Shown: positions 1 through 64,000 of the stretch, piece after piece
Position numbering within the stretch: the first letter of the stretch is position 1
Layout of the letters: each line of letters opens with the position of its first letter
Origin: Chloroflexota bacterium
GTDB taxonomy: Bacteria; Chloroflexota; Anaerolineae; Anaerolineales; DRMV01
Assembly: GCA_011322445.1 (NCBI GenBank)
Contig: DRMV01000033.1
Coordinates: 97,560 to 161,559 of the forward strand
Direction of reading: 5' to 3'
DNA: 64,000 bases
The notes under the pieces: model-generated
Databases searched by the model: none
What the model was told of the DNA's origin: nothing
Seen by the model: the letters and a program-made list of their open reading frames with translations, nothing else
Translations under genes and position numbers: made by a program

Positions 1-65
1 TGGTGAGTGGTTACTTCGTGCCGCTTCACCACATGACACGGAAACACTTGACACTGGAACACACC

Positions 66-647
66 ATGTTGACCTACCTCATCATCGGCCTCGGCAACCC
101 GGGCCGGGAATACGCCCAAACCCGCCACAACGCCGGCTTCCTGCTCGTTGACCGCCTGGTCGAGCGGCTGGGCACACGCTTCCGCCGCCTGCAATTCAAA
201 GCCCTGACCACCGACGCCCGCTACGGCAATGCCAAAATCATCCTTGCCAAGCCGCAAACCTACATGAACCTCTCCGGGCAGGCCGTGGGGCCGCTGATGC
301 GCTTCTACAAAATCCCGCCGGAGCGGCTGCTGGTGGCCTACGACGACCTCGACCTGCCCCTCGGCACGGTGCGCCTGCGCCCCAAAGGCGGCCACGGCGG
401 CCACAAGGGGATGCGTTCCATCATTGAGCGCTTAGGTACGCAGGAATTCCCCCGCCTGCGCCTCGGCATTGGCCGCCCGCCCGGCCGCATGGACGCCGCC
501 GATTATGTACTCCAACCCTTCGCCCCCGCCGAGTTGGAAGCCATGTCCATTGCTTTTGACCGCGGCGTGGAAGGCATCTTCCGCTGGCTGGACGAGGGGC
601 TGGAGGCTGCAATGAATTTCGTCAATGCGCCCCAAACCAACGACTAA
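66..647 (+). CDS. pth: Peptidyl-tRNA hydrolase
   Basis: LIIGLGNPG...YAQTRHNAGF, KPQTYMNLSG, DDLDLP, GGHGGHKG motifs; start set at ATG 66 (MLTYLIIG). Confidence 0.97.
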   Translation: MLTYLIIGLGNPGREYAQTRHNAGFLLVDRLVERLGTRFRRLQFKALTTDARYGNAKIILAKPQTYMNLSGQAVGPLMRFYKIPPERLLVAYDDLDLPLGTVRLRPKGGHGGHKGMRSIIERLGTQEFPRLRLGIGRPPGRMDAADYVLQPFAPAELEAMSIAFDRGVEGIFRWLDEGLEAAMNFVNAPQTND

Positions 648-684
648 ACGACCTGGCGACTACCCGACTGCCGGGCTCCTGACT
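641..684. repeat. Degenerate 8-mer tandem array (CGACTAAA CGACCTGG CGACTACC CGACTGCC), reverse orientation of the AGTCGGRW family
   Basis: Period-8 CGAC units read directly; contains the pth TAA stop (645-647). Confidence 0.6.
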
Positions 685-692
685 TTCTTCCC

Positions 693-3600
693 ATGCTTCT
701 TCCCCTTTTGACCGCCTCACCGTCACTGCGCGCCGTGGCCGAAGCCCTGCGGGCGGGCGCCCCCATCCCCGGCACGGTGGAAAGCCCCACCGCGCCGCCC
801 AACCTCGCGCTGCCCCGCGCCGCGCGCCTGCCGGTGGCGGTGGCGCTGTGGAAGGCGTTGGGGGTTCCCGTGGTCTGGCTGACCCACCGTGCCGACTACC
901 TGCTGCTCGCCCGGCGGGAACTCAGCCTGTGGCTGCCCGAAGCCGAGGCCGCCGACCTGCTGACCTTCCCCGAACCGCCCAGTCCCTTCGACCCGCCCGA
1001 ACGGTGGGACGAGCGCACCCGCACCGAGCGGCTGCAGGCGTTGAGCGCGCTGGCGGCCCATTTCGTGCCCGCCGCCGCCCGCCAAACACCCCTCATCCTC
1101 ACCACCGCTCGCGCCCTGCTGCCGCCCCTGCTGCCCCGCCGCGACTTCCTCAAAGCCGCCCGCCGCCTGAAACCCGGCCAGCGCCTCAACCCCACCGCCT
1201 TAGCGCGCGATCTGGTCACCCTGGGCTACGAACCCGTCACCACCGTCACCGCCTGCGGCCAGTTCGCCCGCCGCGGCGGCCTGCTGGATTTCTGGCCGCC
1301 CACCTCCCCCCACCCCATCCGCCTAGATTTCTTCGGCGACGAACTGGAAACCCTGCGCGCCTTCGACCCCGCCACCCAGCGCACCACCAAGCGCCTGCCC
1401 GCCGTCTTGCTGGCCCCGGCGCGAGAATCTCCCGGGGAAATGCCAACCACTACAACCCTGTTGGATTATCTCCCCCCCCGCTCGGTGGTGTTGTTCGACG
1501 ACTGGGACGCGCTGCAAACGGCGTGGGAAAAAGCACACCACGAAGCCCGCGCCCTGGAAAACGCCGCCGACCGCATCGTGCCCCCCGAAAGGCTGGCCTC
1601 CTTAGAAGCCTTCCCCGCGGCGGTACGGCGGCTGGCGTTGGGCCCCGCCGGTGCAGGCAGCGCCCTGCCCCCCGACGCCCTTGCGCTCGCCTTCCAGCCC
1701 GAAGAACGCTACGGCGGGCAGGTGCGCCCCTTCCTTGAAGCCGTCCACGCCCTGCTGCAGCGTGGGGAACAGGTCTTCATCGTCTCCCGCCAGACGCCCC
1801 GCCTGCGGGAACTGTGGCAGGAGGAATTTGCGGGGAAATTGCCCCCCGCGGGTGCAGATCTCTCCCCACCCCCACCGCCTGCGGCGGTATCCCCCTCCCC
1901 TCCCTTAGTAAGGGAGGGGAGGGGGACAGGGGGAGGGGTGGGATCCACCCCCACCTTCGTCGAAAGCGCGCTGGGCGGCGGTTTCGCCTTCCGCACGCCC
2001 CAGGCCACGGTGCACCTTTTCACCGACGCCGAAATTTTCGGCTGGCGCCCCCCGAAGGTGCGCCGCCGCCCCCGCCCCCAGCCCCGGCCCCCCGAAGCCG
2101 CCTACGCCGACCTGCAGCCGGGCGACTATGTCGTGCATGTTGACCACGGCATCGGGCGCTTCGCGGGCATCGTGCGCCGCACCTTGGAAGGCAAAACCCG
2201 CGACTACCTGCTCGTGGAATACGCCGAGGGCGACCAACTCTTCGTGCCCATCCACCAGGCCGACCGCCTGACCCGCTACATCGGCCCCACCGACCGCCCG
2301 CCTTCCATCACCCGCTTAGGCAGCGGCGACTGGCAGCGCACCAAAAGCCGCGTGCGGGAAGCCGTGCAGCAGATGGCCGAGGAACTGCTGGAACTCTACG
2401 CCCGCCGCAACCTCGCCCAGGGGCACGCCTTTGCCCCCGATTCCGATTGGCAGCGCGAACTGGAAGCCGCCTTCCCCTACCTGGAAACCGAAGACCAGCG
2501 CAAGGCCATCGAGGCCGTCAAGCGCGACATGGAAAGCCCCCGCCCGATGGACAGGCTGATCTGCGGCGACGTCGGCTATGGCAAAACCGAGGTCGCGCTG
2601 CGGGCAGCCTTCAAGGCCGTGATGGATAGCAAGCAGGTCGCCATGTTGGTGCCCACCACGGTGCTCGCCCAGCAGCACTACCGCACGTTCCGCCGCCGCC
2701 TGGCCGCCTTCCCCGTGGTGGTGGAAATGCTTTCCCGCTTCCGCACCCCCGCCGAGCAGCGCAGCATCTTGCAACGCCTCGCCCGCGGCGAAATCGACAT
2801 CATCATCGGCACCCACCGCCTGCTTTCCGGCGACGTCCAGTTCAAAGACCTCGGCCTGGTCATCATCGACGAAGAGCAGCGCTTCGGCGTGGCGCACAAA
2901 GAGCACTTCAAGCGCCTGCGCACAGCGGTGGATGTGCTCACCCTGACCGCCACGCCCATCCCCCGCACCCTTTACATGGCGCTCACCGGCGTGCGCGACA
3001 TTTCGGTCATCGAAACCCCGCCCGCCGCCCGCCTGCCGGTCATCACCCACGTCGGGCCTTACGACCCCGAACTGGTGCGGCGCGCCATTCTGCGGGAACT
3101 CGACCGCGGCGGGCAGGTGTTCTTCGTGCACAACCGCGTCCAGACCATCCAGGCCATGCGCCGCCACCTGGAACGCTTAGTGCCGGAAGCCCGCATTGCA
3201 GTGGGGCACGGCCAGATGCCCGAAAAGCAACTTGCCGAGGTGATGGAAGCCTTTGCCAACGGCGAAGTGGACGTGCTCTTGAGCACCACCATCATCGAAT
3301 CGGGGCTGGACTTCCCCAACGCGAACACCCTCATCGTGGACCGCGCCGATGCCTTCGGCCTGGCGCAACTTTACCAGCTGCGCGGGCGGGTGGGGCGCGG
3401 GCCGGTGCAGGCTTACGCCTATTTCTTCCGCCACCGCAGCAAAGCCCCCACCGAAGAAGGCCGCCTGCGGCTGGAAACCTTAGCCGAACACACCGCCTTA
3501 GGCGCGGGCTACGCCATCGCAATGCGCGACCTGGAAATGCGCGGTGCGGGCGAAATTTTGGGCACCCGCCAGCACGGGCACATGGCCGCGGTGGGCTTCC

Positions 3601-4142
3601 ACCTTTACACCCGCCTGTTAGCCGAAGCCGTGCGCCGCCTGCGGGAAAGCCGCGGCCTGCCCGCGGAAGGCGGTTTTGGCGAAGCCGAAGCCGCGCTGGC
3701 TGCGATGCCCAGCCCGGTGAGCGTGGAACTGCCCCTGGAAGTCAGCCTGCCGCCGGAATACATCCCCGACGAGGGCACCCGCCTGGCGCTCTACCGCCGC
3801 CTAGCCGAAATCCGCAGCACCGAAGCCCTGGAAGCCCTCGCCGCCGAACTGGAAGACCGCTTTGGCCCCCTGCCGCCGCCCGCGGCCAACCTGCTCTACC
3901 AGATGCGGGTGAAACTGCTGGCCGAGCGGGCAGGCATCGCCGCGGTGCGCACCGACAGCGGGCAGGTCGTGCTGCAGCCGCCGCCCCCACCCGCAGGGCA
4001 AAAACGCCCCCTGCCCCCCTTACCCCCGCCCTGGCGCACCGGCAGCCGCGCCTACTGGCTGCCCCTGCGGGAGGGGTGGCAGGAGGAAGTCATCAAAGGG
4101 CTGGAAATGCTGGGAAAGTCGGATAGTCGGATAGTCAGATAG
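693..4142 (+). CDS. mfd: Transcription-repair coupling factor
   Basis: UvrB-like N-terminus, CarD/RID ([14 protein letters not shown]), [31 protein letters not shown] motif ([13 protein letters not shown]), TRCF C-terminus. Confidence 0.97.
1857..1945. repeat. GATC-bounded palindromic element inserted in-frame in mfd (copy 1)
   Basis: 35-bp core CCCCCTCCCCTCCCTTAGTAAGGGAGGGGAGGGGG (1891-1925) identical to 18151-18185; side hairpin CCGCC-TGC-GGCGG. Confidence 0.9.
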
Positions 4143-4228
4143 TCGGGAAGTCGGGAAGTCGGATAGTCGGGTGGTCAGGGAGTCGGGAAGTCGGATAGTC
4201 GGGTGGTCGGGTGGTCAGGGAGTCGGGA
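4117..4228 (+). repeat. 14-unit 8-mer tandem array (AGTCGGAT/AGTCGGGA/AGTCGGGT/GGTCAGGG)
   Basis: Exact period 8; supplies the mfd TAG stop (4140-4142). Confidence 0.95.
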
Positions 4229-4282
4229 TTGCTGTCCGCTCCCTTTCATCCCAACTTTCCCCGCCTCGCGCCGCAATAATGT

Positions 4283-4288
4283 TATAAT
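4283..4288 (+). promoter_or_regulatory. Sigma70-type -10 box, likely leaderless moaC transcript
   Basis: TG-T-TATAAT 6 nt before ATG 4295, no Shine-Dalgarno. Confidence 0.6.
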
Positions 4289-4294
4289 TCCGGC

Positions 4295-4780
4295 ATGTCT
4301 TCGACACCCAGTCTGACCCATCTGGATGCCGAGGGGCGGGCGCGCATGGTCGACGTCGGCCACAAACCGCCGACCGAGCGCGTGGCCGTGGCCAAAGGCG
4401 AAGTGCACATGCGCCCCGAAACCCTCGCGCTGATTCGCAAAGGCGCGCTCAAGAAAGGCGATGTGCTCACCGTGGCCGAAATTGCCGGGGTGATGGCCGC
4501 CAAACGCACCAGCGACCTTATTCCCCTCTGCCACCCTCTGCCGCTCAGCCAGGTCACGGTGGAACTCGCCTTGCGGGACGACCTCCCCGGCGTGGAAATC
4601 ACCGCCACCGCCCGCACCGTGGCACAGACCGGCGTCGAAATGGAAGCCCTGACCGCCGTTTCGGTGGCCGCGCTGACTGTGTACGACATGGCCAAAGCCG
4701 CCGAGAAAACCATGCGTCTCACCAACATCCGGCTGGTGCGCAAACACGGCGGCCAGAGCGGCGACGTCATCAACGAGTAA
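4295..4780 (+). CDS. moaC: Cyclic pyranopterin monophosphate synthase
   Basis: LTHLD...[26 protein letters not shown]...YDMAKA. Confidence 0.96.
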
Positions 4781-4783
4781 CCT

Positions 4784-5029
4784 ATGCCTGCTTACCGTGT
4801 TCTTCTTTTTGCCACCTTGCGCGACCTTGCAAAGCAAGAGGCGCTTACCCTCACGCTCTCACCCAATGCCACCGTCGGGCAACTACGGGAAGCCCTGGCA
4901 GCCATCCCCGCGCTGCAGCCTTACGCCGAGAGCGCCGTCATTGCCGTCAACCACGCCTTCACCACCGACGACACCCCCCTCACCCCCGACGACGAAATTG
5001 CCGCCTTCCCCCCCGTAAGCGGCGGCTGA
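4784..5029 (+). CDS. moaD: Molybdopterin synthase sulfur carrier (MoaD/ThiS fold)
   Basis: LLFATLRD N-terminus, free C-terminal FPPVSGG. Confidence 0.9.
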   Translation: MPAYRVLLFATLRDLAKQEALTLTLSPNATVGQLREALAAIPALQPYAESAVIAVNHAFTTDDTPLTPDDEIAAFPPVSGG

Positions 5030-5051
5030 TTTTTCGCACCGAGGAACGCCC

Positions 5052-5792
5052 ATGCCCCAAGTTACCGTGACCTTCTTCGGCGCGCTGCGGCACATCACCG
5101 GCGTGCCGCGTCTCACGCTGGAAATCCCCCCCGGCACCACCGTGGCACAACTCAAAGCCCTGCTGCTGGAACGCTACCCGGAACTGGACAAATCGTTCCA
5201 GGGGATTGTCACTTCCATTGGTGAAATCACCGCCGAAGACGATGAAATCGTGCCCGATGGCGCGCAAGTTGCGCTTTTTCACCCCATCGCCGGCGGCAGC
5301 GAGGCAGCGCCGGAAAGTGCTTTCCCCACCCTCGCCCTGGTGACGGAAGAAACGCTGGATTTGAACGCCCTGGTCGCCCGCATCACCGCCCCCACCACGG
5401 GCGCGGTGGTGTTCTTCACCGGTGTGGTGCGCGGCCGCACCGGTGAACAGGAAACCGCCTATCTGGAATACGAAGCCTACCGCGAGATGGCCGAGGCCAA
5501 ACTGCAACAGGTGGCCGCCGAAATTCGTGAGCGCTGGCCGAAGGTGGAAGGCATCGTCCTGGTGCAACGCATCGGCCGGCTGGAAGCCGGCACGCCCACG
5601 GTGCTGGTGGCCTGCGCTGCCCCCCACCGCAACGACGGCGCTTTTGAAGCCGCCCGCTACGGCATCAATCGGCTCAAAGAAATCGTGCCGGTGTGGAAAA
5701 AGGAAATCGGCCCGTCGGGCGAGCATTGGGTGCATGGCCACTACCACCCCACCGCCCAGGACGAACGCCCCTCAGCCCCTCCAGAACACTGA
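5052..5792 (+). CDS. moaE: MoaD-MoaE fusion (MoaX-like molybdopterin synthase)
   Basis: N-terminal MoaD domain ending FHPIAGG, followed by MoaE motifs (GAVVFFTGVVR, LEYEAY, PHRNDGAF, LKEIVPVWKKE). Confidence 0.9.
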   Translation: MPQVTVTFFGALRHITGVPRLTLEIPPGTTVAQLKALLLERYPELDKSFQGIVTSIGEITAEDDEIVPDGAQVALFHPIAGGSEAAPESAFPTLALVTEETLDLNALVARITAPTTGAVVFFTGVVRGRTGEQETAYLEYEAYREMAEAKLQQVAAEIRERWPKVEGIVLVQRIGRLEAGTPTVLVACAAPHRNDGAFEAARYGINRLKEIVPVWKKEIGPSGEHWVHGHYHPTAQDERPSAPPEH

Positions 5793-5830
5793 CCACGGGC
5801 GCCAAGCACCAAACACGGAGCACTTCACCT

Positions 5831-6961
5831 ATGAGCATTCCCTGGCGCTGCGCTTCTTGCGGCACCCCCTACCCCGACGACGCTTTGCCCTACCGCTGCC
5901 CCAAATGCGGCGACATCTTCGACCGCGTCGAAGCCCCTCGCTTCGCTCCCGAAGCCGTCGACAATGCCCTGCCCGGCATCTGGCGTTACCGCCACACCTT
6001 TGCCCTGCCGCCGGAAACCCCACCCGTCAGCCTGGGCGAAGGCCGTACCCCGCTGGTATGGGACGAAGCCTTTGGGCGGCGCGTGGCCTTCAAACTGGAA
6101 TTCATCAACCCCACCGGATCCCACAAAGACCGGGGGGCGGCGCTGATGGCGGCCTTCCTGAAAAGCCGCGGCGTCACCACCGCGGTGGAAGACTCTTCCG
6201 GCAATGCGGGAGCCGCGTTTGCCGCCTACGCCGCCCGCGCGGGCATCCACGCCCGGATCTACACCCCGGCTTACGCCTCGCCGGTGAAACGGGCACAAAT
6301 GGCCGCCTACGGGGCCGAAGTGGTGGCCGTGGACGGCCCGCGTTCCGCCGCCGCCGAAGCCGCCCGCCAGGACGCCGACCGCGGCATCCCCTACGCCAGC
6401 CACGCCTTCCTGCCCGTCGGGTTGGATGGCTACGCCACGATTGCTTACGAAATCTACGAGCAAATGGGCGCGCCCGCGTCGGTCGTCGCCCCCGTAGGGC
6501 ACGGCGGGCTGCTGCTGGGCATCGCGCGCGGCTTCCTGGCGCTGCTGGCAGGCGGCGTCATCGAGAAAATGCCGCGCCTGTTCGGCGTCCAGGCCCTGGC
6601 TTGCGCGCCGGTGTGGGCCGTGGCCCGTGGCGGGCGCGAAGCCCTTGGATGGGTTACCGACCAGTTGCCTACCGTGGCCGAGGGCGTGCGCGTCCGCTGG
6701 CCAGTGTGGGGCGACAAACTTCTGAATACCATCGAAGGCCACGATGGCACTTTCCTGGTAGTGGAAGAAGAAGCCATTTTGCCCGGACGAGAGGAACTGG
6801 CGCGCCGCGGTTTCTTCGTCGAACCCACTTCGGCCATCGTATGGGACGCCCTGCGCCAGATCGCCAACTGTGCGCCCGACCCAATCGCTGTTGTCTTGAC
6901 CGGTAGTGGTTTCAAGGCCCCCCAAGTCACCCCCGTTTCCGAAGGAGAAAAAGAGCAATGA
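5831..6961 (+). CDS. Threonine synthase-like PLP-dependent enzyme with N-terminal Zn ribbon
   Basis: CxxC..CxxC, SLGEGRTPL, NPTGSHKDRG (PLP Lys), SSGNAG, VEPTSA; start ATG 5831. Confidence 0.85.
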   Translation: MSIPWRCASCGTPYPDDALPYRCPKCGDIFDRVEAPRFAPEAVDNALPGIWRYRHTFALPPETPPVSLGEGRTPLVWDEAFGRRVAFKLEFINPTGSHKDRGAALMAAFLKSRGVTTAVEDSSGNAGAAFAAYAARAGIHARIYTPAYASPVKRAQMAAYGAEVVAVDGPRSAAAEAARQDADRGIPYASHAFLPVGLDGYATIAYEIYEQMGAPASVVAPVGHGGLLLGIARGFLALLAGGVIEKMPRLFGVQALACAPVWAVARGGREALGWVTDQLPTVAEGVRVRWPVWGDKLLNTIEGHDGTFLVVEEEAILPGREELARRGFFVEPTSAIVWDALRQIANCAPDPIAVVLTGSGFKAPQVTPVSEGEKEQ

Positions 6962-8199
6962 CCGAACGCGTTGTCATCACCGGCATGGGCACCGTCAACC
7001 CCCTTGGGCATACCGTAGCCGAAAGCTGGGAAGCGGCACTCCATGGCACCTCCGGCGTGGGGCCCATTACACTGTTCGATGCGTCGCGCCTGAAAGTCCA
7101 CATTGCCGCCGAAGTCAAAAACTTCGACCCCACCCGATACATTGACCGCAAGGAAGTGCGCCGCACCAGCCGCTTTGAGCAATTTGCCCTCGCCGCAGCC
7201 CAGGAAGCCATTGCCCAGGCAGGCATCGCTGCCGACACCGAAGACCCCTACCGGGTGGCCGTGATTGTCGCCTCGGCTATCGGGGGGCTGGAACGGCTTT
7301 CGGAAAACGTCCTCATTGCCCACAAACGCGACCCCTCGCGCATCAGCCCCTTCGTGATTCCCATGATGATGTCTAACGGCGCCGCGTCGCTGATTGCCAT
7401 GCACCACGGCTTCCACGGCCCCTCGTTTTCCACAGCCTCAGCATGCGCCTCTGGCAACGATGGCATTGGGGTAGCATGGCACCTGATCCGCTCTGGTGCC
7501 GCCGATGTTGCCATCACCGGCGGCAGCGAAGCCACCATCACCTTTACCGGCGTGGGCGCGTTCGACCGCTTGGGGGCGCTTTCCCGCCGCAACGACGACT
7601 GGAGCATGACGCCCCAACCCTTCGACAAAAACCGCGACGGCCTGGTGATGGGCGAAGGGGCTGGCATCCTGGTGCTGGAAAGCGAGCGTCACGCCAAAGC
7701 GCGCGGGGCTGAAATTCTGGCCGAACTGGCCGCCTACGGAGCCACAGCCGACGCCTATCACGTCACCGCTCCCCACCCCGAAGGCACCGCCGGGGCCAAG
7801 GCCATTTTGCTGGCCCTGGAAACCGCAGGCGTGACCCCCGACGAAGTGGACTACATCAACGCCCACGGCACAGCCACCCAACTCAACGACGTCTCCGAAA
7901 CCCGCGCCATCAAACGCGCCTTCGGCGAGCAGGCCTACCGCATCCCGATTTCCTCCACCAAGTCCATGACCGGCCACATGATGGGTTCGACCGGTGCGCT
8001 GGAAGCCATCTTCTGCGTGCAGGCCATTCGCGAAGGCGTGGTGCCGCCCACCATCCACTACGAAACCCCCGACCCCGAATGCGACCTGGACTACGTGCCC
8101 AACGAACCGCGCGAACATGCGGTCGAAGTTGCCATCAGCAACGCTTTCGGCTTTGGCGGACACAACGCCATTCTGGTGTTCCGCAAATACACCGGATAA
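6958..8199 (+). CDS. fabF: 3-oxoacyl-ACP synthase II
   Basis: RVVITGMG, SACASG catalytic Cys, NAHGTAT, KSMTGH, SNAFGFGGHNA. Confidence 0.97.
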   Translation: MTERVVITGMGTVNPLGHTVAESWEAALHGTSGVGPITLFDASRLKVHIAAEVKNFDPTRYIDRKEVRRTSRFEQFALAAAQEAIAQAGIAADTEDPYRVAVIVASAIGGLERLSENVLIAHKRDPSRISPFVIPMMMSNGAASLIAMHHGFHGPSFSTASACASGNDGIGVAWHLIRSGAADVAITGGSEATITFTGVGAFDRLGALSRRNDDWSMTPQPFDKNRDGLVMGEGAGILVLESERHAKARGAEILAELAAYGATADAYHVTAPHPEGTAGAKAILLALETAGVTPDEVDYINAHGTATQLNDVSETRAIKRAFGEQAYRIPISSTKSMTGHMMGSTGALEAIFCVQAIREGVVPPTIHYETPDPECDLDYVPNEPREHAVEVAISNAFGFGGHNAILVFRKYTG

Positions 8200-8223
8200 C
8201 CCCTCATGCTCACGGGGAGCCCC

Positions 8224-8288
8224 AAACCACAGATTCCGCAGATTTTCGCGGCGTTCCCCAAGCGTGAGCCATTCGCAAAATCTGTGGT
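8224..8288. repeat. CAGATT/AATCTG inverted-array element, empty copy
   Basis: AAACCACAGATTCCGCAGATTTT ... AAAATCTGTGGT. Confidence 0.75.
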
Positions 8289-8372
8289 GCTGAAAACCTC
8301 GAACGCGGCGAGCACCGGCCACCCAGCCCGGCTGGGCGGTCGGCGTTCCTTGCGTTCCCAGGAGTGTGCTCT

Positions 8373-9092
8373 ATGGAAACGCGCTTGCTCGAAACACCCC
8401 AGGCCTTCGCACAGCGCCTGGGCCTTCACTTCAACGACCTGCGGCTGTTGATTCGGGCGCTCACCCATCGCTCGTACGTCAACGAACACCGCGACGCGCT
8501 GGAAGACAACGAGCGGCTGGAATTTTTAGGCGATGCCATTTTGGATTTCGTCGTGGGGGAATGGCTCTATCACCACTTTCCCGAAATGGATGAGGGAGCG
8601 CTGACCCGCTTGCGCTCGGCGCTGGTCTGCCGCGAGCAACTGGCCGAGTTTGCCCGCCAAACCGGGCTCGACCGCGCCATGCTGCTGGGCCACGGTGAAG
8701 ACGCCCACGGCGGGCGGCGGCGTGACACCCTGCTCTCAGCCACCTTCGAAGCCCTCATCGGCGCCCTTTACCTGGACAGCGGACTGAAAGCCGTGCGTGA
8801 CTTTCTCTTCCCGCTGCTGGAACCGGCGGTTGACTACATTCTGGAACGCCGTCTCGACGAAGACCCCAAAAGCGTGCTCCAGGAACGCGTCCAGGCCATG
8901 GGCTACGATTCACCTGCTTACCGCACGGTGCGCGTGGAAGGCCCTGACCACCAGCGCCGGTTTGAAATTGAAGTCGTGGTAGGCAATACACCGTGGGGCC
9001 GCGGCACAGGCCCCAGCAAGCGCGAAGCCACCAAAAACGCCGCCCGCGTTGCCTTGCAACGGCTGGAACGCGGCGAACTCCCCCCGGAATAA
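8373..9092 (+). CDS. rnc: Ribonuclease III
   Basis: ALTHRSY, NERLEFLGDAIL signature, dsRBD (DPKSVLQE...GPDH); AGGAG RBS before ATG 8373. Confidence 0.97.
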   Translation: METRLLETPQAFAQRLGLHFNDLRLLIRALTHRSYVNEHRDALEDNERLEFLGDAILDFVVGEWLYHHFPEMDEGALTRLRSALVCREQLAEFARQTGLDRAMLLGHGEDAHGGRRRDTLLSATFEALIGALYLDSGLKAVRDFLFPLLEPAVDYILERRLDEDPKSVLQERVQAMGYDSPAYRTVRVEGPDHQRRFEIEVVVGNTPWGRGTGPSKREATKNAARVALQRLERGELPPE

Positions 9093-9098
9093 ATTCTA

Positions 9099-10085
9099 AT
9101 GACTGTTTCTCGCCCCCCTGCTTCTGCCCCGCTCATTCTTCTGGTCGACGACGACGCCGAACTGACCCACATCCTGGAAGAATTTCTCAGCCAGCAAGGC
9201 TTCCGCACCCTCTCTGCCCACACCATCAAAGCCGCCCTCGCCGTGCTGCGCCACGAAACCCCTACCTTACTCATCGCAGATATGCGCCTGCCTGACGGCA
9301 GCGGCAACGACCTGATTGCCTACCTGCGCCAACAGCCCGAAGGGGAAGCCGTGCCGGTCATCGTGGTTTCCGCGCTGGCCGATGCTTCCAGCGTTCAGAC
9401 CGCCCGCCGCTTCGGGGCCGACGAATACCTCATCAAGCCCTTTCACCCCGACGAACTGCTGGCCGTGGTGCAAAACAGCCTGCACCGCAGGCGGGCCGTT
9501 GAGCAACTGGTCACACGCGAAGCCCACCTGCAAACCGTCACCATCTTAGCCAAAACCATCGAAGCCCGCGACGCCTACACCGGCGGCCACGTGGAACGCG
9601 TCAGCACCTACGCGCGCAAACTGGCCGAGGCTTTAGGCTGGTCGGCGGAAGACCTGATGCTGCTGGAATTCGGCGCGCTGCTGCACGACATCGGCAAAAT
9701 CACCATTCCCGAAAACATCCTCAACAAACCCGGCCCTCTCACCCCCGAAGAGCGCGCCATCATGCGCGAACACCCCCAACGCGGCGCTGAAATTCTGCGC
9801 CATGTCAGCCACCTGCGCCCCACCATTCCCTACATCCTGTATCACCACGAGCGCTGGGATGGAAAAGGCTACCCCGAAGGGTTACGCGGTGAAGCCATTC
9901 CCCCCGAAGGCCGCCTGCTGGCCATTGTGGATGCTTACGATGCCATGACCACCCGCCGCCCCTATCGCACGCACCCCCTCGGCAAAGCCGAAGCAGCCGC
10001 CGAGATCCTGCGCCAGAGCGGCACCATCTTCGACCCCCAGATGGCAAAAACTTTCGTGCATCTTGTGCAGGAAGGCAAGATCTAA
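9099..10085 (+). CDS. Response regulator with HD-GYP c-di-GMP phosphodiesterase domain
   Basis: REC (LLVDDD, ADMRLP, KPF) plus LLHDIGK and HHERWDGKGYP. Confidence 0.93.
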   Translation: MTVSRPPASAPLILLVDDDAELTHILEEFLSQQGFRTLSAHTIKAALAVLRHETPTLLIADMRLPDGSGNDLIAYLRQQPEGEAVPVIVVSALADASSVQTARRFGADEYLIKPFHPDELLAVVQNSLHRRRAVEQLVTREAHLQTVTILAKTIEARDAYTGGHVERVSTYARKLAEALGWSAEDLMLLEFGALLHDIGKITIPENILNKPGPLTPEERAIMREHPQRGAEILRHVSHLRPTIPYILYHHERWDGKGYPEGLRGEAIPPEGRLLAIVDAYDAMTTRRPYRTHPLGKAEAAAEILRQSGTIFDPQMAKTFVHLVQEGKI

Positions 10086-10210
10086 ACCTCTATCCAAAAG
10101 ACATTGCGGCACACATTGCGAGGAACCCCGCCGGGACAAGCCTTTCCCTTTACGGCGGGCAGGCGACCCTTCGGGGCCGTGCCGTCTGGCATCTGAGCAC
10201 AAACCACGCC

Positions 10211-10660
10211 CTATCTTCCCCACCAAAACCAGACCGCATACGCCGAAGCAATGCCCAACACCACGCCCCAGAAGGCTTCCCACTGGGTGTGGCCGAGCAC
10301 TTCGCGCAGGGCTTCCCCCGCGGGCAGGTGGCCGTCTTGCAAATCGGCCACGATGCGGTTGAGCAAAGCCGCGTGCTCCCCGGCCTGGCGGCGCACACCG
10401 GTCGCGTCGTAAATCACAATGAGGGCGAAAGCCACCGCAACGCCAAACAGCGGCGAGCCAAAACCCTGCCACAGCCCTGCCGCCCAGGCCGCCGCCGAAA
10501 CCAGCGCCGAATGTGAACTCGGCATCCCGCCCGGGCTGACCCACAGGCCCCAATCCCACTTCCGGGTGCGGATGTAAGCCAGCGGCACCTTCCCGCCCTG
10601 CGCCAGCAGCCAGGCCAGGAAGGCGCTCCAGAAAACGCCGTTGTGCAGCAAGGCGCTCAT
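10211..10660 (-). CDS. Divergent PAP2 family (DUF212) membrane protein
   Basis: GGMPSSHSA, YDATGVRRQAG, EVLGHT motifs. Confidence 0.92.
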   Translation of the reverse strand: MSALLHNGVFWSAFLAWLLAQGGKVPLAYIRTRKWDWGLWVSPGGMPSSHSALVSAAAWAAGLWQGFGSPLFGVAVAFALIVIYDATGVRRQAGEHAALLNRIVADLQDGHLPAGEALREVLGHTQWEAFWGVVLGIASAYAVWFWWGR

Positions 10661-10920
10661 GCGCCTTCCCCCGCCGCCTCATCGTCGGCGGCAAAGGGCT
10701 GCAACGCCCCGCCGCTCAAACGCTGCACCTTCAATTCGGCCTCTTCCAGCAGGCGGCGGCAACGCTGCAAAAGCGCCTGGCCGCGCGCATAAAGCGCCAG
10801 GGCTTCTTCCAGGGGGTGCTCCTGCTGTTCCAGCGCGGCGACCACGGCTTCCAGTTCGCTAAAAGCCTGCTCGTAGGTCAGGGTTTCAACCGGCGGGGGG
10901 GTGGTTTCATCGGCCATCAT
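10657..10920 (-). CDS. xseB: Exodeoxyribonuclease VII small subunit
   Basis: TYEQAFSELEAVVAALE...LEEALALYARG...AELKV; start approximate (10920 or 10917). Confidence 0.92.
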   Translation of the reverse strand: MMADETTPPPVETLTYEQAFSELEAVVAALEQQEHPLEEALALYARGQALLQRCRRLLEEAELKVQRLSGGALQPFAADDEAAGEGA

Positions 10921-11329
10921 CGGCATCCTCCTCAAAAACATAGCCTGCCTGCAAGAGGGCACGGCGCGCCGCGCACCAGCGGTCGGCAGGCACCCAAAGG
11001 TAATCGGTATCGTAGGTGGAAACCGCCAAAATCGGAGTGCCCGCGGCAGCCAGCACCTGACTCAGCCCCGCCAGCACACCCACCAGCGAAAAATCCAGCG
11101 CGCCCGCCACACGAAAGCCGCGCCACGGCCCCTCGCGGCGGGAATTTTCAGGGGCGGGGAGGCTTTCCGGAAGCAACAGCGAAATCTCGCCAACGGTGCG
11201 AGCACAGAAAACGCCTTCGGCCTGGCACAGTGCTACCGGCAGGGCGGCTTCCGGCGGCAGGCGGTAAATGAAATATGCCGCCGGCAACGCGCTCAACCGC
11301 AAAGATTCAGCGGGCAGGGTCGTTGTCAT
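10907..11329 (-). CDS. ACT-domain protein (CASTOR/ACT_7-like)
   Basis: RTVGEISLL, WRGFRVAGALDFSLVGVLA, ILAVSTYDTDYLWV. Confidence 0.85.
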   Translation of the reverse strand: MTTTLPAESLRLSALPAAYFIYRLPPEAALPVALCQAEGVFCARTVGEISLLLPESLPAPENSRREGPWRGFRVAGALDFSLVGVLAGLSQVLAAAGTPILAVSTYDTDYLWVPADRWCAARRALLQAGYVFEEDADDGR

Positions 11330-12545
11330 GGGCTGTCACCCGGGCGCGCAGGCCGCCTTCCGCCAGACGAACGCGAATCTCGGCATCCACGGGCGCTTGC
11401 GCTGGCTGCCGCACGACCTGCCCTTTGGCGTCGGTCACCAACGCATAGCCGCGCCGCAGCACGGCGAGGGGGTTCAGGGCTTCCAGCCGTTGCGTCAACC
11501 CTTCCAGCCGCATCCGCCGCAGAGCAAAGGCATGTTGGGCCGCGGTATCCATCTGGCGAGCCAGTTCATCGAGGCGCTGCGCCTGCGAAAACAGGCGGTA
11601 GAGCGGCGCGTGGCGCTGCAGGCGCACTTCCAGCGCGGTCAAATCTGCCCGGCGGGAAGCCAAAGCCGCCATTGCAGCGCGGTTCAGGCGGGTTTCCAGC
11701 CCCCGCAGCACCATCAGCAGGTCGTCGCGGTGCGGCACGGCCTGTTCCGCCGCACCGGTGGGCGTGGGGGCGCGCAGGTCGGCGGCGTAATCGGCCAGGG
11801 TGAAGTCAGTTTGATGCCCCACGCCGGTAATCACCGGCGCTTCGGAAGCCGCCACCGCGCGCACCACGGCTTCGTCGTTGAAGGCCCACAGGTCTTCCAG
11901 CGAGCCGCCGCCGCGCGCCAGGATGATGAGGTCGGGGCGGGCATGGGCATTCAAGGCGCGCAGGGCTTCCACAATGGCGGCGGGGGCTTCCTGCCCCTGC
12001 ACCAGCGCGGGCGCAAGCACCACCTCGGCCAGCGGATAGCGGCGGCGCAGGGTGTTGAGAATATCGCGCAGGGCGGCGCCCGTGGCCGAAGTCACCACGC
12101 CAATGCGCTGCGGAAAGCGCGGCAGGGGGCGCTTGCGGGCTTCGTCGAACAGCCCCTCGGCCTCCAGTTTGGCCTTCAGGCGCTGGAATTCCCGATAGAG
12201 CGCGCCTTCCCCCACCGGCCGAAGCACATCGGCATAAAACTGGTAGCGCCCTCCGGCTTCGTAGACGTCAATATGGCCGTGGGCTTCCACCGCGTCGCCG
12301 TTGCGGGGCAGAAAATGGCGCTGCTGGCGCAGCACCTGGGGTTTCCACATCACGCAGGGCAGTTGAGCCTTGCCGTCCTTGAGGGTAAAGTAGGCGTGCC
12401 CCGAGGAAGCGACTTTGAAATTGGAAACCTCGCCCTGCACCCACAATTCGCGCAGGTTGTCATCGCTGGCAACGAGGTCGCGGATGTAGCGCGTGAGGTC
12501 GGTAATCGTCCAAACGGGGGGGCGGAAGAATTCTTCGAACAGCAT
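11307..12545 (-). CDS. xseA: Exodeoxyribonuclease VII large subunit
   Basis: OB fold (WVQGEVSNF...SGHAYFTLKD), RIGVVTS, ARGGGSLEDLWAFNDE, GVGHQTD, PTPTGAA. Confidence 0.97.
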   Translation of the reverse strand: MLFEEFFRPPVWTITDLTRYIRDLVASDDNLRELWVQGEVSNFKVASSGHAYFTLKDGKAQLPCVMWKPQVLRQQRHFLPRNGDAVEAHGHIDVYEAGGRYQFYADVLRPVGEGALYREFQRLKAKLEAEGLFDEARKRPLPRFPQRIGVVTSATGAALRDILNTLRRRYPLAEVVLAPALVQGQEAPAAIVEALRALNAHARPDLIILARGGGSLEDLWAFNDEAVVRAVAASEAPVITGVGHQTDFTLADYAADLRAPTPTGAAEQAVPHRDDLLMVLRGLETRLNRAAMAALASRRADLTALEVRLQRHAPLYRLFSQAQRLDELARQMDTAAQHAFALRRMRLEGLTQRLEALNPLAVLRRGYALVTDAKGQVVRQPAQAPVDAEIRVRLAEGGLRARVTAHDNDPAR

Positions 12546-12563
12546 GACCTAATGATAACAGAA

Positions 12564-12588
12564 AACCGCCTGCGCGGGGCAGGCGGTT
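12564..12588 (-). terminator. Intrinsic terminator downstream of hbd
   Basis: AACCGCCTGC-5nt-GCAGGCGGTT with a U-rich tail on the minus strand. Confidence 0.7.
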
Positions 12589-12593
12589 AAGTC

Positions 12594-12692
12594 AAACCAC
12601 AGATTACACAGATTTGCACAGAAAACACAGATTCGGTGGGGTTTTATGCCTTTTCCATCCCCTTCTGTGCCTTCGGTGAATTTCTGTGGTTT
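12594..12692. repeat. CAGATT/AATCTG inverted-array element, empty copy
   Basis: AAACCACAGATTACACAGATTTGCACAGA ... TTCTGTGCCTTCGGTGAATTTCTGTGGTTT. Confidence 0.8.
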
Positions 12693-12698
12693 CTCGCT

Positions 12699-13586
12699 TT
12701 ATTTATCCACCAGCGGGTTGGGCACACCCTTGGGGTTTTCGCGGTAATCGTAAAAGCCGATGCCGGTCTTGCGCCCTAAGTAGCCCGCGTCTACCATCTT
12801 GCGCAGCAAATAAGCCGGGCGGTATTTGTCGTCGCCCAGGTCGCGCTGGAGCACTTCCATCACGAACAGCACCACATCCACGCCGATCAGGTCGGCAAGG
12901 TAAAGCGGCCCCATGGGGTGGTTCATGCCGAGTTTCATCACGGTGTCGATGGCTTCCACCGAGCCGACGCCTTCTTCCAACGCGAACACGGCTTCGTTGA
13001 TCATCGGGCACAAAATGCGGTTGGAAATGAAGCCGGGGCGGTCGTTGGCTTCCACAGGCACCTTGCCCATGGCCTTGGAAACCTCAAACACGGTGGCCGT
13101 GGTCTCGTCGGAAGTCGCCAGCCCGCGGATGACTTCCACCAGCCGCATCAGGGGCACCGGGTTCATGAAGTGCATCCCGATGACCTTTTCGGGGCGCTGG
13201 GTGACCGAGCCGATTTTGGTAATCGGGATGGAAGAAGTGTTGGAAGCCAGAATCGCATCGGGGCGGGTGATGCCGTCCAGGTCGCGGAAGATGTCCAGTT
13301 TGATGGCGGGGTTTTCGGTGGCCGCTTCGATGACCAGGTCGGCATCGGCGGCATCGGCCAAGGTGTCGGTAGTGCGGATGTTGAGGGCGGCTTCCCGCTG
13401 CTCGGCGGTGATTTTGCCCTTTTCCAGCAGTTTGGCCGTGGATTTGTCAATGGTCTTTTTCGCACGCTCGATCTGCTCGGGCACGACGTCCATCATAGTG
13501 ACTTCAAAGCCGGAAACCGCGGCGGTCTGGGCAATGCCGTTGCCCATAGTGCCTGCGCCGACGACGAAAATTTTCTTGATGCTCAT
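12699..13586 (-). CDS. hbd: 3-hydroxybutyryl-CoA dehydrogenase
   Basis: [41 protein letters not shown]; GGAG RBS before ATG 13586. Confidence 0.93.
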
Positions 13587-13601
13587 TTCTTCACTCCTTT
13601 G

Positions 13602-13692
13602 TTGCTTGGTTACTTCGTTGCCTAGTGACCTGGTTGCCTGGTGATGGAACAAACCAAGTAACCAGGTCACTCATCGACCAGGTAACTAACCG
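13602..13692. repeat. Inverted pair of 8-mer arrays (TTGCCTGG-type x5 / ACCAGGTA-type x5)
   Basis: Period-8 units facing each other across a ~10-nt spacer; contains the thiolase stop. Confidence 0.85.
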
Positions 13693-14891
13693 CCTAACTC
13701 CACCGCCATCCCCACGGCTTCGCCGCCGCCAAGGCAGAGGGCTGCGATGCCGCGCTTCAGGCCGCGGTCTTTGAGGGCGTAAATCAGCGTGGTGAGGATG
13801 CGCGCCCCGCTCGCACCGATGGGATGGCCGAGGGCAATTGCACCGCCGTGGACGTTCACCTTGTCCCAATCCCAGCCCATGTCGGCGAGTTCCTTGCCAT
13901 TGGCCAGCGCCTGGGCGGCAAAGGCTTCGTTGAGTTCGATCAGGTCCACATCGTCCAGCGTCCAGCCCGCTTTGGCAAGCACCTTGGGAATGGCTTTGGC
14001 CGGGGCGGAGAAAATCCACTTGGGTTCCACCGCGGCGTAGCCGTAAGCCACGATGCGGGCAAGGGGCTGCGCGCCGATTTCCTCGGCATAGGCCTGGCTG
14101 GCAACCACCAGGGCTGCCGCGCCGTCGTTCAGGCCGGGGGAGTTGCCCGCGGTGACAATGCCATCGGGCTTGAAAGCCGGGCGCAGTTTCGCAAGCACCT
14201 CCAGCGAGGTGTCGCGGCGCGGGGTTTCGTCGGTGTCCACCACCGTGACCTTGCCCTTGCGACCGGGGATTTCCAGGGGCACGATTTCGGCCTTGAACTT
14301 GCCGGCATCCATGGCGGCAATGGCTTTCTGGTGGCTGGCATAGGCAAATTCATCCAGTTCCTGACGGGTGATGCCAAACTGCTCCGCGATGAACTCCGCC
14401 GCGCCGCCCATGTGCCAGTCTTCGAAGGGGCACCAGAGGCCATCTTTGAGCAGGGCGTCGGTCAACTGGCTGTGGCCATAGCGCAATTCGCCCAGACGCC
14501 CCCACAGCAGGAAGGGTGCGTTGCTCATGCTTTCCATGCCGCCCGCCACGAACAGCCGTCCATCCCCGGCTTTCACGGCCTGGGCAGCCAGCATCACGGC
14601 CTTGAGGCCAGAGCCGCACACCTTGTTGACGGTGAACGCGCCCACGGTGGCAGGCAGGCCACCAAAAATTGCAGCCTGCCGCGCCGGGTTCTGGCCTTCC
14701 CCGGCAGTGACGACGTTGCCCATCACCACTTCCTCAATAGCCGCGAGGTCGGGAAGGCCTGCGCGGGCCACGGCTTCCCGCACCACGGCCGCGCCGAGTT
14801 TCACGGCGGGGAGAGGCGAAAGCGCTCCACGGAAGCGCCCCATGGGGGTACGCACGGCGCTGAGAATGACGGGAACGGTGTTCTTGTCCAC
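13686..14891 (-). CDS. Acetyl-CoA acetyltransferase (thiolase)
   Basis: NKVCGSG catalytic Cys, [25 protein letters not shown]; GTG start with GAGGAGG RBS. Confidence 0.96.
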
Positions 14892-14936
14892 AAGTGCCTC
14901 CTCGGTGATAAAAATAAACCGAGCCTGCGCCCGGTT

Positions 14937-15425
14937 TTATGCCTCAGTTGCCCACGCCTCCCGCACCCGCGCGTAGGTGGTTTCCAGCGATTCGGGAAGC
15001 ACGCGGGTTTGCGCCAGGGTGGACATGAAATTGGTGTCGCCCGACCAGCGGGGCACGATGTGCATGTGCAGGTGAGCGGCAATACCTGCGCCTGCGGCAG
15101 CCCCCAGGTTCATGCCCACGTTGAACGCCTGCGGGTGATACACCGCCCGCAGCACCCGAATGGCCTGGGCTGTCAATTCCATCATTTCAGCCCGGGTGTC
15201 GGCGTCCAGCGCCACCAGGTCGGCCTCGTGCCGAAAGGGGATGACCATCAGGTGGCCGCTGGTGTAGGGGTAGCGGTTGAGCATCACAAAAGCCCGTTGC
15301 CCGCGATAAACGATCAGGTTTTCGGGGCTATCGGGCTGCTTTTGCGCCTTGCAAAACACGCAGCCTTCTTCACGAATGTGGTTTTCAATGTATTCCATCC
15401 GCCAGGGAGACCAGAGATAATCCAT
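14937..15425 (-). CDS. HIT family hydrolase (Ap4A phosphorylase-like)
   Basis: LWSPWRM, CVFC, LNRYPYTSGH, HLHMHIVPRW HIT motif. Confidence 0.93.
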   Translation of the reverse strand: MDYLWSPWRMEYIENHIREEGCVFCKAQKQPDSPENLIVYRGQRAFVMLNRYPYTSGHLMVIPFRHEADLVALDADTRAEMMELTAQAIRVLRAVYHPQAFNVGMNLGAAAGAGIAAHLHMHIVPRWSGDTNFMSTLAQTRVLPESLETTYARVREAWATEA

Positions 15426-15519
15426 GAGCACCTCGAAAGCATGAAAATGGCGCAGAGGTGAGCGCCGCGTGCTCTATTGTAGCAGAAAACGATTTTTCGC
15501 GGGGACAGAATACGGATTG

Positions 15520-16104
15520 CTAAGGGGTCTTCCCCACGGTGACATAGGGGCGTAAAGTCGCCAGCAGCGCAGGGCCAATGCCTTTGACGGCCAGCAGGTC
15601 GTCCACCGTTTGGAAAGCGCCGTGCGTGCGGCGATAGTCAATAATGCGCTGAGCCAACGCCGGCCCAATGCGCGGCAGGGCTTCCAGTTCAGCGGCCGTG
15701 GCTGTGTTGAGGTTCACCCGCGCTTCCGGTGAGATCATAGTGCCCAACGGAGCGGGTGTCGGCGTCACCCCATAGGGTGTGGGGGTATTGCGAAAGGGAA
15801 CGTAAATCCACAAGCCATCGGTAAGCCTGGCGGCCTGGTTGACGATTTCCTGCGCAGCATCAGCACGGAAGCCCCCCGCCGCCATAATGGCATCGCGCAC
15901 GCGGCTGCCGCGAGGCAGCGCATACACCCCAGGGTGCTGCACAGCCCCCGCCACATCCACCACCAGCGGTGCAGGCGTCGGCGTGGGCGGCGGCGGGAGC
16001 AAAACGACCGGCTTTCCACGGGGTGGCGCTGCCACAGCCACAGCAACACCCGAAAGCACCACCCCGACCAAAACGCCCAACGCAAGGTCTATCCAGCGCT
16101 TCAT
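15520..16104 (-). CDS. comEA: ComEA family DNA-binding protein (SLBB + HhH)
   Basis: N-terminal TM, VDVAGAVQHPGVY, VNLNTATAAELEALPRIGPALAQRII. Confidence 0.9.
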   Translation of the reverse strand: MKRWIDLALGVLVGVVLSGVAVAVAAPPRGKPVVLLPPPPTPTPAPLVVDVAGAVQHPGVYALPRGSRVRDAIMAAGGFRADAAQEIVNQAARLTDGLWIYVPFRNTPTPYGVTPTPAPLGTMISPEARVNLNTATAAELEALPRIGPALAQRIIDYRRTHGAFQTVDDLLAVKGIGPALLATLRPYVTVGKTP

Positions 16105-16265
16105 CACACCCTCCATGTCACATCACACCCCCGAGGGGGAAGCACACGTCGCTGACACCCTTATTTTACTCCTGCTGCCCCCACAAGAGGAAAGGGTTTA
16201 TAATTTCGGTGCGTTTGACAGGAGCCTGTTCCCTATCCTTGCCCAGCCGCAATTGGAGAATTTCC

Positions 16266-19200
16266 ATGACTCAAGACTACCTCTTCCGCGGTTCTCTCAA
16301 AGACCTTGACCCCGCCCTGTACGAACTCACCCAGGTGGAAGCCGAGCGGCAGGTGCGGCGGCTGATTCTCATCCCCAGCGAGAGCCAGGCGCCTTTGGCC
16401 GTGCGCGAGGCCATGGCCTCGGCCTTCCAGAACATTTACGCTGAAGGCTACCCACCGGAGCACTGGCGCTGGCTGAGCGATGAGGAAATTCTGGATTACA
16501 AAGCCCGCTTAGCCGAATACCGCCGCCTGGCCGACCCGCGCTATTACAAGGGCGTGGAATACGCCGACATCGTGGAATCCTTAGCCCGCCGCCGCTGTGC
16601 GGAGGCTTTCGCGGCCAACGGCGTGAGTGCGGATGACATTTTCGTCAACGTCCAGCCCCTCTCCGGCGCACCGGCCAACAACGCGGTCTATCACGCCCTC
16701 ATCCAGCCCGGCGACACCATCCTTTCCATGCACCTCGTCCACGGCGGGCACCTCTCCCACGGCTCGCGCGCCAACCGCACGGGCAAACTTTACAATCCGG
16801 TGCACTACACGGTGGACCCGGAAACCGAGCGCCTGGATTACGACCAGATCGAAGCCCTGGCGCTGGAACACAAGCCCAAAATCATCGTCGCGGGCTATTC
16901 GTCCTATCCGTGGAGTGTGGATTGGGCGCGCTTCCGCGCCATTGCCGACAAAGTGGGCGCGTATTTGATGGCCGACATCGCCCACGTCGCGGGGCTGGTA
17001 GTCGGCGGGGCGTACCCCTCGCCCGTAGGCTATGCTCACGTCATCTCTTTCACCACCCACAAGACCCTCGGCGGCCCCCGCGGGGCGGTCATTCTCACCA
17101 CCAATCCCGTGATTGCCCGCAAGATCGACCGCGCCGTGTTCCCCGGCGAGCAGGGCGGGCCGCATGTCAATGTTTTCGCTGCTTTAGCCCTGCTGTTCAA
17201 ACTGGCGCAGACCGAGCAGTTCAGCCAGTATGCCCATCAGGTGGTGAAAAACTGCATCGCTTTCACCGACCGTCTGGCCGAGCGGGGTTTCCGCATCCCC
17301 TACGGCGGCACCGACACCCACCTGATGAACCTGGACTGCAAGAGCGTGCGCGGCCCCGACGGAACGCCCCTTTCCGGCGACCTGGCCGCCCGCATTCTGG
17401 ATGTGGCCGGCATCGTGGTCAACCGCAACACCATCCCCGGCGACAAGGGCGCGAAGAACCCCTCGGGCATCCGCATGGGCACGCCCTGGCTGACCCAGCG
17501 GGGCTTCGACGAGGCCATGAGCCGCGAACTGGCCGATGTCATCGCCGACCTGCTCTGGGCCGTCACGCCCTACACCGTGGACGGCAAGCAGCGCGCCAAG
17601 GTGGATTACGACGCCCTGCAGGAAGCCCGCCTGCGGGTGCGCGACCTGGCCGAGCGCGCCGGCCGGGATTTCGAGCCCCAGGGCTTCGGCTACCCCCACT
17701 TCTACTATGCCGATGATAAACCCCAGCGTGCGGGCGACCTCACGGTGCTGGAAATCGGCGGCGAGCGGGTGCGCCAGTTCCTCAATTTTGCCCTGGCCTC
17801 GGATGTGGAAGCCCTGGAACCCGGCCAGACGCAGCCTACCCGCCTGCACACCCCCAAAGGCTGGGTACAGGGCACGCTGCGCTGTGTGGAACCCCGCCGC
17901 TTCCGCCTGACCGTGCCGCGCGAGCAGGCTTCCCTGGTGATGACCTACCTGCGCGACCTCTCCGATGGCTACATTGCCTTTGGCGATGACGACCTCACGC
18001 GCAAAATCCCCGGCCCGGTGTGGGTGCTGGAAGCCCTGGATGGGGAACCCGACGCGCTGCCCCAGGGGGAGGTGCAGCCTGCAGAGAGCAAGCCGTACTT
18101 CGTGGGTCTGGATCTCACCCCTCCCCCGCCGCAGCCTTCGGCTGCAGTCTCCCCCTCCCCTCCCTTAGTAAGGGAGGGGAGGGGGGCGGGGGGTGGGGAG
18201 AGATCCCTCCCTGCCTTCCAATGGGAAGAAACCGAACCCGAAACCCTGCGCCGCACGCCCATTTACGACCTGCACAAGCGTTTGGGCGCGAAGATGGTGC
18301 CCTTCGCGGGCTGGGAAATGCCGGTGTGGTACTCCTCGGTGCTGGAAGAGCACCTCGCGGTGCGCGAGGCCGCCGGCCTGTTCGACGTCACCCACATGGG
18401 CGTGTATCAGGTGGAAGGCCCGGACGCTGCCGCCTTCCTGGACAGCGTGTACGCCAACGACATCGGCAAACTCAAGGTGGGCGAGGCGGAATACACCCAC
18501 TTCCTCACCCCCGACGCCGAGGTGATCGACGACCTGTATGTGTACCGCTACGAGCCGGAAGCCTATCTGGTGGTGGTCAACGCTGCCAACGACGAGAAGG
18601 ACTGGGCCTGGCTGAACGCGGTCAGGGAAGGCAAGGTGAAGGTGGATAATGCACGCCCGTGGGCGCAGGCCTTTGGCCGGAGCGCGGTGCTGCGCAACCT
18701 GCGCGATCCCAAAGAAGGCGCGGACATGCGGGTGGATTTAGCCCTGCAGGGGCCGCGCTCGCGGGATGTGCTGCTGGCCCTGGGCGTGGATGCCGCCACC
18801 GAGCGCCGCATCCGCCGGATGAAGCGCAACCATGTGATTCGTGCCACCGTGGGCGGCTTCGACCTCATCGTCTCGCGCACGGGCTACACGGGCGAAAAGA
18901 TGGCTTTCGAACTCTTCGTGCACCCCGACCGGGCAGCGGACCTCTTCGTAGCGCTGCTCAAGGCCGGCGAACCCTTCGGCCTCAAGCCGTGCGGGCTGGG
19001 CGCGCGCGATTCGCTGCGCACCGAGGCCGGGCTGCCCCTCTACGGCCACGAGATGGGCGGCACGCTCAATTTGGGCGTGGGCGAGGCCGGTTTCGCCAGG
19101 TTCGTCAAGACCTACAAGCCGTGGTTCATCGGCCGCGAGGCCTTCCTGGCCCGCGAGGCCACGCGGCAGCAGGAAATCGTGCGCTTCCGCTTCACCGACA

Positions 19201-19472
19201 GGCACGTCCGCATGGCGCACCTCGGCGACCCGGTGCTCGACAAGCGCGGCAAGGTGATCGGCGTGGTGACCAGTTGCGCCATCGACCGGGAAGGCTACCT
19301 GACCGGGCAGGCGGTGGTGCTGCGCAAGTACACTGCTGAGGGCACACCGCTGTTCATCCTGCAAGGCGCCGAGCGGCTGAAGAAAGCCCCCAAAGCCCCC
19401 GCCGAACTGCAACCGGGCGACAGCCTGCCCCTGCCCACCGCGGCGGTGGTGGTGAGGCGGTTCCCGAAATAG
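16266..19472 (+). CDS. glyA-gcvT: Fused serine hydroxymethyltransferase / glycine cleavage aminomethyltransferase
   Basis: LIPSE, NVQPLSG, GGHLSHG, TTHKTLGGPRG (PLP Lys), then LRRTPIY, FAGWEMP, GLFDVTHMG, SRTGYTGE, LGARDSLRTEAG; start ATG 16266 after GGAG. Confidence 0.95.
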   Translation: MTQDYLFRGSLKDLDPALYELTQVEAERQVRRLILIPSESQAPLAVREAMASAFQNIYAEGYPPEHWRWLSDEEILDYKARLAEYRRLADPRYYKGVEYADIVESLARRRCAEAFAANGVSADDIFVNVQPLSGAPANNAVYHALIQPGDTILSMHLVHGGHLSHGSRANRTGKLYNPVHYTVDPETERLDYDQIEALALEHKPKIIVAGYSSYPWSVDWARFRAIADKVGAYLMADIAHVAGLVVGGAYPSPVGYAHVISFTTHKTLGGPRGAVILTTNPVIARKIDRAVFPGEQGGPHVNVFAALALLFKLAQTEQFSQYAHQVVKNCIAFTDRLAERGFRIPYGGTDTHLMNLDCKSVRGPDGTPLSGDLAARILDVAGIVVNRNTIPGDKGAKNPSGIRMGTPWLTQRGFDEAMSRELADVIADLLWAVTPYTVDGKQRAKVDYDALQEARLRVRDLAERAGRDFEPQGFGYPHFYYADDKPQRAGDLTVLEIGGERVRQFLNFALASDVEALEPGQTQPTRLHTPKGWVQGTLRCVEPRRFRLTVPREQASLVMTYLRDLSDGYIAFGDDDLTRKIPGPVWVLEALDGEPDALPQGEVQPAESKPYFVGLDLTPPPPQPSAAVSPSPPLVREGRGAGGGERSLPAFQWEETEPETLRRTPIYDLHKRLGAKMVPFAGWEMPVWYSSVLEEHLAVREAAGLFDVTHMGVYQVEGPDAAAFLDSVYANDIGKLKVGEAEYTHFLTPDAEVIDDLYVYRYEPEAYLVVVNAANDEKDWAWLNAVREGKVKVDNARPWAQAFGRSAVLRNLRDPKEGADMRVDLALQGPRSRDVLLALGVDAATERRIRRMKRNHVIRATVGGFDLIVSRTGYTGEKMAFELFVHPDRAADLFVALLKAGEPFGLKPCGLGARDSLRTEAGLPLYGHEMGGTLNLGVGEAGFARFVKTYKPWFIGREAFLAREATRQQEIVRFRFTDRHVRMAHLGDPVLDKRGKVIGVVTSCAIDREGYLTGQAVVLRKYTAEGTPLFILQGAERLKKAPKAPAELQPGDSLPLPTAAVVVRRFPK
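18111..18205. repeat. GATC-bounded palindromic element inserted in-frame in glyA-gcvT (copy 2)
   Basis: Same 35-bp core (18151-18185); side hairpin GCAGCC-TTC-GGCTGC. Confidence 0.9.
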
Positions 19473-19499
19473 GCCGGGGGGAGCAATCTCCCCACACGC

Positions 19500-19529
19500 T
19501 TGACGCCCTCGCCTTCTTGCGGGTAGAAT
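19500..19529 (+). promoter_or_regulatory. Sigma70 promoter for tRNA-Leu
   Basis: TTGACG-18 nt-TAGAAT, 10 nt upstream of the tRNA. Confidence 0.7.
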
Positions 19530-19539
19530 TGCCCTACCC

Positions 19540-19628
19540 GGGGCGATGGCGGAACAGGCAGACGCCGGGGACTTAAAATCCTCTGGGGCGCAAGCCCCGT
19601 GTGGGTTCGACTCCCACTCGCCCCACCA
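19540..19628 (+). tRNA. tRNA-Leu (anticodon UAA)
   Basis: Acceptor GGGGCGA/TCGCCCC, loop CTTAAAA, long variable arm, GTTCGA T-loop, encoded CCA. Confidence 0.96.
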
Positions 19629-19632
19629 TCTC

Positions 19633-19667
19633 AAGGTTCCCACCGCAGTGTGGGAACCTTTGCTTTT
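19633..19667 (+). terminator. Terminator after tRNA-Leu
   Basis: AAGGTTCCCA...TGGGAACCTT followed by TGCTTTT. Confidence 0.7.
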
Positions 19668-19868
19668 GATGCCCTCCTTGGCTGGCCTTCCTTCCTTGGC
19701 CCCGCCATCCTTTGCTGGCGGCTCTCCTCGTCTGGCAGGTACAGCGTTGCAAAGGCTGCCGCCTTTCCTCCTCCAAAAAGCCCTCCGAAGTCGCCTTCCC
19801 AAAAAAGGTTTTATGCTATACTGAAAACACACTTCGCCAATTTTTCATCCCCTGGAGGAGGTCACACC

Positions 19869-21485
19869 ATGCCTGCGTACGATTACCAACTGCTACTCAA
19901 GCGTCTCCTGGAACAAGGCGTCCGCTGGGCTCCCGACCAGAAGATTTACTACCGCGACCAGTGGGAATACACCTACACCGAAATGTACCAACGCGTGCTG
20001 CGGCTCGGGGCGGCACTAAAAGCTGCTGGCGCCAAAATCGGCACCAAAGTCGGCGTCATCGAATGGGACAGCCACCGCTACCTCGAAATGTACTTCGGTA
20101 TTCCGGGCATTGGTGCCATCCTCCATACCATCAATCCCCGCCTTTCCCCTGCCGACCTGGCCTACACCGTCATCCATGCCGAAGACGAAATCATGGTCTT
20201 CCACGAAGACTTCCTGCCCCTGGTCGAAAAACTTGCCCCGCAACTGACCAGCGTCCGCCAATACATCATTATTACGGATAAAGACACCCCACCTGAAACG
20301 CCACTCACCGACCTGGATTACGAAACCTGGCTCAGCAGCGTGCAGCCGCTGGAAGACCTACCCGACCTGCCGGAAGACACCCAGGCCACGCTGGCTTACA
20401 CCACCGGCACCACCGGAAAACCCAAAGGCGTGTATTTCACCCAACGCCAACTGGTACTGCACGGCCTCTCGGGCGGCCTGGCACTGAGCGCGTTGGGGGA
20501 TTTCGGGGGCATCAGCAAATACGACGTCTACATGCCCCTGACCCCGATGTTCCATGTCCATGCGTGGGGCGTGCCGTATGTTTCCACCATGCTGGGGCTG
20601 AAGCAGGTCTACCCTGGCCGCTACGAGCCGCAAATGCTGCTCAAACTCATCCTCACCCACAAAGTCACCTTCAGCCACTGCGTACCCACCATCTTGCAGA
20701 TGATTGTGAACGCACCGGGCATCGAAAAATACGACCTCAGCCAGTGGAAAGTGGTCATCGGCGGTGCCCGCCTCACCAAAGGGCTGGCCCAGCGCGCCCG
20801 GGAAATCGGCATCAAGGTCTCTGCCGGCTACGGCATGTCGGAAACCGCGCCCATCCTCACCCTGGCCATGCTGAAACCTTACATGGAAGACTGGGACGAG
20901 GACAAAAAACTGGACTACCTCATCAAGACCGGCGTGCCCATCCCGCTGGTAGACCTGCGCATCATCAACGAAGCCGGCGAAGACGTCGCCCACGACGGGC
21001 AGGAAAAGGGCGAAATCGTGGTTCGCACCCCCTGGCTCACGCCGGGCTACTACAAAGACCCCGAACGCTCCGAAAAACTGTGGGAAGGCGGCTGGCTGCA
21101 CACCGGTGACGTCGCGGTGATCGACCAGCACGGCTACGTGCAAATCGTCGACCGCCTGAAAGACGTCATCAAGAGCGGCGGCGAGTGGATTTCCTCGCTG
21201 GAACTGGAAAACCTGCTCAGCCTGCACCCCGCCGTGCAGGAAGCCGCCGTCATCGGCATCCCCGACCCGCAGTGGGACGAGCGCCCGCTGGCGATCATCG
21301 TGCTCAAGGAAGGCCAGCACGTCGACGCCGACGGCCTGAAGACCCACCTGCAAAAATACGTTGACGAAGGCGTGATTGCCAAATGGGCGATCCCCGAGCG
21401 CTATGAATTCGTTGACGAGTTGCCCAAAACCAGCGTGGGTAAAATCGACAAAAAAGTCTTGCGCGCCCAGTTCGCACAAGACTAA
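19869..21485 (+). CDS. Acyl-CoA synthetase (AMP-forming, medium/long-chain or DmdB-like)
   Basis: YTTGTTGKPKG, GYGMSET, WLHTGD, DRLKDVIKSGGE, PKTSVGK; GGAGG RBS. Confidence 0.93.
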   Translation: MPAYDYQLLLKRLLEQGVRWAPDQKIYYRDQWEYTYTEMYQRVLRLGAALKAAGAKIGTKVGVIEWDSHRYLEMYFGIPGIGAILHTINPRLSPADLAYTVIHAEDEIMVFHEDFLPLVEKLAPQLTSVRQYIIITDKDTPPETPLTDLDYETWLSSVQPLEDLPDLPEDTQATLAYTTGTTGKPKGVYFTQRQLVLHGLSGGLALSALGDFGGISKYDVYMPLTPMFHVHAWGVPYVSTMLGLKQVYPGRYEPQMLLKLILTHKVTFSHCVPTILQMIVNAPGIEKYDLSQWKVVIGGARLTKGLAQRAREIGIKVSAGYGMSETAPILTLAMLKPYMEDWDEDKKLDYLIKTGVPIPLVDLRIINEAGEDVAHDGQEKGEIVVRTPWLTPGYYKDPERSEKLWEGGWLHTGDVAVIDQHGYVQIVDRLKDVIKSGGEWISSLELENLLSLHPAVQEAAVIGIPDPQWDERPLAIIVLKEGQHVDADGLKTHLQKYVDEGVIAKWAIPERYEFVDELPKTSVGKIDKKVLRAQFAQD

Positions 21486-21621
21486 AACCCGCTTTCACCG
21501 GCTGGCGGGGCGGATTTCCACCATCACGAGAAATCCGCCCCCTTTTGCTGCCCATGTCGCGCCCTGAAAAGCGCGGTGCAGGCGCTCACTCACGTCTTAC
21601 CTCCTCTTTCTAAGGAACACC

Positions 21622-22581
21622 ATGTCTACCCCTCAATTGCTTACCCTGGGGACCACCAAGATTCGCATCCCGCCCCTCGGCATCGGCACATGGGCGTGGG
21701 GCGACCGCTTTTTCTGGAATTACGGACGCAACTACACCGCCGAAGACATCCACGCGGCCTTTGCCGCCGCGGTAGAAGACGGCATCACCTTTTTTGACAC
21801 CGCCGAGGTCTATGGCATGGGGCGCGCCGAGCGTTTCCTGCGAGAAATGCTTGCCCAAACCGAAGCCCCCATCGTCATTGCCACCAAGTTCTTCCCCTTC
21901 CCGTGGCGGGTGCGGAAAGCCGCCATGCGCCGCGCCCTGCGCCACAGCCTGAAGCGGTTAGGGTTGGAAAAAGTAGACCTTTATCAAATCCACTTCCCCT
22001 GGCCGCTCCGCAGCACCGACTTTTGGGTGAGTGCGTTAGGCGAACTGGTGCAGGAAAGGCTGGTGCGGGCTGCGGGGGTTTCCAACTACAATGCCGAGCA
22101 AATGCGCCGCGCCCACGCGGTGCTACAAGCGCGCGGCATTCCGCTGGCCTCCAACCAGGTGCATTACAGCCTGCTGCACCGCGAGCCGGAGCGCAACGGT
22201 GTGCTCAACGCCTGCAAGGAACTCGGTATCACCCTGATTGCCTACAGCCCGCTGGAAATGGGCCTGCTGACCGGCAAATACACCCCCGAAAACCCGCCCG
22301 GCGGGGTGCGCAGCCGCCGCTACTCGCGGGAATACCTCGCCCGCATCCGACCGCTCATCGGCCTGATGCGGGAAATCGGTCAGGCCCACGGCGGCAAAAC
22401 CCCGGCCCAGGTGGCGCTCAACTGGGTCATTTGTAAAGGCGCGGTGCCCATCCCCGGGGCGAAAAACGCCCGCCAGGCAGCCGCCAACGCCGGGGCGTTG
22501 GGCTGGCAACTGACCGATGATGAAATAGCCGCCTTGGACCAGGCCAGTGAGAAAATCCACCCCCCAACTGCTACCCGCTAA
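21622..22581 (+). CDS. Aldo/keto reductase
   Basis: LGIGTWAWG, FFDTAEVYG, DLYQIH, GVSNY, IAYSPL, PIPGAKN. Confidence 0.93.
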   Translation: MSTPQLLTLGTTKIRIPPLGIGTWAWGDRFFWNYGRNYTAEDIHAAFAAAVEDGITFFDTAEVYGMGRAERFLREMLAQTEAPIVIATKFFPFPWRVRKAAMRRALRHSLKRLGLEKVDLYQIHFPWPLRSTDFWVSALGELVQERLVRAAGVSNYNAEQMRRAHAVLQARGIPLASNQVHYSLLHREPERNGVLNACKELGITLIAYSPLEMGLLTGKYTPENPPGGVRSRRYSREYLARIRPLIGLMREIGQAHGGKTPAQVALNWVICKGAVPIPGAKNARQAAANAGALGWQLTDDEIAALDQASEKIHPPTATR

Positions 22582-22588
22582 CCGCCAA
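22561..22588 (+). repeat. Short degenerate 7-mer array (CCCCCAA CTGCTAC CCGCTAA CCGCCAA)
   Basis: Period 7; contains the AKR TAA stop. Confidence 0.45.
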
Positions 22589-22605
22589 CCATTGGAGGTT
22601 TTCCC

Positions 22606-23517
22606 ATGACCTATCGCTTCGAAGTGCTCGACCTCAATTTCCAAAACGTGCCGCACACCATTGCGGTGTACCTCTTCCGCCACGACAAGGGCATCGCCCT
22701 CATCGAAAGCGGCCCCGGCTCGACCGTGCCAGCCCTGAAAAAAGCCCTGGCCGACCGCGGCTTTGCCCTGAGCGACATCACCGACGTGCTGCTCACCCAC
22801 ATCCACCTCGACCACGCCGGAGCAGCCGGTTTCCTGGCGCGGCAGGGCGCGACCATCCATGTCCACCCCGTGGGTGCGCCGCACATGATCAACCCCGAGA
22901 AACTGCTCATCTCCGCGGGGCGCATTTACGGCGACATGATGGAAACTCTCTGGGGCGACTTCCTGCCCGTGCCGGAAGAGAAAATCCACATTCCGCAAGA
23001 CGAGGAAGACATCGTCATTGGCGACCTGCGCTTCACGCCCCTCGACACCCCCGGCCACGCCTATCACCACTATGCCTACATGTTCGAAGGCGTGTGCTTC
23101 AGCGGCGACGTAGGCGGCGTGCGGCTTCCCCTCGGTAACGACACCAAACACCTGCGCCTGCCCATGCCGCCGCCGGAATTCCACCTGGAAAAGTGGCGTG
23201 AAAGCCTTGCCCGCCTGCGGGAAGCCGCCCCGCGCGCCATCGTGCCCACCCACTTCGGCCCCTTTGAGGACGTCGACTGGCACCTGGACGCCATCGAGCG
23301 GGAACTCGACGACGTCGAGGGCTTCCTGGAAGCCGTGATGCCTTCCCAGCCCAGCATCGAAGAACTGGAACGCAAACTGGACGCCTGGGTGCTGGAAAAG
23401 AACCAGCGCGACGGCATCGACCCCGAAACCCACCACGCCTACGAAACCGCCAACCCCACATGGATGTCGGCCTCGGGCCTGGCGCGCTACTGGAAGAAGT
23501 TTCGGCAGAGCCAATAA
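22606..23517 (+). CDS. MBL-fold metallo-hydrolase
   Basis: THIHLDHAG, TPGHAYHH, SGD, PTHFG. Confidence 0.92.
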   Translation: MTYRFEVLDLNFQNVPHTIAVYLFRHDKGIALIESGPGSTVPALKKALADRGFALSDITDVLLTHIHLDHAGAAGFLARQGATIHVHPVGAPHMINPEKLLISAGRIYGDMMETLWGDFLPVPEEKIHIPQDEEDIVIGDLRFTPLDTPGHAYHHYAYMFEGVCFSGDVGGVRLPLGNDTKHLRLPMPPPEFHLEKWRESLARLREAAPRAIVPTHFGPFEDVDWHLDAIERELDDVEGFLEAVMPSQPSIEELERKLDAWVLEKNQRDGIDPETHHAYETANPTWMSASGLARYWKKFRQSQ

Positions 23518-23526
23518 AACTGCAGA

Positions 23527-23579
23527 AAACCGCAGATTACACAGAAAAAATCTGCGCTAATCTGCGCAATCTGCGGTTT
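23527..23579. repeat. CAGATT/AATCTG inverted-array element, empty copy
   Basis: AAACCGCAGATTACACAGA-AAAA-AATCTGCGCTAATCTGCGCAATCTGCGGTTT. Confidence 0.85.
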
Positions 23580-23590
23580 TTCCCTCGGCC

Positions 23591-23968
23591 ATGAGCAAGG
23601 CAAGCCACAACCAGCGCATCGGCAAGATCGGCGAAGACGCAGCGGCGGCTTACCTCGAAGCCCGCGGCTACCGCATCATAGGGCGCAACGTGCGCACGCC
23701 CCACGGCGAAATCGACCTCATCGCTGTCGCGCCCGACCACCTCGCCTTTGTCGAAGTCAAAACCCGTACCAGCAATGCCTTCGGCCAGCCCGAAGAAGCC
23801 ATCACCGCCCGCAAATGGGCACACATGGTTGCCGCCGCCGAACACTGGCTATACGAAAACCGCCCGGGCGATGAAGCATGGCAAATCGACGTCATCGCGG
23901 TGCGCTTCCCCTCCCCCGCTCAACTCACCCAGCCGGAAATCCACCATTTTCCCAATGTCCAACGCTGA
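23591..23968 (+). CDS. yraN: YraN family (UPF0102) endonuclease-like protein
   Basis: GEDAAAAYL, GEIDLIA, FVEVKTR, IDVIAV. Confidence 0.92.
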   Translation: MSKASHNQRIGKIGEDAAAAYLEARGYRIIGRNVRTPHGEIDLIAVAPDHLAFVEVKTRTSNAFGQPEEAITARKWAHMVAAAEHWLYENRPGDEAWQIDVIAVRFPSPAQLTQPEIHHFPNVQR

Positions 23969-24905
23969 CGCCCCACCCCAAAAGCCGCCCCTCATCGTGC
24001 TCGTCGGCCCCACCGCCGTGGGGAAGACTGAACTCTCGCTGCAACTCGCCGAGCGCATTGGCGGCGAAATCGTCTCCGCCGACTCGCGGCTGCTTTATCG
24101 CGGCATGGATATCGGCACCGCCAAGCCCACCCCCGCCGAGCGCGCCCGCGTGCCTCATCATCTCATCGACGTGGCCAACCCCGACGAAGTGTGGTCGGTC
24201 GCCCGCTATCAGGATGCCGCCTACGCGGCCATCGACGACATCCACCGCCGTGGCAAAGTGCCCCTGCTGGTCGGCGGCACAGGGCAATATGTGTGGGCCG
24301 TGGTAGAAGGCTGGCAGGTGCCGCGCGTACCACCCCGCCCCGGCCTGCGGGAAGCGCTGGAGCGTTGGGGAGAGGCACTCGGCCCCGAAGCCCTGCACGC
24401 CCGCCTGGCGCGCCTCGACCCCGAAGCCGCAGCCCGCATTCTGCCTTCCAACCTGCGCCGCACAGTGCGCGCCCTGGAAGTGATATTCAGCACTGGCCGC
24501 CGCTTTTCCGAACAGCAGGGCAAAACTCCCCCACCTTACCGGATACTCATCCTCGGCCTCACCCGTCCCCGCCCGGAACTGCATACCCGCATCGACGCCC
24601 GCATCGACGCCATGCTGGCTGCAGGATGGCTCGACGAAGTGCGCCGCCTGCTGGAAGCCGGTTACAGCCCCGACCTCCCTGCCATGTCGGGCATCGGCTA
24701 CGCCGAACTCATCGCCTACCTGCAAGGGCAAATTCCGTTGGAAGAAGCCGTGCACCGCATTCAAAAACGCACGCGCCGCTTTGTGCGCCGCCAGGCCAAC
24801 TGGTTCAAAGCCGACGACCCCCGCATCCATTGGTTCCCCGCCGGGGAAGACCCACTCACGGCCACGCTGCCCCTTGTCGCCAACTTCCTGAGAACGGCTG
24901 CGTGA
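23955..24905 (+). CDS. miaA: tRNA dimethylallyltransferase
   Basis: GPTAVGKT, SADSRLLYRGMDIGTAKP, HHLID, VGGTGQY; start ATG 23955. Confidence 0.97.
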   Translation: MSNADAPPQKPPLIVLVGPTAVGKTELSLQLAERIGGEIVSADSRLLYRGMDIGTAKPTPAERARVPHHLIDVANPDEVWSVARYQDAAYAAIDDIHRRGKVPLLVGGTGQYVWAVVEGWQVPRVPPRPGLREALERWGEALGPEALHARLARLDPEAAARILPSNLRRTVRALEVIFSTGRRFSEQQGKTPPPYRILILGLTRPRPELHTRIDARIDAMLAAGWLDEVRRLLEAGYSPDLPAMSGIGYAELIAYLQGQIPLEEAVHRIQKRTRRFVRRQANWFKADDPRIHWFPAGEDPLTATLPLVANFLRTAA

Positions 24906-24963
24906 CCAACCTTGCTTTCCGGTGTTACCTCTAACAGCAAGACGCCACACCAAGGAGGCCACA

Positions 24964-25413
24964 ATGATTCAAACCATCCGCCAATTGCTCAAAGCCAAAG
25001 GGCATGAGGTTTGGGCGATTTCCCCCAATGCGACGGTGTACGAAGCGCTGGAGATGATGGCCGACAAAGACGTCGGCGCGCTGCTGGTCATGGAAGGCGA
25101 CCGGCTGGTGGGCATCTTCTCCGAGCGCGACTACGCCCGCCGCTGCATCCTCCGCAACCGCCGCTCTAAAGAAACCCGCGTGCGGGAACTGATGACCCAA
25201 GACGTCATCACCATCACCCCCAGCACCACCATCGACGAAGCCATGGAACTGATGACACGCCACCGCATCCGCCACCTGCCCGTGGTGGAAAACGACAAAG
25301 TCGTTGGCGTGGTTTCCATCGGCGACATCGTCAAAACGGTCATCGAAAACCAGCAACACATGATCTCGCACCTGGAAGGCTACATCGCTGGCGACGCAGG
25401 TGCAACAGCATAG
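24964..25413 (+). CDS. Stand-alone CBS-pair protein
   Basis: GIFSERDY, RIRHLPV, VSIGDIVK; GGAGG RBS. Confidence 0.92.
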   Translation: MIQTIRQLLKAKGHEVWAISPNATVYEALEMMADKDVGALLVMEGDRLVGIFSERDYARRCILRNRRSKETRVRELMTQDVITITPSTTIDEAMELMTRHRIRHLPVVENDKVVGVVSIGDIVKTVIENQQHMISHLEGYIAGDAGATA

Positions 25414-25425
25414 CCTCTCCAAACA

Positions 25426-25457
25426 CAAAAGGCGGTTCCGCACGGAACCGCCTTTTG
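25426..25457. terminator. Bidirectional terminator
   Basis: CAAAAGGCGGTTCCG-CA-CGGAACCGCCTTTTG between convergent genes. Confidence 0.85.
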
Positions 25458-25474
25458 ACATCTGGCTTCCAAGC

Positions 25475-26461
25475 CTACTTTTTGCCTGGGTCGTAAAACA
25501 CCAGCGTGCCCCACGACGTCGGCAGCAGGGTGCGGTAAGGGTCATTGGAAAGCATTGTCTGCTGAACGGCCTGGTTCGGATCGTCATCATCGGAGAGGCT
25601 GATAGCAAAGCCCATCTTCAGGCCGGGGTAAGGCTTGAAGCCGATGATCGTCCACGGAATCGCGGCTTCCAGCACATAGCCGTCAGAAGTCAGTTTCACG
25701 CCCAGCTCCACGGCGTGCACCGTGCGCGCCTGGGCCGCGGGATACCACAAGTAGGCTTCCGGCGAAGTGCCGGGCGGGTTCCCGGGGGAAAGGCCAATCT
25801 GGTAATCATCGCCATTGAGGGCGTTGATGTAGAAATCACCGTAAAGATTGGTGTCTAACTGAATTTCCACATCATCACCCTTGTAAATCGCCGCGCCATG
25901 CTCCTTTTGCACCAATTGGTCGTCGACCACCTGAACAGCAATATAGAGCGCCCGGTAATCCCACCCAATGCGGAAAGTGCCGCTAAGATCACTTGCGCCG
26001 CTGTAATTCGCCGCTCCATAAACCACGTTGGCAATGGGGTAAGTGACCGTGGTGCGCCAATCGTTCAGGTTGCCATCGATGTTGTTCGGGGCGATCCACA
26101 AAAGGGGGGCACGCACCACCGGACCAGGGCGGGAAGGCAACGGCGTCGGGGGTGGGGGCGACGTGGGCGGCGGAGCAGTTGGCACCGCTGTGGGGGGAAG
26201 CGGCGTGGGAGAAGCCACCGGCGTAGCCGTCGCCACCACGGGCCCAGCCGTGGCAGGTAGGGGAGACTGCCCGCGCGGCGTAGCCGTGGGCGGCACGCCC
26301 AACTGCGGGCTGAAAAAGGCCGTCATCGTGAGATTGGGCGTGGGGGAAGCAAACGGGGCAGGAGCCTTCAGGCCAGGGAGCGCACAAGCCACCCCTACCA
26401 GCAATGCCGCGCCTGCCAACAGCCCCCACCATAAAACCTTGCTTCGATTGGTCTGCATCAC
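25475..26461 (-). CDS. Lipoprotein with Pro/Thr linker and CBM9-like sugar-binding domain
   Basis: Signal peptide ending VGVAC, P/T-rich linker, IDGNLNDW...WD..ALYIAVQVVDD...DDVEI...YVLEAAIPW. Confidence 0.75.
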   Translation of the reverse strand: MMQTNRSKVLWWGLLAGAALLVGVACALPGLKAPAPFASPTPNLTMTAFFSPQLGVPPTATPRGQSPLPATAGPVVATATPVASPTPLPPTAVPTAPPPTSPPPPTPLPSRPGPVVRAPLLWIAPNNIDGNLNDWRTTVTYPIANVVYGAANYSGASDLSGTFRIGWDYRALYIAVQVVDDQLVQKEHGAAIYKGDDVEIQLDTNLYGDFYINALNGDDYQIGLSPGNPPGTSPEAYLWYPAAQARTVHAVELGVKLTSDGYVLEAAIPWTIIGFKPYPGLKMGFAISLSDDDDPNQAVQQTMLSNDPYRTLLPTSWGTLVFYDPGKK

Positions 26462-26526
26462 ACACCTCCTGGCCTTCAGGTTGCAATGGCTATGCCACTC
26501 TCTCCTTCATTGTACAGCAAAAAGGG

Positions 26527-26544
26527 TGTTAGAGATTTGTTAGA
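26527..26544. promoter_or_regulatory. 11-bp-period direct repeat TGTTAGA x2 in a divergent promoter region
   Basis: TGTTAGA-gatt-TGTTAGA; nearby -10 boxes TACAAT (minus, 26509-26514) and TAAAAT (plus). Confidence 0.4.
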
Positions 26545-26658
26545 AATCTTTCGCCGCCCCTATGCCGCAAAGCGCTTGTGCTAAAATAGGGGTGCCCGAA
26601 CAGTGCCTCAAACGGCATTTAAAAACTGCCAAAAGACCCTATGAGTGGAGGTAGCATT

Positions 26659-26940
26659 ATGGCTGACAAGATCAAAGTCCAACCCCTGGGTAGCCGCGTG
26701 TTGATTCGCCCGGAAGAAGAAGAACCCAAAACCAGCAGCGGCATTCTGTTGCCCGAAACCGCGAAAGAAAAGCCCCAAATTGGCGAAGTGATCGCCATTG
26801 GCGACGAAGAAGAAGAAATTCCCGTCAAGGTGGGGCAGAAAGTGCTCTACCCCAAATACACCGGCACCGAAATCAAGATCGACGGCAAAGAACACCTCAT
26901 CATGGACGCCGGCGACCTGCTCGCGGTTGTGGAAAAATAA
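26659..26940 (+). CDS. groES: Co-chaperonin GroES, without adjacent groEL
   Basis: VQPLGSRVLI, SGILLPETAKEKPQ.GEVIAIG, YPKYTGTEIK. Confidence 0.95.
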   Translation: MADKIKVQPLGSRVLIRPEEEEPKTSSGILLPETAKEKPQIGEVIAIGDEEEEIPVKVGQKVLYPKYTGTEIKIDGKEHLIMDAGDLLAVVEK

Positions 26941-26947
26941 CCTCGGC

Positions 26948-27056
26948 CAGGCAGCACACGAACTTCAGCGTCCGGGGCGCCAAAACCCCGGACGCTCGCT
27001 AAAAAAATGGGCCTGAGGCCCATTTTTTTAGCCTTCGGCCCGGCGTGTGCAGCCTG
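26948..27056. other. Intergenic three-way-junction palindromic element
   Basis: 13-bp outer stem (1 mismatch) enclosing an 11-bp hairpin and a perfect 17-bp hairpin. Confidence 0.7.
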
Positions 27057-27088
27057 TCCGCGGTCATTCCCCAGCAAGGAGGCACGAC

Positions 27089-28060
27089 ATGTTCCAACTG
27101 AACATCGGCGGCTCGGAACAAGCCGACACCAACAAAATCTACGACCTCATCGTGGTCGGTGCTGGCGCCGCCGGCCTGACCTCGGCCATCTATGCTTCAC
27201 GCGATGGCTGGGAAACACTGGTGCTGGAAAAGGAAGCCACCGGCGGCCTGGCTGCCACCACGCATCTCATCGAAAACTACCCTGGCTTCCCCGAAGGCAT
27301 CGACGGCTCGGAACTGATGGAAAAATTCGTCGAGCAGGCCAAACGCTTTGGAGCCAAAATCGTCGAATTCGAAGAAGTCACCAGCCTGACGAAAAACGAC
27401 GAAGGCATCTTCGAAATTGCCACCACGGGCGCGACCTACAAAGGCCGCGCGGTCATCCTCGCCACCGGCAGCCGCCCCAAACACCTGGGCATCCCCGGCG
27501 AGGAAGAATTCGCCAACAAGGGCGTCTCCTACTGCGCCACCTGCGACGGCCCGCTCTTCAAAGGGCAGGATGTCGTGGTCATCGGTTGCGGCAACTCCGG
27601 CCTGCAGGAAGCCCAAATTCTGCTGGAATATGCCAAATCGGTCACTTTCGTGGAATTCCTGCCCTACTCCATTGCCGAAAAAGTGCTCCAAGAGCGCGTC
27701 GTCAACCACCCCAAAGTCAAGTGCTACTTCTCACACATGGCCGTGGAAATCAAAGGCGATGACTTCGTCAACGCCATCGTGGTCAAAGACCGCGAAACCG
27801 GCGAGTTGAAGGAAATCCCCACCCAGGGCGTCTTCGTCTACGTCGGCTACCAGCCTTACACCGATTTCGTGAAAGGCGTGGTAGACCTCGACGAGCGCGG
27901 CTACATCGTCACCGACGCCCACATGCACACCAACATCCCCGGCGTGTTTGCGGCAGGCGACGTGCGTTCTGGCAACCTGGCCCAGGTGGCCGTGGCCGTG
28001 GGCGACGGTGCCAAAGCCGCCATCGCCGTGCGCGAATACCTGCAGGCGCAAAACAAATAA
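27089..28060 (+). CDS. trxB: Thioredoxin reductase paralog 1 (AhpF-like NADH-type nucleotide site)
   Basis: GAGAAG FAD motif, CATCDG, GCGNSG, VEFLP in place of HRR. Confidence 0.88.
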   Translation: MFQLNIGGSEQADTNKIYDLIVVGAGAAGLTSAIYASRDGWETLVLEKEATGGLAATTHLIENYPGFPEGIDGSELMEKFVEQAKRFGAKIVEFEEVTSLTKNDEGIFEIATTGATYKGRAVILATGSRPKHLGIPGEEEFANKGVSYCATCDGPLFKGQDVVVIGCGNSGLQEAQILLEYAKSVTFVEFLPYSIAEKVLQERVVNHPKVKCYFSHMAVEIKGDDFVNAIVVKDRETGELKEIPTQGVFVYVGYQPYTDFVKGVVDLDERGYIVTDAHMHTNIPGVFAAGDVRSGNLAQVAVAVGDGAKAAIAVREYLQAQNK

Positions 28061-28104
28061 TGTCCCACCGGGCGAGGCCTCAGGCTTCGCCCGTATGAAT
28101 TCCT

Positions 28105-29040
28105 ATGAGCGAAAGCACCCACACCCCCCTGCTAATTTTAGGCGCGGGCCCCGCGGGGCTGGCCGCGGCGCTTTACGCGGCGCGCGCCGACCTGCAGCCC
28201 ATCGTCCTCACCGGCCCGGAACTTGGCGGCCAGGTTTCCATCACCTACATCGTCGAAAACTACCCCGGCTTCCCCGAAGGTGTGGAAGGCCCCGACTTGG
28301 TGACCCGCTTCAAAGAGCAGGCCGAAAAATTCGGCGCGCGCCTGGTGCTCGACACCGCCACCGCGGTGGACTTCCGCCAGCGCCCCTTCCGCATCCGCAC
28401 CACCAAAACCGAATACACCGCCGACACGGTCATCATCGCCACCGGTGCCACGGCCAAGCAATTGGAAATTCCCGGCGAAGACGAACTCATCGGCATGGGC
28501 GTTTCTTACTGCGCCACCTGCGACGGACACTTCTTCAAAGGCATGGACATCATGGTGGTGGGCGGCGGTGACAGCGCCCTGGAAGAAGCCCTCTTCCTCA
28601 CCCGCTACGCCAACAGTGTGACCATCGTCCATCGCCGCGAGGCATTGCGCGCCGGCCCACTGCTGCAAAAGCGCGCCCGCAACCACCCCAAAATTCGCTT
28701 CCTGATGGAAACCATCGTCACCGAAATCTTAGGCGACGAGATGGTCGAGGGCGTGCGCCTGCAACACCTGCCCAGCGGCGAAGAGCGAGAGCACCCCATC
28801 GCGGGCGTGTTCATCTTCATCGGCTACCACCCCAACACCGACCTGTTCGAAGGGCAAATCACCTTAGACGAACGCGGCTATATCGCCGTTGACAAACACA
28901 TGCACACCAACATCCCCGGCGTGTTTGCCGCGGGCGAAGTGGCCGACAGCCGCTATCGCCAGGTGATTACCTCGGCAGGCATGGGTGCAGCCGCGGCGAT
29001 GGAGGCAATTCATTTTCTGGAAAACCAAGGGCTTCCCTGA
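28105..29040 (+). CDS. trxB: Thioredoxin reductase paralog 2 (canonical NADPH type)
   Basis: GAGPAG, CATCDG, GGGDSA, VHRREALR. Confidence 0.95.
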   Translation: MSESTHTPLLILGAGPAGLAAALYAARADLQPIVLTGPELGGQVSITYIVENYPGFPEGVEGPDLVTRFKEQAEKFGARLVLDTATAVDFRQRPFRIRTTKTEYTADTVIIATGATAKQLEIPGEDELIGMGVSYCATCDGHFFKGMDIMVVGGGDSALEEALFLTRYANSVTIVHRREALRAGPLLQKRARNHPKIRFLMETIVTEILGDEMVEGVRLQHLPSGEEREHPIAGVFIFIGYHPNTDLFEGQITLDERGYIAVDKHMHTNIPGVFAAGEVADSRYRQVITSAGMGAAAAMEAIHFLENQGLP

Positions 29041-29058
29041 GGGGGGAAGCCTTTTTTT
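29027..29058 (+). terminator. Terminator after trxB2
   Basis: AAGGGCTTCCC...GGGAAGCC followed by a T run. Confidence 0.7.
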
Positions 29059-29194
29059 GACGGCCCGTAGTGACAACTGTAACTACCCCAAACGGGCCGA
29101 TTCGAGTATCATTGAAACTTAGAGTGAGCATTCAGGCCTTGCGTGACAAGGCACATTTATCTCGTCCGTCACATTGCACCTGAGGAGGCAACAA

Positions 29195-30130
29195 ATGGCA
29201 AAAGTATCGATTATTGGCGCTGGTATGACCGGCTCCACCACCGCCCACTGGCTGGCGGAGCGCGAGATCGCCGACATCGTGCTGGTCGACATCATTGAAG
29301 GGATGCCCCAAGGCAAAGCCCTCGACCTGACCGAAGCCATGCCGGTGATCGGCAAAGACGCACACATTTTTGGCAGCAACGACTACGCCGACACCAAAAA
29401 CTCCGACATCGTCATCATCACCGCCGGCCTGCCCCGCAAGCCTGGCATGAGCCGCGACGATCTTCTGGTGACGAATGCGAAAATCGTAGCCGATGTGGCC
29501 CGCAAAACCTTAGAGCAATCCCCCGACGCCATCTTCATCGTGCTCACCAACCCGCTGGATGTGATGACCTACCTCACCTGGAAGGTCACCGGCCTGCCCA
29601 CCCACCGCATTGTCGGCCAGGCAGGCATTCTCGACTCTGCCCGGATGCGCGCCTTCGTGGCGATGGAAACCGGCGTGAGCGTGGAAAACATCAACTGCTA
29701 CGTGCTCGGCGGCCACGGCGACGATATGGTGCCCCTCACCCGCCATTCCAACATCGCAGGCGTTCCCCTGAACAAATACCTGCCGAAAGACAAACTGGAT
29801 GCCATCGTCGAGCGCACCCGCAAAGGCGGCGGCGAAATCGTTGGCCTGCTGAAGAAAGGCAGCGCCTTCTACGCGCCTTCCGCCGCGCTGGCTCAGATGG
29901 CCGAAGCCATCATCAAAGACAAACACCTCATCGTGCCCGCCACTTCTTACCTCGACGGCGAATATGGCATGCACGACATCTTCATTGGTGTGCCCACCAT
30001 GCTGGGCCGCAAGGGCGTTGAAAAGGTCATCGAATACGAACTCAATGACGAAGAGATGGCCGCCTTCAAGAAATCGGCCGACCATGTCAAATCCAATGTT
30101 GCCAAACTGACCGAATTCGACCTGCTTTAA
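29195..30130 (+). CDS. mdh: Malate dehydrogenase (LDH-like)
   Basis: IIGAG, TAGLPRKPGMSRDDL, LTNPLD, LDSARMR, LGGHGD, SAFYAPS. Confidence 0.96.
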   Translation: MAKVSIIGAGMTGSTTAHWLAEREIADIVLVDIIEGMPQGKALDLTEAMPVIGKDAHIFGSNDYADTKNSDIVIITAGLPRKPGMSRDDLLVTNAKIVADVARKTLEQSPDAIFIVLTNPLDVMTYLTWKVTGLPTHRIVGQAGILDSARMRAFVAMETGVSVENINCYVLGGHGDDMVPLTRHSNIAGVPLNKYLPKDKLDAIVERTRKGGGEIVGLLKKGSAFYAPSAALAQMAEAIIKDKHLIVPATSYLDGEYGMHDIFIGVPTMLGRKGVEKVIEYELNDEEMAAFKKSADHVKSNVAKLTEFDLL

Positions 30131-30139
30131 GCCCACCCA

Positions 30140-30174
30140 CAGGGAAGGACGCCAGAAGCGTCCTTCCCTGTTTT
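30140..30174 (+). terminator. Terminator after mdh
   Basis: CAGGGAAGGACGC-5nt-GCGTCCTTCCCTG-TTTT. Confidence 0.8.
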
Positions 30175-30200
30175 ATCATTCGTTCCAAGGAGGCTACCCC

Positions 30201-31502
30201 ATGTTACTGAAAGAACGGCTTGCTGCCGAAATTCCCGCCTGGCGTGACCGCCAGCGCAAACTGGCGAAGGAATACGGCGATGTCGTCGTGGACCAGGTCC
30301 ACATGCGTCAGCTTCTCGGCGGCCTGCGCGGCGTCAAGGCGCTGGTCACCGATATTTCTTACGTCGACCCCTACGAAGGCATTCGCTTCCGCGGGCACAC
30401 TATTCCTGAAGTGTTGGAAAAACTGCCCAAACCCGCCGAAGGCGATATGCCCTACGTCGGCGGCCTCTACTGGCTGCTGCTCACCGGCGACTTCCCCACC
30501 AAAGAAGAAGCCCTCTCGGTGGAAGAAGAATGGAAGAAGCGCATGGCGCTGCCCGAGCACATCTTCGACGTGCTCAAAGCCTTCCCCAAAGACGCACACC
30601 CGATGACCATGTTCGCGGCCGCGGTGCTGGCGTTGCAGCCCGAATCGGAATTCGCCAGGCGCTACAAAGAGGGCATGAAGAAAACCGAATATTGGGACCC
30701 GATGCTGGAAGACGCCCTCAGCCTGACCGCCAAACTGCCCGCCATCGCTGCTTACATTTACCGGCTGAAATACAAAGACGGCAAATTCATCGCCCCCGAC
30801 CCCAACCTCGACTGGGGCGCCAACTTCGCCCACATGATGGGTGTGGAAAACCCCGAATACAAGAACCTCAGCCGCCTCTACTTCATCCTGCACTCCGATC
30901 ACGAAAGCGGCAACGTCAGCGCCCACACCACCTACCTGGTTTCCTCGGCGCTCTCCGATATTTACTACTCCTTCTCCGCCGCCATGGACGGCTTGGCCGG
31001 CCCGTTGCACGGCCTCGCCAACCAGAACTGCCTTTACTGGCTGATGGGCGTAAAGGAAAAATTCGGTGGCGTGCCCACCCACGAGCAAATGCGCCAATAT
31101 GCGTGGGACACCCTGAACAGCGGTCAGGTCATCCCCGGCTACGGCCACGCCGTGCTGCGCCGCACCGACCCGCGCTACAAAGCGCAGTTCGAGTTCGCCC
31201 TCGAACACATGCCCGACGACCCGCTCTTCCAGACCGCCAAGGTGGCCTACGAGGTCATCCCCGACGTGCTGAAGGAACACGGCAAGGCCAAGAACCCGTG
31301 GCCCAACGTCGACGCCCTCAGCGGCACCCTGCAACAGCACTACGGCGTGAAGGAATCCGACTTCTACACCGTGATGTTCGGCGTCGGCCGCGCCCTGGGC
31401 GTGACCGCCAACACCGTGTGGGCACGCGCCCTGGGGCACCCCATCGAACGCCCCAAGTCGGTGACGACCGCCATGCTGGAAGAAGAGATCAAAGACAAGT
31501 AA
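30201..31502 (+). CDS. gltA: Citrate (Si)-synthase, eukaryote-like type
   Basis: GIRFRGHTIPE, SDHESGNVSAH, GLAGPLHGLANQ, VIPGYGHAVLR.TDPRY, NPWPNVDA. Confidence 0.93.
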   Translation: MLLKERLAAEIPAWRDRQRKLAKEYGDVVVDQVHMRQLLGGLRGVKALVTDISYVDPYEGIRFRGHTIPEVLEKLPKPAEGDMPYVGGLYWLLLTGDFPTKEEALSVEEEWKKRMALPEHIFDVLKAFPKDAHPMTMFAAAVLALQPESEFARRYKEGMKKTEYWDPMLEDALSLTAKLPAIAAYIYRLKYKDGKFIAPDPNLDWGANFAHMMGVENPEYKNLSRLYFILHSDHESGNVSAHTTYLVSSALSDIYYSFSAAMDGLAGPLHGLANQNCLYWLMGVKEKFGGVPTHEQMRQYAWDTLNSGQVIPGYGHAVLRRTDPRYKAQFEFALEHMPDDPLFQTAKVAYEVIPDVLKEHGKAKNPWPNVDALSGTLQQHYGVKESDFYTVMFGVGRALGVTANTVWARALGHPIERPKSVTTAMLEEEIKDK

Positions 31503-31529
31503 CCTCGCTTCTCCTCCTCCTCAAACACG

Positions 31530-31557
31530 CTCCCCCTGCCCAAACGGACAGGGGGAG
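31530..31557. terminator. Hairpin terminator after citrate synthase
   Basis: CTCCCCCTG...CAGGGGGAG. Confidence 0.6.
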
Positions 31558-31665
31558 TTGTTGATTTTCACCAAGTGGCGAGGCGTATCGCGCTCCGCCC
31601 ACGGCGTCTCACCACGGCTTTGGTATGGCGGCTGCTTTTTTCACCAATGCAATCGGCCGAGCATG

Positions 31666-31971
31666 CTACCCCGGCATAAACAGGGGAAGATCGTACAACG
31701 GTTCGTAAGTGCAGCGGCAGCCGCCCTCATGCGAGCAGCCCTCCACCGGCAACTGCGGCACTTCGTCTTTGGCATAAGTACCAGCCATACTCAAACACAC
31801 CGGGCAGGCATCGGCCGCGACGACCACCCGAATGGCCTTCACGCGCGGGTTTTCCCGATAGCGCCGCAACGCCACCGCCCGCGTGCTGAATTCCCGCAAA
31901 TCGACGCCGCACTTCGCACAATAAACTGCCGTATCAGGCGAAGTTGCATGACATTTGCTGCAAATCTGCAT
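31666..31971 (-). CDS. Small Cys-rich hypothetical protein (Zn ribbon + CPVC/CSH..CRC)
   Basis: CSKC..CAKC, CPVC, CSHEGGCRC; AGGAGG RBS before ATG 31971. Confidence 0.75.
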   Translation of the reverse strand: MQICSKCHATSPDTAVYCAKCGVDLREFSTRAVALRRYRENPRVKAIRVVVAADACPVCLSMAGTYAKDEVPQLPVEGCSHEGGCRCTYEPLYDLPLFMPG

Positions 31972-32168
31972 GGGAAGCCTCCTGGGAAACCTGAATTCGC
32001 ATGCTGTGTGCATTCTACCACAAAGCCGAGGCGCTACCAGAAGACGCAATTTTTATGAGAGTCTTATAAGAAATTCGCCGTTTTCCCTTGTGGCGGCTGC
32101 ACCAAGCGGTTACAATGCGGGGGATTGTTTCCCATTCCGCAAACACGACCATTGAGAAGGAGGTCATC

Positions 32169-32786
32169 ATGGCAAAAACCACTTTTGGCGAAGAAATTTA
32201 CCTGCGTGCCCTGACAGGCAAAATCGTTGGAGCGCAAATGATTGCTGACTATGCGAAAGTCGCTTTCGTTTCGCCGCGCAATATCATTTGCAGCGCCATC
32301 AGCGCCGCCGCCGAAGCCGCTTACATTCTGGAAACCGGCGCCCAGGCTGCCCACTTCATCGTCGAGCCCGGCCAGGAAGCCCAAGCCGCTCAGGCCGTCG
32401 CGGCCTTCCAACCCGAAGCGGTGGTGCTGATGTTCGGCGGCGAAACCCCCATCGAAGAAACCAAAACCCTGTTCGTCAACTTCCTCAAGGGGCTGGCCGA
32501 AGCCGACCTGTTCACCGACCTGATCGTCCATGTGCGCATCTTTGCTGCGGGTGGCTTGCAAGCCGCGCTGCAAGACGACACCATCCGCCCTTACCTGCTC
32601 GACAACGAGGTTTACGTGTACACTGCCAACCTCGACAAAGGCCTCTTCATCTACAACATTGCCCTCATTGACGAAGACGGCACCATTAGCCTCGACGAAC
32701 TGCTGGCCTTCCCCGTCACGGTGGAGCACGCCGAACTGCTCAACCGCTCGCTGCGCGACAAAACCTTGGCATGGGCTGACGCCTGA
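32169..32786 (+). CDS. Hypothetical protein
   Basis: GGAGG RBS, typical codon usage, own terminator; family not recognised. Confidence 0.8.
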   Translation: MAKTTFGEEIYLRALTGKIVGAQMIADYAKVAFVSPRNIICSAISAAAEAAYILETGAQAAHFIVEPGQEAQAAQAVAAFQPEAVVLMFGGETPIEETKTLFVNFLKGLAEADLFTDLIVHVRIFAAGGLQAALQDDTIRPYLLDNEVYVYTANLDKGLFIYNIALIDEDGTISLDELLAFPVTVEHAELLNRSLRDKTLAWADA

Positions 32787-32805
32787 GCAACCACGCCGTC
32801 CACGC

Positions 32806-32833
32806 ACGCCCTCGCTTCGGCGGGGGCGTTTTT
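32806..32833 (+). terminator. Intrinsic terminator
   Basis: ACGCCCTCGC-TTCG-GCGGGGGCGT-TTTT. Confidence 0.8.
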
Positions 32834-32906
32834 GTTTGCCTGCCCGCCTTCCCGTGCTATAATCACCCCCGCCGCGCCGCGGCAAATTTCGGCTGGAGGT
32901 TTCCCG

Positions 32907-34694
32907 ATGTACAAAACGCATACCTGCGGCGAACTGCGCGCCGAGCATGTTGGTCAGGAAGTTGCCCTCGCCGGCTGGGTTCACCGTCGCCGCGACCACG
33001 GCGGTGTGACTTTCATCGACCTGCGCGACCGCTTTGGCCTTGTGCAGATCGTCGCCGACGAAGCCACGCACCCCGAAGCCCACAAGGCCCTGGAAGCCGC
33101 CCGCAACGAATGGGTATTGCAGGTCAAAGGGCGCGTCCGCCGCCGCCCGGCAGGCTCTGAAAACCCCAACCTGCCCACCGGCGACATCGAAGTCGAAGTC
33201 TTCCAGGTGCAGGTGCTCAACCCCGCCAGGCCCACCCCCTTCACCATCAACAAAGACGACGGCGTAGACGAAAGCATCCGCCTGAAATACCGCTACCTCG
33301 ACCTGCGCCGCGAGGCCATGCGCCGCAACATCGAACTGCGCCACCGGGTGGTCAAATTCATCCGCGACTACCTCGACCGCCACGGCTTCCTGGAAATCGA
33401 AACGCCCATCCTCTTCAAATCCACGCCCGAAGGCGCACGCGACTACCTGGTGCCTTCCCGCGTGCATCCGGGCGAATTCTACGCCCTGCCGCAATCGCCC
33501 CAGCAACTCAAGCAATTGCTGATGGTCGGCGGCATCGAGCGTTACTTCCAGATTGCCCGCTGCTTCCGCGACGAAGACCTGCGCGGCGACCGCCAGCCGG
33601 AATTTACCCAACTCGACCTGGAAATGTCGTTCGTCGACCGGCGGGAAGACATCATGGACCTCATCGAGGGCCTGATGATCGAACTGGTGCACACCGTGGT
33701 GCCCGAAAAGCACATCCTGCAAACGCCCTTCCCGCGCCTCAGTTACCAGGAAGCCATCGACCGCTTCGGCACCGACCACCCCGACCTGCGCTTCGGCCTG
33801 GAAATCAAAGACATCGGCGACCTCGCCGCGGAGAGCAACTTCCGCGTGTTCACCCAGGCGCTGGAAAAAGGCGGGCTGGTGCGCGGCATCAACGCCAAAG
33901 GACTGGGCGTGCTCTCCCGCAAGGAAGTCGATGCCCTCACCGAGTTCGTCAAACAGCACGGCGCCAAAGGTCTGGCCTACTTTTACGTCGAAGAAAACGG
34001 CTTCCGCTCGCCGATTGCCAAATTCTTCTCGCCCGAAACGCTGGAAGCCATCGGCCAGCGGCTGGAAGCCGACCCCGGCGACCTGCTGCTCTTCGTGGCC
34101 GACGCCAACCGCGAAGTGGTTGCCGACGCCCTGGGGCGCCTGCGCGTCCACCTCGCCGACCGCCTCGGCCTGCGTGACCCCAACGTCCTGGCCTTCGTCT
34201 GGATCATCGACTTCCCCTGGGCTTTCTGGGATGAAGAAGAACAGCGTTGGGATCCCAGCCAGCACCCCTTCACTATGCCCATGCCAGAAGACATCCCCTT
34301 GCTGGAAACCGACCCCGGCAAAATGCGCGGCGCGCAATATGACCTGGTACTCAACAACTACGAAGTGGCGGGCGGCTCCATCCGCGTGCACGACCGCGAA
34401 CTGCAAGAGAAACTCTTCCGCCTCATCGGGCTGGATATGGAAACCGCGCGCGAGCGCTTCGGCCACATGCTGGAAGCCTTCGAATACGGCGCGCCGCCCC
34501 ACGGCGGCATCGCCTCGGGCATCGACCGCCTGGTGATGATCCTCGCCGACGCCCCCAACATCCGCGAAGTGATTGCCTTCCCCAAGAACCAGGCCGCCCG
34601 CGATGTCATGGCTGGCGCGCCTTCCCCCGTCGACGAAGCCCAACTACGCGAACTGCACATCAAACTCGACCTTCCCGAAGCGCCAAAACCCTGA
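32907..34694 (+). CDS. aspS: Aspartyl-tRNA synthetase (probably non-discriminating)
   Basis: [63 protein letters not shown]. Confidence 0.97.
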
Positions 34695-34747
34695 AAACGA
34701 CACCCTCGTTCCTTCGCGGGCGGCCTCTGAGGTCGCCCGCTTCGCAT

Positions 34748-34776
34748 TTGACTTTCAAGGGGCTTTCCCCTATACT
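34748..34776 (+). promoter_or_regulatory. Near-consensus sigma70 promoter
   Basis: TTGACT-17 nt-TATACT. Confidence 0.75.
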
Positions 34777-34815
34777 CACAATAGGCCGTGCATCATCCCG
34801 GAAGGAGGCAAAACA

Positions 34816-35964
34816 ATGACTGAGCAACCGGTAAACCCTTCCCCTCAAGCCGCGCCGCAAGACCTCACCCCCGAAGAGGTCAAAGACCTCTTTGACGAAA
34901 GCACTGCCCCCAAAGAGGACCACGGCATGAGCGCATTGGAGCCTGCACTGGAAGGCAGCGACCACGCCGAGGCAAATGCCGCCGCAGAAGAGGAAGACAA
35001 AGGGATGCAAGCCACCGCCCCCATTTTGCCCGACGAGGCGGTGGAAGACAACCCGCCCCTGCCGCCGAGTTCCGCCATGCAGGGGGCGCCGCTCTTTAGC
35101 GCCGATGCAACCCTGCTGCCCGGCACCCGCTCCACACCTCCCGTCGCCGCCCCACCGGTTGACCCTTCCCTGCCACCCAACCCCACCCTGGTCGACGAAC
35201 TGGTTACCAAGAAGGCGCTCCACGACCTCTGGAAAGAGGCCGACGCGCTGCAAACGCGCATCAACGCCGAGGTCAACGACATCAACCGGGCACGCGCTTT
35301 GCTCAACCAGATTCAGGCCGCCCGCAATTATCTGCTGGCTGGCCGCGACAACTACGAAGAGGCCGCGCGGGCATTGAGCGAGGTCGCTTATCAGTTGGCT
35401 TTCCTGCAACGCGTGCGCAAGGCTTCCAAACAAGTGGGCGTCAAGCTCTTGCTCTACGAAGTGGCCTGGGCTTTCCTGATGGGCATTGCCATGTTTGTCG
35501 TACCGTGGGCGTTGCGCCGCTGGGCACCTTTCTTCGGCTATGCCAACGGCGCCACCACCGGCCTGCAAAGTGTGCAGTGGCTGGTCGATGGCTTCAAGAC
35601 CATGTTCTGGGGCAGCCTGGGCGGCGTCACCGGGGCGCTTTATGCCCTCTGGCGGCACGTGGCCGACAAGCAGGATTTCGACCCGCAATATGCGATGTGG
35701 TACATCACCAACCCTATCATGGGCTTTGCCCTGGGCGCTTTCATTTACCTCATCATGCAAGCCGGGCTGCTTTCCATGACCAGCGGGCAGCAGGCTGCAA
35801 TGGCAAGCGCGGTGCCCACTTTTGTGCTGGCATGGCTTTCGGGTTTCCAGCAAAACGTGGCTTATGACATCGTGCGGCGCATTCTCAAAGTCTTTCAACT
35901 GGAAGACAACACGCCGACCACCCCGCCGCCGCCGACCTCGGGCGCTGGTTCAAACGCTTCTTGA
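34816..35964 (+). CDS. Hypothetical membrane protein (acidic/Pro-rich N-terminus, helical middle, ~4 TM C-terminus)
   Basis: GGAGG RBS; hydrophobic segments with GSLGGVTGAL and WYITNPIMG. Confidence 0.8.
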   Translation: MTEQPVNPSPQAAPQDLTPEEVKDLFDESTAPKEDHGMSALEPALEGSDHAEANAAAEEEDKGMQATAPILPDEAVEDNPPLPPSSAMQGAPLFSADATLLPGTRSTPPVAAPPVDPSLPPNPTLVDELVTKKALHDLWKEADALQTRINAEVNDINRARALLNQIQAARNYLLAGRDNYEEAARALSEVAYQLAFLQRVRKASKQVGVKLLLYEVAWAFLMGIAMFVVPWALRRWAPFFGYANGATTGLQSVQWLVDGFKTMFWGSLGGVTGALYALWRHVADKQDFDPQYAMWYITNPIMGFALGAFIYLIMQAGLLSMTSGQQAAMASAVPTFVLAWLSGFQQNVAYDIVRRILKVFQLEDNTPTTPPPPTSGAGSNAS

Positions 35965-36141
35965 GGCATTTTCCGAGCCCCGCACAACCTCGATGCCCTA
36001 CTTTCTCTCCCCAACAGGCCGCGTTTTGCGGCCTGTTGCGCATGGACGGCACAGCCCTTGCACGCAACACCATGCCCGCCCGAAACGGCCTTCATGCTAT
36101 AATCCCTCCAATGCACGCTTCTCCTTGCCAGCCTTGACCCT

Positions 36142-38391
36142 ATGACCACACTTACCGCCCTTACCCAACTCCTCATCCAGCCCCCCGGCAGTTTCGCGTA
36201 TCACCTCGTGCTCTTGTTTGCCATCGGGGGCACCCTGCAAGCCGCCTGGATTCAGTGGCAGCGCACGGCTTACCCTCAAACACGCCGCCTGTTGACCGGT
36301 TTGCTGCTCTTGCTGGGCGTGCGGCTGGCCTACTTCGCCGTGGGAGGGCTGGCGTGGCAAAATGTGCTCGCGCCGCATCTTGTCATTCCCATCGCCGACC
36401 GCGCCGCAGGGGCTTTCTCGCTGGTGCTCTTCGCCTGGCTCTGGGGTTTCCCGGAACGCCACCGCACCGGCGACGCGCTCTTGTTGGGCGGCATTGGGAC
36501 AGTCGTGCTCGGCGTTGTCGCTTCTGTCATCATCTGGCCTTACTTCTCAGCCCGTTATTTCAACGGCTCGGTCGTTGACCTGGGCTGGAGCGGTTTCAAC
36601 ATCATGCTGGGGCTGGGCGGCTTTCTGCTGCTCGTGGAACGCCGCCCCAACGGGGCTACTGCGGGGAAAATTGCGCTGGGCATCCTCACTTTAGGCTACA
36701 CCATCCACGCGCTGCTGCCGCCGCCCTCGGGCGACCTGGATGGCTATCTGCGCCTGGCCGAGATCGTGGCCTACCCCCTGCTCTTCAGCCTGCCCTACCG
36801 TTTTGCCGCACCTCTCCGGCGAGAAGTGCGCCCCATTCAAGTGCAACAGGCCACCGCACCGCCGCCTGATCGCGCGGCACAAGAGGCTTTGCTGGAATTA
36901 TTGGGTACGCCCCCTGACGACGCCGAAGCCTGCCCCCGCATTGCCAAAACCGTCGCACTGTTGATGAAAGCCGACCTCTGTCTGGTCGTCACACCGCCGC
37001 GCAATGAACGACTGAGCATTGCCTGCGCTTACGACCTCATCCGCGAACAGGCTCTCAGCGGCACCTCCTTCCCGGCCCAGCAGGCCCCTATTTTGGTTGC
37101 TGCGATGACCCGCCGCCGCCCGCTGCGCCTTCCGGCCAGCAGCACCTCAGCCGACGCCCGCACCCTGACCGCGCTTCTGAGCCTCAACCGCAGTGGCCCC
37201 TTGCTGGCTGCCCCGCTGGATGGCGGTCCCGACCATCCCGTTCAAGGCAGCGTGGTGCTGCTTTCGGCCTACGCCCAACACTCATGGACCGCGGTCGAGC
37301 AGGAACGCCTGGCTGCCATCGCCCGTCACATCGGGCGCTGGCTGATCACCCACACACCCGCACCGCCGCCTTCCAGCGCCGAGCCTCAAGCCGAGCCCTC
37401 GGCCGAAATTACGGCGCGCCTGGCTGCTCTGGAAGAGCAGGTACTCGCCCTGACCGAAGAAAACGACGCCTTGCGCGCCCAGGCTTCCGAAGCCGCCCTG
37501 CTGCAAGACCGCCTGAAAGCGCTTGCTGCCGCCCACGAAGAAACCCAGCAAGTACTGGATGCGTTGGAAGCCGAAAACCGCCGCCTGCAAGCCGCGCTCG
37601 AAACCTCGGCCACCAAAGAGCAAATGACCGAGGAATACCATCAAAACCTCAAGGTGCTGCTTTCCAGCGCCCAAGACCTGCGCCAGCCTCTGGCTTCGCT
37701 CATGGGCTATGCCGACCTGCTGCTGGGCGAAAGCGTAGGCATTCTCGGCGCGCTGCAACGCCAGTTTGTGGAACGCATCCGCGCCAGCGCCGCCCGGATG
37801 GCACAGGCCGTGGACGACATGGTGCAGGCCCTTTCGCTGGAAACCGGCGGGCTGGAAATCAACCCACAGGAAATTGACCTCAACGAGGCGATCGACAACG
37901 CCCTCAGTCGCAACAGCGGTTTGTTGCGCGAAAAACGCCTTCTGCTGCGGGTAGACCTGCCTGAAACCCTTCCACCGGCGCGTCTGGATAGGGAAATGTT
38001 CCATCACATCCTCCATCACCTGCTGCGAAACGCCGCGCTGGCCTCGCCTGAAGAGAGCGAAATTCAGTTGCGCCTGAAAATCATGGAGGAAGAGGGAGAA
38101 CGGTTGCTCATGCTCGAAGTCACCGACAGCGGCGGCGGCGTTGCCCCAGAAGACCTGCCACACGTGTTCTCGCGGCGGTATCGCACCACTTACCGCACCA
38201 TTGACGGCCTGGGCGACAGCGGCCTGGGCATGCCGCTGGTGAAAGCCCTGGTGGAAGCCCTTCACGGGCGCATTTGGGCTGAGAGCACCGCGGGGCAGGG
38301 CACCACCTTTACCGTGCTTTTACCCTTGCCCCCAGTGGCCCAGCCTGCCCCGGCGGTGGCAGCCCCCTCTGAGGCCTCAAAAACGCCATGA
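36142..38391 (+). CDS. Membrane sensor with GAF-like domain, coiled coil and degenerate HisKA/HATPase (pseudokinase)
   Basis: ~7 TM N-terminus; AQDLRQPL at the H-box position; DSGGGV and SGLGM G-boxes. Confidence 0.85.
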   Translation: MTTLTALTQLLIQPPGSFAYHLVLLFAIGGTLQAAWIQWQRTAYPQTRRLLTGLLLLLGVRLAYFAVGGLAWQNVLAPHLVIPIADRAAGAFSLVLFAWLWGFPERHRTGDALLLGGIGTVVLGVVASVIIWPYFSARYFNGSVVDLGWSGFNIMLGLGGFLLLVERRPNGATAGKIALGILTLGYTIHALLPPPSGDLDGYLRLAEIVAYPLLFSLPYRFAAPLRREVRPIQVQQATAPPPDRAAQEALLELLGTPPDDAEACPRIAKTVALLMKADLCLVVTPPRNERLSIACAYDLIREQALSGTSFPAQQAPILVAAMTRRRPLRLPASSTSADARTLTALLSLNRSGPLLAAPLDGGPDHPVQGSVVLLSAYAQHSWTAVEQERLAAIARHIGRWLITHTPAPPPSSAEPQAEPSAEITARLAALEEQVLALTEENDALRAQASEAALLQDRLKALAAAHEETQQVLDALEAENRRLQAALETSATKEQMTEEYHQNLKVLLSSAQDLRQPLASLMGYADLLLGESVGILGALQRQFVERIRASAARMAQAVDDMVQALSLETGGLEINPQEIDLNEAIDNALSRNSGLLREKRLLLRVDLPETLPPARLDREMFHHILHHLLRNAALASPEESEIQLRLKIMEEEGERLLMLEVTDSGGGVAPEDLPHVFSRRYRTTYRTIDGLGDSGLGMPLVKALVEALHGRIWAESTAGQGTTFTVLLPLPPVAQPAPAVAAPSEASKTP

Positions 38392-39329
38392 AACCCTCCG
38401 GTTGGTTGGAAACCCTGAGTTACCTCGGCTTCACCGTCTTGTGGATTGCAGGCGCTCTCGGCGGGCTGTGGACGGTCAAAGCCGAAGATAGCATTCCGCG
38501 GCAAGGCAACGAGGCCAGCCAGCCGCGACAGGTCGTGCTGTTCAGCACCCCTATTCCGTTCCCCACGCTGGCCCCCACCGCCGCTGCAGGAGCGAAAGCC
38601 ACACCGGCCCCCACGGCAACACCATCGTGTCATCCCCCGAAAGGCTGGCATGCCATCACCATCGCCGCGGGCGAAACGCTGAAAACCCTTGCCGCCCGCT
38701 ATCACACCACCGCGGGTGCGCTGCAAAAAGCCAACTGCCTGCCCGCACCGGCATTAGTGGCCGGGACCACGCTGTTCGTGCCGTCGCGCCCCACCGCCAC
38801 ACCTCCGCCGCACCCCACCGCCACGGCGCCAGCCTGCGGCCCTCTCCCCGGCTGGGTAGAACACACCGTCCAGCCCGGCGAAAACCTGTACCGTATCAGT
38901 TTGGCCTACCGGGTCAGCATCGCACTGCTGTTGCGCGCCAACTGCCTGCCCGGCACCCTCATCTATGCGGGGGAACGCCTTTGGGTCCCCAATGTGCCCA
39001 CCAGCACCCCGGCGTGGACGGCTACCGCCGTCGCCACCCCTACCCTCACTCCCACAGCCACTCCGACGGCCGTTGCCACCGCCACCCCTACGGCCTCGGC
39101 CACCGCGGCGGCTTCCCCCACCTCCACCGCCACCCCTACGCCAACAGCCACCGGTCCTACGCCCACGCCAACATCCACACCTACCCCCACGGCGACCGCA
39201 ACGCCCACACCCACCCCCACCGCCACCAACACACCGCTGCCGCCGACCTCCACCCCCACCCCCTCGCCGACCAATACCCCCGTGCCGCCGACCAATACGC
39301 CCACGCCCACTCCCACCCCTACCCCCTGA
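38388..39329 (+). CDS. Two-LysM peptidoglycan-binding protein with Pro/Thr tail
   Basis: Two repeats (H.IAAGETL..LA.RY / HTVQPGENLYRISLAY...NCL), long PT repeats. Confidence 0.88.
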   Translation: MKPSGWLETLSYLGFTVLWIAGALGGLWTVKAEDSIPRQGNEASQPRQVVLFSTPIPFPTLAPTAAAGAKATPAPTATPSCHPPKGWHAITIAAGETLKTLAARYHTTAGALQKANCLPAPALVAGTTLFVPSRPTATPPPHPTATAPACGPLPGWVEHTVQPGENLYRISLAYRVSIALLLRANCLPGTLIYAGERLWVPNVPTSTPAWTATAVATPTLTPTATPTAVATATPTASATAAASPTSTATPTPTATGPTPTPTSTPTPTATATPTPTPTATNTPLPPTSTPTPSPTNTPVPPTNTPTPTPTPTP

Positions 39330-39333
39330 TACC

Positions 39334-40392
39334 ATGCGCCTTCGCGCTCCCGTCCCGCCTCTCATTCGCCTGCTCTTCGCACTGGCAGCCCTGGCCATCG
39401 GGGGAATGCTGCTCCTCGGGGGCTGCAGGCTGCCCGGGTTTTCACCAGCGGGCCGCGCCACGGCATGGCCCATGACAGCCACCTGGACCCCCTTCGCCCC
39501 TCTTCCGCCCACAGCCACCTATTTACCCACCAGCACCCCCACACCCACCCCCACCCCTACGCCACCCCCTCCCCCCACCCCGCGGCCCACACCCCCCCCC
39601 AAAGGCTACCTCGGCCAACCCGTGCCGCCGCTGCCCCAGGCCCAAGGGCGCATCAACATCATGCTGCTGGGGTCTGATCGACGCCCCGACCACGTCGACT
39701 TCCGCACCGACGCTTTCATGCTGCTTTCCTACAACCCCAAAACCGGGGCCACCAGTATCATTTCCTTCCCGCGCGACACCTTTGTGTATCTTCCCGGCGT
39801 GGGCTACAACCGCATCAACACAGCGATGGAATTCGGCGGCTTCCCGCTGGTGCAGCGCACGCTGGAATACAACTTCGGCATCCGGCCTTCCCACTACATT
39901 CTGGTTGAATTTCGAGGCTTTGCTACCCTCATCGACCAGTTGGGGGGTGTTGACGTCGTCGTGCCCCACCAGTTATGCGACCGCCGCACCCATTACGGCG
40001 ACCACTATTGCGTCGGGCCGGGCACGGTTCACATGGATGGCAGCCTGGCCCTGTGGTATGCGCGCTCGCGCATCACCACCAGCGATTTCGACCGTGCCCA
40101 TCGCCAGCAGGCGCTGATTGTGGCCGTCATCCACAAACTGCTTTCCCTCAACGCCCTCGGCCAGGCGCCTTCCCTTTATCGCACTTACCGCCAAAGCGTG
40201 GAAACCGACATCAGCCTGGCGGCCTTCCTGAAAATGGTGGCCCAGGCGCGCCGTTTCCGCAGCGACGCCATCCGCGCCTACGTCATCCAGCCGCCCGCGC
40301 TGCAGCCGTGGATTACACCTCAGGGGGCTTATGTGCTGCTTCCACACCACGACGCCGTGCGCAGCATTTTAGAAACCGCACTCTCGCGGTAA
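39334..40392 (+). CDS. LCP (LytR-CpsA-Psr) family protein
   Basis: INIMLLGSD, RTDAFML, SFPRD, RINTA, YARSR, SDFDRAHRQQ. Confidence 0.93.
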   Translation: MRLRAPVPPLIRLLFALAALAIGGMLLLGGCRLPGFSPAGRATAWPMTATWTPFAPLPPTATYLPTSTPTPTPTPTPPPPPTPRPTPPPKGYLGQPVPPLPQAQGRINIMLLGSDRRPDHVDFRTDAFMLLSYNPKTGATSIISFPRDTFVYLPGVGYNRINTAMEFGGFPLVQRTLEYNFGIRPSHYILVEFRGFATLIDQLGGVDVVVPHQLCDRRTHYGDHYCVGPGTVHMDGSLALWYARSRITTSDFDRAHRQQALIVAVIHKLLSLNALGQAPSLYRTYRQSVETDISLAAFLKMVAQARRFRSDAIRAYVIQPPALQPWITPQGAYVLLPHHDAVRSILETALSR

Positions 40393-40457
40393 AATGCTCA
40401 CGCCACGCGTCACCACGACGCGCCCATTCGACACCCCCAACGACGCGACTTTTCCCC

Positions 40458-43400
40458 ATGCCTCAACGTCTCAAATCGTTAGAACTCCAGGGCTACAAAA
40501 CCTTTGCCAACCGCACCCGCTTTGAGTTTGGGCCACGGATTACGGCCATTGTAGGCCCCAACGGCTCCGGCAAATCCAACATTGCCGACGCCTTACGCTG
40601 GGTGTTGGGCGAGCAATCTTACGCGCTGCTGCGCGCCCATAAAACCGAAGACATGATTTTCGCCGGTTCGGCGCAGCGGCCCCGTGCGGGCATGGCCACC
40701 GCCACCGTCACCTTCGACAACGAAGACCACTGGCTGCCCATCGACTACACCGAAGTCGCCCTCACCCGCCGCGCGGCCCGCGACGGGCAGAACGTCTACC
40801 TGCTCAACGGGCAGCGGGTACGCCTGCGCGACCTGCGAGAACTTCTCGGCCATGCCGGGCTGAGCGAGCACACCTACACCTTCATCGGCCAAGGGCTGGT
40901 CGATGCCGCGCTGGCCCTGCGCCCCGACGAGCGCCGCCAAATGCTGGAAGGCGCCGCTGGCATCGGCGTTTACCGACAGCGCCGCGAAGAAACCTTGCGC
41001 CGCCTCGACACCACCCAACGCAACCTCGAGCGGGTGCAAGACATTCTGGCCGAACTGGAACCCCGCCTGCGCCGGCTGGAACGCCAGGCGCGCCGTTCGC
41101 GTGAAGCCGCCCAACTGCAAGCCGACCTGGAACTCATGCTGCGGGAATGGTACGGCTACCACTGGCACGCCGCCCAGCAGCGCCTGCACGAAGCCCGTCG
41201 CGTGGCCGTCCGCCAGGAAGCCCAGCGGCAGGAAGCCCTCAACCGCCAGCAGGCCAGCGCCCGCCAGATCGCCCGCCTGCGAGAAGAAATAACTGCCCAG
41301 CGGGAACGCCTGAACGCGCTGCACCGCGAACTGGCAGCCCACCACCGTCAGATGGAAACCCTGGCTCGCGAGGCCGCCGTGCTGGAAGAGCGCCGCCGCG
41401 CTTTGCAAACCCGTCGCGACGAATGGCTCTCTGAAGCCGAAGCCCTCGAAGCCCAAATTCGCGACCAGCAAACCCGCACCGCCGAAGCCGAAGCCGAGAT
41501 CGCCCGACTGAAAGAACATCACACCCAGGCGCTGCAACAACGCGAGCAAGCCCGGCTCGCACTGGAAGACCTGCTCAAACGCCGCCGGGAAGCCCGCCGC
41601 GCCCTGGAAAAAGCGCAGCAAGCCCTCGAAGCCCTGACCCGCAAACAAGCCGCCCTCGAAGCCCGCCTTGACGATCTCACTCGCCGGCGCGAGCGCCTGC
41701 AGGTCGCCTACGCCCAGGCCCAACGGCAAACCGAAGCCCTGCAAACCGCCTTCCAGAAAGCCCAACACGCCCTGAGCGAGGCTACCCACGCGCGCGAAGC
41801 CGCCGAAGCCCGCCGCGCCGCGGCCCAGGCCGCCCTCGAAGAAGCCCTCCAGGCCCAACGTACCGCCGAAGCCGAGGCCCGCGAAGCCCGCCGCGCCTAC
41901 GACCGCCTGCAAGCCGACCTGGCCGCCCTGCAAGCCAAAGCCCGCGTCCTCGCCGAAGCCGAAACCAACCTCACCGGCTACGCCGAAGGCACCCGCTGGC
42001 TGGTCGCAGAGGGCCGCAAAAAGCGCCTGCCCCTCAAAGGTGCCCTCGGGCAGCACCTGCAAGTACCTGCCGAACTCGAAACGGCCATCGCCGCAGCCCT
42101 GGATCGCTTTACCGAAGCCGTGCTGCTGGAAAGCGGCCTCGATGCCACCCCCCTCGACCTCAGCCGAGATGCCCCTGCCCGTACGGTGCTGCTGCCTTTA
42201 CACGCGCTGCGCCCCGCGACCCCCCTCCAGGCGCCCGACGACCCCGACATTCTCGGCATCGCCTCTCGGCACGTGCGGGCCGAAGAAGCCTTCCGCCCGG
42301 CCGTAGAAGCCCTGCTGGGGCGCGTGCTCCTTGCCCGCAACCGCGAAGCCGCCTTGCGCGCCTTGCCCCACCTGCCACCCGACGCGTGGGTCGTGACCCT
42401 CGAGGGGGAAGCCTTTTCACCGCAGGGCATCGTGAGCACCGGGAAACCCACCCGCGGCGCGGCCCTGCGGCGCACACGCGAGCGCCGCGAAATTGCCGCC
42501 CGGCTGGAAACCCTGCAAGCCCGCGCCGAGCGCCAGGCTGCCGCGCTGGAAAGCGCCGAAAAAGCCGCTGCCCAGGCGCGCACCAACGCACAAACCGCCG
42601 CCGAAAACCTTTCCCAGGCCCAGCAAGAAGAGCGCGCCGCTGCCCAGGCCGAGCGCCGCGCCCAGCAAGAGGCCCAAAAAGCCCAGCGGGCGCTGGAAGT
42701 GCACCAGAACGAACTGCAACGACGGCAAGCCGAACTCGAAGCACTGGAAAAAGAAGCCGCCGAGTTACAGCACCAACGCCAAACCCTGGAAACCGACTTC
42801 CAGGCAGCGCGCCAAACCCTGCGCGACCGGCGCCGCGCCCTCCAGACCCTCGACACCAGCGAAGCCAACGCCCAGGAAGCCCACTGGAGCACCCAGGTTG
42901 CCCTGGCCGCCCAGGCCCTGGAAGCCGCCCGCCGACGCCTGAAAGAGCAGCAACGCGCTCTGGAAACCTTGCAACAGCGGCGACAAGCGCGCCAAAAACG
43001 GCTGGCAGAAGCCGCCGAGCAAATTGCCGCCTTCGAAGCCGAACACACCCGACAACAGGCTGAAATCCAGCGGCTCGAAGCCGAAATCGCGCGGCTCAAT
43101 GCCCAAATTTCGCCCCTGCAAGAAACGCTGCAAGCCGCACAACAACGCCTCGACGCCCTTGAAGCCGAAGCCGAGCGCCTTGCCCAGGCCGTCCACATCG
43201 CCGAGCGCCACCACACCCAGGCGCAACTGGCGCTGACCCGCGCCCAGGAAGCCCTCGACAACCTCCGCCGGCGCATGGAAGAAGACCTCGGCCCCGTAGC
43301 ACTGGAATACCAGCCCCACGTGGCCGGTCCCCAACCCCTGCCCCTGGAAGGCATGGTTGCCCATCTGCCGCGAGTGGCTTCCCTACCCGAAGGGTTAGAG

Positions 43401-44057
43401 CAACGCATCAAAGAGCGCCGCGCTCAACTGCGCAGGCTGGGGCCGGTCAACCCTGAAGCCGAACAGGAATATCAGGAGGTGAAGGAACGCTACGACTTCC
43501 TCACCACCCAGTTGGAAGACTTGCACAAAGCCGAAGCCGACATCCGGCAGGTGATTGCCGAACTGGAAAAACTGATGGAAGAGGCCTTCCGCAAGACCTA
43601 CGCCGTGGTCAACCGGGAGTTCAGCGCCATCTTCACCCGCCTGTTCGGAGGCGGCAGCGCCCACCTGGTGCTTACCGAAGCCGAAGACATCACCCGCACC
43701 GGTGTGGAAATCGAAGCCCGCCTGCCGGGCAAGCGCACCCAGCGCCTCGCCATGCTTTCCGGCGGCGAGCGCAGCCTGACCGCCGTGGCGCTCATCTTCG
43801 CCTTGCTGAAAGCCTCCCCCACCCCATTCTGCGTGCTCGACGAAGTGGACGCCATGTTAGACGAAGCCAACGTCGGCCGCTTCCGCGACCTGCTGGAAGA
43901 GCTCAGCGCACACACCCAATTCATCATCATTACCCACAACCGCAACACCGTGCAAGCCGCCGAGGTGATTTACGGCATCACCCTTGCCGCCGATGCCACC
44001 TCGCAGGTGATGAGCCTGAAACTGGACGAAGTTGCCAAAATGAAAGGGCTGCGGTAA
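40458..44057 (+). CDS. smc: Chromosome segregation protein SMC
   Basis: [17 protein letters not shown], coiled coils, hinge, [18 protein letters not shown]. Confidence 0.97.
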
Positions 44058-44073
44058 ATACCGCCCCTGCTGG

Positions 44074-44079
44074 TATAAT
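44074..44079 (+). promoter_or_regulatory. Extended -10 box, likely leaderless ftsY transcript
   Basis: TG-G-TATAAT 7 nt before ATG 44087, no SD. Confidence 0.6.
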
Positions 44080-44086
44080 CTGCCCC

Positions 44087-45001
44087 ATGAGCAACAACAT
44101 CTTTGCCAAATGGAAACAGGGGTTAGCCCGCACGCGCAAAACCGCCTTCGGGCGCATTGCCACGCTGTTGGGCGCAACCGAAATCACCGAAGAAACCTGG
44201 GACGAACTGGAAGCCCTGCTCATCCAGGCCGACCTGGGCGTAGAAACCGCGCTGGAAGTGGTTGAAGCCCTGCGGGAAATCACGGCTCGCGAGGCGCTGG
44301 TGCGCAGCGACGAACTGGAAGAAACCCTGCATACCGAACTGCGCCGCCGCCTGCAAACGCCCCCCACCCTCACGTGGGAAAACCAGCCCAGCGTCGTCCT
44401 GCTGGTCGGCGTCAACGGCTCGGGCAAAACCACCACCGCGGCCAAACTGGCGTGGCGCTACACGCGCGAAGGCAAAAGTGTGATGCTCGCCGCTGCCGAC
44501 ACCTTTCGCGCCGCTGCTATTGACCAGTTGAAGACCTGGGGCGAGCGGCTCAACGTGCCGGTCATCGCGGGGCAACCCGGGGGTGATCCCGGCGCCATCA
44601 CCTACGATGCCGTGCAGGCCGCCCGCGCTCGCAACACCGACATCCTCTTTGTCGATACCGCTGGACGCCTGCACACCCGCTTCAACCTGATGGAAGAACT
44701 CAAAAAAGTACGCCGTGTGGCCCACAAAGCCCTGCCCGGCGCACCGCATCATGTCTGGCTGGTGATGGATGCCACCACCGGCCAAAACGCCCTCCAGCAG
44801 GCCAAAGCCTTCAAAGAAGCTGTCGGTGTCACCGGCGTCGTGCTGGCCAAACTGGATTCGTCGGCAAAAGGCGGCATGGCTTTTGCCATCCAGCGCGAAC
44901 TGGGGCTGCCTATTCTGTTTGCGGGGCTGGGTGAAAAGCCCGAAGACCTTGCCCCCTTTGACCCTGAAGCCTTTGTGGCCGGTATCCTTAACGCCGAGTA
45001 G
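44087..45001 (+). CDS. ftsY: SRP receptor FtsY (NG domain only)
   Basis: [31 protein letters not shown]. Confidence 0.97.
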
Positions 45002-45091
45002 GCTCCAGCCCCACGCGCCCATCGCGAGGGCTTTGCCCCTTTCAGGGCCCCACGCCTTGCTTCGCTTTTATTTTCTTTCAGGACAGACCTC

Positions 45092-47524
45092 ATGAACACC
45101 CCTAACCTGCTGCAACGAATGGGCAATGCCATTGTTCGTTTCGTGAACCGTCTGGCCACACCCTCACCCCATCTGAGCGATCCGGAAGACCGTCTGCGCG
45201 CCCGCACCCTCGCCTTCACCAGCATCGGCACGTTGGTCGTCATCATCCTGCCAGCCATCCTTCGTGTCACCCTTTGGAACACCCCTCAACCTATTCGCTG
45301 GTATGTCTATTTCACCACGCTGGCTGTGCTGGCGGCCTATTCCCTCAGCCGCACACGCCGTTACCGGTGGGGGCTATACCTGACTGTTCTCACCTACAGT
45401 CTTGGCTCCGTCGTCATCAGCCTGAGCACCCCCGACCTCTCCGAAAGCACCTACGTGCTCACAGCAGCATGGAACCTGGGCGCTATCATCATCGCGGGTT
45501 TGTTGCTTTCCCGACGGCAGTTCCTGCGCGTCATCGCCGTCAACGTCTTCCTGCTGAGCATTCCCAGTCTGGCCGGGCGGGCGCCATGGGGCTGGTACGG
45601 CGATATGACCCTGGTCTTTCTGGCCGAAGCCGCTCTCCTCTTCGGCATTGCCGGTGCAAGCCAGCGGCACGCCCACGAGATGGCAAAAAGCGAGCAGCGT
45701 TTTCGAGAGCTCCTCAACAGCACCCTGGAAGCCCTGGTCATCCACGATGGTGTCCACATTCTGGCCGTCAACCCGGCCTTCGAAAGGATGTTCCGCTGCC
45801 CCGAGGAACAAGCCGTTGGCCGCGTCCCAATGGAATTCGTCGCCCCCGAAGCCCGCGATGCAGCCTGGGAAGCCTTCCTGAAAAACTTCGACAAACCCAA
45901 TGCCATCATTCGCTCCACGGCATTGCGTTGCGATGGCACCCGCTTCGAAGCCGAAGCCAGCCTTGGTATGGTTACCTACGAAAGGCAAAGCGTCCTGGCT
46001 TTGAGCGTGCGCGACGTCTCCCGGCGTGTAGCCGCCGAAGCCGAACTGCGCAAACTTTCCCGAGCGCTGGAACAAAGCGCCCATGGGGTGGTCATCACCA
46101 ATCCGCAAGGGGTGATCGAGTACGTCAACCCGGCTTTCACCCAAATGACCGGCTACACCGCCAAAGAAGCCATCGGGCAAACGCCTCGCATCCTCAAGTC
46201 GGGCAAACACCCCACCGAGTTCTATGCCGAGCTGTGGGAAACCATCCGCAGCGGGGAAACATGGCAAGGCGAAGTCGTCAACCGTCGCAAAGACGGCACC
46301 CTCTACTGGGAATCCCAAACCATCACTCCTGTCTTCAACGAAGACGGCAAAATTACCCACTACGTCGCCATCAAGCAAGACATCACTAAACGCAAAGAAA
46401 ACGAAGAAAAAATCCGAAAACTGCAACGCGCCATCGAGCAAAGTGCCCACAGCGTGGTCATCACCGACCGCACCGGCACCATCGAATACGTCAACCCCGC
46501 GTTCACGCAAGTCACGGGTTACACCGCCGAAGAAGCCATCGGGCAAAATCCTCGCATTCTCAAGTCGGGCAAACACCCTCGCACCTTCTACCAACACCTC
46601 TGGAACACCATCCAGCGCGGCGAAATCTGGCACGGCGAGTTCATCAACCGCCGCAAAGACGGCAGCCTCTACTGGGAACGCGCCAGCATCTCCCCCGTCA
46701 AAGACGACGACGGCCACATCACCCACTTCGTAGCCGTCAAAGAAGACATTACCCAACAAAAAGAACTGGAAGCGGAACTCCAACGCGCTCGCGACGAAGC
46801 CCTGGAAGCCAACAGGCTCAAAACCCAATTGCTCGGCAACGTCAGCCACGACATGCGCACCCCTTTGGGCGGCATCCTCGGGTATAGCGAAATGCTGCTC
46901 GAAGGCGCCTTGGGCGAACTTTCCTCCGAGCAACGCAAAGCCATTCTTCACATCCTGCAAAGCACCCAGCAACTCATTGACTTTACCAACGACCTGCTCA
47001 ACCAGGCCGAACTGGAAAGCGGCCGCCTGCGCCTGCACATCACCAAATTCCCGCCGCACGAACTGCTCAAAACCATCTCGGCAACGCAATCGATTGCCGA
47101 AGCCAAGGGCGTGCACGTCCACATTGAAACCGACCCCAACCTTCCCGAAACCATCTACGGCGATCCCTATTGGCTGCGTCAAATCCTCGCCAACCTGTTG
47201 GGAAACGCGGTAAAATTTACAGAAGAGGGGCACATTTGGGTGCGGTTGCTGGGGCTGGAAGACGAGCACTGGGCCATCCAGGTCGAAGACACCGGCGTCG
47301 GCATTCCCCTCGAAGCCCAAAAACACATCTTTGAACCCTTCCGCCAGGTGGACGGGAGCCCCACGCGCCGTTACAAAGGCTCGGGCCTGGGGCTTTCCAT
47401 CGTGAAACAGTTGGTCGATCTCATGCACGGCGAAATTCGGCTGGAAAGCGAGCCCGGCAAAGGCAGCAAATTCACAGTCATCCTTCCCTGTCAGTCCACG
47501 CTCACCGAGGAGCAAGCCCCATGA
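45092..47524 (+). CDS. Membrane PAS x3 sensor histidine kinase
   Basis: TM N-terminus, three PAS/PAC repeats, SHDMRTPL, NLLGNAVKF, DTGVGI, GSGLGL. Confidence 0.95.
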   Translation: MNTPNLLQRMGNAIVRFVNRLATPSPHLSDPEDRLRARTLAFTSIGTLVVIILPAILRVTLWNTPQPIRWYVYFTTLAVLAAYSLSRTRRYRWGLYLTVLTYSLGSVVISLSTPDLSESTYVLTAAWNLGAIIIAGLLLSRRQFLRVIAVNVFLLSIPSLAGRAPWGWYGDMTLVFLAEAALLFGIAGASQRHAHEMAKSEQRFRELLNSTLEALVIHDGVHILAVNPAFERMFRCPEEQAVGRVPMEFVAPEARDAAWEAFLKNFDKPNAIIRSTALRCDGTRFEAEASLGMVTYERQSVLALSVRDVSRRVAAEAELRKLSRALEQSAHGVVITNPQGVIEYVNPAFTQMTGYTAKEAIGQTPRILKSGKHPTEFYAELWETIRSGETWQGEVVNRRKDGTLYWESQTITPVFNEDGKITHYVAIKQDITKRKENEEKIRKLQRAIEQSAHSVVITDRTGTIEYVNPAFTQVTGYTAEEAIGQNPRILKSGKHPRTFYQHLWNTIQRGEIWHGEFINRRKDGSLYWERASISPVKDDDGHITHFVAVKEDITQQKELEAELQRARDEALEANRLKTQLLGNVSHDMRTPLGGILGYSEMLLEGALGELSSEQRKAILHILQSTQQLIDFTNDLLNQAELESGRLRLHITKFPPHELLKTISATQSIAEAKGVHVHIETDPNLPETIYGDPYWLRQILANLLGNAVKFTEEGHIWVRLLGLEDEHWAIQVEDTGVGIPLEAQKHIFEPFRQVDGSPTRRYKGSGLGLSIVKQLVDLMHGEIRLESEPGKGSKFTVILPCQSTLTEEQAP

Positions 47525-47892
47525 GCATCCCCAAACCCCTTGCCCTTGTTGTTGAAGACGACCAAACCCAGGCCGAAATCTTCGTGACGGCGCTTTCCCA
47601 GGCCGGCTACGAGGTCACTCACATCGACAGTGGTCAGGCGGCCATAGACTACCTCAACGAGCACAGCCCGCTGCTGGTGCTGCTTGACCTCCACCTGCCC
47701 GAAGTAGCAGGCACTGCCATTCTGCAACACATCCGCCAGCGGAAGCACCTTGCCCACACGCGCGTCATGTTGGCTACCGCCGACCCGCGCCTGGCCGAAA
47801 CGGTGCGCGCCGACAGCGACCTGGTGCTCATCAAACCGGTCAGTTTTACCCAGTTGCGCGCGCTGGCTCACCGCATGCTCCCTACTGAATAA
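47521..47892 (+). CDS. Single-domain response regulator
   Basis: LVVEDD, LLDLHLP, LIKP; 4-nt overlap with the kinase gene. Confidence 0.93.
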   Translation: MSIPKPLALVVEDDQTQAEIFVTALSQAGYEVTHIDSGQAAIDYLNEHSPLLVLLDLHLPEVAGTAILQHIRQRKHLAHTRVMLATADPRLAETVRADSDLVLIKPVSFTQLRALAHRMLPTE

Positions 47893-47914
47893 TCCCCTTT
47901 CCCTCAAAAGGCTT

Positions 47915-49001
47915 ATGGACGATCTCACACAACGCCTCCACGCCCTGGAAACCCGCCTGCGCGACCTTCGGGGGCGTCTTTGACCTGGACGAAAAGCAAA
48001 GCCGCCTCGCAGCCGTAGAAGCCGAGGCCAGCGCCCCTGATCTGTGGGATAACCCCCAGCGCGCTCAGCGCCTCATGCGGGAAATGGCCGCCTTGCGCGA
48101 AGTGGTAGAAAGTTTCCGCAGCCTCGAAACCCGCATCGCCGACGCGCTGGAACTGGCTTCCTGGGGAGAAGACGACCTGCAAAGCGAACTGGAAGCCGAA
48201 GCCGAAGCGCTGGAAAAAGCCATTGGCGAAGCCGAACTACGCGCCATGCTCTCCGGCCCTTACGACCACAACAACGCCATCCTCGCCATTCATGCCGGGG
48301 CAGGCGGCACCGACGCTCACGACTGGGCCGAGATGCTCCAGCGCATGTACCTCCGCTGGGCGGAAAAACACGGCTATCAAACCGAAATCCTCGACTACAC
48401 CCCCGGCGAAGAGGCCGGCACCAAAAGCGTGACCATCGCGGTCAACGGCCCCAACGCTTACGGCTATTTGCACTCCGAAAGGGGAACTCACCGTCTCGTG
48501 CGGCTCTCCCCCTTCGATGCTGCCCACCGTCGCCACACCTCTTTCGCGCTGGTCGAAGTGCTGCCCCAGGTGGAAGACGACCTGGAGGTGGAAATCAACC
48601 CTAAAGACATCCGCATGGACACTTTCAAGGCTGCAGGGGCAGGCGGCCAAAACGTCCAGAAAAACGCCACCGCGGTACGCATCACCCACATTCCCACCGG
48701 CATCGTGGTTTCCTGCCAGAACGAGCGCTCACTCACCCAAAACAAAGAGAACGCCCTCAAAGTGCTCAAAGCCCGCCTGCTGGAAATCAAACAGCGGGAA
48801 CAGGCCGAAAAAATGGCCGCCATCAAGGGCGAATACCAGAAAGCCGAATGGGGCAGCCAGATCCGCTCATACGTGCTGCACCCCTACCAGATGGTGAAAG
48901 ACCACCGCACCGGCTACGAGGTCGGCAACACCCAGGCCGTGCTCGACGGCGACCTGGACGGCTTTATCGAAGCCTATCTCAAGCAGGCCAAAGGGGAATA
49001 A
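47915..49001 (+). CDS. prfB: Peptide chain release factor 2, programmed +1 frameshift at CTT-TGA-C (47978-47984)
   Basis: Short first frame ends CTT TGA C with GGGGG SD-like element; second frame has SPF and GGQ motifs. Confidence 0.96.
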
Positions 49002-49069
49002 CCACCCCTGCTCCTGCCCGGCCTCAGCCAGCAATCGGGCGGCGCCGCGTGCAGCGCCGCCCTTGACCG

Positions 49070-49843
49070 TTAAAAAGCCAGCGGGGAAAAATCGGTCTGC
49101 CGGTCGAAGACGTCCATCCCCTCGGCACGTTTCAGGCCGTTGGCCACCACATAGGTCAACGGCGTGGCCAGGGTTTCATAAGCCACCTTCACCAGCCACT
49201 GAGAAACCACCGCCTGCAACAGCCCGGCAGCCGGAATGATGCCGTAAAAGGCCAGGGTGATGAACGTCGCCGAATCCACGCCCTCCCCCACAATGGTGGA
49301 AGAAATCGTGCGCAGCCACAGCCAGCGCCCTTCGGTGCGTACTTTCAGTTTGGCCATCACGTAGGCGTTGAGAAATTCACCTACCAGGTAAGCCGCGAAG
49401 GAAGCCGCCAGCAGCCGCGGCGTGAAGCCAAACAGCGCCCGAAAAGCCGCGTCGGCGGCAGCCGCCGAGCCCAAACCGACGTTCCAGAACGGCGCGGCGG
49501 GCAAACGCGCCGCCACCCAGATGGCCCCCACCGCCAGCAGATTGGCCGCAAAGCCCGTCCAAATCATGCGCCGGGCTGCCGCATAGCCATACACTTCGGT
49601 CACCACATCGCCGAGGATGTAAGCCAGCGGGAAAAGCACCACCGCCGCGGGCAGCACCAGCCCCGCCACCAGCACCAGTTTCACCGCGATGATGTTCGAA
49701 ACCACCAGAATCACCGCGAACAGTCCCACCAACGCGGGATAATAGCGGGGCTGGCGTGGCGTCGTTTGGCCGTGCGCCGTCCCGCCTGCGGTGGCAGCGC
49801 CTTGCGAAAATCTCGCCTCGTGCCATCGGGTTTCAGGCACCAT
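49070..49843 (-). CDS. yhhQ: Queuosine precursor transporter (YhhQ/VUT family)
   Basis: SNIIAVK, FPLAYILGDVVTEVYG, ASFAAYLVGE..N, RTISSTIVGE..DS; start approximate. Confidence 0.92.
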   Translation of the reverse strand: MVPETRWHEARFSQGAATAGGTAHGQTTPRQPRYYPALVGLFAVILVVSNIIAVKLVLVAGLVLPAAVVLFPLAYILGDVVTEVYGYAAARRMIWTGFAANLLAVGAIWVAARLPAAPFWNVGLGSAAAADAAFRALFGFTPRLLAASFAAYLVGEFLNAYVMAKLKVRTEGRWLWLRTISSTIVGEGVDSATFITLAFYGIIPAAGLLQAVVSQWLVKVAYETLATPLTYVVANGLKRAEGMDVFDRQTDFSPLAF

Positions 49844-49861
49844 CTTTCTCCTCATTGGGGG

Positions 49862-49945
49862 CTTTGAGCGTACGGCGACGAGTCGCCTGTCCTGAGTGCA
49901 TCGAAGAGCCGCTTTCCAAAGCGGTGCCGAGGCACCGCATTCCCA
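49862..49945. repeat. REP-like composite of three short hairpins between queF and yhhQ
   Basis: GGCGAC-GA-GTCGCC; CCGCTTT-CC-AAAGCGG; GCGGTGCC-GA-GGCACCGC. Confidence 0.6.
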
Positions 49946-49969
49946 AAAAACAGCCCCACCGCGGCCTGC

Positions 49970-50407
49970 CTAAAACCTTACCATCGCGGCGACGGCCTCT
50001 TTGGCTTCCGGCGTCTTGACGTGCTCGGCGCTCACGGTGATGGCGATGCCGCCGCGGATGTTGAACTCGCCCACCACGCGAATGTAATGCGGGTCGAGCA
50101 CATTCACCAGGTCGTCCAAAATCGTGTTCACCACATGCTCGTGGAACACGCCTTCGTTGCGGTACGACCAGAGGTAAAGTTTGTACGACTTGGATTCCAC
50201 GATTTTCTGGTCGGGCACGTAGGCCACCCGGATGGTGGCAAAATCGGGCTGGCCGGTGACCGGGCACAGGCAGGTGAACTCGCTGGTTTCCAGCGTCACC
50301 AGGTAATAGCGCCCCGGTGTGCGGTTGGGGAAAGCCTCCAGTTTCTTGCTCGGCTGGGCTTTGCGCCCCAGCAGGGTAATATCCTTCAAATCTTCAGGCT
50401 GTGTCAT
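49970..50407 (-). CDS. queF: NADPH-dependent preQ0 reductase (unimodular QueF)
   Basis: EFTCLCPVTGQPDFA, VESKSYKLYLWS, FHE, RGGI. Confidence 0.95.
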   Translation of the reverse strand: MTQPEDLKDITLLGRKAQPSKKLEAFPNRTPGRYYLVTLETSEFTCLCPVTGQPDFATIRVAYVPDQKIVESKSYKLYLWSYRNEGVFHEHVVNTILDDLVNVLDPHYIRVVGEFNIRGGIAITVSAEHVKTPEAKEAVAAMVRF

Positions 50408-50428
50408 CGGCATGATTCATCCTCCTGA

Positions 50429-50456
50429 CTCGCAACTCGCCATTCGCTATTCGCCC
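50429..50456. repeat. 7-mer array (CTCGCAA CTCGCCA TTCGCTA TTCGCCC)
   Basis: Period 7; contains the ttuA stop (50447-50449). Confidence 0.65.
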
Positions 50457-51394
50457 CGCTCCCCCGCCGCGGCCTCCACCCGTTCCACCAGGCGGCAAAA
50501 GGCGCATTTGCCGGGGGCGGTGGTCGGCTGGCCGCAGACCGGGCAGGTATGCAGGGCTTCCGCCACCTCTTCGGCCACGTCGGCAAACAGCCCCTCTTTT
50601 TTGGCCTTGAGGAAGCCCAGATAGAACTGCAATTTCGCCCCGGGGCGGTCGGCTTCCAGTTTGTTGAGCAGTTGTTTGTAGTAAATGGACTTCGCCCCCA
50701 CCGAGAAGGGGCATTCCTCGTAGATGTAGCGGATGCCGCGCAAGAGCGCGTAGGCCGCGGTTTCCCGCTCGTAGAAGCGGAAGAGCGGCTTGACCTTGCG
50801 CGCCAGCCCGGGGGAAGCCGGCAACACCGGCCCCTGCCGCTGCAAATACCCCGCCGCCCAGGTGAGGGTGTTGCCGAAGAGCACCGCGGCTTCGTCATCC
50901 AGATTGTGGCCGGTGGCGAGCAGATTGTAGCCCAGGTCGCGGGCAATGCGGTTCATCTCGTGGCGCTTGACCAGGCCACAGACCGAGCAGGGCTTCCCCT
51001 TGCCGCGATGGGTGAGTTTCGCCATTTCGGGGATGCTCGCGCCGTATTCCGCAGGCACGTTCACAATGTGCAGGGTGAGCCCCCGTCCTTCGGCAAACGC
51101 CCGCGTGAGCGCCTTCGACTGGCTGGAATAGCCAAAGCCGCCGTCGATGCCCAAATCAATGTAAAGCCCGTCGGCCTGGTAGCCCAGCCGCCAGAGCACA
51201 TCCCACAGCGCCAGCGAATCTTTGCCGCCCGAAACGGCCACCAGCACTTTGTCGTCGCGCCCAAACATGTGATATTTCTTGATAAAGCGCTCGGTCTGGG
51301 CAACAAACCATTCCAGATAATGTTCCTTGCACAGCGCCAGTTTGTGATGGCGCATGTTGATGACGGCCTTCTGGCCGCATTTTCGGCAGCGCAT
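50447..51394 (-). CDS. ttuA: tRNA 2-thiolation protein TtuA (TtcA/TtuA family)
   Basis: N- and C-terminal Zn fingers, SGGKDS PP-loop, CSVC and CPF Fe-S cysteines, TGHNLDDE. Confidence 0.9.
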   Translation of the reverse strand: MRCRKCGQKAVINMRHHKLALCKEHYLEWFVAQTERFIKKYHMFGRDDKVLVAVSGGKDSLALWDVLWRLGYQADGLYIDLGIDGGFGYSSQSKALTRAFAEGRGLTLHIVNVPAEYGASIPEMAKLTHRGKGKPCSVCGLVKRHEMNRIARDLGYNLLATGHNLDDEAAVLFGNTLTWAAGYLQRQGPVLPASPGLARKVKPLFRFYERETAAYALLRGIRYIYEECPFSVGAKSIYYKQLLNKLEADRPGAKLQFYLGFLKAKKEGLFADVAEEVAEALHTCPVCGQPTTAPGKCAFCRLVERVEAAAGERGE

Positions 51395-51400
51395 GGAGTT

Positions 51401-51480
51401 AGTCCTGTAGTCGGGTGGTCAGGTAGTCGGGTAGTCGGGTAGTCAGGTGGTCAGGTAGTCGAGTGGTCGCGTCGTCGGGA
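51401..51480. repeat. 10-unit 8-mer array (AGTCGGGT/GGTCAGGT)
   Basis: Period 8; same family as 4117-4228; between ttuB and ttuA. Confidence 0.92.
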
Positions 51481-51500
51481 AAGCCGCGGAAATCGGGGAG

Positions 51501-51695
51501 TTAGCCGCCGGAGATGACCGCGACCAGGCGGATGACGTCGCCATCTTTCAGATGGGTGTCTTCGGTCACCAGTTCACCGTCTTTAGTGGGAATGACCTCT
51601 TCCAGCGGGATTTCCAACTGTTTGAGGGCCTGCTTGATGGTGATGCCGTGGGGCACTTCGTAAGTTTTACCGCGCAGAAGCAACTTCGCGGGCAT
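51501..51695 (-). CDS. ttuB: Ubiquitin-like sulfur carrier TtuB (ThiS/MoaD fold)
   Basis: 64 aa ending VISGG, directly upstream of ttuA; AGGAGG RBS. Confidence 0.85.
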   Translation of the reverse strand: MPAKLLLRGKTYEVPHGITIKQALKQLEIPLEEVIPTKDGELVTEDTHLKDGDVIRLVAVISGG

Positions 51696-51899
51696 GAACG
51701 ACCTCCTGGGGGAAATTAGGACAGGCCGCAGGATTTTAACCGCGGCGGGGAAGAATGTCAAAGAAAATCAGAGGGCGGAGCCAGCAACGCCCACCGTCGA
51801 GCAATGGGGGAACGAAAAAGGAGGATGCCCCTGGAGCCAGCCGCAATTCGCACGCCCAAACCGCCCTCGCCACTCCAAAAGGCGCCTTGCATAGCGAAA

Positions 51900-52205
51900 T
51901 ATACCACTTTTCGCGAAACTCAGCATGAAACGGCTACACACCCCCACCACCTTGACTTGCAAATGCCGAGTACGGCCACGAACTTCTACACGCGCCTTGC
52001 GCCAGCCTGTGCGCTCACGCCAAACTTCCTGGGGTATGGGTGCCGGATGACCATATTTCCGATTGGGCCTCATGTCCCTCCCTGGCAGGAAGAACAGGCG
52101 CCGATTTTTGGCGCTGCGGGCCATCAGGATGACGCCTTGAGGTAAGTGTCGCCATAAGTTGACCCGGTCATAGCGTCCATCACCCACAAACAAGATCAGT
52201 AAAGT
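51900..52205 (-). mobile_element. Truncated DDE transposase remnant (IS701/IS4-like)
   Basis: LFVGDGRYD...ARSAKNRRLFFLP...RKYG...W....VEVRGR resembles a transposase core; no start or C-terminus; family call from memory. Confidence 0.55.
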
Positions 52206-52256
52206 CCCGCACCCCAACTCCGCCGGGGCCAACGACGGGCGCGAGGCCTGCGCCTT

Positions 52257-53699
52257 TTACTCTCCCCGCCGGGCAATGAAAGCCAGCGCCTCTTCCCTGC
52301 TGCGCACGTCCCCCGCGGCCTGGGCTTCCCGCAGGGCTTCCAGGGCCTGCCCCACCTGAGGGCCGGGGGAAAGCCCCAACAGCGCCATGACCTCGTCGCC
52401 GGAAAGCAGCAGCGGCGGGGCAACCACCTCGTCGTGCTGCTCCCACCACGCGGCCAGCAGCACCCGGGCGGCTTCCAGATGCTGCTGCCAGAGGTCGTGA
52501 GGCAGCCGCGGCCCGTAAGCCGCCATGGTTTCGGCCAACACCAGCAGCACGGCATCCACCCCTGCTTCGCCGGCGGAGCGGTAATAACGGTACACCTCCC
52601 GACGGGAAGGCAAGGCCTTCGCGGCGGTCAGACGGCGGGCTTCCGCCGCCGCGCGCAGCACGGTTTCCAGACGACGGGCTTCGGCATTGCTGAGGCGCAG
52701 GGCACGGGCACGTTCCGCCGCCAAACGCCCCGCAGCGGCGCCAAACAGCCCCTCCCCGGCGAGGAAGCCGGTGGGGTGGTAAAGCGCCGCGAGCAAGAGC
52801 AGCGCCTGCAGGGGCCTCTCAGGGTGACTGCCCGCCGCCAGGTGGGATGCCAGGCGGTAGCGATAGCGGCCAATGCGCACCATCACGTAGCCAAGGGCAA
52901 AATCGGCGGCCTTTTCCTGCTCGTAGGCCGGTGCAAGGGCATCCAGCAGGGCGGCAAGGCGTTCAGCAGTGCGCATGGCGTGCTGCCAAGCATCGGCCTG
53001 ATAGGGCGGGGGCAGCGCCACGCCGTGCAGGCGGGGGAGTTCCGGCAGCAGATAAGGCAGCACGCCGAGGGCATCCAGCGCCTTGAGAGGGGCGGTGGGG
53101 TGAGGGCTTTCCAGCATGCGGAAGAGTTCATCGCGCAGGCGCTCGGGGCTGACGTCTTCCAGCAGCGGCACGGCAGCCTGCATCAGGCGGCGCGTGGGGG
53201 GCGCAATGCGGAAGCCGAGGGAGGCGGCCAGCCGGGGCCCGCGCAACACCCGCAGAGGGTCGGCCACAAAAGTGGACGGACTGCACGCGCGCAGGATTTT
53301 GTCCTTCAGATCGCGCAGGCCGCCGGTGGGGTCGTGCAGGCGGTCAGGGTGGTGCAGCGAGACGGCCAGCGCGTTGACGGTGAAATCGCGGGCGCGCAGG
53401 TCGGCTTCCAGGGTGGGGCCGCGGTAGGCCGCCACATCCACCACATAGCGCCCTTCAGGCGTTTCCAGCAGCACGCGGCCGGTGTCTCGCCCGGCATCCA
53501 GCGCATAAAAATCGCCGCCGAGGGCATTCGCCAAGCGGCGCGCCAAGCGCAAACCACCGCGGGGCACTACAAGGTCAATATCATGGCTGCGGCGGTTGAG
53601 GAAAGCATCGCGCACCGTGCCCCCCACCAGATAAGCCTCGGTTTCCGGGGGGACCACGGCGCGCAGACGAGCGACAATTGCAGGGAATGGCGGGAGCAT
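52257..53699 (-). CDS. Class II tRNA nucleotidyltransferase (CC-adding-like, degenerate HD domain)
   Basis: LVGGTVRD, DIDL, DLRARDFTVNA, DPLRVLR; flexible loop absent. Confidence 0.88.
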   Translation of the reverse strand: MLPPFPAIVARLRAVVPPETEAYLVGGTVRDAFLNRRSHDIDLVVPRGGLRLARRLANALGGDFYALDAGRDTGRVLLETPEGRYVVDVAAYRGPTLEADLRARDFTVNALAVSLHHPDRLHDPTGGLRDLKDKILRACSPSTFVADPLRVLRGPRLAASLGFRIAPPTRRLMQAAVPLLEDVSPERLRDELFRMLESPHPTAPLKALDALGVLPYLLPELPRLHGVALPPPYQADAWQHAMRTAERLAALLDALAPAYEQEKAADFALGYVMVRIGRYRYRLASHLAAGSHPERPLQALLLLAALYHPTGFLAGEGLFGAAAGRLAAERARALRLSNAEARRLETVLRAAAEARRLTAAKALPSRREVYRYYRSAGEAGVDAVLLVLAETMAAYGPRLPHDLWQQHLEAARVLLAAWWEQHDEVVAPPLLLSGDEVMALLGLSPGPQVGQALEALREAQAAGDVRSREEALAFIARRGE

Positions 53700-53704
53700 G
53701 GGGG

Positions 53705-54274
53705 TCAGTCGTCTTCCGGCGGGCGGTAGCGTTCCAGGTCGGGCACCGCGATGAACGGCAGGTTGCGGTAGTATTCGTCCATGTCCAGCCCGTAGCCAAA
53801 GACGAATTCGTTGGGAATCACAAAGCCACTGTAGTGGATGGGTACTTCGACTTCACGGCGCTCGGCTTTGTCAAGCAGGGTGCACACCTTGAGGGATTTG
53901 GGCTGGCGCAGCGAGAGGATGTTGAGCACCTCGGCGATGGTATGGCCGCTGTCGATGATGTCTTCCACCAGCAACACATGGCGGTTGGTGATGCTGGTTT
54001 GCAAGTCCATCGTCAGCCGCACCCGCCCGGCGCTCTGGCGCGCGCCCGCGCCGTAAGAGGAAATCGCCATGAAGTCGATGGCGTGGGGCACGGTGATGTG
54101 CTTCATCAGGTCAGTGAGGAACATCACGCCGCCGCGCAGAATGCACACCAGCAACAGTTCTTCGCCGGCGTAATCGCGGCTGATTTCCGCACCCAGTTCG
54201 GCGATGCGCGCCATCAGGCGGTCTTCGGGGATCAGAATTTTGGCAAGGAAGTCGTGATAGTCCTGGATGGGCAT
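53705..54274 (-). CDS. hpt: Hypoxanthine phosphoribosyltransferase
   Basis: ILRGGVMF, LLVEDIIDSGHT, LLDK, FVFGYGLD. Confidence 0.96.
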   Translation of the reverse strand: MPIQDYHDFLAKILIPEDRLMARIAELGAEISRDYAGEELLLVCILRGGVMFLTDLMKHITVPHAIDFMAISSYGAGARQSAGRVRLTMDLQTSITNRHVLLVEDIIDSGHTIAEVLNILSLRQPKSLKVCTLLDKAERREVEVPIHYSGFVIPNEFVFGYGLDMDEYYRNLPFIAVPDLERYRPPEDD

Positions 54275-54401
54275 GGGCAATTCTCGTTGGGGAAGATGGA
54301 TTCAGCCTGGCAGGGGGAAACCACAAATTTCACAGAGTTCGCAGAAAAATATCCGCCGCTTTCACAAATTTACACCGATTAGACAGGGAGCAAGCGACGG
54401 C

Positions 54402-54986
54402 TCAATTTTCAACACCGGCCGCCTGCAAGGCACGCGCCAGCAGGTCGCCGACATGGAGTTCGCCAGCCCATTGCTGCAGATAATTCAGGTCCAGATCGCC
54501 CGCGCGCACTTTCAACACACCGAGTACATCGCGCCACTGGCGCTCGGAAACCTCACCGCCCTGCCGATACCATTCCAGTTTGGAGAGGATGATGTCTTCG
54601 GGGCTGGCAAATCTCGCACTGACCTCAGTTTCCAAAGTAAAGGATTGCCTTTGAGCACGTGCCAGTTGGGAACGCAGAAAAGGACGCTGGCGGGGGACAA
54701 AAATGTCAACCTTGAACATGGTCTCGCGATGGATAATATTGAAACTGGCATGGCGTCGAATAGCCTCGGCAATCATCCGCTCGTCTATGTAAAATTCGCC
54801 TTGCAAAGCAGCCACAAAAGGAGATAGATGTTCAAGTCGCATCTCGGCCACGATGTCCGCGTCTTGGGTGAGACGTATCATACCGTAAAGGATAGAAGCC
54901 AACGAGCCGCCAATGAGGTAAGGGACGCCCAGTTGTTCAAACACCCGCGTTACCTTGAGCGTAACTTCCAAAGGCTCATTTTGCAT
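54402..54986 (-). CDS. Nucleotidyltransferase toxin-like protein (MenT/AbiEii-like)
   Basis: YLIGGSLAS, RLTQDADI (RxTxDxD), SPEDIILSKL, RQWRD. Confidence 0.8.
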   Translation of the reverse strand: MQNEPLEVTLKVTRVFEQLGVPYLIGGSLASILYGMIRLTQDADIVAEMRLEHLSPFVAALQGEFYIDERMIAEAIRRHASFNIIHRETMFKVDIFVPRQRPFLRSQLARAQRQSFTLETEVSARFASPEDIILSKLEWYRQGGEVSERQWRDVLGVLKVRAGDLDLNYLQQWAGELHVGDLLARALQAAGVEN

Positions 54987-55248
54987 CGGGCAAATCTCCA
55001 TAAACTTCGTGTGCCAGATCCTCCCCTAAAAGCAAAGCGGCCAACCTACGGCGCAGTTCGGCTTCGGAGGCTTGAGGATAGCGAGCACGCAACCCTGCCA
55101 ACGCCAATCGTCGGGCAGAGACATTCAATTGCGCCAGCATGTTCATCTTGTGAGTAGGGCTGGCTTGCCGCCAGAGTTCAATCTGCAAAGCCTCTACCTC
55201 GGGATCGGTATCCGAATACAGTCCGCTCACGCCTTCGCTCCCAAACAA
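54976..55248 (-). CDS. Small helical antitoxin-like protein (MenA1/Rv0078B-like)
   Basis: SDTDPEVEALQIELWR...AGLRARYPQASEAELRRRLA; overlaps the toxin start by 11 nt; start may be GTG 55230. Confidence 0.7.
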   Translation of the reverse strand: MFGSEGVSGLYSDTDPEVEALQIELWRQASPTHKMNMLAQLNVSARRLALAGLRARYPQASEAELRRRLAALLLGEDLAHEVYGDLPDAK

Positions 55249-55318
55249 TCTGCCAATTGCCCGAATTTACCCAAGAGATCTGCAAACAATCTGTGCCAAT
55301 CTGCGTAATCTGCGGTCT

Positions 55319-58039
55319 TTATTCGCCCAATTTCTCCTCAACCCACCCGGCCACTGCGGCTAAGGCCTCATCCAGCCGCGCGGGGTCTTTGCCGCCAGCC
55401 TGGGCTAAGGTGGGCTTGCCGCCGCCGCCGCCGCCCACGAAGCTCGCCACGAATTTCGCCAGTTCGCCCGCGTGCAGGCCCTTTTTCGTCAGCGGCTGGC
55501 TCACCGCGGCAATGATGAGCGGGCGTCCGTTGCTCACGGTCGTAAGCACGGCTACGCCTTCGGGGTGTTGCTGGCGGAAGCGGTCGGCCAAGCGGCGCAG
55601 GGCATCGGCGTCGGCATCGGGCACGCGCACCGCCAGCACGGGCACGCCCGCCACGTGCGGCGGCTCGGCAATCTGCCGCTCCACCGCGGCTTCAGCCACA
55701 CGGCGGCGCAAGGCGGTCGCCTCTTTGCGGGCTTCGGTCAGTTCCGCCTGCAAGTGCGCTACCTTTTCGGGCACGCCCTCGGGCGGCGATTTCAGCAGCG
55801 CGGCGGCTTCTTCCAGCGCGTCCATGCGCCCGCGGGCAAAGCGGTATGCTCCGCGACCCGTCACGGCTTCAATGCGGCGCACGCCCGCCGCGGCGCTACC
55901 CTCGCTCACGATGAAGAACGCGCCGATGTCGGCGGTGCGGCGGGCGTGCGTGCCGCCGCACAGTTCGCGGGAAATCGGCTCCGCGTCGCCGATGGTGATG
56001 GTGCGCACAATTTCGCCGTATTTTTCGCCGAAAAGCGCCATCGCGCCCTCGGCAATGGCTTCCTCGCGCTTCTTGAAGGCCACCTGCACGGGGTAATCGG
56101 CGGCGATCGCGTCGTTCACCCACTGCTCAATGCGGCGCAACTGCTCGCGGGTCAGGGCTTCGGGGTGAGTGAAGTCAAAGCGCAGGCGGTCGGGAGCGAC
56201 CAGCGAACCCGCCTGCCGGGCGTGCTCGCCCAAAATCGCGTGCAGGGCGGCGTGCAGCAGGTGGGTCGCGGTGTGGTTGCGCATGATGTCCTTGCGGCGG
56301 GAAGCGTCCACCGCGGCAAGGGCAACGTCGCCCACGCGGGGCGTGCCCTTCACCACCTCGCCGATGTGCACAATCAGGCCCGCGGCAGGCTTGCGGGTGT
56401 CGGTCACACGGATTTCCCAGCGGGGCTCGGCCACCGAAACAATCGTACCGGTGTCGGAAACCTGACCGCCCGATTCCACATAGAAGCACGTTTCGGGCAG
56501 AATCACGCCCACGATGTCGCCTGCGGCCGCGCTTTCCACGGGCTGGTTGTCTTTCATCAGCGCGAGCACCTCGCCCTCCACTTCCAGCGCGCCGTAGGGG
56601 TCGTAGCGCACGCCTTCGGGCGGCAGTTTGCCCTCGGCTTGCAGGCGCTCGGCAAGGGCGCGGTAGGCGTCCACGTCGTCTTCCACCAACGGGCCAAAGG
56701 CCTTGCCCTTGCCCGAAGCCACGCGGTGCACTTCCATCGCTTTGTGGAAGCCAGCTTCGTCCACGTCCATGCTGTGCTCGCGGGCGATATCGCGGGTGAT
56801 TTCCAGCGGCAGGCCGTAGGTGGCGTAGAGTTGGAAGGCATCCTCGCCGCCGATGATGCGCTTGCCCTCGGCCTGCAGGCGCGCCATCAGGTCTTCCAGA
56901 TAAGCGGTGCCGGTTTCCACCGTGCGGGCGAAGCGGACTTCCTCGCGGGTGATGGTTTCCAGAATCGCGTCGCGGTGCTTGACGATTTCGGGGTAAACAT
57001 GCCCAAAGCGTTCAATCACGGTTTCGGCAACCTGCGCCATGAACGGCTCGGTAAAGCCGATTTTGGCGCCAAAGCGGGCGGCGCGGCGGATGATCATGCG
57101 GCAGACATAGTTGCGGCTTTCGTTGCCGGGCACCACGCCGTCGCCGATGAGGAAGGTGGCCGCGCGGGTGTGGTCGGCGACCACGCGGTAGGCGACCAAG
57201 TGCTCCTGCCGCTGGGCATCGGTGTGCCCCGCCAGCCGCTGGATGGTATCCATGATGGGCGTGAAAAGGTCGGTGTCGTAGGAATTGTCCACGCCCTGCA
57301 AAATCATGGTGATGCGCTCCAGCCCCATGCCGGTATCCACGCCGTGCTTGGGCAGTGGGGAACGGGAGCCGTCCGGCGCCTGATTGAACTGCATGAAGAC
57401 CAAGTTCCAGATTTCCAAGAAGCGGTCTTCGGGGTTATCGTCCAAGTGGTAGGCAAGTTCCTCGCCGTAAAGTTGGCCGCGCTCGGGGAAGAAATCGTAG
57501 TGGATTTCGGAAGTGGGGCCGCAGGGGCCGACGTCGGCCATCTGCCAGAAATTGGTGGCATCGCCCAACCGGGCAACCCGTTCCGCGGGCACGCCCACTT
57601 CCTCCACCCAGATGCGGTAGGCTTCGTCGTCGGAATGGTGCACGGTGAAGTACAGCCGCTCGGGGGGGAGGCCGTAAACTTTGGTGAGCAGTTCATACGC
57701 CCAGGTGATGGCTTCGCGTTTGAAATAATCGCCGAAGGAAAAATTGCCTAGCATTTCAAAGAAAGTGTGGTGGCGGGGGCTGGGACCGACGTTTTCCAGG
57801 TCGTTGTGCTTGCCCGAAACCCGCATACAGCGCTGCACGGTGGTGGCGCGGGTGTAGGGGCGCTTGTCCAGGCCGAGGAAAACGTCTTTGAACTGCACCA
57901 TGCCGGCGTTGGTGAAAAGCAACGTCTGGTCGCCGCCGGGCACAAGCGAAGAGGAAGGCACGATGGTGTGCCCCTTGGATTCAAAGAATTTGAGGAAGGC
58001 GTCGCGAATCTGGTCGCCGGTCATTTTTTTGTCGGGCAT
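55319..58039 (-). CDS. alaS: Alanyl-tRNA synthetase
   Basis: LLFTNAGMVQFK, HHTFFEMLGNFSFGDYFK, DTGMGLER, NHTATHLLH, ELCGGTH, GGGGG C-Ala. Confidence 0.98.
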   Translation of the reverse strand: MPDKKMTGDQIRDAFLKFFESKGHTIVPSSSLVPGGDQTLLFTNAGMVQFKDVFLGLDKRPYTRATTVQRCMRVSGKHNDLENVGPSPRHHTFFEMLGNFSFGDYFKREAITWAYELLTKVYGLPPERLYFTVHHSDDEAYRIWVEEVGVPAERVARLGDATNFWQMADVGPCGPTSEIHYDFFPERGQLYGEELAYHLDDNPEDRFLEIWNLVFMQFNQAPDGSRSPLPKHGVDTGMGLERITMILQGVDNSYDTDLFTPIMDTIQRLAGHTDAQRQEHLVAYRVVADHTRAATFLIGDGVVPGNESRNYVCRMIIRRAARFGAKIGFTEPFMAQVAETVIERFGHVYPEIVKHRDAILETITREEVRFARTVETGTAYLEDLMARLQAEGKRIIGGEDAFQLYATYGLPLEITRDIAREHSMDVDEAGFHKAMEVHRVASGKGKAFGPLVEDDVDAYRALAERLQAEGKLPPEGVRYDPYGALEVEGEVLALMKDNQPVESAAAGDIVGVILPETCFYVESGGQVSDTGTIVSVAEPRWEIRVTDTRKPAAGLIVHIGEVVKGTPRVGDVALAAVDASRRKDIMRNHTATHLLHAALHAILGEHARQAGSLVAPDRLRFDFTHPEALTREQLRRIEQWVNDAIAADYPVQVAFKKREEAIAEGAMALFGEKYGEIVRTITIGDAEPISRELCGGTHARRTADIGAFFIVSEGSAAAGVRRIEAVTGRGAYRFARGRMDALEEAAALLKSPPEGVPEKVAHLQAELTEARKEATALRRRVAEAAVERQIAEPPHVAGVPVLAVRVPDADADALRRLADRFRQQHPEGVAVLTTVSNGRPLIIAAVSQPLTKKGLHAGELAKFVASFVGGGGGGKPTLAQAGGKDPARLDEALAAVAGWVEEKLGE

Positions 58040-58100
58040 GGTGGAACCTCGTGGTTGGAATTGGGAGAATTATACCGCGAGGCCGGGCCTCGCGTCGTCT

Positions 58101-58871
58101 TCACACACTCACCTTTCGGAAAAGGAAAGAAGGAATATGCTGAATGGTCAGCATCAACCAGCGCCAGCGGGCGGGGGTGTAGATCACCTGCTTGCGCCTG
58201 CGGATGGCTTTGGCAATGTCGGCCGCGGCCTGCTCGGGGGAAATCACCCAAAACGCGCCGCCGCCCGCGGCCTGCAGCATGGGCGTATCCACAAAACCGG
58301 GCTTGACGGTGAGCACATGCACGCCGTGGCGGCTGAGGCGGTTGCGCAGGCTTTCCAGGTAGTTGGTCAACCCCGCCTTGCTGGCCTGATAAGCCGGGTT
58401 TTTCACGCGCCCACGGTCGCCTGCCACGGAGGAAATGCCCACAATGTGCCCTTCGCCCTGGGTCTGGAAATAGGCTGCTGCCTGCCCCAGCCAGGCCACT
58501 GCACCCAACAGATTGGTTTCCAGCATCGGGCGGTCTTTGGCGAAATCATATTCATCGGCAGCCACCGGATGCAACACGCCTGCGGCGTACACCACCACGT
58601 CCACCCGCCCCATCGCGGCCAGGATGCGCTGGAAAAGGCCGGGGATGGCGTCGTAGTCGGTGACGTCGTGGGGGAAGACGTGAGGGCGCCCGGCATTTCC
58701 CGCCGCAGCCACACGCTCGGCCACGGCCTGGAGGGCGTCTTCCCGCCGGGCCAGCAACGCCAGCCGGTAGCCATCGGCAGCAAGGCGGTGTGCCAGGGCA
58801 GCGCCAATGCCCGACGACGCGCCAACAATCACCGCCACGGGGGGCGTCAACAAAGGGGAAGTGGAAGTCAT
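58101..58871 (-). CDS. Short-chain dehydrogenase/reductase
   Basis: VGASSGIG, ISSVAG, YQASK, VKPGFVDT. Confidence 0.93.
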   Translation of the reverse strand: MTSTSPLLTPPVAVIVGASSGIGAALAHRLAADGYRLALLARREDALQAVAERVAAAGNAGRPHVFPHDVTDYDAIPGLFQRILAAMGRVDVVVYAAGVLHPVAADEYDFAKDRPMLETNLLGAVAWLGQAAAYFQTQGEGHIVGISSVAGDRGRVKNPAYQASKAGLTNYLESLRNRLSRHGVHVLTVKPGFVDTPMLQAAGGGAFWVISPEQAAADIAKAIRRRKQVIYTPARWRWLMLTIQHIPSFLFRKVSV

Positions 58872-59959
58872 AGAGGCTCTCCTGGACTCATGGTTTCGGT
58901 TTTCTCAGCCGCCGCGCCCGCCAGCCGTTCCCATGCCTGTTGAGCAAGGGCAGGTACGATTTCGTAGCCCACGCCGTGGCGCCCCAGGTCGCGCGCCGCG
59001 AGCAGGGTCGTGCCGCTGCCGAGGAAGGGATCGAGCACGGTTTCGCCCACGAAACTGTAGGCGCGAATCAGGCGGGCAGGCAGGTCGTAAGGGAAGGGCG
59101 CAACATGGCTGCGACGGCTGCCGCTGCCTTCCGGTTTCAGCAGCCAGACATCGCTTTTCTTGATTTCCAGCCAGAAAGCCTTGTCGAGCCGTGAGGCTTC
59201 CCGCTGCTCAGGGGTGAGGTGGGCATATTTGCGGTAGCCTTTGGGGGCAGGCTTTTCAAATTCCAGGATGAACTCGTGGGCAAAGTTGAGCAGGATGCCA
59301 CCGGGGTAAGGGTAAGTGCCGAAATGGGCGCGCACCGAGTTGGCCTTGTGCCAGACGATTTCCCGCTTGAAAATGAAACCAATGCTCTCGCAAAGGTCAA
59401 TGGTCTTGCCCACCAGGTTGAGGGTGCGAAAGGTGCCGTCCTGGCGCACCGGCAGGTTCATCAGGTTGATAAACGCCTTGCGCCCGGGCTGCAGCACCCG
59501 ATAAACCTCTGCCCACACTTTGCCGATTTCCGCGAGCCAGGTTTCCAGATCGTGGATGTCGCCCAAATTGCCCGGCAACGGCCCGGCAGCGTACATCTTG
59601 GCGTCGAAATAAGGCGGCGAAGTGACCATCAAATGCACACTGCCGTCGGCGAGGTGATGCATGTGACGGGCATCGGCCACGAAAATGCGCTGGCGGGTGC
59701 CGTTGCCCTCGGCTTCCAGCACTTCCACGGCGGGTGCGGCTTCGCCCGCAGGCCCCGGAAAGCGGCCTTCCTGCACCAGGCGCAGGAGGTCGGCGCGGTC
59801 GAAGCGGTGCTGACCGCTGGCAGCGCGGTGAGTCGGCACGATGCCTTCCCGGATGGCAGCCTGCACGGCAGCCACCGGCACGCCCAGTACCCGCGCAGCC
59901 TCCCCCACCGAGAGGTAGCGGCGGGCGGCGTAATCTTCCGCAGGGCGGCGCGCATTCAT
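58868..59959 (-). CDS. Orphan beta-class DNA methyltransferase (SPPY, N4-mC/N6-mA type) with N-terminal excisionase-like HTH
   Basis: YLSVGEAARVLGV HTH; VTSPPYF precedes VLDPFLGSGTT. Confidence 0.88.
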   Translation of the reverse strand: MNARRPAEDYAARRYLSVGEAARVLGVPVAAVQAAIREGIVPTHRAASGQHRFDRADLLRLVQEGRFPGPAGEAAPAVEVLEAEGNGTRQRIFVADARHMHHLADGSVHLMVTSPPYFDAKMYAAGPLPGNLGDIHDLETWLAEIGKVWAEVYRVLQPGRKAFINLMNLPVRQDGTFRTLNLVGKTIDLCESIGFIFKREIVWHKANSVRAHFGTYPYPGGILLNFAHEFILEFEKPAPKGYRKYAHLTPEQREASRLDKAFWLEIKKSDVWLLKPEGSGSRRSHVAPFPYDLPARLIRAYSFVGETVLDPFLGSGTTLLAARDLGRHGVGYEIVPALAQQAWERLAGAAAEKTETMSPGEPL

Positions 59960-59987
59960 GCACCAATTGTATCATCGCTGCGTCGCC

Positions 59988-60027
59988 TCTAACACAATGC
60001 TAATCTCCCTCTTATACGCTTCTTACA
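59988..60027. promoter_or_regulatory. Four 11-bp-period direct repeats (TCTAACA, GCTAATC, TCTTATA, TCTTACA) in the MTase/clpB divergent promoter
   Basis: Units start at 59988, 59999, 60010, 60021. Confidence 0.5.
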
Positions 60028-60118
60028 CCCCTCGGCTACCCTAAAGACGGCAGAGATATCACCGCCGACGGCCGACGCGCGCCGTGCGGCCGCGGCGTTT
60101 CCCAAAGGAGGACCAACC

Positions 60119-62707
<2,589 letters not shown>

Positions 62708-62711
62708 AGTC

Positions 62712-62751
62712 AAAGACTTCCGAGGTTTCCCAACCTCGGAAGTCTTTTTTT
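62712..62751. terminator. Perfect 16-bp hairpin terminator after clpB
   Basis: AAAGACTTCCGAGGTT-TCCC-AACCTCGGAAGTCTTT-TTTT. Confidence 0.85.
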
Positions 62752-62841
62752 GTCGGGAAACACGGCCACCTGTGCCGCAACGGTACCGGAGCGCCTCTGT
62801 TCAGAATCCGGTATACCTTCAACGGCCCCCACGCGCCCGCC

Positions 62842-64000
62842 TCACGGCGTGGTGGGGAGCACCCGCAACACACCGTAGGTGTACTGCTTGTCAATGATGG
62901 TTATCACCACGTCGGCGTGCCATCGCCTGCCATCGGGGGCAGTGTAAGTAGCCTGGAGCCAATAACCCACGTCGCCCAGCGCCCCCTGGCCGGTAATTTG
63001 CCACTTCTTCGACTGCAATTGCCCGGCAAAGGCCTTGCCCTGGGCAAGGGGGGAAAGGTCAGCCCACCAGGACGAATAAGCGACATAGCCCCTGGAAAAA
63101 CCCTCGTTCCCAAGGAGGCTCAACCCACCGCCGGATTCCTGAACTTTGGAACCCAAAACGAGTTGCACGATCGGCGCCGAATGAGCCTGCGCCCGATCAT
63201 GCCACGGGCCGCCCGACAGGCAAGCATGGCCGGTCGTCGCAAACTCCCACTGCACGCGGGTGTGCCCCGAGGGGATTTCTGCGTAATTTGCCATCAGGGA
63301 AGCGCTTCCCGCGCCGCAAAACAGGTCAAAGTGCACCGGAGGGGAAGGGGGAACAAAACCCACCTCATCGGCTTCCGTCTGGGGGAACGGTGTGGCCTTC
63401 CACCCTGCAGCGGAAAGCAGGTTGCCGAGCGCGCTTTTGGCCTGGGCCGGGCTTTGCGGCACGCTGAAAACCATCTTCCACGACTTGCTGCCGTCCGGAT
63501 AAACGGTCTTCTGGACCTGCCGCCATGTCGCCTCGGGCGGCTTGGGCACTCCCTGCGGCCAGGAGGAAGGCGCAGTCGCAACCCAAACCTCCCGCGGCCT
63601 GGCGAAGTAAGGGTCCCAGTGGCTCAGTGCGAGGGCACGGCGCAAGGCAAGCACATCATCGGTGCGGCCGTGGAGCACAGGGGACGCAAGCCGAGGCGGA
63701 GCACTCGGCTGCGTACCGACGACGCCGTTCCACAACCACACATCAAAGAGAGGGGCTTTGCCCACCACAAGGAGCATTGCGTTGGGCAAAGACGCGTCCT
63801 TTTTGGAAGCCCGAATGACCGCGGCTTCCCCTTCGTTCATCTTTGCCTGGGCCTGCGTGAGGATTTGCCACCCTTGCGCACTGAGTTGCTGGCTGAAACC
63901 GCCGACCAGCGCAGCAATGCCCTGGGGGCTGGAAAACCGCCGCTTGAAGACCCATTCACCCGGGCCGCCGCTGCTCCCTTCGCCCTCCACGGCGCGAGTG
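62842..64000 (-). CDS. Hypothetical (probably exported) protein, 5' end beyond window
   Basis: Open frame of more than 380 codons, open to the window edge; no family recognised. Confidence 0.65.
   Translation of the reverse strand, partial: TRAVEGEGSSGGPGEWVFKRRFSSPQGIAALVGGFSQQLSAQGWQILTQAQAKMNEGEAAVIRASKKDASLPNAMLLVVGKAPLFDVWLWNGVVGTQPSAPPRLASPVLHGRTDDVLALRRALALSHWDPYFARPREVWVATAPSSWPQGVPKPPEATWRQVQKTVYPDGSKSWKMVFSVPQSPAQAKSALGNLLSAAGWKATPFPQTEADEVGFVPPSPPVHFDLFCGAGSASLMANYAEIPSGHTRVQWEFATTGHACLSGGPWHDRAQAHSAPIVQLVLGSKVQESGGGLSLLGNEGFSRGYVAYSSWWADLSPLAQGKAFAGQLQSKKWQITGQGALGDVGYWLQATYTAPDGRRWHADVVITIIDKQYTYGVLRVLPTTP

Follow-up and report, generated by a model that had tools for sequence, protein, structure and literature searches.

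Host genes and organization of the element

The window analysed here is a stretch of 64,000 nucleotides of contig DRMV01000033.1 from a member of the Anaerolineales (phylum Chloroflexota). Two of its genes carry a copy of the same palindromic element within the coding sequence. The first is mfd (693..4142, + strand), encoding the transcription-repair coupling factor Mfd of 1149 aa, and the second (16266..19472, + strand) encodes a serine hydroxymethyltransferase fused to a GcvT aminomethyltransferase (SHMT-GcvT, 1068 aa), a fusion that is common across Anaerolineae. Copy 1 spans 1857..1945, which is 89 bp from GATC to GATC and 87 bp from ATCTC to GAGAT; copy 2 spans 18111..18205, 95 bp and 93 bp by the same measures. 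The host frame is read through both copies, which gives 30 aa in Mfd (aa 389-418) and 32 aa in SHMT-GcvT (aa 616-647).

Each copy consists of an outer stem, a side hairpin and a core hairpin. The core, CCCCCTCCCCTCCCTTA-G-TAAGGGAGGGGAGGGGG, is an exact 35-bp palindrome with 17-bp arms and a central G, identical at 1891..1925 and 18151..18185; chance matches to it are not expected (100 shuffles). The element centre reads TAG TAA in one plus-strand frame. The left outer arm of copy 1 (1857..1873, + strand) is GATCTC-T-CCCC-A-CCCCC, and the right outer arm (1929..1945, + strand), GGGGG-A-GGGG-T-GGGATC, pairs with it except for T.T and A.A mismatches. In copy 2 the left outer arm (18111..18127, + strand) is GATCTC-A-CCCC-T-CCCCC and the right outer arm (18189..18205, + strand) is GGGGG-T-GGGG-A-GAGATC, the reverse complement of the copy-1 left arm at 17/17 bases, so that the arms are swapped between the copies. 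The side hairpins are unlike in sequence: ACCGCC-TGC-GGCGGT in copy 1 (1874..1888, + strand), with CCGCC-TGC-GGCGG inside it, and GCAGCC-TTC-GGCTGC in copy 2 (18131..18145, + strand). The features that had been given in a preliminary description of the window hold throughout, including the GATC bounds, the shared host frame and the TAG-TAA; for the swapped arms, 16/16 matching bases had been claimed. The DNA of the two copies folds with z-scores of -7.8 and -8.4, and 0/200 shuffles folded as well. As RNA, the hairpin is predicted to be very stable (-74 to -81 kcal/mol).

A profile search found only these two copies in the window, and they remain the only two in the roughly 73 kb of the source genome covered; the 9.3 kb to the left of the contig stretch contain neither a further copy nor a DUF559 gene. 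A second type of palindrome, CTCTCCC...GGGAGAG, has zero copies in the window. Searches of the window and five loci against Rfam at the gathering score returned only tRNAs. An inverted repeat at 3985/4063, at the 3' end of mfd, is conserved protein-coding sequence and was hence rejected as an inserted element. The ENA assembly of the same contig differs by a single base inside copy 1, where the right arm has G for T.

Position in the host proteins

The insert in Mfd falls between the UvrB_inter (159-245) and RID (474-530) domains. In an AlphaFold2 model, residues 382-416 are coil with pLDDT <50 between confident elements on either side, and the segment is thus predicted to be disordered. The insert in SHMT-GcvT follows the SHMT domain (ending at 426) and precedes GCV_T (starting at 667). 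The proposed location in inter-domain linkers is supported by the domain bounds in both hosts and, for Mfd, by the structure prediction. Whichever way round the element lies, its C-tracts and G-tracts close only one of the three frames, and the two open ones encode peptides rich in Pro, Ser and Gly for which disorder is predicted; variable surface loops and inter-domain linkers would therefore tolerate copies of 87/93 bp.

The insert could in principle be untranslated, the hairpin being removed from the mRNA or bypassed during translation so that the host proteins are unchanged. The very stable RNA hairpin would suit such a mechanism, and a translational bypass borne by a mobile element is known for phage T4 gene 60 (bioRxiv 10.1101/2022.08.31.505936). 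Against it, the host frame is open across every within-gene copy found here and in other genomes, and 10/15 within-gene copies with measurable ends are exact multiples of three; a skipped segment would need neither, and we regard this explanation as very improbable.

Presence, absence and inversion at orthologous sites

In Mfd, the element is confined to the closest relatives of the window genome, and more than 50 other Mfd orthologues are without the insert. The orthologue L049 (87% aa identity) carries it at the same site and with the same length of 89 bp, inverted. L051 has two copies of the element together with a second kind of palindrome, and in L052 (90% identity) a different palindrome occupies the same site. 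The Mfd site is thus a hotspot, holding different palindromes in different relatives. In SHMT-GcvT the element is carried by the window, L054 and L018, flipped in the latter two and read there in another frame; orthologues at 86-90% identity and all more distant ones are without it. Empty sites hence occur in close and distant orthologues alike, the element being a dispersed repeat and not an ancient linker, and the possibility that all orthologues carry the peptide, on which the preliminary description would have been withdrawn, does not apply. Within this hydrothermal lineage of Anaerolineales, elements of the family come, go and change orientation over short evolutionary times.

In neither window gene does the element merely lengthen the native linker; it takes the linker's place. 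Its ends, ATCTC...GAGAT, usually lie inside G...C, and the lengths of 87/93 bp fit insertion without duplication. No target-site duplication could be defined at the Mfd, SHMT-GcvT or Deinococcus sites (the last described below), since the first two have lost their native linkers to the element and the sequences flanking the last are too diverged. Judged by the arm markers, inversion of the whole element leaves 3 differences at the Mfd site and inversion of the inner part only leaves 5; at the SHMT-GcvT site the two are tied, so that neither is decisively favoured.

Occurrence in other genes, genomes and phyla

In related Anaerolineales MAGs, in-frame copies were found in UvrA, a GlyQS fusion, Maf, a PolX-like protein, an aminotransferase and a TPP enzyme. 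Further copies lie at the margins of genes for an APH kinase and for an ABC ATPase, and in apparently intergenic DNA. Carriers of the element include the MAGs GCA_054020095.1, GCA_054041595.1 and JALUXH01 and the source contig set of SRR4453772. The majority of copies in this lineage are intragenic, and the best-sampled MAG showed 6 exact 23-bp cores. The 23-bp core with flanking C/G-tract arms also occurs in MAGs of Dehalococcoidia, Chlorobiaceae, Bacteroidota, Patescibacteria and delta-proteobacteria; outside Anaerolineales it is present in at least five phylum-level groups and is almost always intergenic. A metagenome scan with a stricter core pattern delivered only 11 loci, all from one JGI sample set, several of which are contigs of the MAG loci. 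Two core matches in viral contigs represent one locus; viral contigs also contain three relatives of DUF559, one with palindromes nearby and none with this core. A protein database search with both encoded peptides joined gave 201 candidates, none of which scored, probably owing to the low complexity of the query.

Both copies in the window are members of one family of small repeats that are non-coding and built as nested palindromes. All share a fixed 35-bp core hairpin, outer arms of the form ATCTC-W-CCCC-W-CCCCC with the complementary arm opposite, and one or two variable GC junction hairpins. A core confined to the two window sites, its match explained by local gene conversion, was named in the preliminary description as a result that would overturn it; the core is present at many other sites and genomes. 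Apart from the low copy number in the window, nothing speaks for an assembly chimera or for conversion between just two sites, and at least 10 other genes contain the element, which also recurs in independent assemblies from ENA, NCBI, JGI and Logan; we regard such an artefact or local event as refuted. The earlier picture of a dispersed, apparently mobile palindrome in frame in unrelated proteins, comparable to the Rickettsia palindromic elements, is upheld. From the pattern of presence and absence we infer movement, and in its behaviour the element resembles non-autonomous mobile elements such as MITEs, REPs and Rickettsia palindromic elements.

Constraint on the DNA and the encoded peptide

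Between the window and its relatives the host genes have diverged at synonymous sites, with dS values of 0.34 against L049 and 0.49 against L054, and dS is ~1.8 between the DUF559 domains of L027 and L063 (see below); the cores nevertheless differ at only 0-2/35 positions despite being read in different frames. The side spacers are hairpins in 25/25 cases, with unrelated sequences. An A.A or T.T mismatch occupies stem positions 6 and 11 in the majority of 22 copies. No covariation was detected in the core and arms, because both are invariant. The term structure-conserved, used previously, is thus apt for the side hairpin only; core and arms are conserved in sequence. In one orientation the DNA encodes SPSPPL[VL]REGRG and in the other PLPSL[ST]KGGEG, and either version may stand at orthologous sites. 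Since core and arms are conserved as DNA while the reading frame changes, it is the DNA that is constrained; the peptide, for which disorder is predicted, is a filler that the hosts tolerate and that arises as a by-product. The suggestion that the element donates a peptide module to its hosts is not sustained by these two readings and by the predicted disorder of the Mfd segment.

A host-selected structural signal would also conserve DNA, be it a cruciform, a protein-binding site or an mRNA hairpin at domain boundaries acting, for example, as a translation pause. Conservation of core and arms well above that of synonymous sites, the placement of copies at linkers and the high predicted stability of the hairpins would all be expected of it. 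Such a signal is hard to reconcile with an element that is missing from most orthologues, is accepted in both orientations, can be replaced at the same site by a different palindrome, is intergenic in other phyla and matches no Rfam family, and we consider it improbable. On the reading that we prefer, a mobile nested palindrome, selection or homogenization would work on the DNA and the peptide would be incidental. Uniformity and flipping may both result from recombination or nuclease-triggered gene conversion between copies, with the inverted arms serving as homology. Such exchange would explain why whole elements are inverted at orthologous sites, why arm markers are swapped and side hairpins exchanged among copies, and why conservation far exceeds that of synonymous sites.

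Association with DUF559 nucleases

To our knowledge DUF559 is a very common bacterial family, annotated as 'endonuclease domain-containing', with no known role, and we know of no Vsr-like nuclease of 113-130 aa that acts as a transposase. In the UvrA proteins of L027/L061 and L063, from two Anaerolineales assemblies, a DUF559 domain (PF04480; Pfam E-values of 2e-25 and 1.5e-26) is embedded in frame and flanked on both sides by copies of the element. A nuclease or transposase gene flanked by the same motif had been suggested as something to look for; here it is a nuclease domain that the copies flank. The dN/dS of the embedded domain is ~0.09, and residues D64, E75, D77 and H81 are invariant in the three sequences compared. 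The closest relative of solved structure is PDB 3HRL (E 2.4e-12). No Hint domain was found in the DUF559-bearing UvrA, for which Pfam gives only UvrA, ABC, DUF559 and REase_MTES_1575. In L003, a Nomurabacteria MAG of 29% GC, a DUF559 gene stands on its own, and its 3' end runs into the left arm of the same nested element, with the exact core. These are the only three loci that tie the exact core to DUF559.

DUF559 genes on plasmids of Deinococcus and of the sphingomonad Qipengyuania carry inverted repeats of 35-56 nt on both flanks, composed of a C-tract arm and a hairpin of the CCCCTCCC...GGGAGGGG type. The repeat scores of 20 and 26 compare with a control maximum of 11, and 0/68 controls reached them. 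Three Deinococcus plasmids each have the DUF559 gene at a different position of the hpa cluster, and one of these positions is demonstrably empty in another of the three. The repeat modules also occur solo in related replicons. The label transposase-less is doubtful, since element copies flank the UvrA DUF559 in relatives and terminal repeats of the same design flank DUF559 genes elsewhere. In the window itself neither DUF559 nor an element-tied transposase-like gene is present.

The element may be moved by a DUF559 protein, a small nuclease of the Vsr-like PD-(D/E)xK type, and we give this slightly less than an even chance. In this scheme a DUF559 gene with the same arm-plus-hairpin repeats on both sides would represent the autonomous form, and the solo elements of the window would be its gene-less derivatives. 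The palindrome could instead be moved in trans by another enzyme, such as a RAYT or IS200-like tyrosine transposase or another IS transposase, or by host recombination, DUF559 then being a selfish gene that lands in or beside palindromes. REPs often serve as targets for further insertions, and examples within repair genes have been described (PMC3733652). The variety of palindromes at the Mfd hotspot, the lack of DUF559 in the window and the absence of a flanking inverted repeat at 4/10 other DUF559 genes examined likewise suit such a trans-acting mover. It accounts less well for the reading frame of DUF559, which includes an element arm in both L003 and L027, and for the recurrence of a single arm-plus-hairpin design around DUF559 in three other phyla. 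Across 60+ loci, DUF559 is the sole gene family that recurs beside the core, host-gene orthologues (e.g. Mfd/helicase-like) aside, and no RAYT (HUH tyrosine transposase) or other transposase does so; a further point against a RAYT is that the REP tag GTAG or CGTC at the stem-loop foot, as defined in PMC3733652, or its complement, is in neither window copy. We rate a mover in trans as rather unlikely. Taken together, a mobile nested palindrome with a by-product peptide and DUF559 as candidate partner is probably the best explanation of the data, although the undefined target-site duplication, the replaced linkers, the low copy number, the lack of DUF559 in the window, the small number of loci tying DUF559 to the exact core and the DUF559 genes with no flanking repeat weigh against it.

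More tentatively, DUF559 nucleases and nested palindromes of C-tracts and G-tracts might form an unrecognized cross-phylum class of mobile elements, in which a nuclease gene of ~115-130 aa lies within arm-plus-hairpin repeats and gives rise to gene-less palindromes. The forms in hot-vent Anaerolineales would then be adapted to coding sequences, the palindromes could serve as flexible Pro/Gly linkers that seat the nuclease in UvrA without an intein, and the conserved A.A/T.T mismatches of the extruded stem could be the feature recognized by a nuclease of the mismatch type. This broader proposal is possible rather than probable.

Comparison with known elements

For 'selfish DNA' that lies in frame in housekeeping proteins, Rickettsia provides the best-known cases, and some intragenic REPs have been noted as well. 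The present element is an independent, GC-rich example from the Chloroflexota: its empty sites are clear, it has been inverted in situ, and one of its sites is a hotspot for different palindromes. It illustrates the remodelling of protein linkers by DNA under selection unrelated to the peptide. Annotators and structure predictors should be aware that Pro/Gly segments of this kind can be repeat-derived. The link to DUF559 suggests a testable role for that family and, for palindromic repeats of a class with no enzyme so far, a candidate.

The element shares with the Rickettsia palindromic elements (RPEs; Ogata et al. 2000, 2002, summarized in PMC10969869) its short palindromic form, the lack of a known dedicated transposase, in-frame positions in numerous unrelated housekeeping genes where the peptide is tolerated, and orthologues that lack the insert. 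RPEs are described as encoding a conserved peptide; in Anaerolineales the peptide is not conserved, because frame and orientation vary. The element is further distinguished by its GC-richness (RPEs are AT-rich), its length of 87-93 bp (about 100-150 bp in RPEs), its nested three-way hairpin with fixed core and variable side hairpin, and its candidate nuclease partner. By these features it is RPE-like.

With REP/REPIN sequences and their RAYT genes (REPtrons; Di Nocera et al. 2013, PMC3733652) it has in common that the repeats are short hairpins rich in GC, that one gene is enclosed by them while many copies stand solo, and that some copies are intragenic, notably in DNA repair genes, here those for Mfd, UvrA and the PolX-like protein. 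It differs in that the bracketed gene encodes a Vsr-like PD-(D/E)xK DUF559 protein, not an HUH tyrosine transposase, and in that copies are mostly intragenic in the Anaerolineales lineage. Like MITEs (Nezha, Correia/NEMIS, ERIC) it is small (<500 bp), has terminal inverted repeats and has neither coding capacity nor an ORF of its own, and it may have arisen from a gene-carrying element by internal deletion. A putative parent is seen in the element-DUF559-element arrangement of UvrA (L027, L063) and in repeat-flanked DUF559 genes of other phyla. Unlike MITEs, it has no detected target-site duplication and no IS of a classical transposase with the same ends, and the whole Anaerolineales element is a nested palindrome rather than a sequence with simple inverted repeats at its ends. 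PARCELs also combine coding DNA of dyad symmetry with horizontal spread and shuffling within genomes, but they form tandem 25-residue amphipathic repeats with a conserved motif in surface proteins, as opposed to a single insert of non-conserved peptide.

Vsr, DUF559 and DUF2726 constitute one PD-(D/E)XK clade (PMC3424549). Vsr-like (EDxHD) homing endonucleases such as I-Bth0305I (PMC3239194) are selfish nucleases of the Vsr fold within host genes, as is, in frame in UvrA, the DUF559 domain; the latter is flanked by palindromic repeats, with no intron or intein context, and any homing is putative. Its assignment to DUF559 follows from the PF04480 match and the conserved acidic and histidine core residues.

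Element architecture

The 35-bp palindrome CCCCCTCCCCTCCCTTA-G-TAAGGGAGGGGAGGGGG occurs in exact form at 1891-1925 and 18151-18185, as reported in the preliminary description, and at no third site in the window; zero matches are expected by chance (100 shuffles). It is the core of a larger nested unit with GATC at both ends, 89 bp long at 1857-1945 (copy 1) and 95 bp long at 18111-18205 (copy 2). Both units consist of a 17-nt C-rich arm, a short GC hairpin, the core, three bases and a 17-nt G-rich arm, and the host reading frame is open through each. The short hairpins differ in sequence at the same place in the layout, and the left arm of copy 1 is the reverse complement of the right arm of copy 2, so that the unit boundaries, the kept frame, the unlike side hairpins and the swapped arms were all described correctly. 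Folded as single strands, both copies form an outer stem carrying two hairpins (DNA z-scores -7.8 and -8.4; 0 of 200 shuffles folded as well), and the RNA folds have the same shape. A profile built from 17 relatives matched only copies 1 and 2 within the window.

A contig from a hydrothermal-vent metagenome (ENA ERZ940665, run SRR4453772) matches the window. In the parts of the window and its ENA assembly (L048) that were compared, the sole difference noticed is base 1939 in the right arm of copy 1, T in the window and G in L048, so that the Mfd insert has V in the former and G in the latter.

Host proteins

Copy 1 lies in the gene for Mfd (ORF 693-4142; domains UvrB_inter, RID, DEAD, Helicase_C and TRCF), where the insert forms residues 389-418 between UvrB_inter (159-245) and RID (474-530). 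In an AlphaFold2 model based on 42 homologues, residues 382-416 are predicted without secondary structure (pLDDT below 50); the bordering helix (368-379) and strand (421-423) both reach a pLDDT of about 90. Copy 2 lies in an SHMT-GcvT fusion gene widespread in Anaerolineae (ORF 16266-19472), its insert (residues 616-647) separating the two enzyme halves; the proposed inter-domain position thus applies to both. SHMT and GcvT are joined in one protein of approximately 1040-1070 residues in thousands of full-length relatives, mostly from Anaerolineae/Chloroflexota, which different sources name inconsistently as GcvT or SHMT.

Empty alleles and inversions

The element is a dispersed nested palindrome that is polymorphic in presence and orientation, and orthologue comparison found empty alleles for both host genes. 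In the Mfd of L049 (87% amino acid identity) the flanks are identical and the element is also 89 bp long, with the whole unit inverted and the side hairpin on the opposite side. The Mfd of L051 (77%) carries two element copies and a different palindrome in tandem, that of L052 (90%) an unrelated palindrome (CTCCCCTCTCCCCC..GGGAGAGGGG..) of nearly equal length at the element's site, and those of L053 and more than 50 further orthologues a short variable loop only. In SHMT-GcvT the element is limited to the window, L054 (90%) and L018; in the latter two it is flipped and therefore read as DLTPPPNPLPSL[GS]KGGEG... Orthologues at 86-90% identity (e.g. L055, L056) and all those at or below 73% have linkers of 9-14 residues and no element. 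At both sites the native linker is replaced by the element, not lengthened. L054 and L051 belong to one MAG, GCA_054020095.1.

The palindrome in L052 represents a second family (CTCCCCTCTCCCCC..GGGAGAGGGGC[CT]GGGG.TGAGGGC, read as ..LPSPPGRGAGDEG..), found at L052:11140-11260, where it occupies the Mfd site of the element, and at L051:11245-11290, between the two element copies. No copy of it was found in the window.

Conservation at the DNA level

The element is conserved as DNA. Core and arms are almost invariant among 15 oriented copies, and therefore show no covariation. The junction spacers form hairpins in 25 of 25 cases (6-19 pairs, mostly with a 3-nt loop) from unrelated sequences, so that conservation of structure, as proposed, holds for the side spacers and not for core and arms, where the sequence itself is nearly constant. 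In the outer stem 14 positions are paired among 22 copies, while positions 6 and 11 carry A.A or T.T in most copies, with all four combinations present; in the duplex these are A:T pairs interrupting the dyad symmetry. They assort freely relative to the side bearing the hairpin, which fits repeated inversions with different breakpoints.

Cores differ at 0-2 of 35 bases despite translation in different frames and despite host dS values, relative to the window, of 0.34 for the Mfd gene of L049 and 0.49 for the SHMT-GcvT gene of L054, and of about 1.8 between two DUF559 domains carried by UvrA (see below), which points to constraint or homogenisation acting on the DNA. The donation of a peptide module is not supported: the same core DNA yields different peptides among relatives, and there is no conserved module at the peptide level. 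Measured from ATCTC to GAGAT, ten of the 15 intragenic copies with measurable ends have a length divisible by three (87 or 93 bp); the remaining five are 3n+1, and the host frame is open in all.

Distribution

With one genome scanned per species, exact matches to the 23-bp core were found at 47 loci, and a metagenome scan added 11, in part on the same contigs. Anaerolineales copies have the architecture seen in the window, and many proteins there contain them in frame: UvrA (two or three copies), a GlyQ-GlyS fusion, a PolX-like HhH protein and a TPP enzyme, as well as Maf and a class I/II aminotransferase in two genomes each. Others lie at the edge of genes for an APH kinase and an ABC ATPase, and about eight are in places without a supported gene. 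Some copies carry a variable hairpin at each of the two flanks of the core. In MAGs of Dehalococcoidia, Chlorobiaceae, Bacteroidota, Patescibacteria and delta-proteobacteria the same core has shorter C/G-tract arms and is nearly always intergenic. Residence within genes is therefore a peculiarity of the GC-rich Anaerolineales lineage. The GATC ends are retained even in a compact 55-nt version in a Chlorobiaceae MAG.

Association with DUF559 nucleases

In some genomes the element is physically joined to a nuclease of the Vsr-like DUF559 family. The UvrA proteins of L027 (7039-7754; same contig as L061) and L063 (12868-13439) contain an in-frame DUF559 domain (PF04480, E 2e-25 and 1.5e-26), inserted in the loop preceding the ...RILRELEARLGF... 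helix, with a complete element directly at each side; in L027 a decayed third copy lies upstream. The two flanking elements are nearly identical within a genome, including the side hairpin, and differ between the genomes in side hairpin and orientation, a pattern indicating that they evolve in concert or arrived separately. Purifying selection acts on the domain, as shown by a dN/dS of about 0.09; dS between the two domains, at about 1.8, is near saturation. Among solved structures the closest to the domain is the Neisseria 'endonuclease-like protein' 3HRL, and no intein domain was found in these UvrA proteins. A search with the domain over the compared loci also matched L003, a Nomurabacteria MAG of 29% GC, where a free-standing 130-aa DUF559 gene ends within the left arm (..TCCACCCC..) of a nested element with exact core, matching right arm GGGGTGGA and a fold z of -7.1. 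Except for DUF559 and host-gene orthologues, no gene family recurs beside the core across loci.

Ten further DUF559 genes were sampled, all from plasmid records. In Deinococcus proteolyticus 56-nt inverted repeats, 95% complementary, lie tight against the gene, and similar repeats occur in Deinococcus sp. NW-56 and D. aetherius. On each of these three plasmids (L073, L074, L081; empty sites L077, L078) the repeat-flanked gene is in a different intergenic position within the hpa (4-hydroxyphenylacetate) cluster; in D. proteolyticus one of these positions lacks an insert, and the two genes there overlap. The AAGGAGG before the neighbouring gene's start codon is supplied by sequence adjoining the repeat. 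In Qipengyuania citrea the repeats are 35 nt long, composed of a hairpin CCCCTCCCGC-TT-GCGGGAGGGG and an arm GGGGGTGGG, with a full nested palindrome upstream; C/G-tract palindromes adjoin the gene in Picosynechococcus and Azospirillum. Flanking repeats were looked for and absent in Photobacterium, Synechocystis, Neisseria and Sphingomonas. In a sliding-window control no score exceeded 11, compared with 20 and 26 for the two repeats tested in this way. Solo repeat modules were found in related replicons as well, in 16 records from sphingomonads and 7 from Deinococcus. The D. aetherius type, CTCTCCC/GGGAGAG, is that found at the Mfd site of L052, and the second palindrome family resembles the repeats around the D. 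aetherius gene.

On two cyanobacterial plasmids (L080, L075) the DUF559 gene adjoins or sits within a DUF1156 gene; the order in Synechocystis B12 is a short fragment of DUF1156, then DUF559, then a long 'hypothetical protein', which suggests a gene split by insertion. A nuclease-like gene of 132 aa (PDDEXK_3, PF13366) separates gatB from gatA about 3 kb beyond the left end of the window (L085:6833-7231), and is found in L051 too; L052 (90% identical) has a roughly 490-bp gap and no gene called there. It may be another small mobile nuclease gene.

Mechanism and relation to known elements

Empty alleles, many sites and flips agree with the dispersed mobile element of the preliminary description; movement itself we infer. 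No target duplication was seen, and insertion may thus be blunt or recombination-driven. The uniformity and the flips could result from recombination, or from nuclease-triggered conversion via the inverted arms. That DUF559 is the enzyme acting on the element is a tentative assignment, falling slightly short of an even call. DUF559 genes are reported to be 14-fold enriched among predicted programmed-inversion targets (PMC9881135), and the Vsr/DUF559 clade has a homing endonuclease member (PMC3424549, PMC3239194). Against the assignment stand the low copy number of the element, the exact core beside the gene at three loci only, several DUF559 genes without repeats, and the absence of DUF559 from the window. 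The earlier label 'transposase-less' is made doubtful by the nuclease-joined copies elsewhere. No paper tying DUF559 to palindromic repeats was found in the literature; confirmation of the partnership would establish an element-enzyme pair of a new kind.

Closest in behavior are the Rickettsia palindromic elements (PMC10969869) and intragenic REPs, the latter also noted in repair genes (PMC3733652). The element belongs to neither, as it has no conserved peptide, unlike the former, and, unlike the latter, no GTAG or CGTC tag and no RAYT gene seen in the loci compared. It agrees with a loose definition of MITEs, target duplication excepted.

Other repeats in the window

Arrays of an 8-bp unit (AGTCGGGT and variants; 9-14 copies) are located at 4113-4228 and 51400-51479, the first of which overlaps the last mfd codons and stop and therefore encodes the tail of the protein. 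Similar short-period sequence forms a 37-nt imperfect inverted repeat at 13606-13689. A long C-rich coding stretch at 39052-39601, of low complexity, rich in Pro/Thr/Ala and with 24- and 45-bp periodicity, has no relation to the element. Diverged tandem duplications at 27437-28941 and 46036-46780 probably represent paralogous genes or domains; one has a 977-bp period (71-84% identity), the other a 366-bp period (70-76%).

What the first reader, a model, noticed from the sequence alone, without database searches (positions are those of the whole stretch)
54318..55316. TA pair carried as cargo between inverted CAGATT arrays, with three empty copies of the same element elsewhere in the window
Seen: ~9-nt-period arrays (AAACCACAGATT.../...AATCTGYGGT) face inward at 8224-8288, 12594-12692 and 23527-23579 with little between them. 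At 54318-55316 degenerate arms of the same family enclose exactly two overlapping genes: a nucleotidyltransferase (GGS, RxTxDxD, K, RxxxD) and a small helical partner. One end of each copy lies 2-24 nt past a stop codon (alaS 2 nt, hbd 6 nt, MBL 9 nt, fabF 24 nt). No transposase or integrase is adjacent. Inference: a repeat-bounded cassette system that gains and loses small cargo genes and is mobilised in trans or by recombination between arrays.
Basis: partly seen in the sequence, partly recalled or inferred. Interest (0 to 1): 0.78.

Follow-up and report, generated by a model that had tools for sequence, protein, structure and literature searches.

The report
Toxin-antitoxin pair inside palindromic repeat element
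A small toxin-antitoxin gene pair of foreign origin sits in the middle of one copy of a short hairpin-forming repeat; the repeat family occurs in many bacterial phyla and elsewhere encloses a small nuclease gene, an association I found described nowhere.

Summary
CRCAGATT occurs 13 times in the window (3.6 expected), all at the four named sites, always with + units on the left and - units on the right. A profile built only from other genomes finds these four sites and nothing else.

Three copies are gene-less hairpins of 53-99 nt lying 3-24 nt past stop codons. The fourth has its two ends about 1 kb apart. They enclose an 84-aa partner gene and a 194-aa nucleotidyltransferase whose fold resembles the MenT1 toxin. 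GC3 is 0.54-0.57, against 0.82 in the neighbours.

The arms are not species-specific. The same termini (ATCC-RCAGATT-N-CRCAGATT...) bound 33-209-nt gene-less elements in roughly ten phyla. In Verrucomicrobia, Coatesbacteria and Desulfobacterales they flank GxxExxY PD-(D/E)XK nuclease genes. Other lineages use other 8-10-nt units in the same layout.

The nucleotidyltransferase (NTase) module is not flanked by such arms in 56 other evaluable loci. Close relatives carry different toxin-antitoxin (TA) pairs at the same alaS-hpt junction.

Best reading: gene-less derivatives of a nuclease-associated palindromic element, one of which was hit by an independently mobile TA module at a hot spot. The cassette idea is partly supported. 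The usual cargo is the nuclease, not TA genes, and no mobility was shown.

The parts
8224..8288 (.). Gene-less palindromic array element 1, between fabF (6958-8199) and the RNase III gene rnc (8364-9092)
   Evidence: (z -3.3/-2.6)
12594..12692 (.). Gene-less element 2. It has four + units and degenerate - units, and fills the spacer between convergent genes 11268-12590 (+) and hbd 12699-13670 (-)
   Evidence: (z -3.6/-3.3)
23527..23579 (.). Gene-less element 3, 9 nt after the stop of a metallo-beta-lactamase-fold gene (22606-23517). It is the only copy followed by a T run
   Evidence: (z -6.6/-7.9)
54318..54390 (+). hpt-side arm of the filled element: about 7 degenerate + units with outer end GGAAACCACAAATT. 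It is orthologous to the arm upstream of hpt in relative L204, and 77.5% identical over 80 nt to the + arm of a gene-less element elsewhere in that relative
54402..54986 (-). 194-aa nucleotidyltransferase, MenT-like putative toxin. The G-S...D-x-D motif is invariant. The 3' 204 nt are 89% identical to L204's gene, the 5' part only 65%
54976..55230 (-). 84-aa helical partner (putative antitoxin). It overlaps the NTase start by 11 nt, and this upstream position is conserved in most homologous loci
55240..55316 (-). alaS-side arm of the filled element: three exact units (55288-55314) plus further degenerate units. The outer end ...AATCTGCGGT lies 2 nt from the alaS stop codon
53705..54274 (-). 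hpt, the housekeeping gene flanking the junction (GC3 0.82)
55319..58039 (-). alaS, the housekeeping gene flanking the junction (GC3 0.82)

Best explanation
What the four sites are. They are copies of a widely distributed palindromic element. Its arms are tandem arrays of 9-10-nt units with core CRCAGA(TT) and outer end (A)TCC or ACC. It sits in short spacers just after stop codons.

The nuclease link. In other genomes the same arms flank a roughly 125-aa GxxExxY PD-(D/E)XK nuclease gene. I read the three short window copies as gene-less, MITE-like derivatives of such nuclease-bearing elements.

Inferred, not shown:
- The nuclease recognises the arrayed units, or the hairpin or cruciform they form.
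- Its cuts promote copying or retention of the element by recombination, in a homing-like way.
- In transcripts the arms form a long stem.

The fourth copy. It lay between alaS and hpt and now has a horizontally acquired two-gene module in its centre: a MenT-like nucleotidyltransferase toxin and a small antitoxin. That module is a mobile entity in its own right. It landed or recombined into the loop of the element at a junction that is a hot spot for TA modules. It is a passenger, not cargo that the arms carry about.

What is shown:
- The family membership of the arms.
- The arm-nuclease association elsewhere.
- The foreign composition of the TA pair.
- The lack of arms around the TA family elsewhere.
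- The variable content of the junction.
For: Arms across phyla:
They hold 38 inward-facing arm pairs of 33-209 nt with conserved ends and unrelated centres. Phyla include Planctomycetota, Acidobacteriota, Verrucomicrobiota, Pseudomonadota, Chloroflexota, Nitrospirota and Aminicenantes.

Arms with the nuclease gene:
- CAGATT-type arms flank GxxExxY genes in L108, L061 and L033, and at gltB-gltD in L223 and L235.
- 118 of 120 close homologues end in NLRESA[KQ]SAEE, which is the translated - arm.
- GxxExxY genes from plasmids and viral contigs, found by protein similarity only, are flanked by arrays or repeats of other units: CACAGAGG, CGCGAAGG, CACGAAAA, CGCAAAG. 8 of 11 score at least 4 on an inverted-5-mer flank test, against 2.3% of null pairs.
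- Arm duplexes have z about -7.

TA pair is foreign and separable from the arms:
- GC3 is 0.54-0.57 against 0.82 in hpt and alaS.
- The family has more than 7,500 members at about 80% identity, named by sources as Chloroflexi and Rectinema.
- 56 other loci show no arm signal above the null.
- Six modules are flanked by locus-specific direct duplications.

Hot spot:
- L204 (hpt 93% identical) has DUF4160/DUF2442 plus a 62%-identical NTase pair.
- L206 (hpt 92%) has DUF4258/DUF2283 flanked by a 100-nt duplication of the alaS 3' end.

Toxin assignment:
- The model (pLDDT 82) matches MenT1 toxin with TM 0.59-0.62.
Against: - No GxxExxY gene is in the window, and the rest of the genome could not be read.
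- No presence/absence polymorphism of any gene-less copy was seen, so mobility of the elements is not shown.
- GxxExxY genes at gltB-gltD sit at the same locus in proteins that are 75-80% identical. That indicates long residence rather than active movement.
- Layouts around GxxExxY vary. Some genes lie between a + arm and a complete palindrome (L108), some between two complete palindromes (L233), and one between direct repeats (L234). The gene could therefore be a frequent guest of the arrays rather than their driver.
- Array-rich genomes carry arrays in many spacers (L030), so adjacency alone is weak evidence.
- The order of events at alaS-hpt cannot be reconstructed from three lineages.
- No empty alaS-hpt site was found.
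Confidence: 0.55

Rival explanations
1. Arms plus TA form one composite cassette: the element captures small genes and moves them, in trans or by recombination between arrays.
For: - The geometry fits a single element whose two true outer ends bracket exactly the two genes.
- Filled forms of the same element family exist, with GxxExxY as cargo.
- The junction swaps small gene pairs between close relatives.
- One homologous NTase locus (L175) has a solo - arm about 70-130 nt downstream.
Against: - None of 38 paired elements elsewhere carries any ORF.
- NTase modules elsewhere lack arms.
- L204's NTase pair lies outside the local palindrome.
- L206 lacks both the TA pair and the CAGATT arms.
- No second copy of arms plus TA was found.
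Confidence: 0.17
2. The arms are host-encoded structural or regulatory hairpins (terminators, mRNA-stabilising or RNase III processing stems), not remnants of any mobile element. The TA pair simply lies between two of them.
For: - All copies lie in transcribed spacers right after stop codons and fold stably.
- Copy 3 is followed by a T run.
- Copy 1 lies just upstream of rnc.
- The arms around GxxExxY are conserved at an orthologous locus, gltB-gltD.
Against: - The same 20-30-nt end sequence recurs in about ten phyla while the centres are unrelated. That is hard to explain without horizontal spread or a shared sequence-specific protein.
- Some arm pairs match only in the CACAGA core, not in the rest of the unit (L072), so sequence rather than pairing is conserved there.
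- Only one of four copies has a terminator-like tail.
Confidence: 0.15
3. Chance. Two unrelated partial arrays happen to face each other across a TA pair in a genome where such arrays are common.
For: - The genome and its relatives hold several families of short-period arrays in many spacers.
- The hpt-side arm is very degenerate (E 0.067).
Against: - All other CAGATT sites in the window are complete palindromes, with no solo arms.
- Both TA-site arms carry the outer-end signature and the inward orientation.
- My rough estimate for two correctly oriented solo arms around one gene pair in this window is below 0.1 (inference).
Confidence: 0.08
4. The arrays are operator sites bound by the small partner protein, to autoregulate the TA operon.
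For: The alaS-side array lies directly upstream of the operon. Arrays of short repeats serve as operators for some ribbon-helix-helix antitoxin-type repressors (from my own knowledge).
Against: Identical arrays occur at three sites with no TA pair, and in phyla and loci without this family. Homologous operons lack them.
Confidence: 0.03

Closest known systems
REP/REPIN elements and their RAYT transposases
   Same: Short palindromic, non-coding, multi-copy elements in spacers just after stop codons, thought to depend on an enzyme supplied in trans.
   Different: - The arms here are tandem arrays of 9-10-nt units, not a single GC-rich imperfect palindrome.
- The associated gene is a PD-(D/E)XK (GxxExxY) nuclease lying inside the arms, not a Y1 transposase flanked by REPs.
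- The same end sequence spans many phyla.
MITEs (miniature inverted-repeat transposable elements)
   Same: Terminal inverted repeats, no coding capacity, several copies per genome, and longer relatives that carry a gene.
   Different: - No DDE or other known transposase partner.
- No target-site duplication of 3 nt or more. Only an ambiguous AT..AT was seen.
- No insertion polymorphism was shown.
23S rRNA intervening sequences carrying a small ORF (Leptospira type, Pfam PF05635 family); recalled from memory, not tested here
   Same: A small ORF enclosed by long inverted repeats and inserted into a transcribed housekeeping locus. The stem is an RNase III substrate.
   Different: A different protein family and a different host site (protein-gene spacers, not rRNA helices). 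I did not examine PF05635 loci.
Integron gene cassettes with attC, and Xer-dependent pdif modules
   Same: Small promoter-poor modules, often TA pairs, bounded by imperfect palindromic sites with no transposase inside.
   Different: - No attC core sites (RYYYAAC / GTTRRRY).
- No integrase within 10 kb.
- The arms flank both sides in inverted orientation and usually enclose nothing.
MenA/MenT nucleotidyltransferase toxin-antitoxin systems of Mycobacterium tuberculosis
   Same: The cargo NTase has a MenT1-like fold (TM 0.59-0.62), a G-S...D-x-D active-site motif, and a small partner gene just upstream that overlaps it.
   Different: - Only 14-17% sequence identity.
- Pfam gives only a sub-threshold DUF6036 hit.
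- No PADLOC or NCBIfam hit.
- Toxicity and target are untested.
STRR heptamer arrays of heterocystous cyanobacteria; recalled from memory
   Same: Several families of short tandem units in non-coding spacers of one genome.
   Different: Units here are 8-10 nt, typically paired as inverted arrays, and linked to a specific gene family.

Membership tests
CAGATT-type palindromic array element (defined here from 38 copies in other genomes) | Inward-facing arms of at least 2 tandem 9-10-nt units with core CRCAGA(TT) and outer end (A)TCC or ACC | tested here: met
   All four window sites. The consensus from 76 arms is. An HMM from other genomes recovers only these sites.
CAGATT-type palindromic array element (defined here from 38 copies in other genomes) | Short non-coding centre (total length 33-209 nt) | tested here: met
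   Met for the copies at 8224, 12594 and 23527. Not met for the alaS-hpt copy, whose ends are about 1 kb apart.
GxxExxY (TIGR04256 / PF13366) nuclease-bearing element | A GxxExxY gene between or beside the arms | tested here: not met
   tblastn with three GxxExxY proteins finds nothing in the window. The window copies are gene-less or hold the TA pair.
GxxExxY (TIGR04256 / PF13366) nuclease-bearing element | Same arm sequence as copies that do carry the gene | tested here: met
   L108, L061, L033, L223 and L235 carry CCGCAGATT-type arms.
MITE | Terminal inverted repeats and no coding capacity | tested here: met
MITE | Target-site duplication | tested here: inconclusive
   No direct repeat of 3 nt or more. 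AT..AT flanks CC...GG in 14 of 38 copies, but AT is its own complement, so it may be part of the inverted repeat.
MITE | Cognate transposase sharing the same ends | tested here: inconclusive
   The only recurrent gene with the same ends is GxxExxY. It is not a known transposase.
REP/REPIN-RAYT | Association with a RAYT (IS200/IS605-like Y1) gene | not tested
   None is called within 10 kb of the TA site. Whole genomes were not available.
Integron cassette / attC | attC core sites (RYYYAAC...GTTRRRY) and an IntI integrase or attC cluster | tested here: not met
   The ends read AAACCRCAGATT...AATCTGYGGTTT. No integrase is nearby.
MenT-like NTase toxin-antitoxin pair | Nucleotidyltransferase fold with a G-S...D-x-D motif | tested here: met
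   Model pLDDT 82. MenT1 8an4/8an5 matches with TM 0.59-0.62 and E 1e-4 to 6e-4. G27, S28, D42 and D44 are invariant in 22 homologues.
MenT-like NTase toxin-antitoxin pair | Conserved small partner gene directly upstream | tested here: met
   A partner was found upstream of the NTase in most of the 80 homologous loci, typically overlapping it by 8-11 nt.
MenT-like NTase toxin-antitoxin pair | Toxicity of the NTase and its neutralisation by the partner | not testable with these tools
   Needs expression assays.
Any Rfam RNA family | Match at the gathering score | tested here: not met
   The window gives only a tRNA. 13 element-rich loci give only a fluoride riboswitch.

The most novel reading that the evidence does not exclude
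GxxExxY PD-(D/E)XK genes, together with inverted arrays of 8-10-nt units, form an undescribed class of selfish or semi-domesticated element that spans many phyla and inserts in spacers after stop codons. Its nuclease recognises the arrayed units or the hairpin they form. It leaves many gene-less, MITE-like copies, and its loop can take up other small selfish modules such as the TA pair seen here.
Probability: 0.35. Interest if true: 0.8.

Novelty: new variant of a known kind. Interest (0 to 1): 0.6.

Why it matters
GxxExxY proteins are a very large family with no known function (more than 7,900 clusters in one capped search). Tying them to a recognisable DNA architecture gives a direct hypothesis to test: a nuclease acting on its own flanking arrays.

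It would also explain a class of intergenic palindromes seen from Chloroflexi to Planctomycetes, and would give annotators a way to recognise them.

For TA biology, the alaS-hpt junction shows three different small TA pairs in lineages that differ by about 8-15% at the DNA level. It also holds a mosaic NTase gene and flanking duplications. That makes it a compact natural case for how recombinase-less TA modules are exchanged.

If the arms turn out to be ordinary host hairpins, the finding reduces to a foreign TA pair in a variable spacer, which is common.

Tried and rejected
- Exact look-ups of the window's NTase and hpt with the longest ORF starts found nothing. The shorter NTase start worked.
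- Rfam gave no family for the elements.
- Full-text searches gave nothing on this architecture: six arm strings, 'GxxExxY', names of related protein families, and IVS plus inverted repeats.
- BLAST of a consensus arm against plasmids and phages gave only a few unannotated hits (Gemmatirosa, Bacteroides) and no annotated transposon ends.
- Clustering all ORFs in the 120 array loci for a recurrent neighbour gave only generic families (ABC transporters, two-component proteins) and GxxExxY.
- The one apparent filled copy in other genomes (L070, 474 nt) was a false pairing with a chance motif inside a gene.
- A general scan for distant inverted arrays gave only pairings between separate elements, GxxExxY loci, and a housekeeping gene between arrays in Litorilinea.
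- The DnaA-box, operator and attC readings were considered and dropped on sequence grounds and on distribution.
- The intrinsic-terminator reading fits only copy 3.
- L175, the only NTase locus with a nearby arm, has no convincing partner arm.
- A 28-nt direct repeat flanking the TA pair (71% identity) is too weak to interpret.
- The GxxExxY structure prediction failed (pLDDT 49), so no fold search was made.
- Neither the GxxExxY protein nor the NTase has a sequence relative in the PDB.
- Relatives with hpt at or below 84% identity have TK-hpt synteny, so they say nothing about the junction.

Full report
**1. The observation**

The window has 63% G+C. A 100%-identical copy of the NTase (P0001), in the same gene neighbourhood as the window, lies on a contig of a hydrothermal-vent metagenome; the window's own source was not given. 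Protein neighbours point to Chloroflexi/Anaerolineae.

- CRCAGATT occurs 13 times against 3.55 expected. Every hit lies in one of four clusters.
- At each cluster the units on the left are in + orientation and those on the right in - orientation. Spacing is 9-10 nt, and the outer ends read AAACC[AG]CA... and ...TG[CT]GGT.
- At the fourth site, three exact - units lie 2 nt from the alaS stop codon (55288-55314). About seven degenerate + units (54318-54390) lie upstream of hpt.
- Between them are only two overlapping minus-strand genes, of 84 and 194 aa.
- A profile HMM built solely from arms of other genomes recovers exactly these sites. It finds the weak hpt-side arm at E 0.067, and nothing else better than E 7.
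- The three short copies fold as hairpins (z -2.6 to -7.9). The separated arms at the TA site remain complementary (duplex z -2.9).
- The flanking genes are fabF and rnc; an unassigned 440-aa ORF and hbd; an MBL-fold gene; and alaS and hpt.
- No transposase or integrase is called within 10 kb.

**2. The arms are not a local family**

I scanned one genome per species for CRCAGATTNCRCAGATT. By my own arithmetic, roughly a thousand single matches are expected by chance in 596 Gb, so single hits mean little. Paired arrays are a different matter.

- 38 inward-facing pairs of 33-209 nt were found in other genomes.
- Their ends are strongly conserved: ttt-A-T-C-C-R-C-A-G-A-T-T-a-C-g-C-A-G-A-T-T (76 arms). 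Their centres are unrelated.
- They come from Planctomycetota, Acidobacteriota, Verrucomicrobiota, Gamma- and Betaproteobacteria, Anaerolineae, Nitrospirota, Aminicenantes, Chryseobacterium and others.
- None encloses an ORF. The single long pair (L070) was a false pairing.
- In a few elements the two arms agree only in the CACAGA core (L072, L122). So the core is conserved as sequence, not merely as a stem.
- Rfam has no matching family. Six arm strings occur in no paper of the library.
- No target duplication of 3 nt or more is seen.

**3. The gene that goes with the arms**

I clustered all ORFs of the 120 loci. Apart from generic families, the only recurrent neighbour was a small PD-(D/E)XK protein, Pfam PDDEXK_3 / NCBIfam TIGR04256 'GxxExxY protein'.

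CAGATT-type examples:
- L108: the gene lies between a + arm and a complete + / - palindrome.
- L061 and L033: an arm abuts the gene.
- L113: a GxxExxY gene 3.6 kb from the array that brought the locus in is bracketed by its own inverted arrays of CGCAAAG units.
- L223 and L235: the gene sits between gltB and gltD, bracketed by GTCCGCAGATTGCGCAGATGAACGCAGATT and AATCTGCGCGAATCCGCGCAATCTGCGGAAG. The start codon lies in the + arm, and the last residues are encoded by the - arm.
- 118 of 120 close homologues end in NLRESA[KQ]SAEE, the translation of that arm.

Examples found by protein similarity only, in plasmids and viral contigs:
- Inverted arrays of other units flank the gene: CACAGAGG (Bacteroides, Bernardetia), CGCGAAGG (Sphingomonas, between fabD and fabG), CACGAAAA and CGCGAAAAG (viral contigs), and ACAAATC (Prevotella). 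Treponema has only a short inverted repeat of one or two units (CACGGATTCG).
- In Gemmatirosa, two complete CGCAGAGG palindromes flank the gene.
- In one Fusobacteria plasmid the gene is flanked by direct repeats.

Statistics and covariation:
- On an inverted-5-mer flank score, 8 of 11 GxxExxY loci reach 4 or more, against 2.3% of mismatched flank pairs.
- Proteins with CAGATT arms from three phyla are 55-90% identical to each other, but 35-40% identical to those with other units. The two CACAGAG-arm proteins are 55% identical. This fits joint inheritance or co-evolution, though phylogeny confounds it.
- I found no paper that describes this association.

**4. The cargo**

- The 194-aa protein has only sub-threshold Pfam hits (DUF6036). 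It has no PDB, NCBIfam or PADLOC sequence match.
- Its model (pLDDT 82) is closest to the MenT1 toxin of the M. tuberculosis MenAT1 system (TM 0.59-0.62). Next come LnuA and ANT(2'')-Ia.
- G27, S28, D42 and D44 are invariant.
- The family is very large and unusually uniform: more than 7,500 hits, about 80% identity, with names from Chloroflexi and Rectinema.
- The 84-aa partner lies directly upstream in most of the 80 homologous loci.
- GC3 of the pair is 0.54-0.57 against 0.82 in hpt and alaS, so it is foreign to this genome.

**5. Is the TA pair cargo of the arms?**

- In 56 evaluable homologous loci, the flanks carry no inverted-array signal above the null (mean 0.39 against 0.36).
- Only L175 has a solo arm downstream.
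- Six modules are instead flanked by locus-specific direct duplications of 33-58 nt: gene 3' ends, promoters, gene starts.

So the NTase module moves, or is exchanged, by a route that does not involve these arms.

**6. The alaS-hpt junction in relatives**

Only three lineages keep alaS next to hpt.

- L204 (hpt 93% identical) reads: alaS, then DUF4160/DUF2442 on the opposite strand, then a partner/NTase pair only 62% identical to the window's, then an expanded array of CGCAAAG units, then a hairpin, then the orthologous hpt-side arm, then hpt. The NTase pair there lies outside the local palindrome, and no arm follows alaS.
- The last 204 nt of the two NTase genes are 89% identical, like the flanking genes. 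The rest is 65% identical, so a recombination breakpoint lies inside the gene.
- L206 (hpt 92% identical) reads: alaS, then a GGTATTGA array, then DUF4258/DUF2283, then a 100-nt duplicate of the alaS 3' end plus array, then a CGACTACC array, then hpt. It has neither the NTase pair nor CAGATT arms.
- No empty site was found.
- The window's hpt-side arm, with 15 nt beyond it, is 77.5% identical to the + arm of a gene-less element beside a tRNA gene in L204's genome. So a gene-less form of the same subfamily exists, though at another locus.

**7. Interpretation**

The four sites are copies of a widespread palindromic array element. Elsewhere that element is tied to GxxExxY nuclease genes. The three short copies are gene-less derivatives. 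The fourth was split, or filled, by a foreign MenT-like TA module at a junction that exchanges small TA pairs.

I put 0.55 on this reading. The rivals are:
- 0.17 on true cargo transport by the arms.
- 0.15 on the arms being host hairpins with no mobile history.
- 0.08 on chance.
- 0.03 on operator sites.

The proposed role of the nuclease is inference: recognition of the arrayed units or of the hairpin, and homing-like copying. Three observations weigh against active mobility:
- GxxExxY stays at gltB-gltD in diverged relatives.
- Layouts around the gene vary.
- No insertion polymorphism was seen.

**8. Novelty**

The TA pair in a variable spacer is ordinary. Two things appear not to be described in the sources I could search:
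- The spread of one arm sequence across many phyla.
- Its link, and that of sister arrays, to GxxExxY genes.

I file the finding as a new variant of a known kind, namely non-autonomous palindromic repeats with a gene-bearing form, and score interest at 0.6.

Noticed in passing
window 4113-4228 and 51400-51479; L206 5206-5260, 5850-5990: Unidirectional arrays with an 8-nt period. AGTCGGGT-type units overlap the 3' end of ORF 693-4142. Similar units lie between a thiS-like stop and a ttuA-like start, reading CGACTACC on the coding strand. The same unit precedes hpt in relative L206, and GGTATTGA arrays follow alaS there. These lineages hold several families of short-period spacer arrays.
   Followed up: partly
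window 8224-8288 with 8364-9092: One gene-less hairpin element lies directly upstream of the RNase III gene (rnc), after fabF. A long stem just upstream of rnc invites a test for RNase III autoregulation.
   Followed up: no
L126, L138, L148, L153, L160, L172 (flanks of NTase modules); L206 5142-5239 / 5790-5890: Recombinase-less TA modules are flanked by locus-specific direct duplications of 33-100 nt of the target (gene 3' ends, promoters, gene starts), 86-95% identical. This suggests Campbell-type or att-like integration.
   Followed up: partly
window 54402-54605 versus 54699-54941; L204 3392-3931: The NTase gene is mosaic. Its 3' 204 nt are 89% identical to the sister lineage, while the 5' part and the partner gene are about 65% identical or less. 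So a recombination breakpoint lies inside the toxin gene.
   Followed up: partly
L223 2170-2640; L235 1490-1960; P0241-P0360: The start codon and the C-terminal tail (NLRESA[KQ]SAEE) of CAGATT-type GxxExxY proteins are encoded by the arms themselves. The gene has stayed between gltB and gltD in proteins that are 75-80% identical.
   Followed up: partly
L204 3937-4153: A tandem repeat with an 80-nt period built of CGCAAAG-type units, directly after the NTase stop codon. It looks like an expanded arm of a sister array family.
   Followed up: no
L056 2376-2580: Nested palindromes: CACAGATT arms enclose inner inverted arrays of GGATTTCG units.
   Followed up: no
L021 5580-6125: Three tandem copies of a roughly 211-nt unit, each holding a complete CAGATT element, in a Planctomycetaceae chromosome.
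   Followed up: no
window 39050-39600: A long stretch of C-rich imperfect 6-45-nt tandem repeats (CCACCC and similar) that overlaps large ORFs. It probably encodes a Pro/Thr-rich low-complexity protein segment.
   Followed up: no
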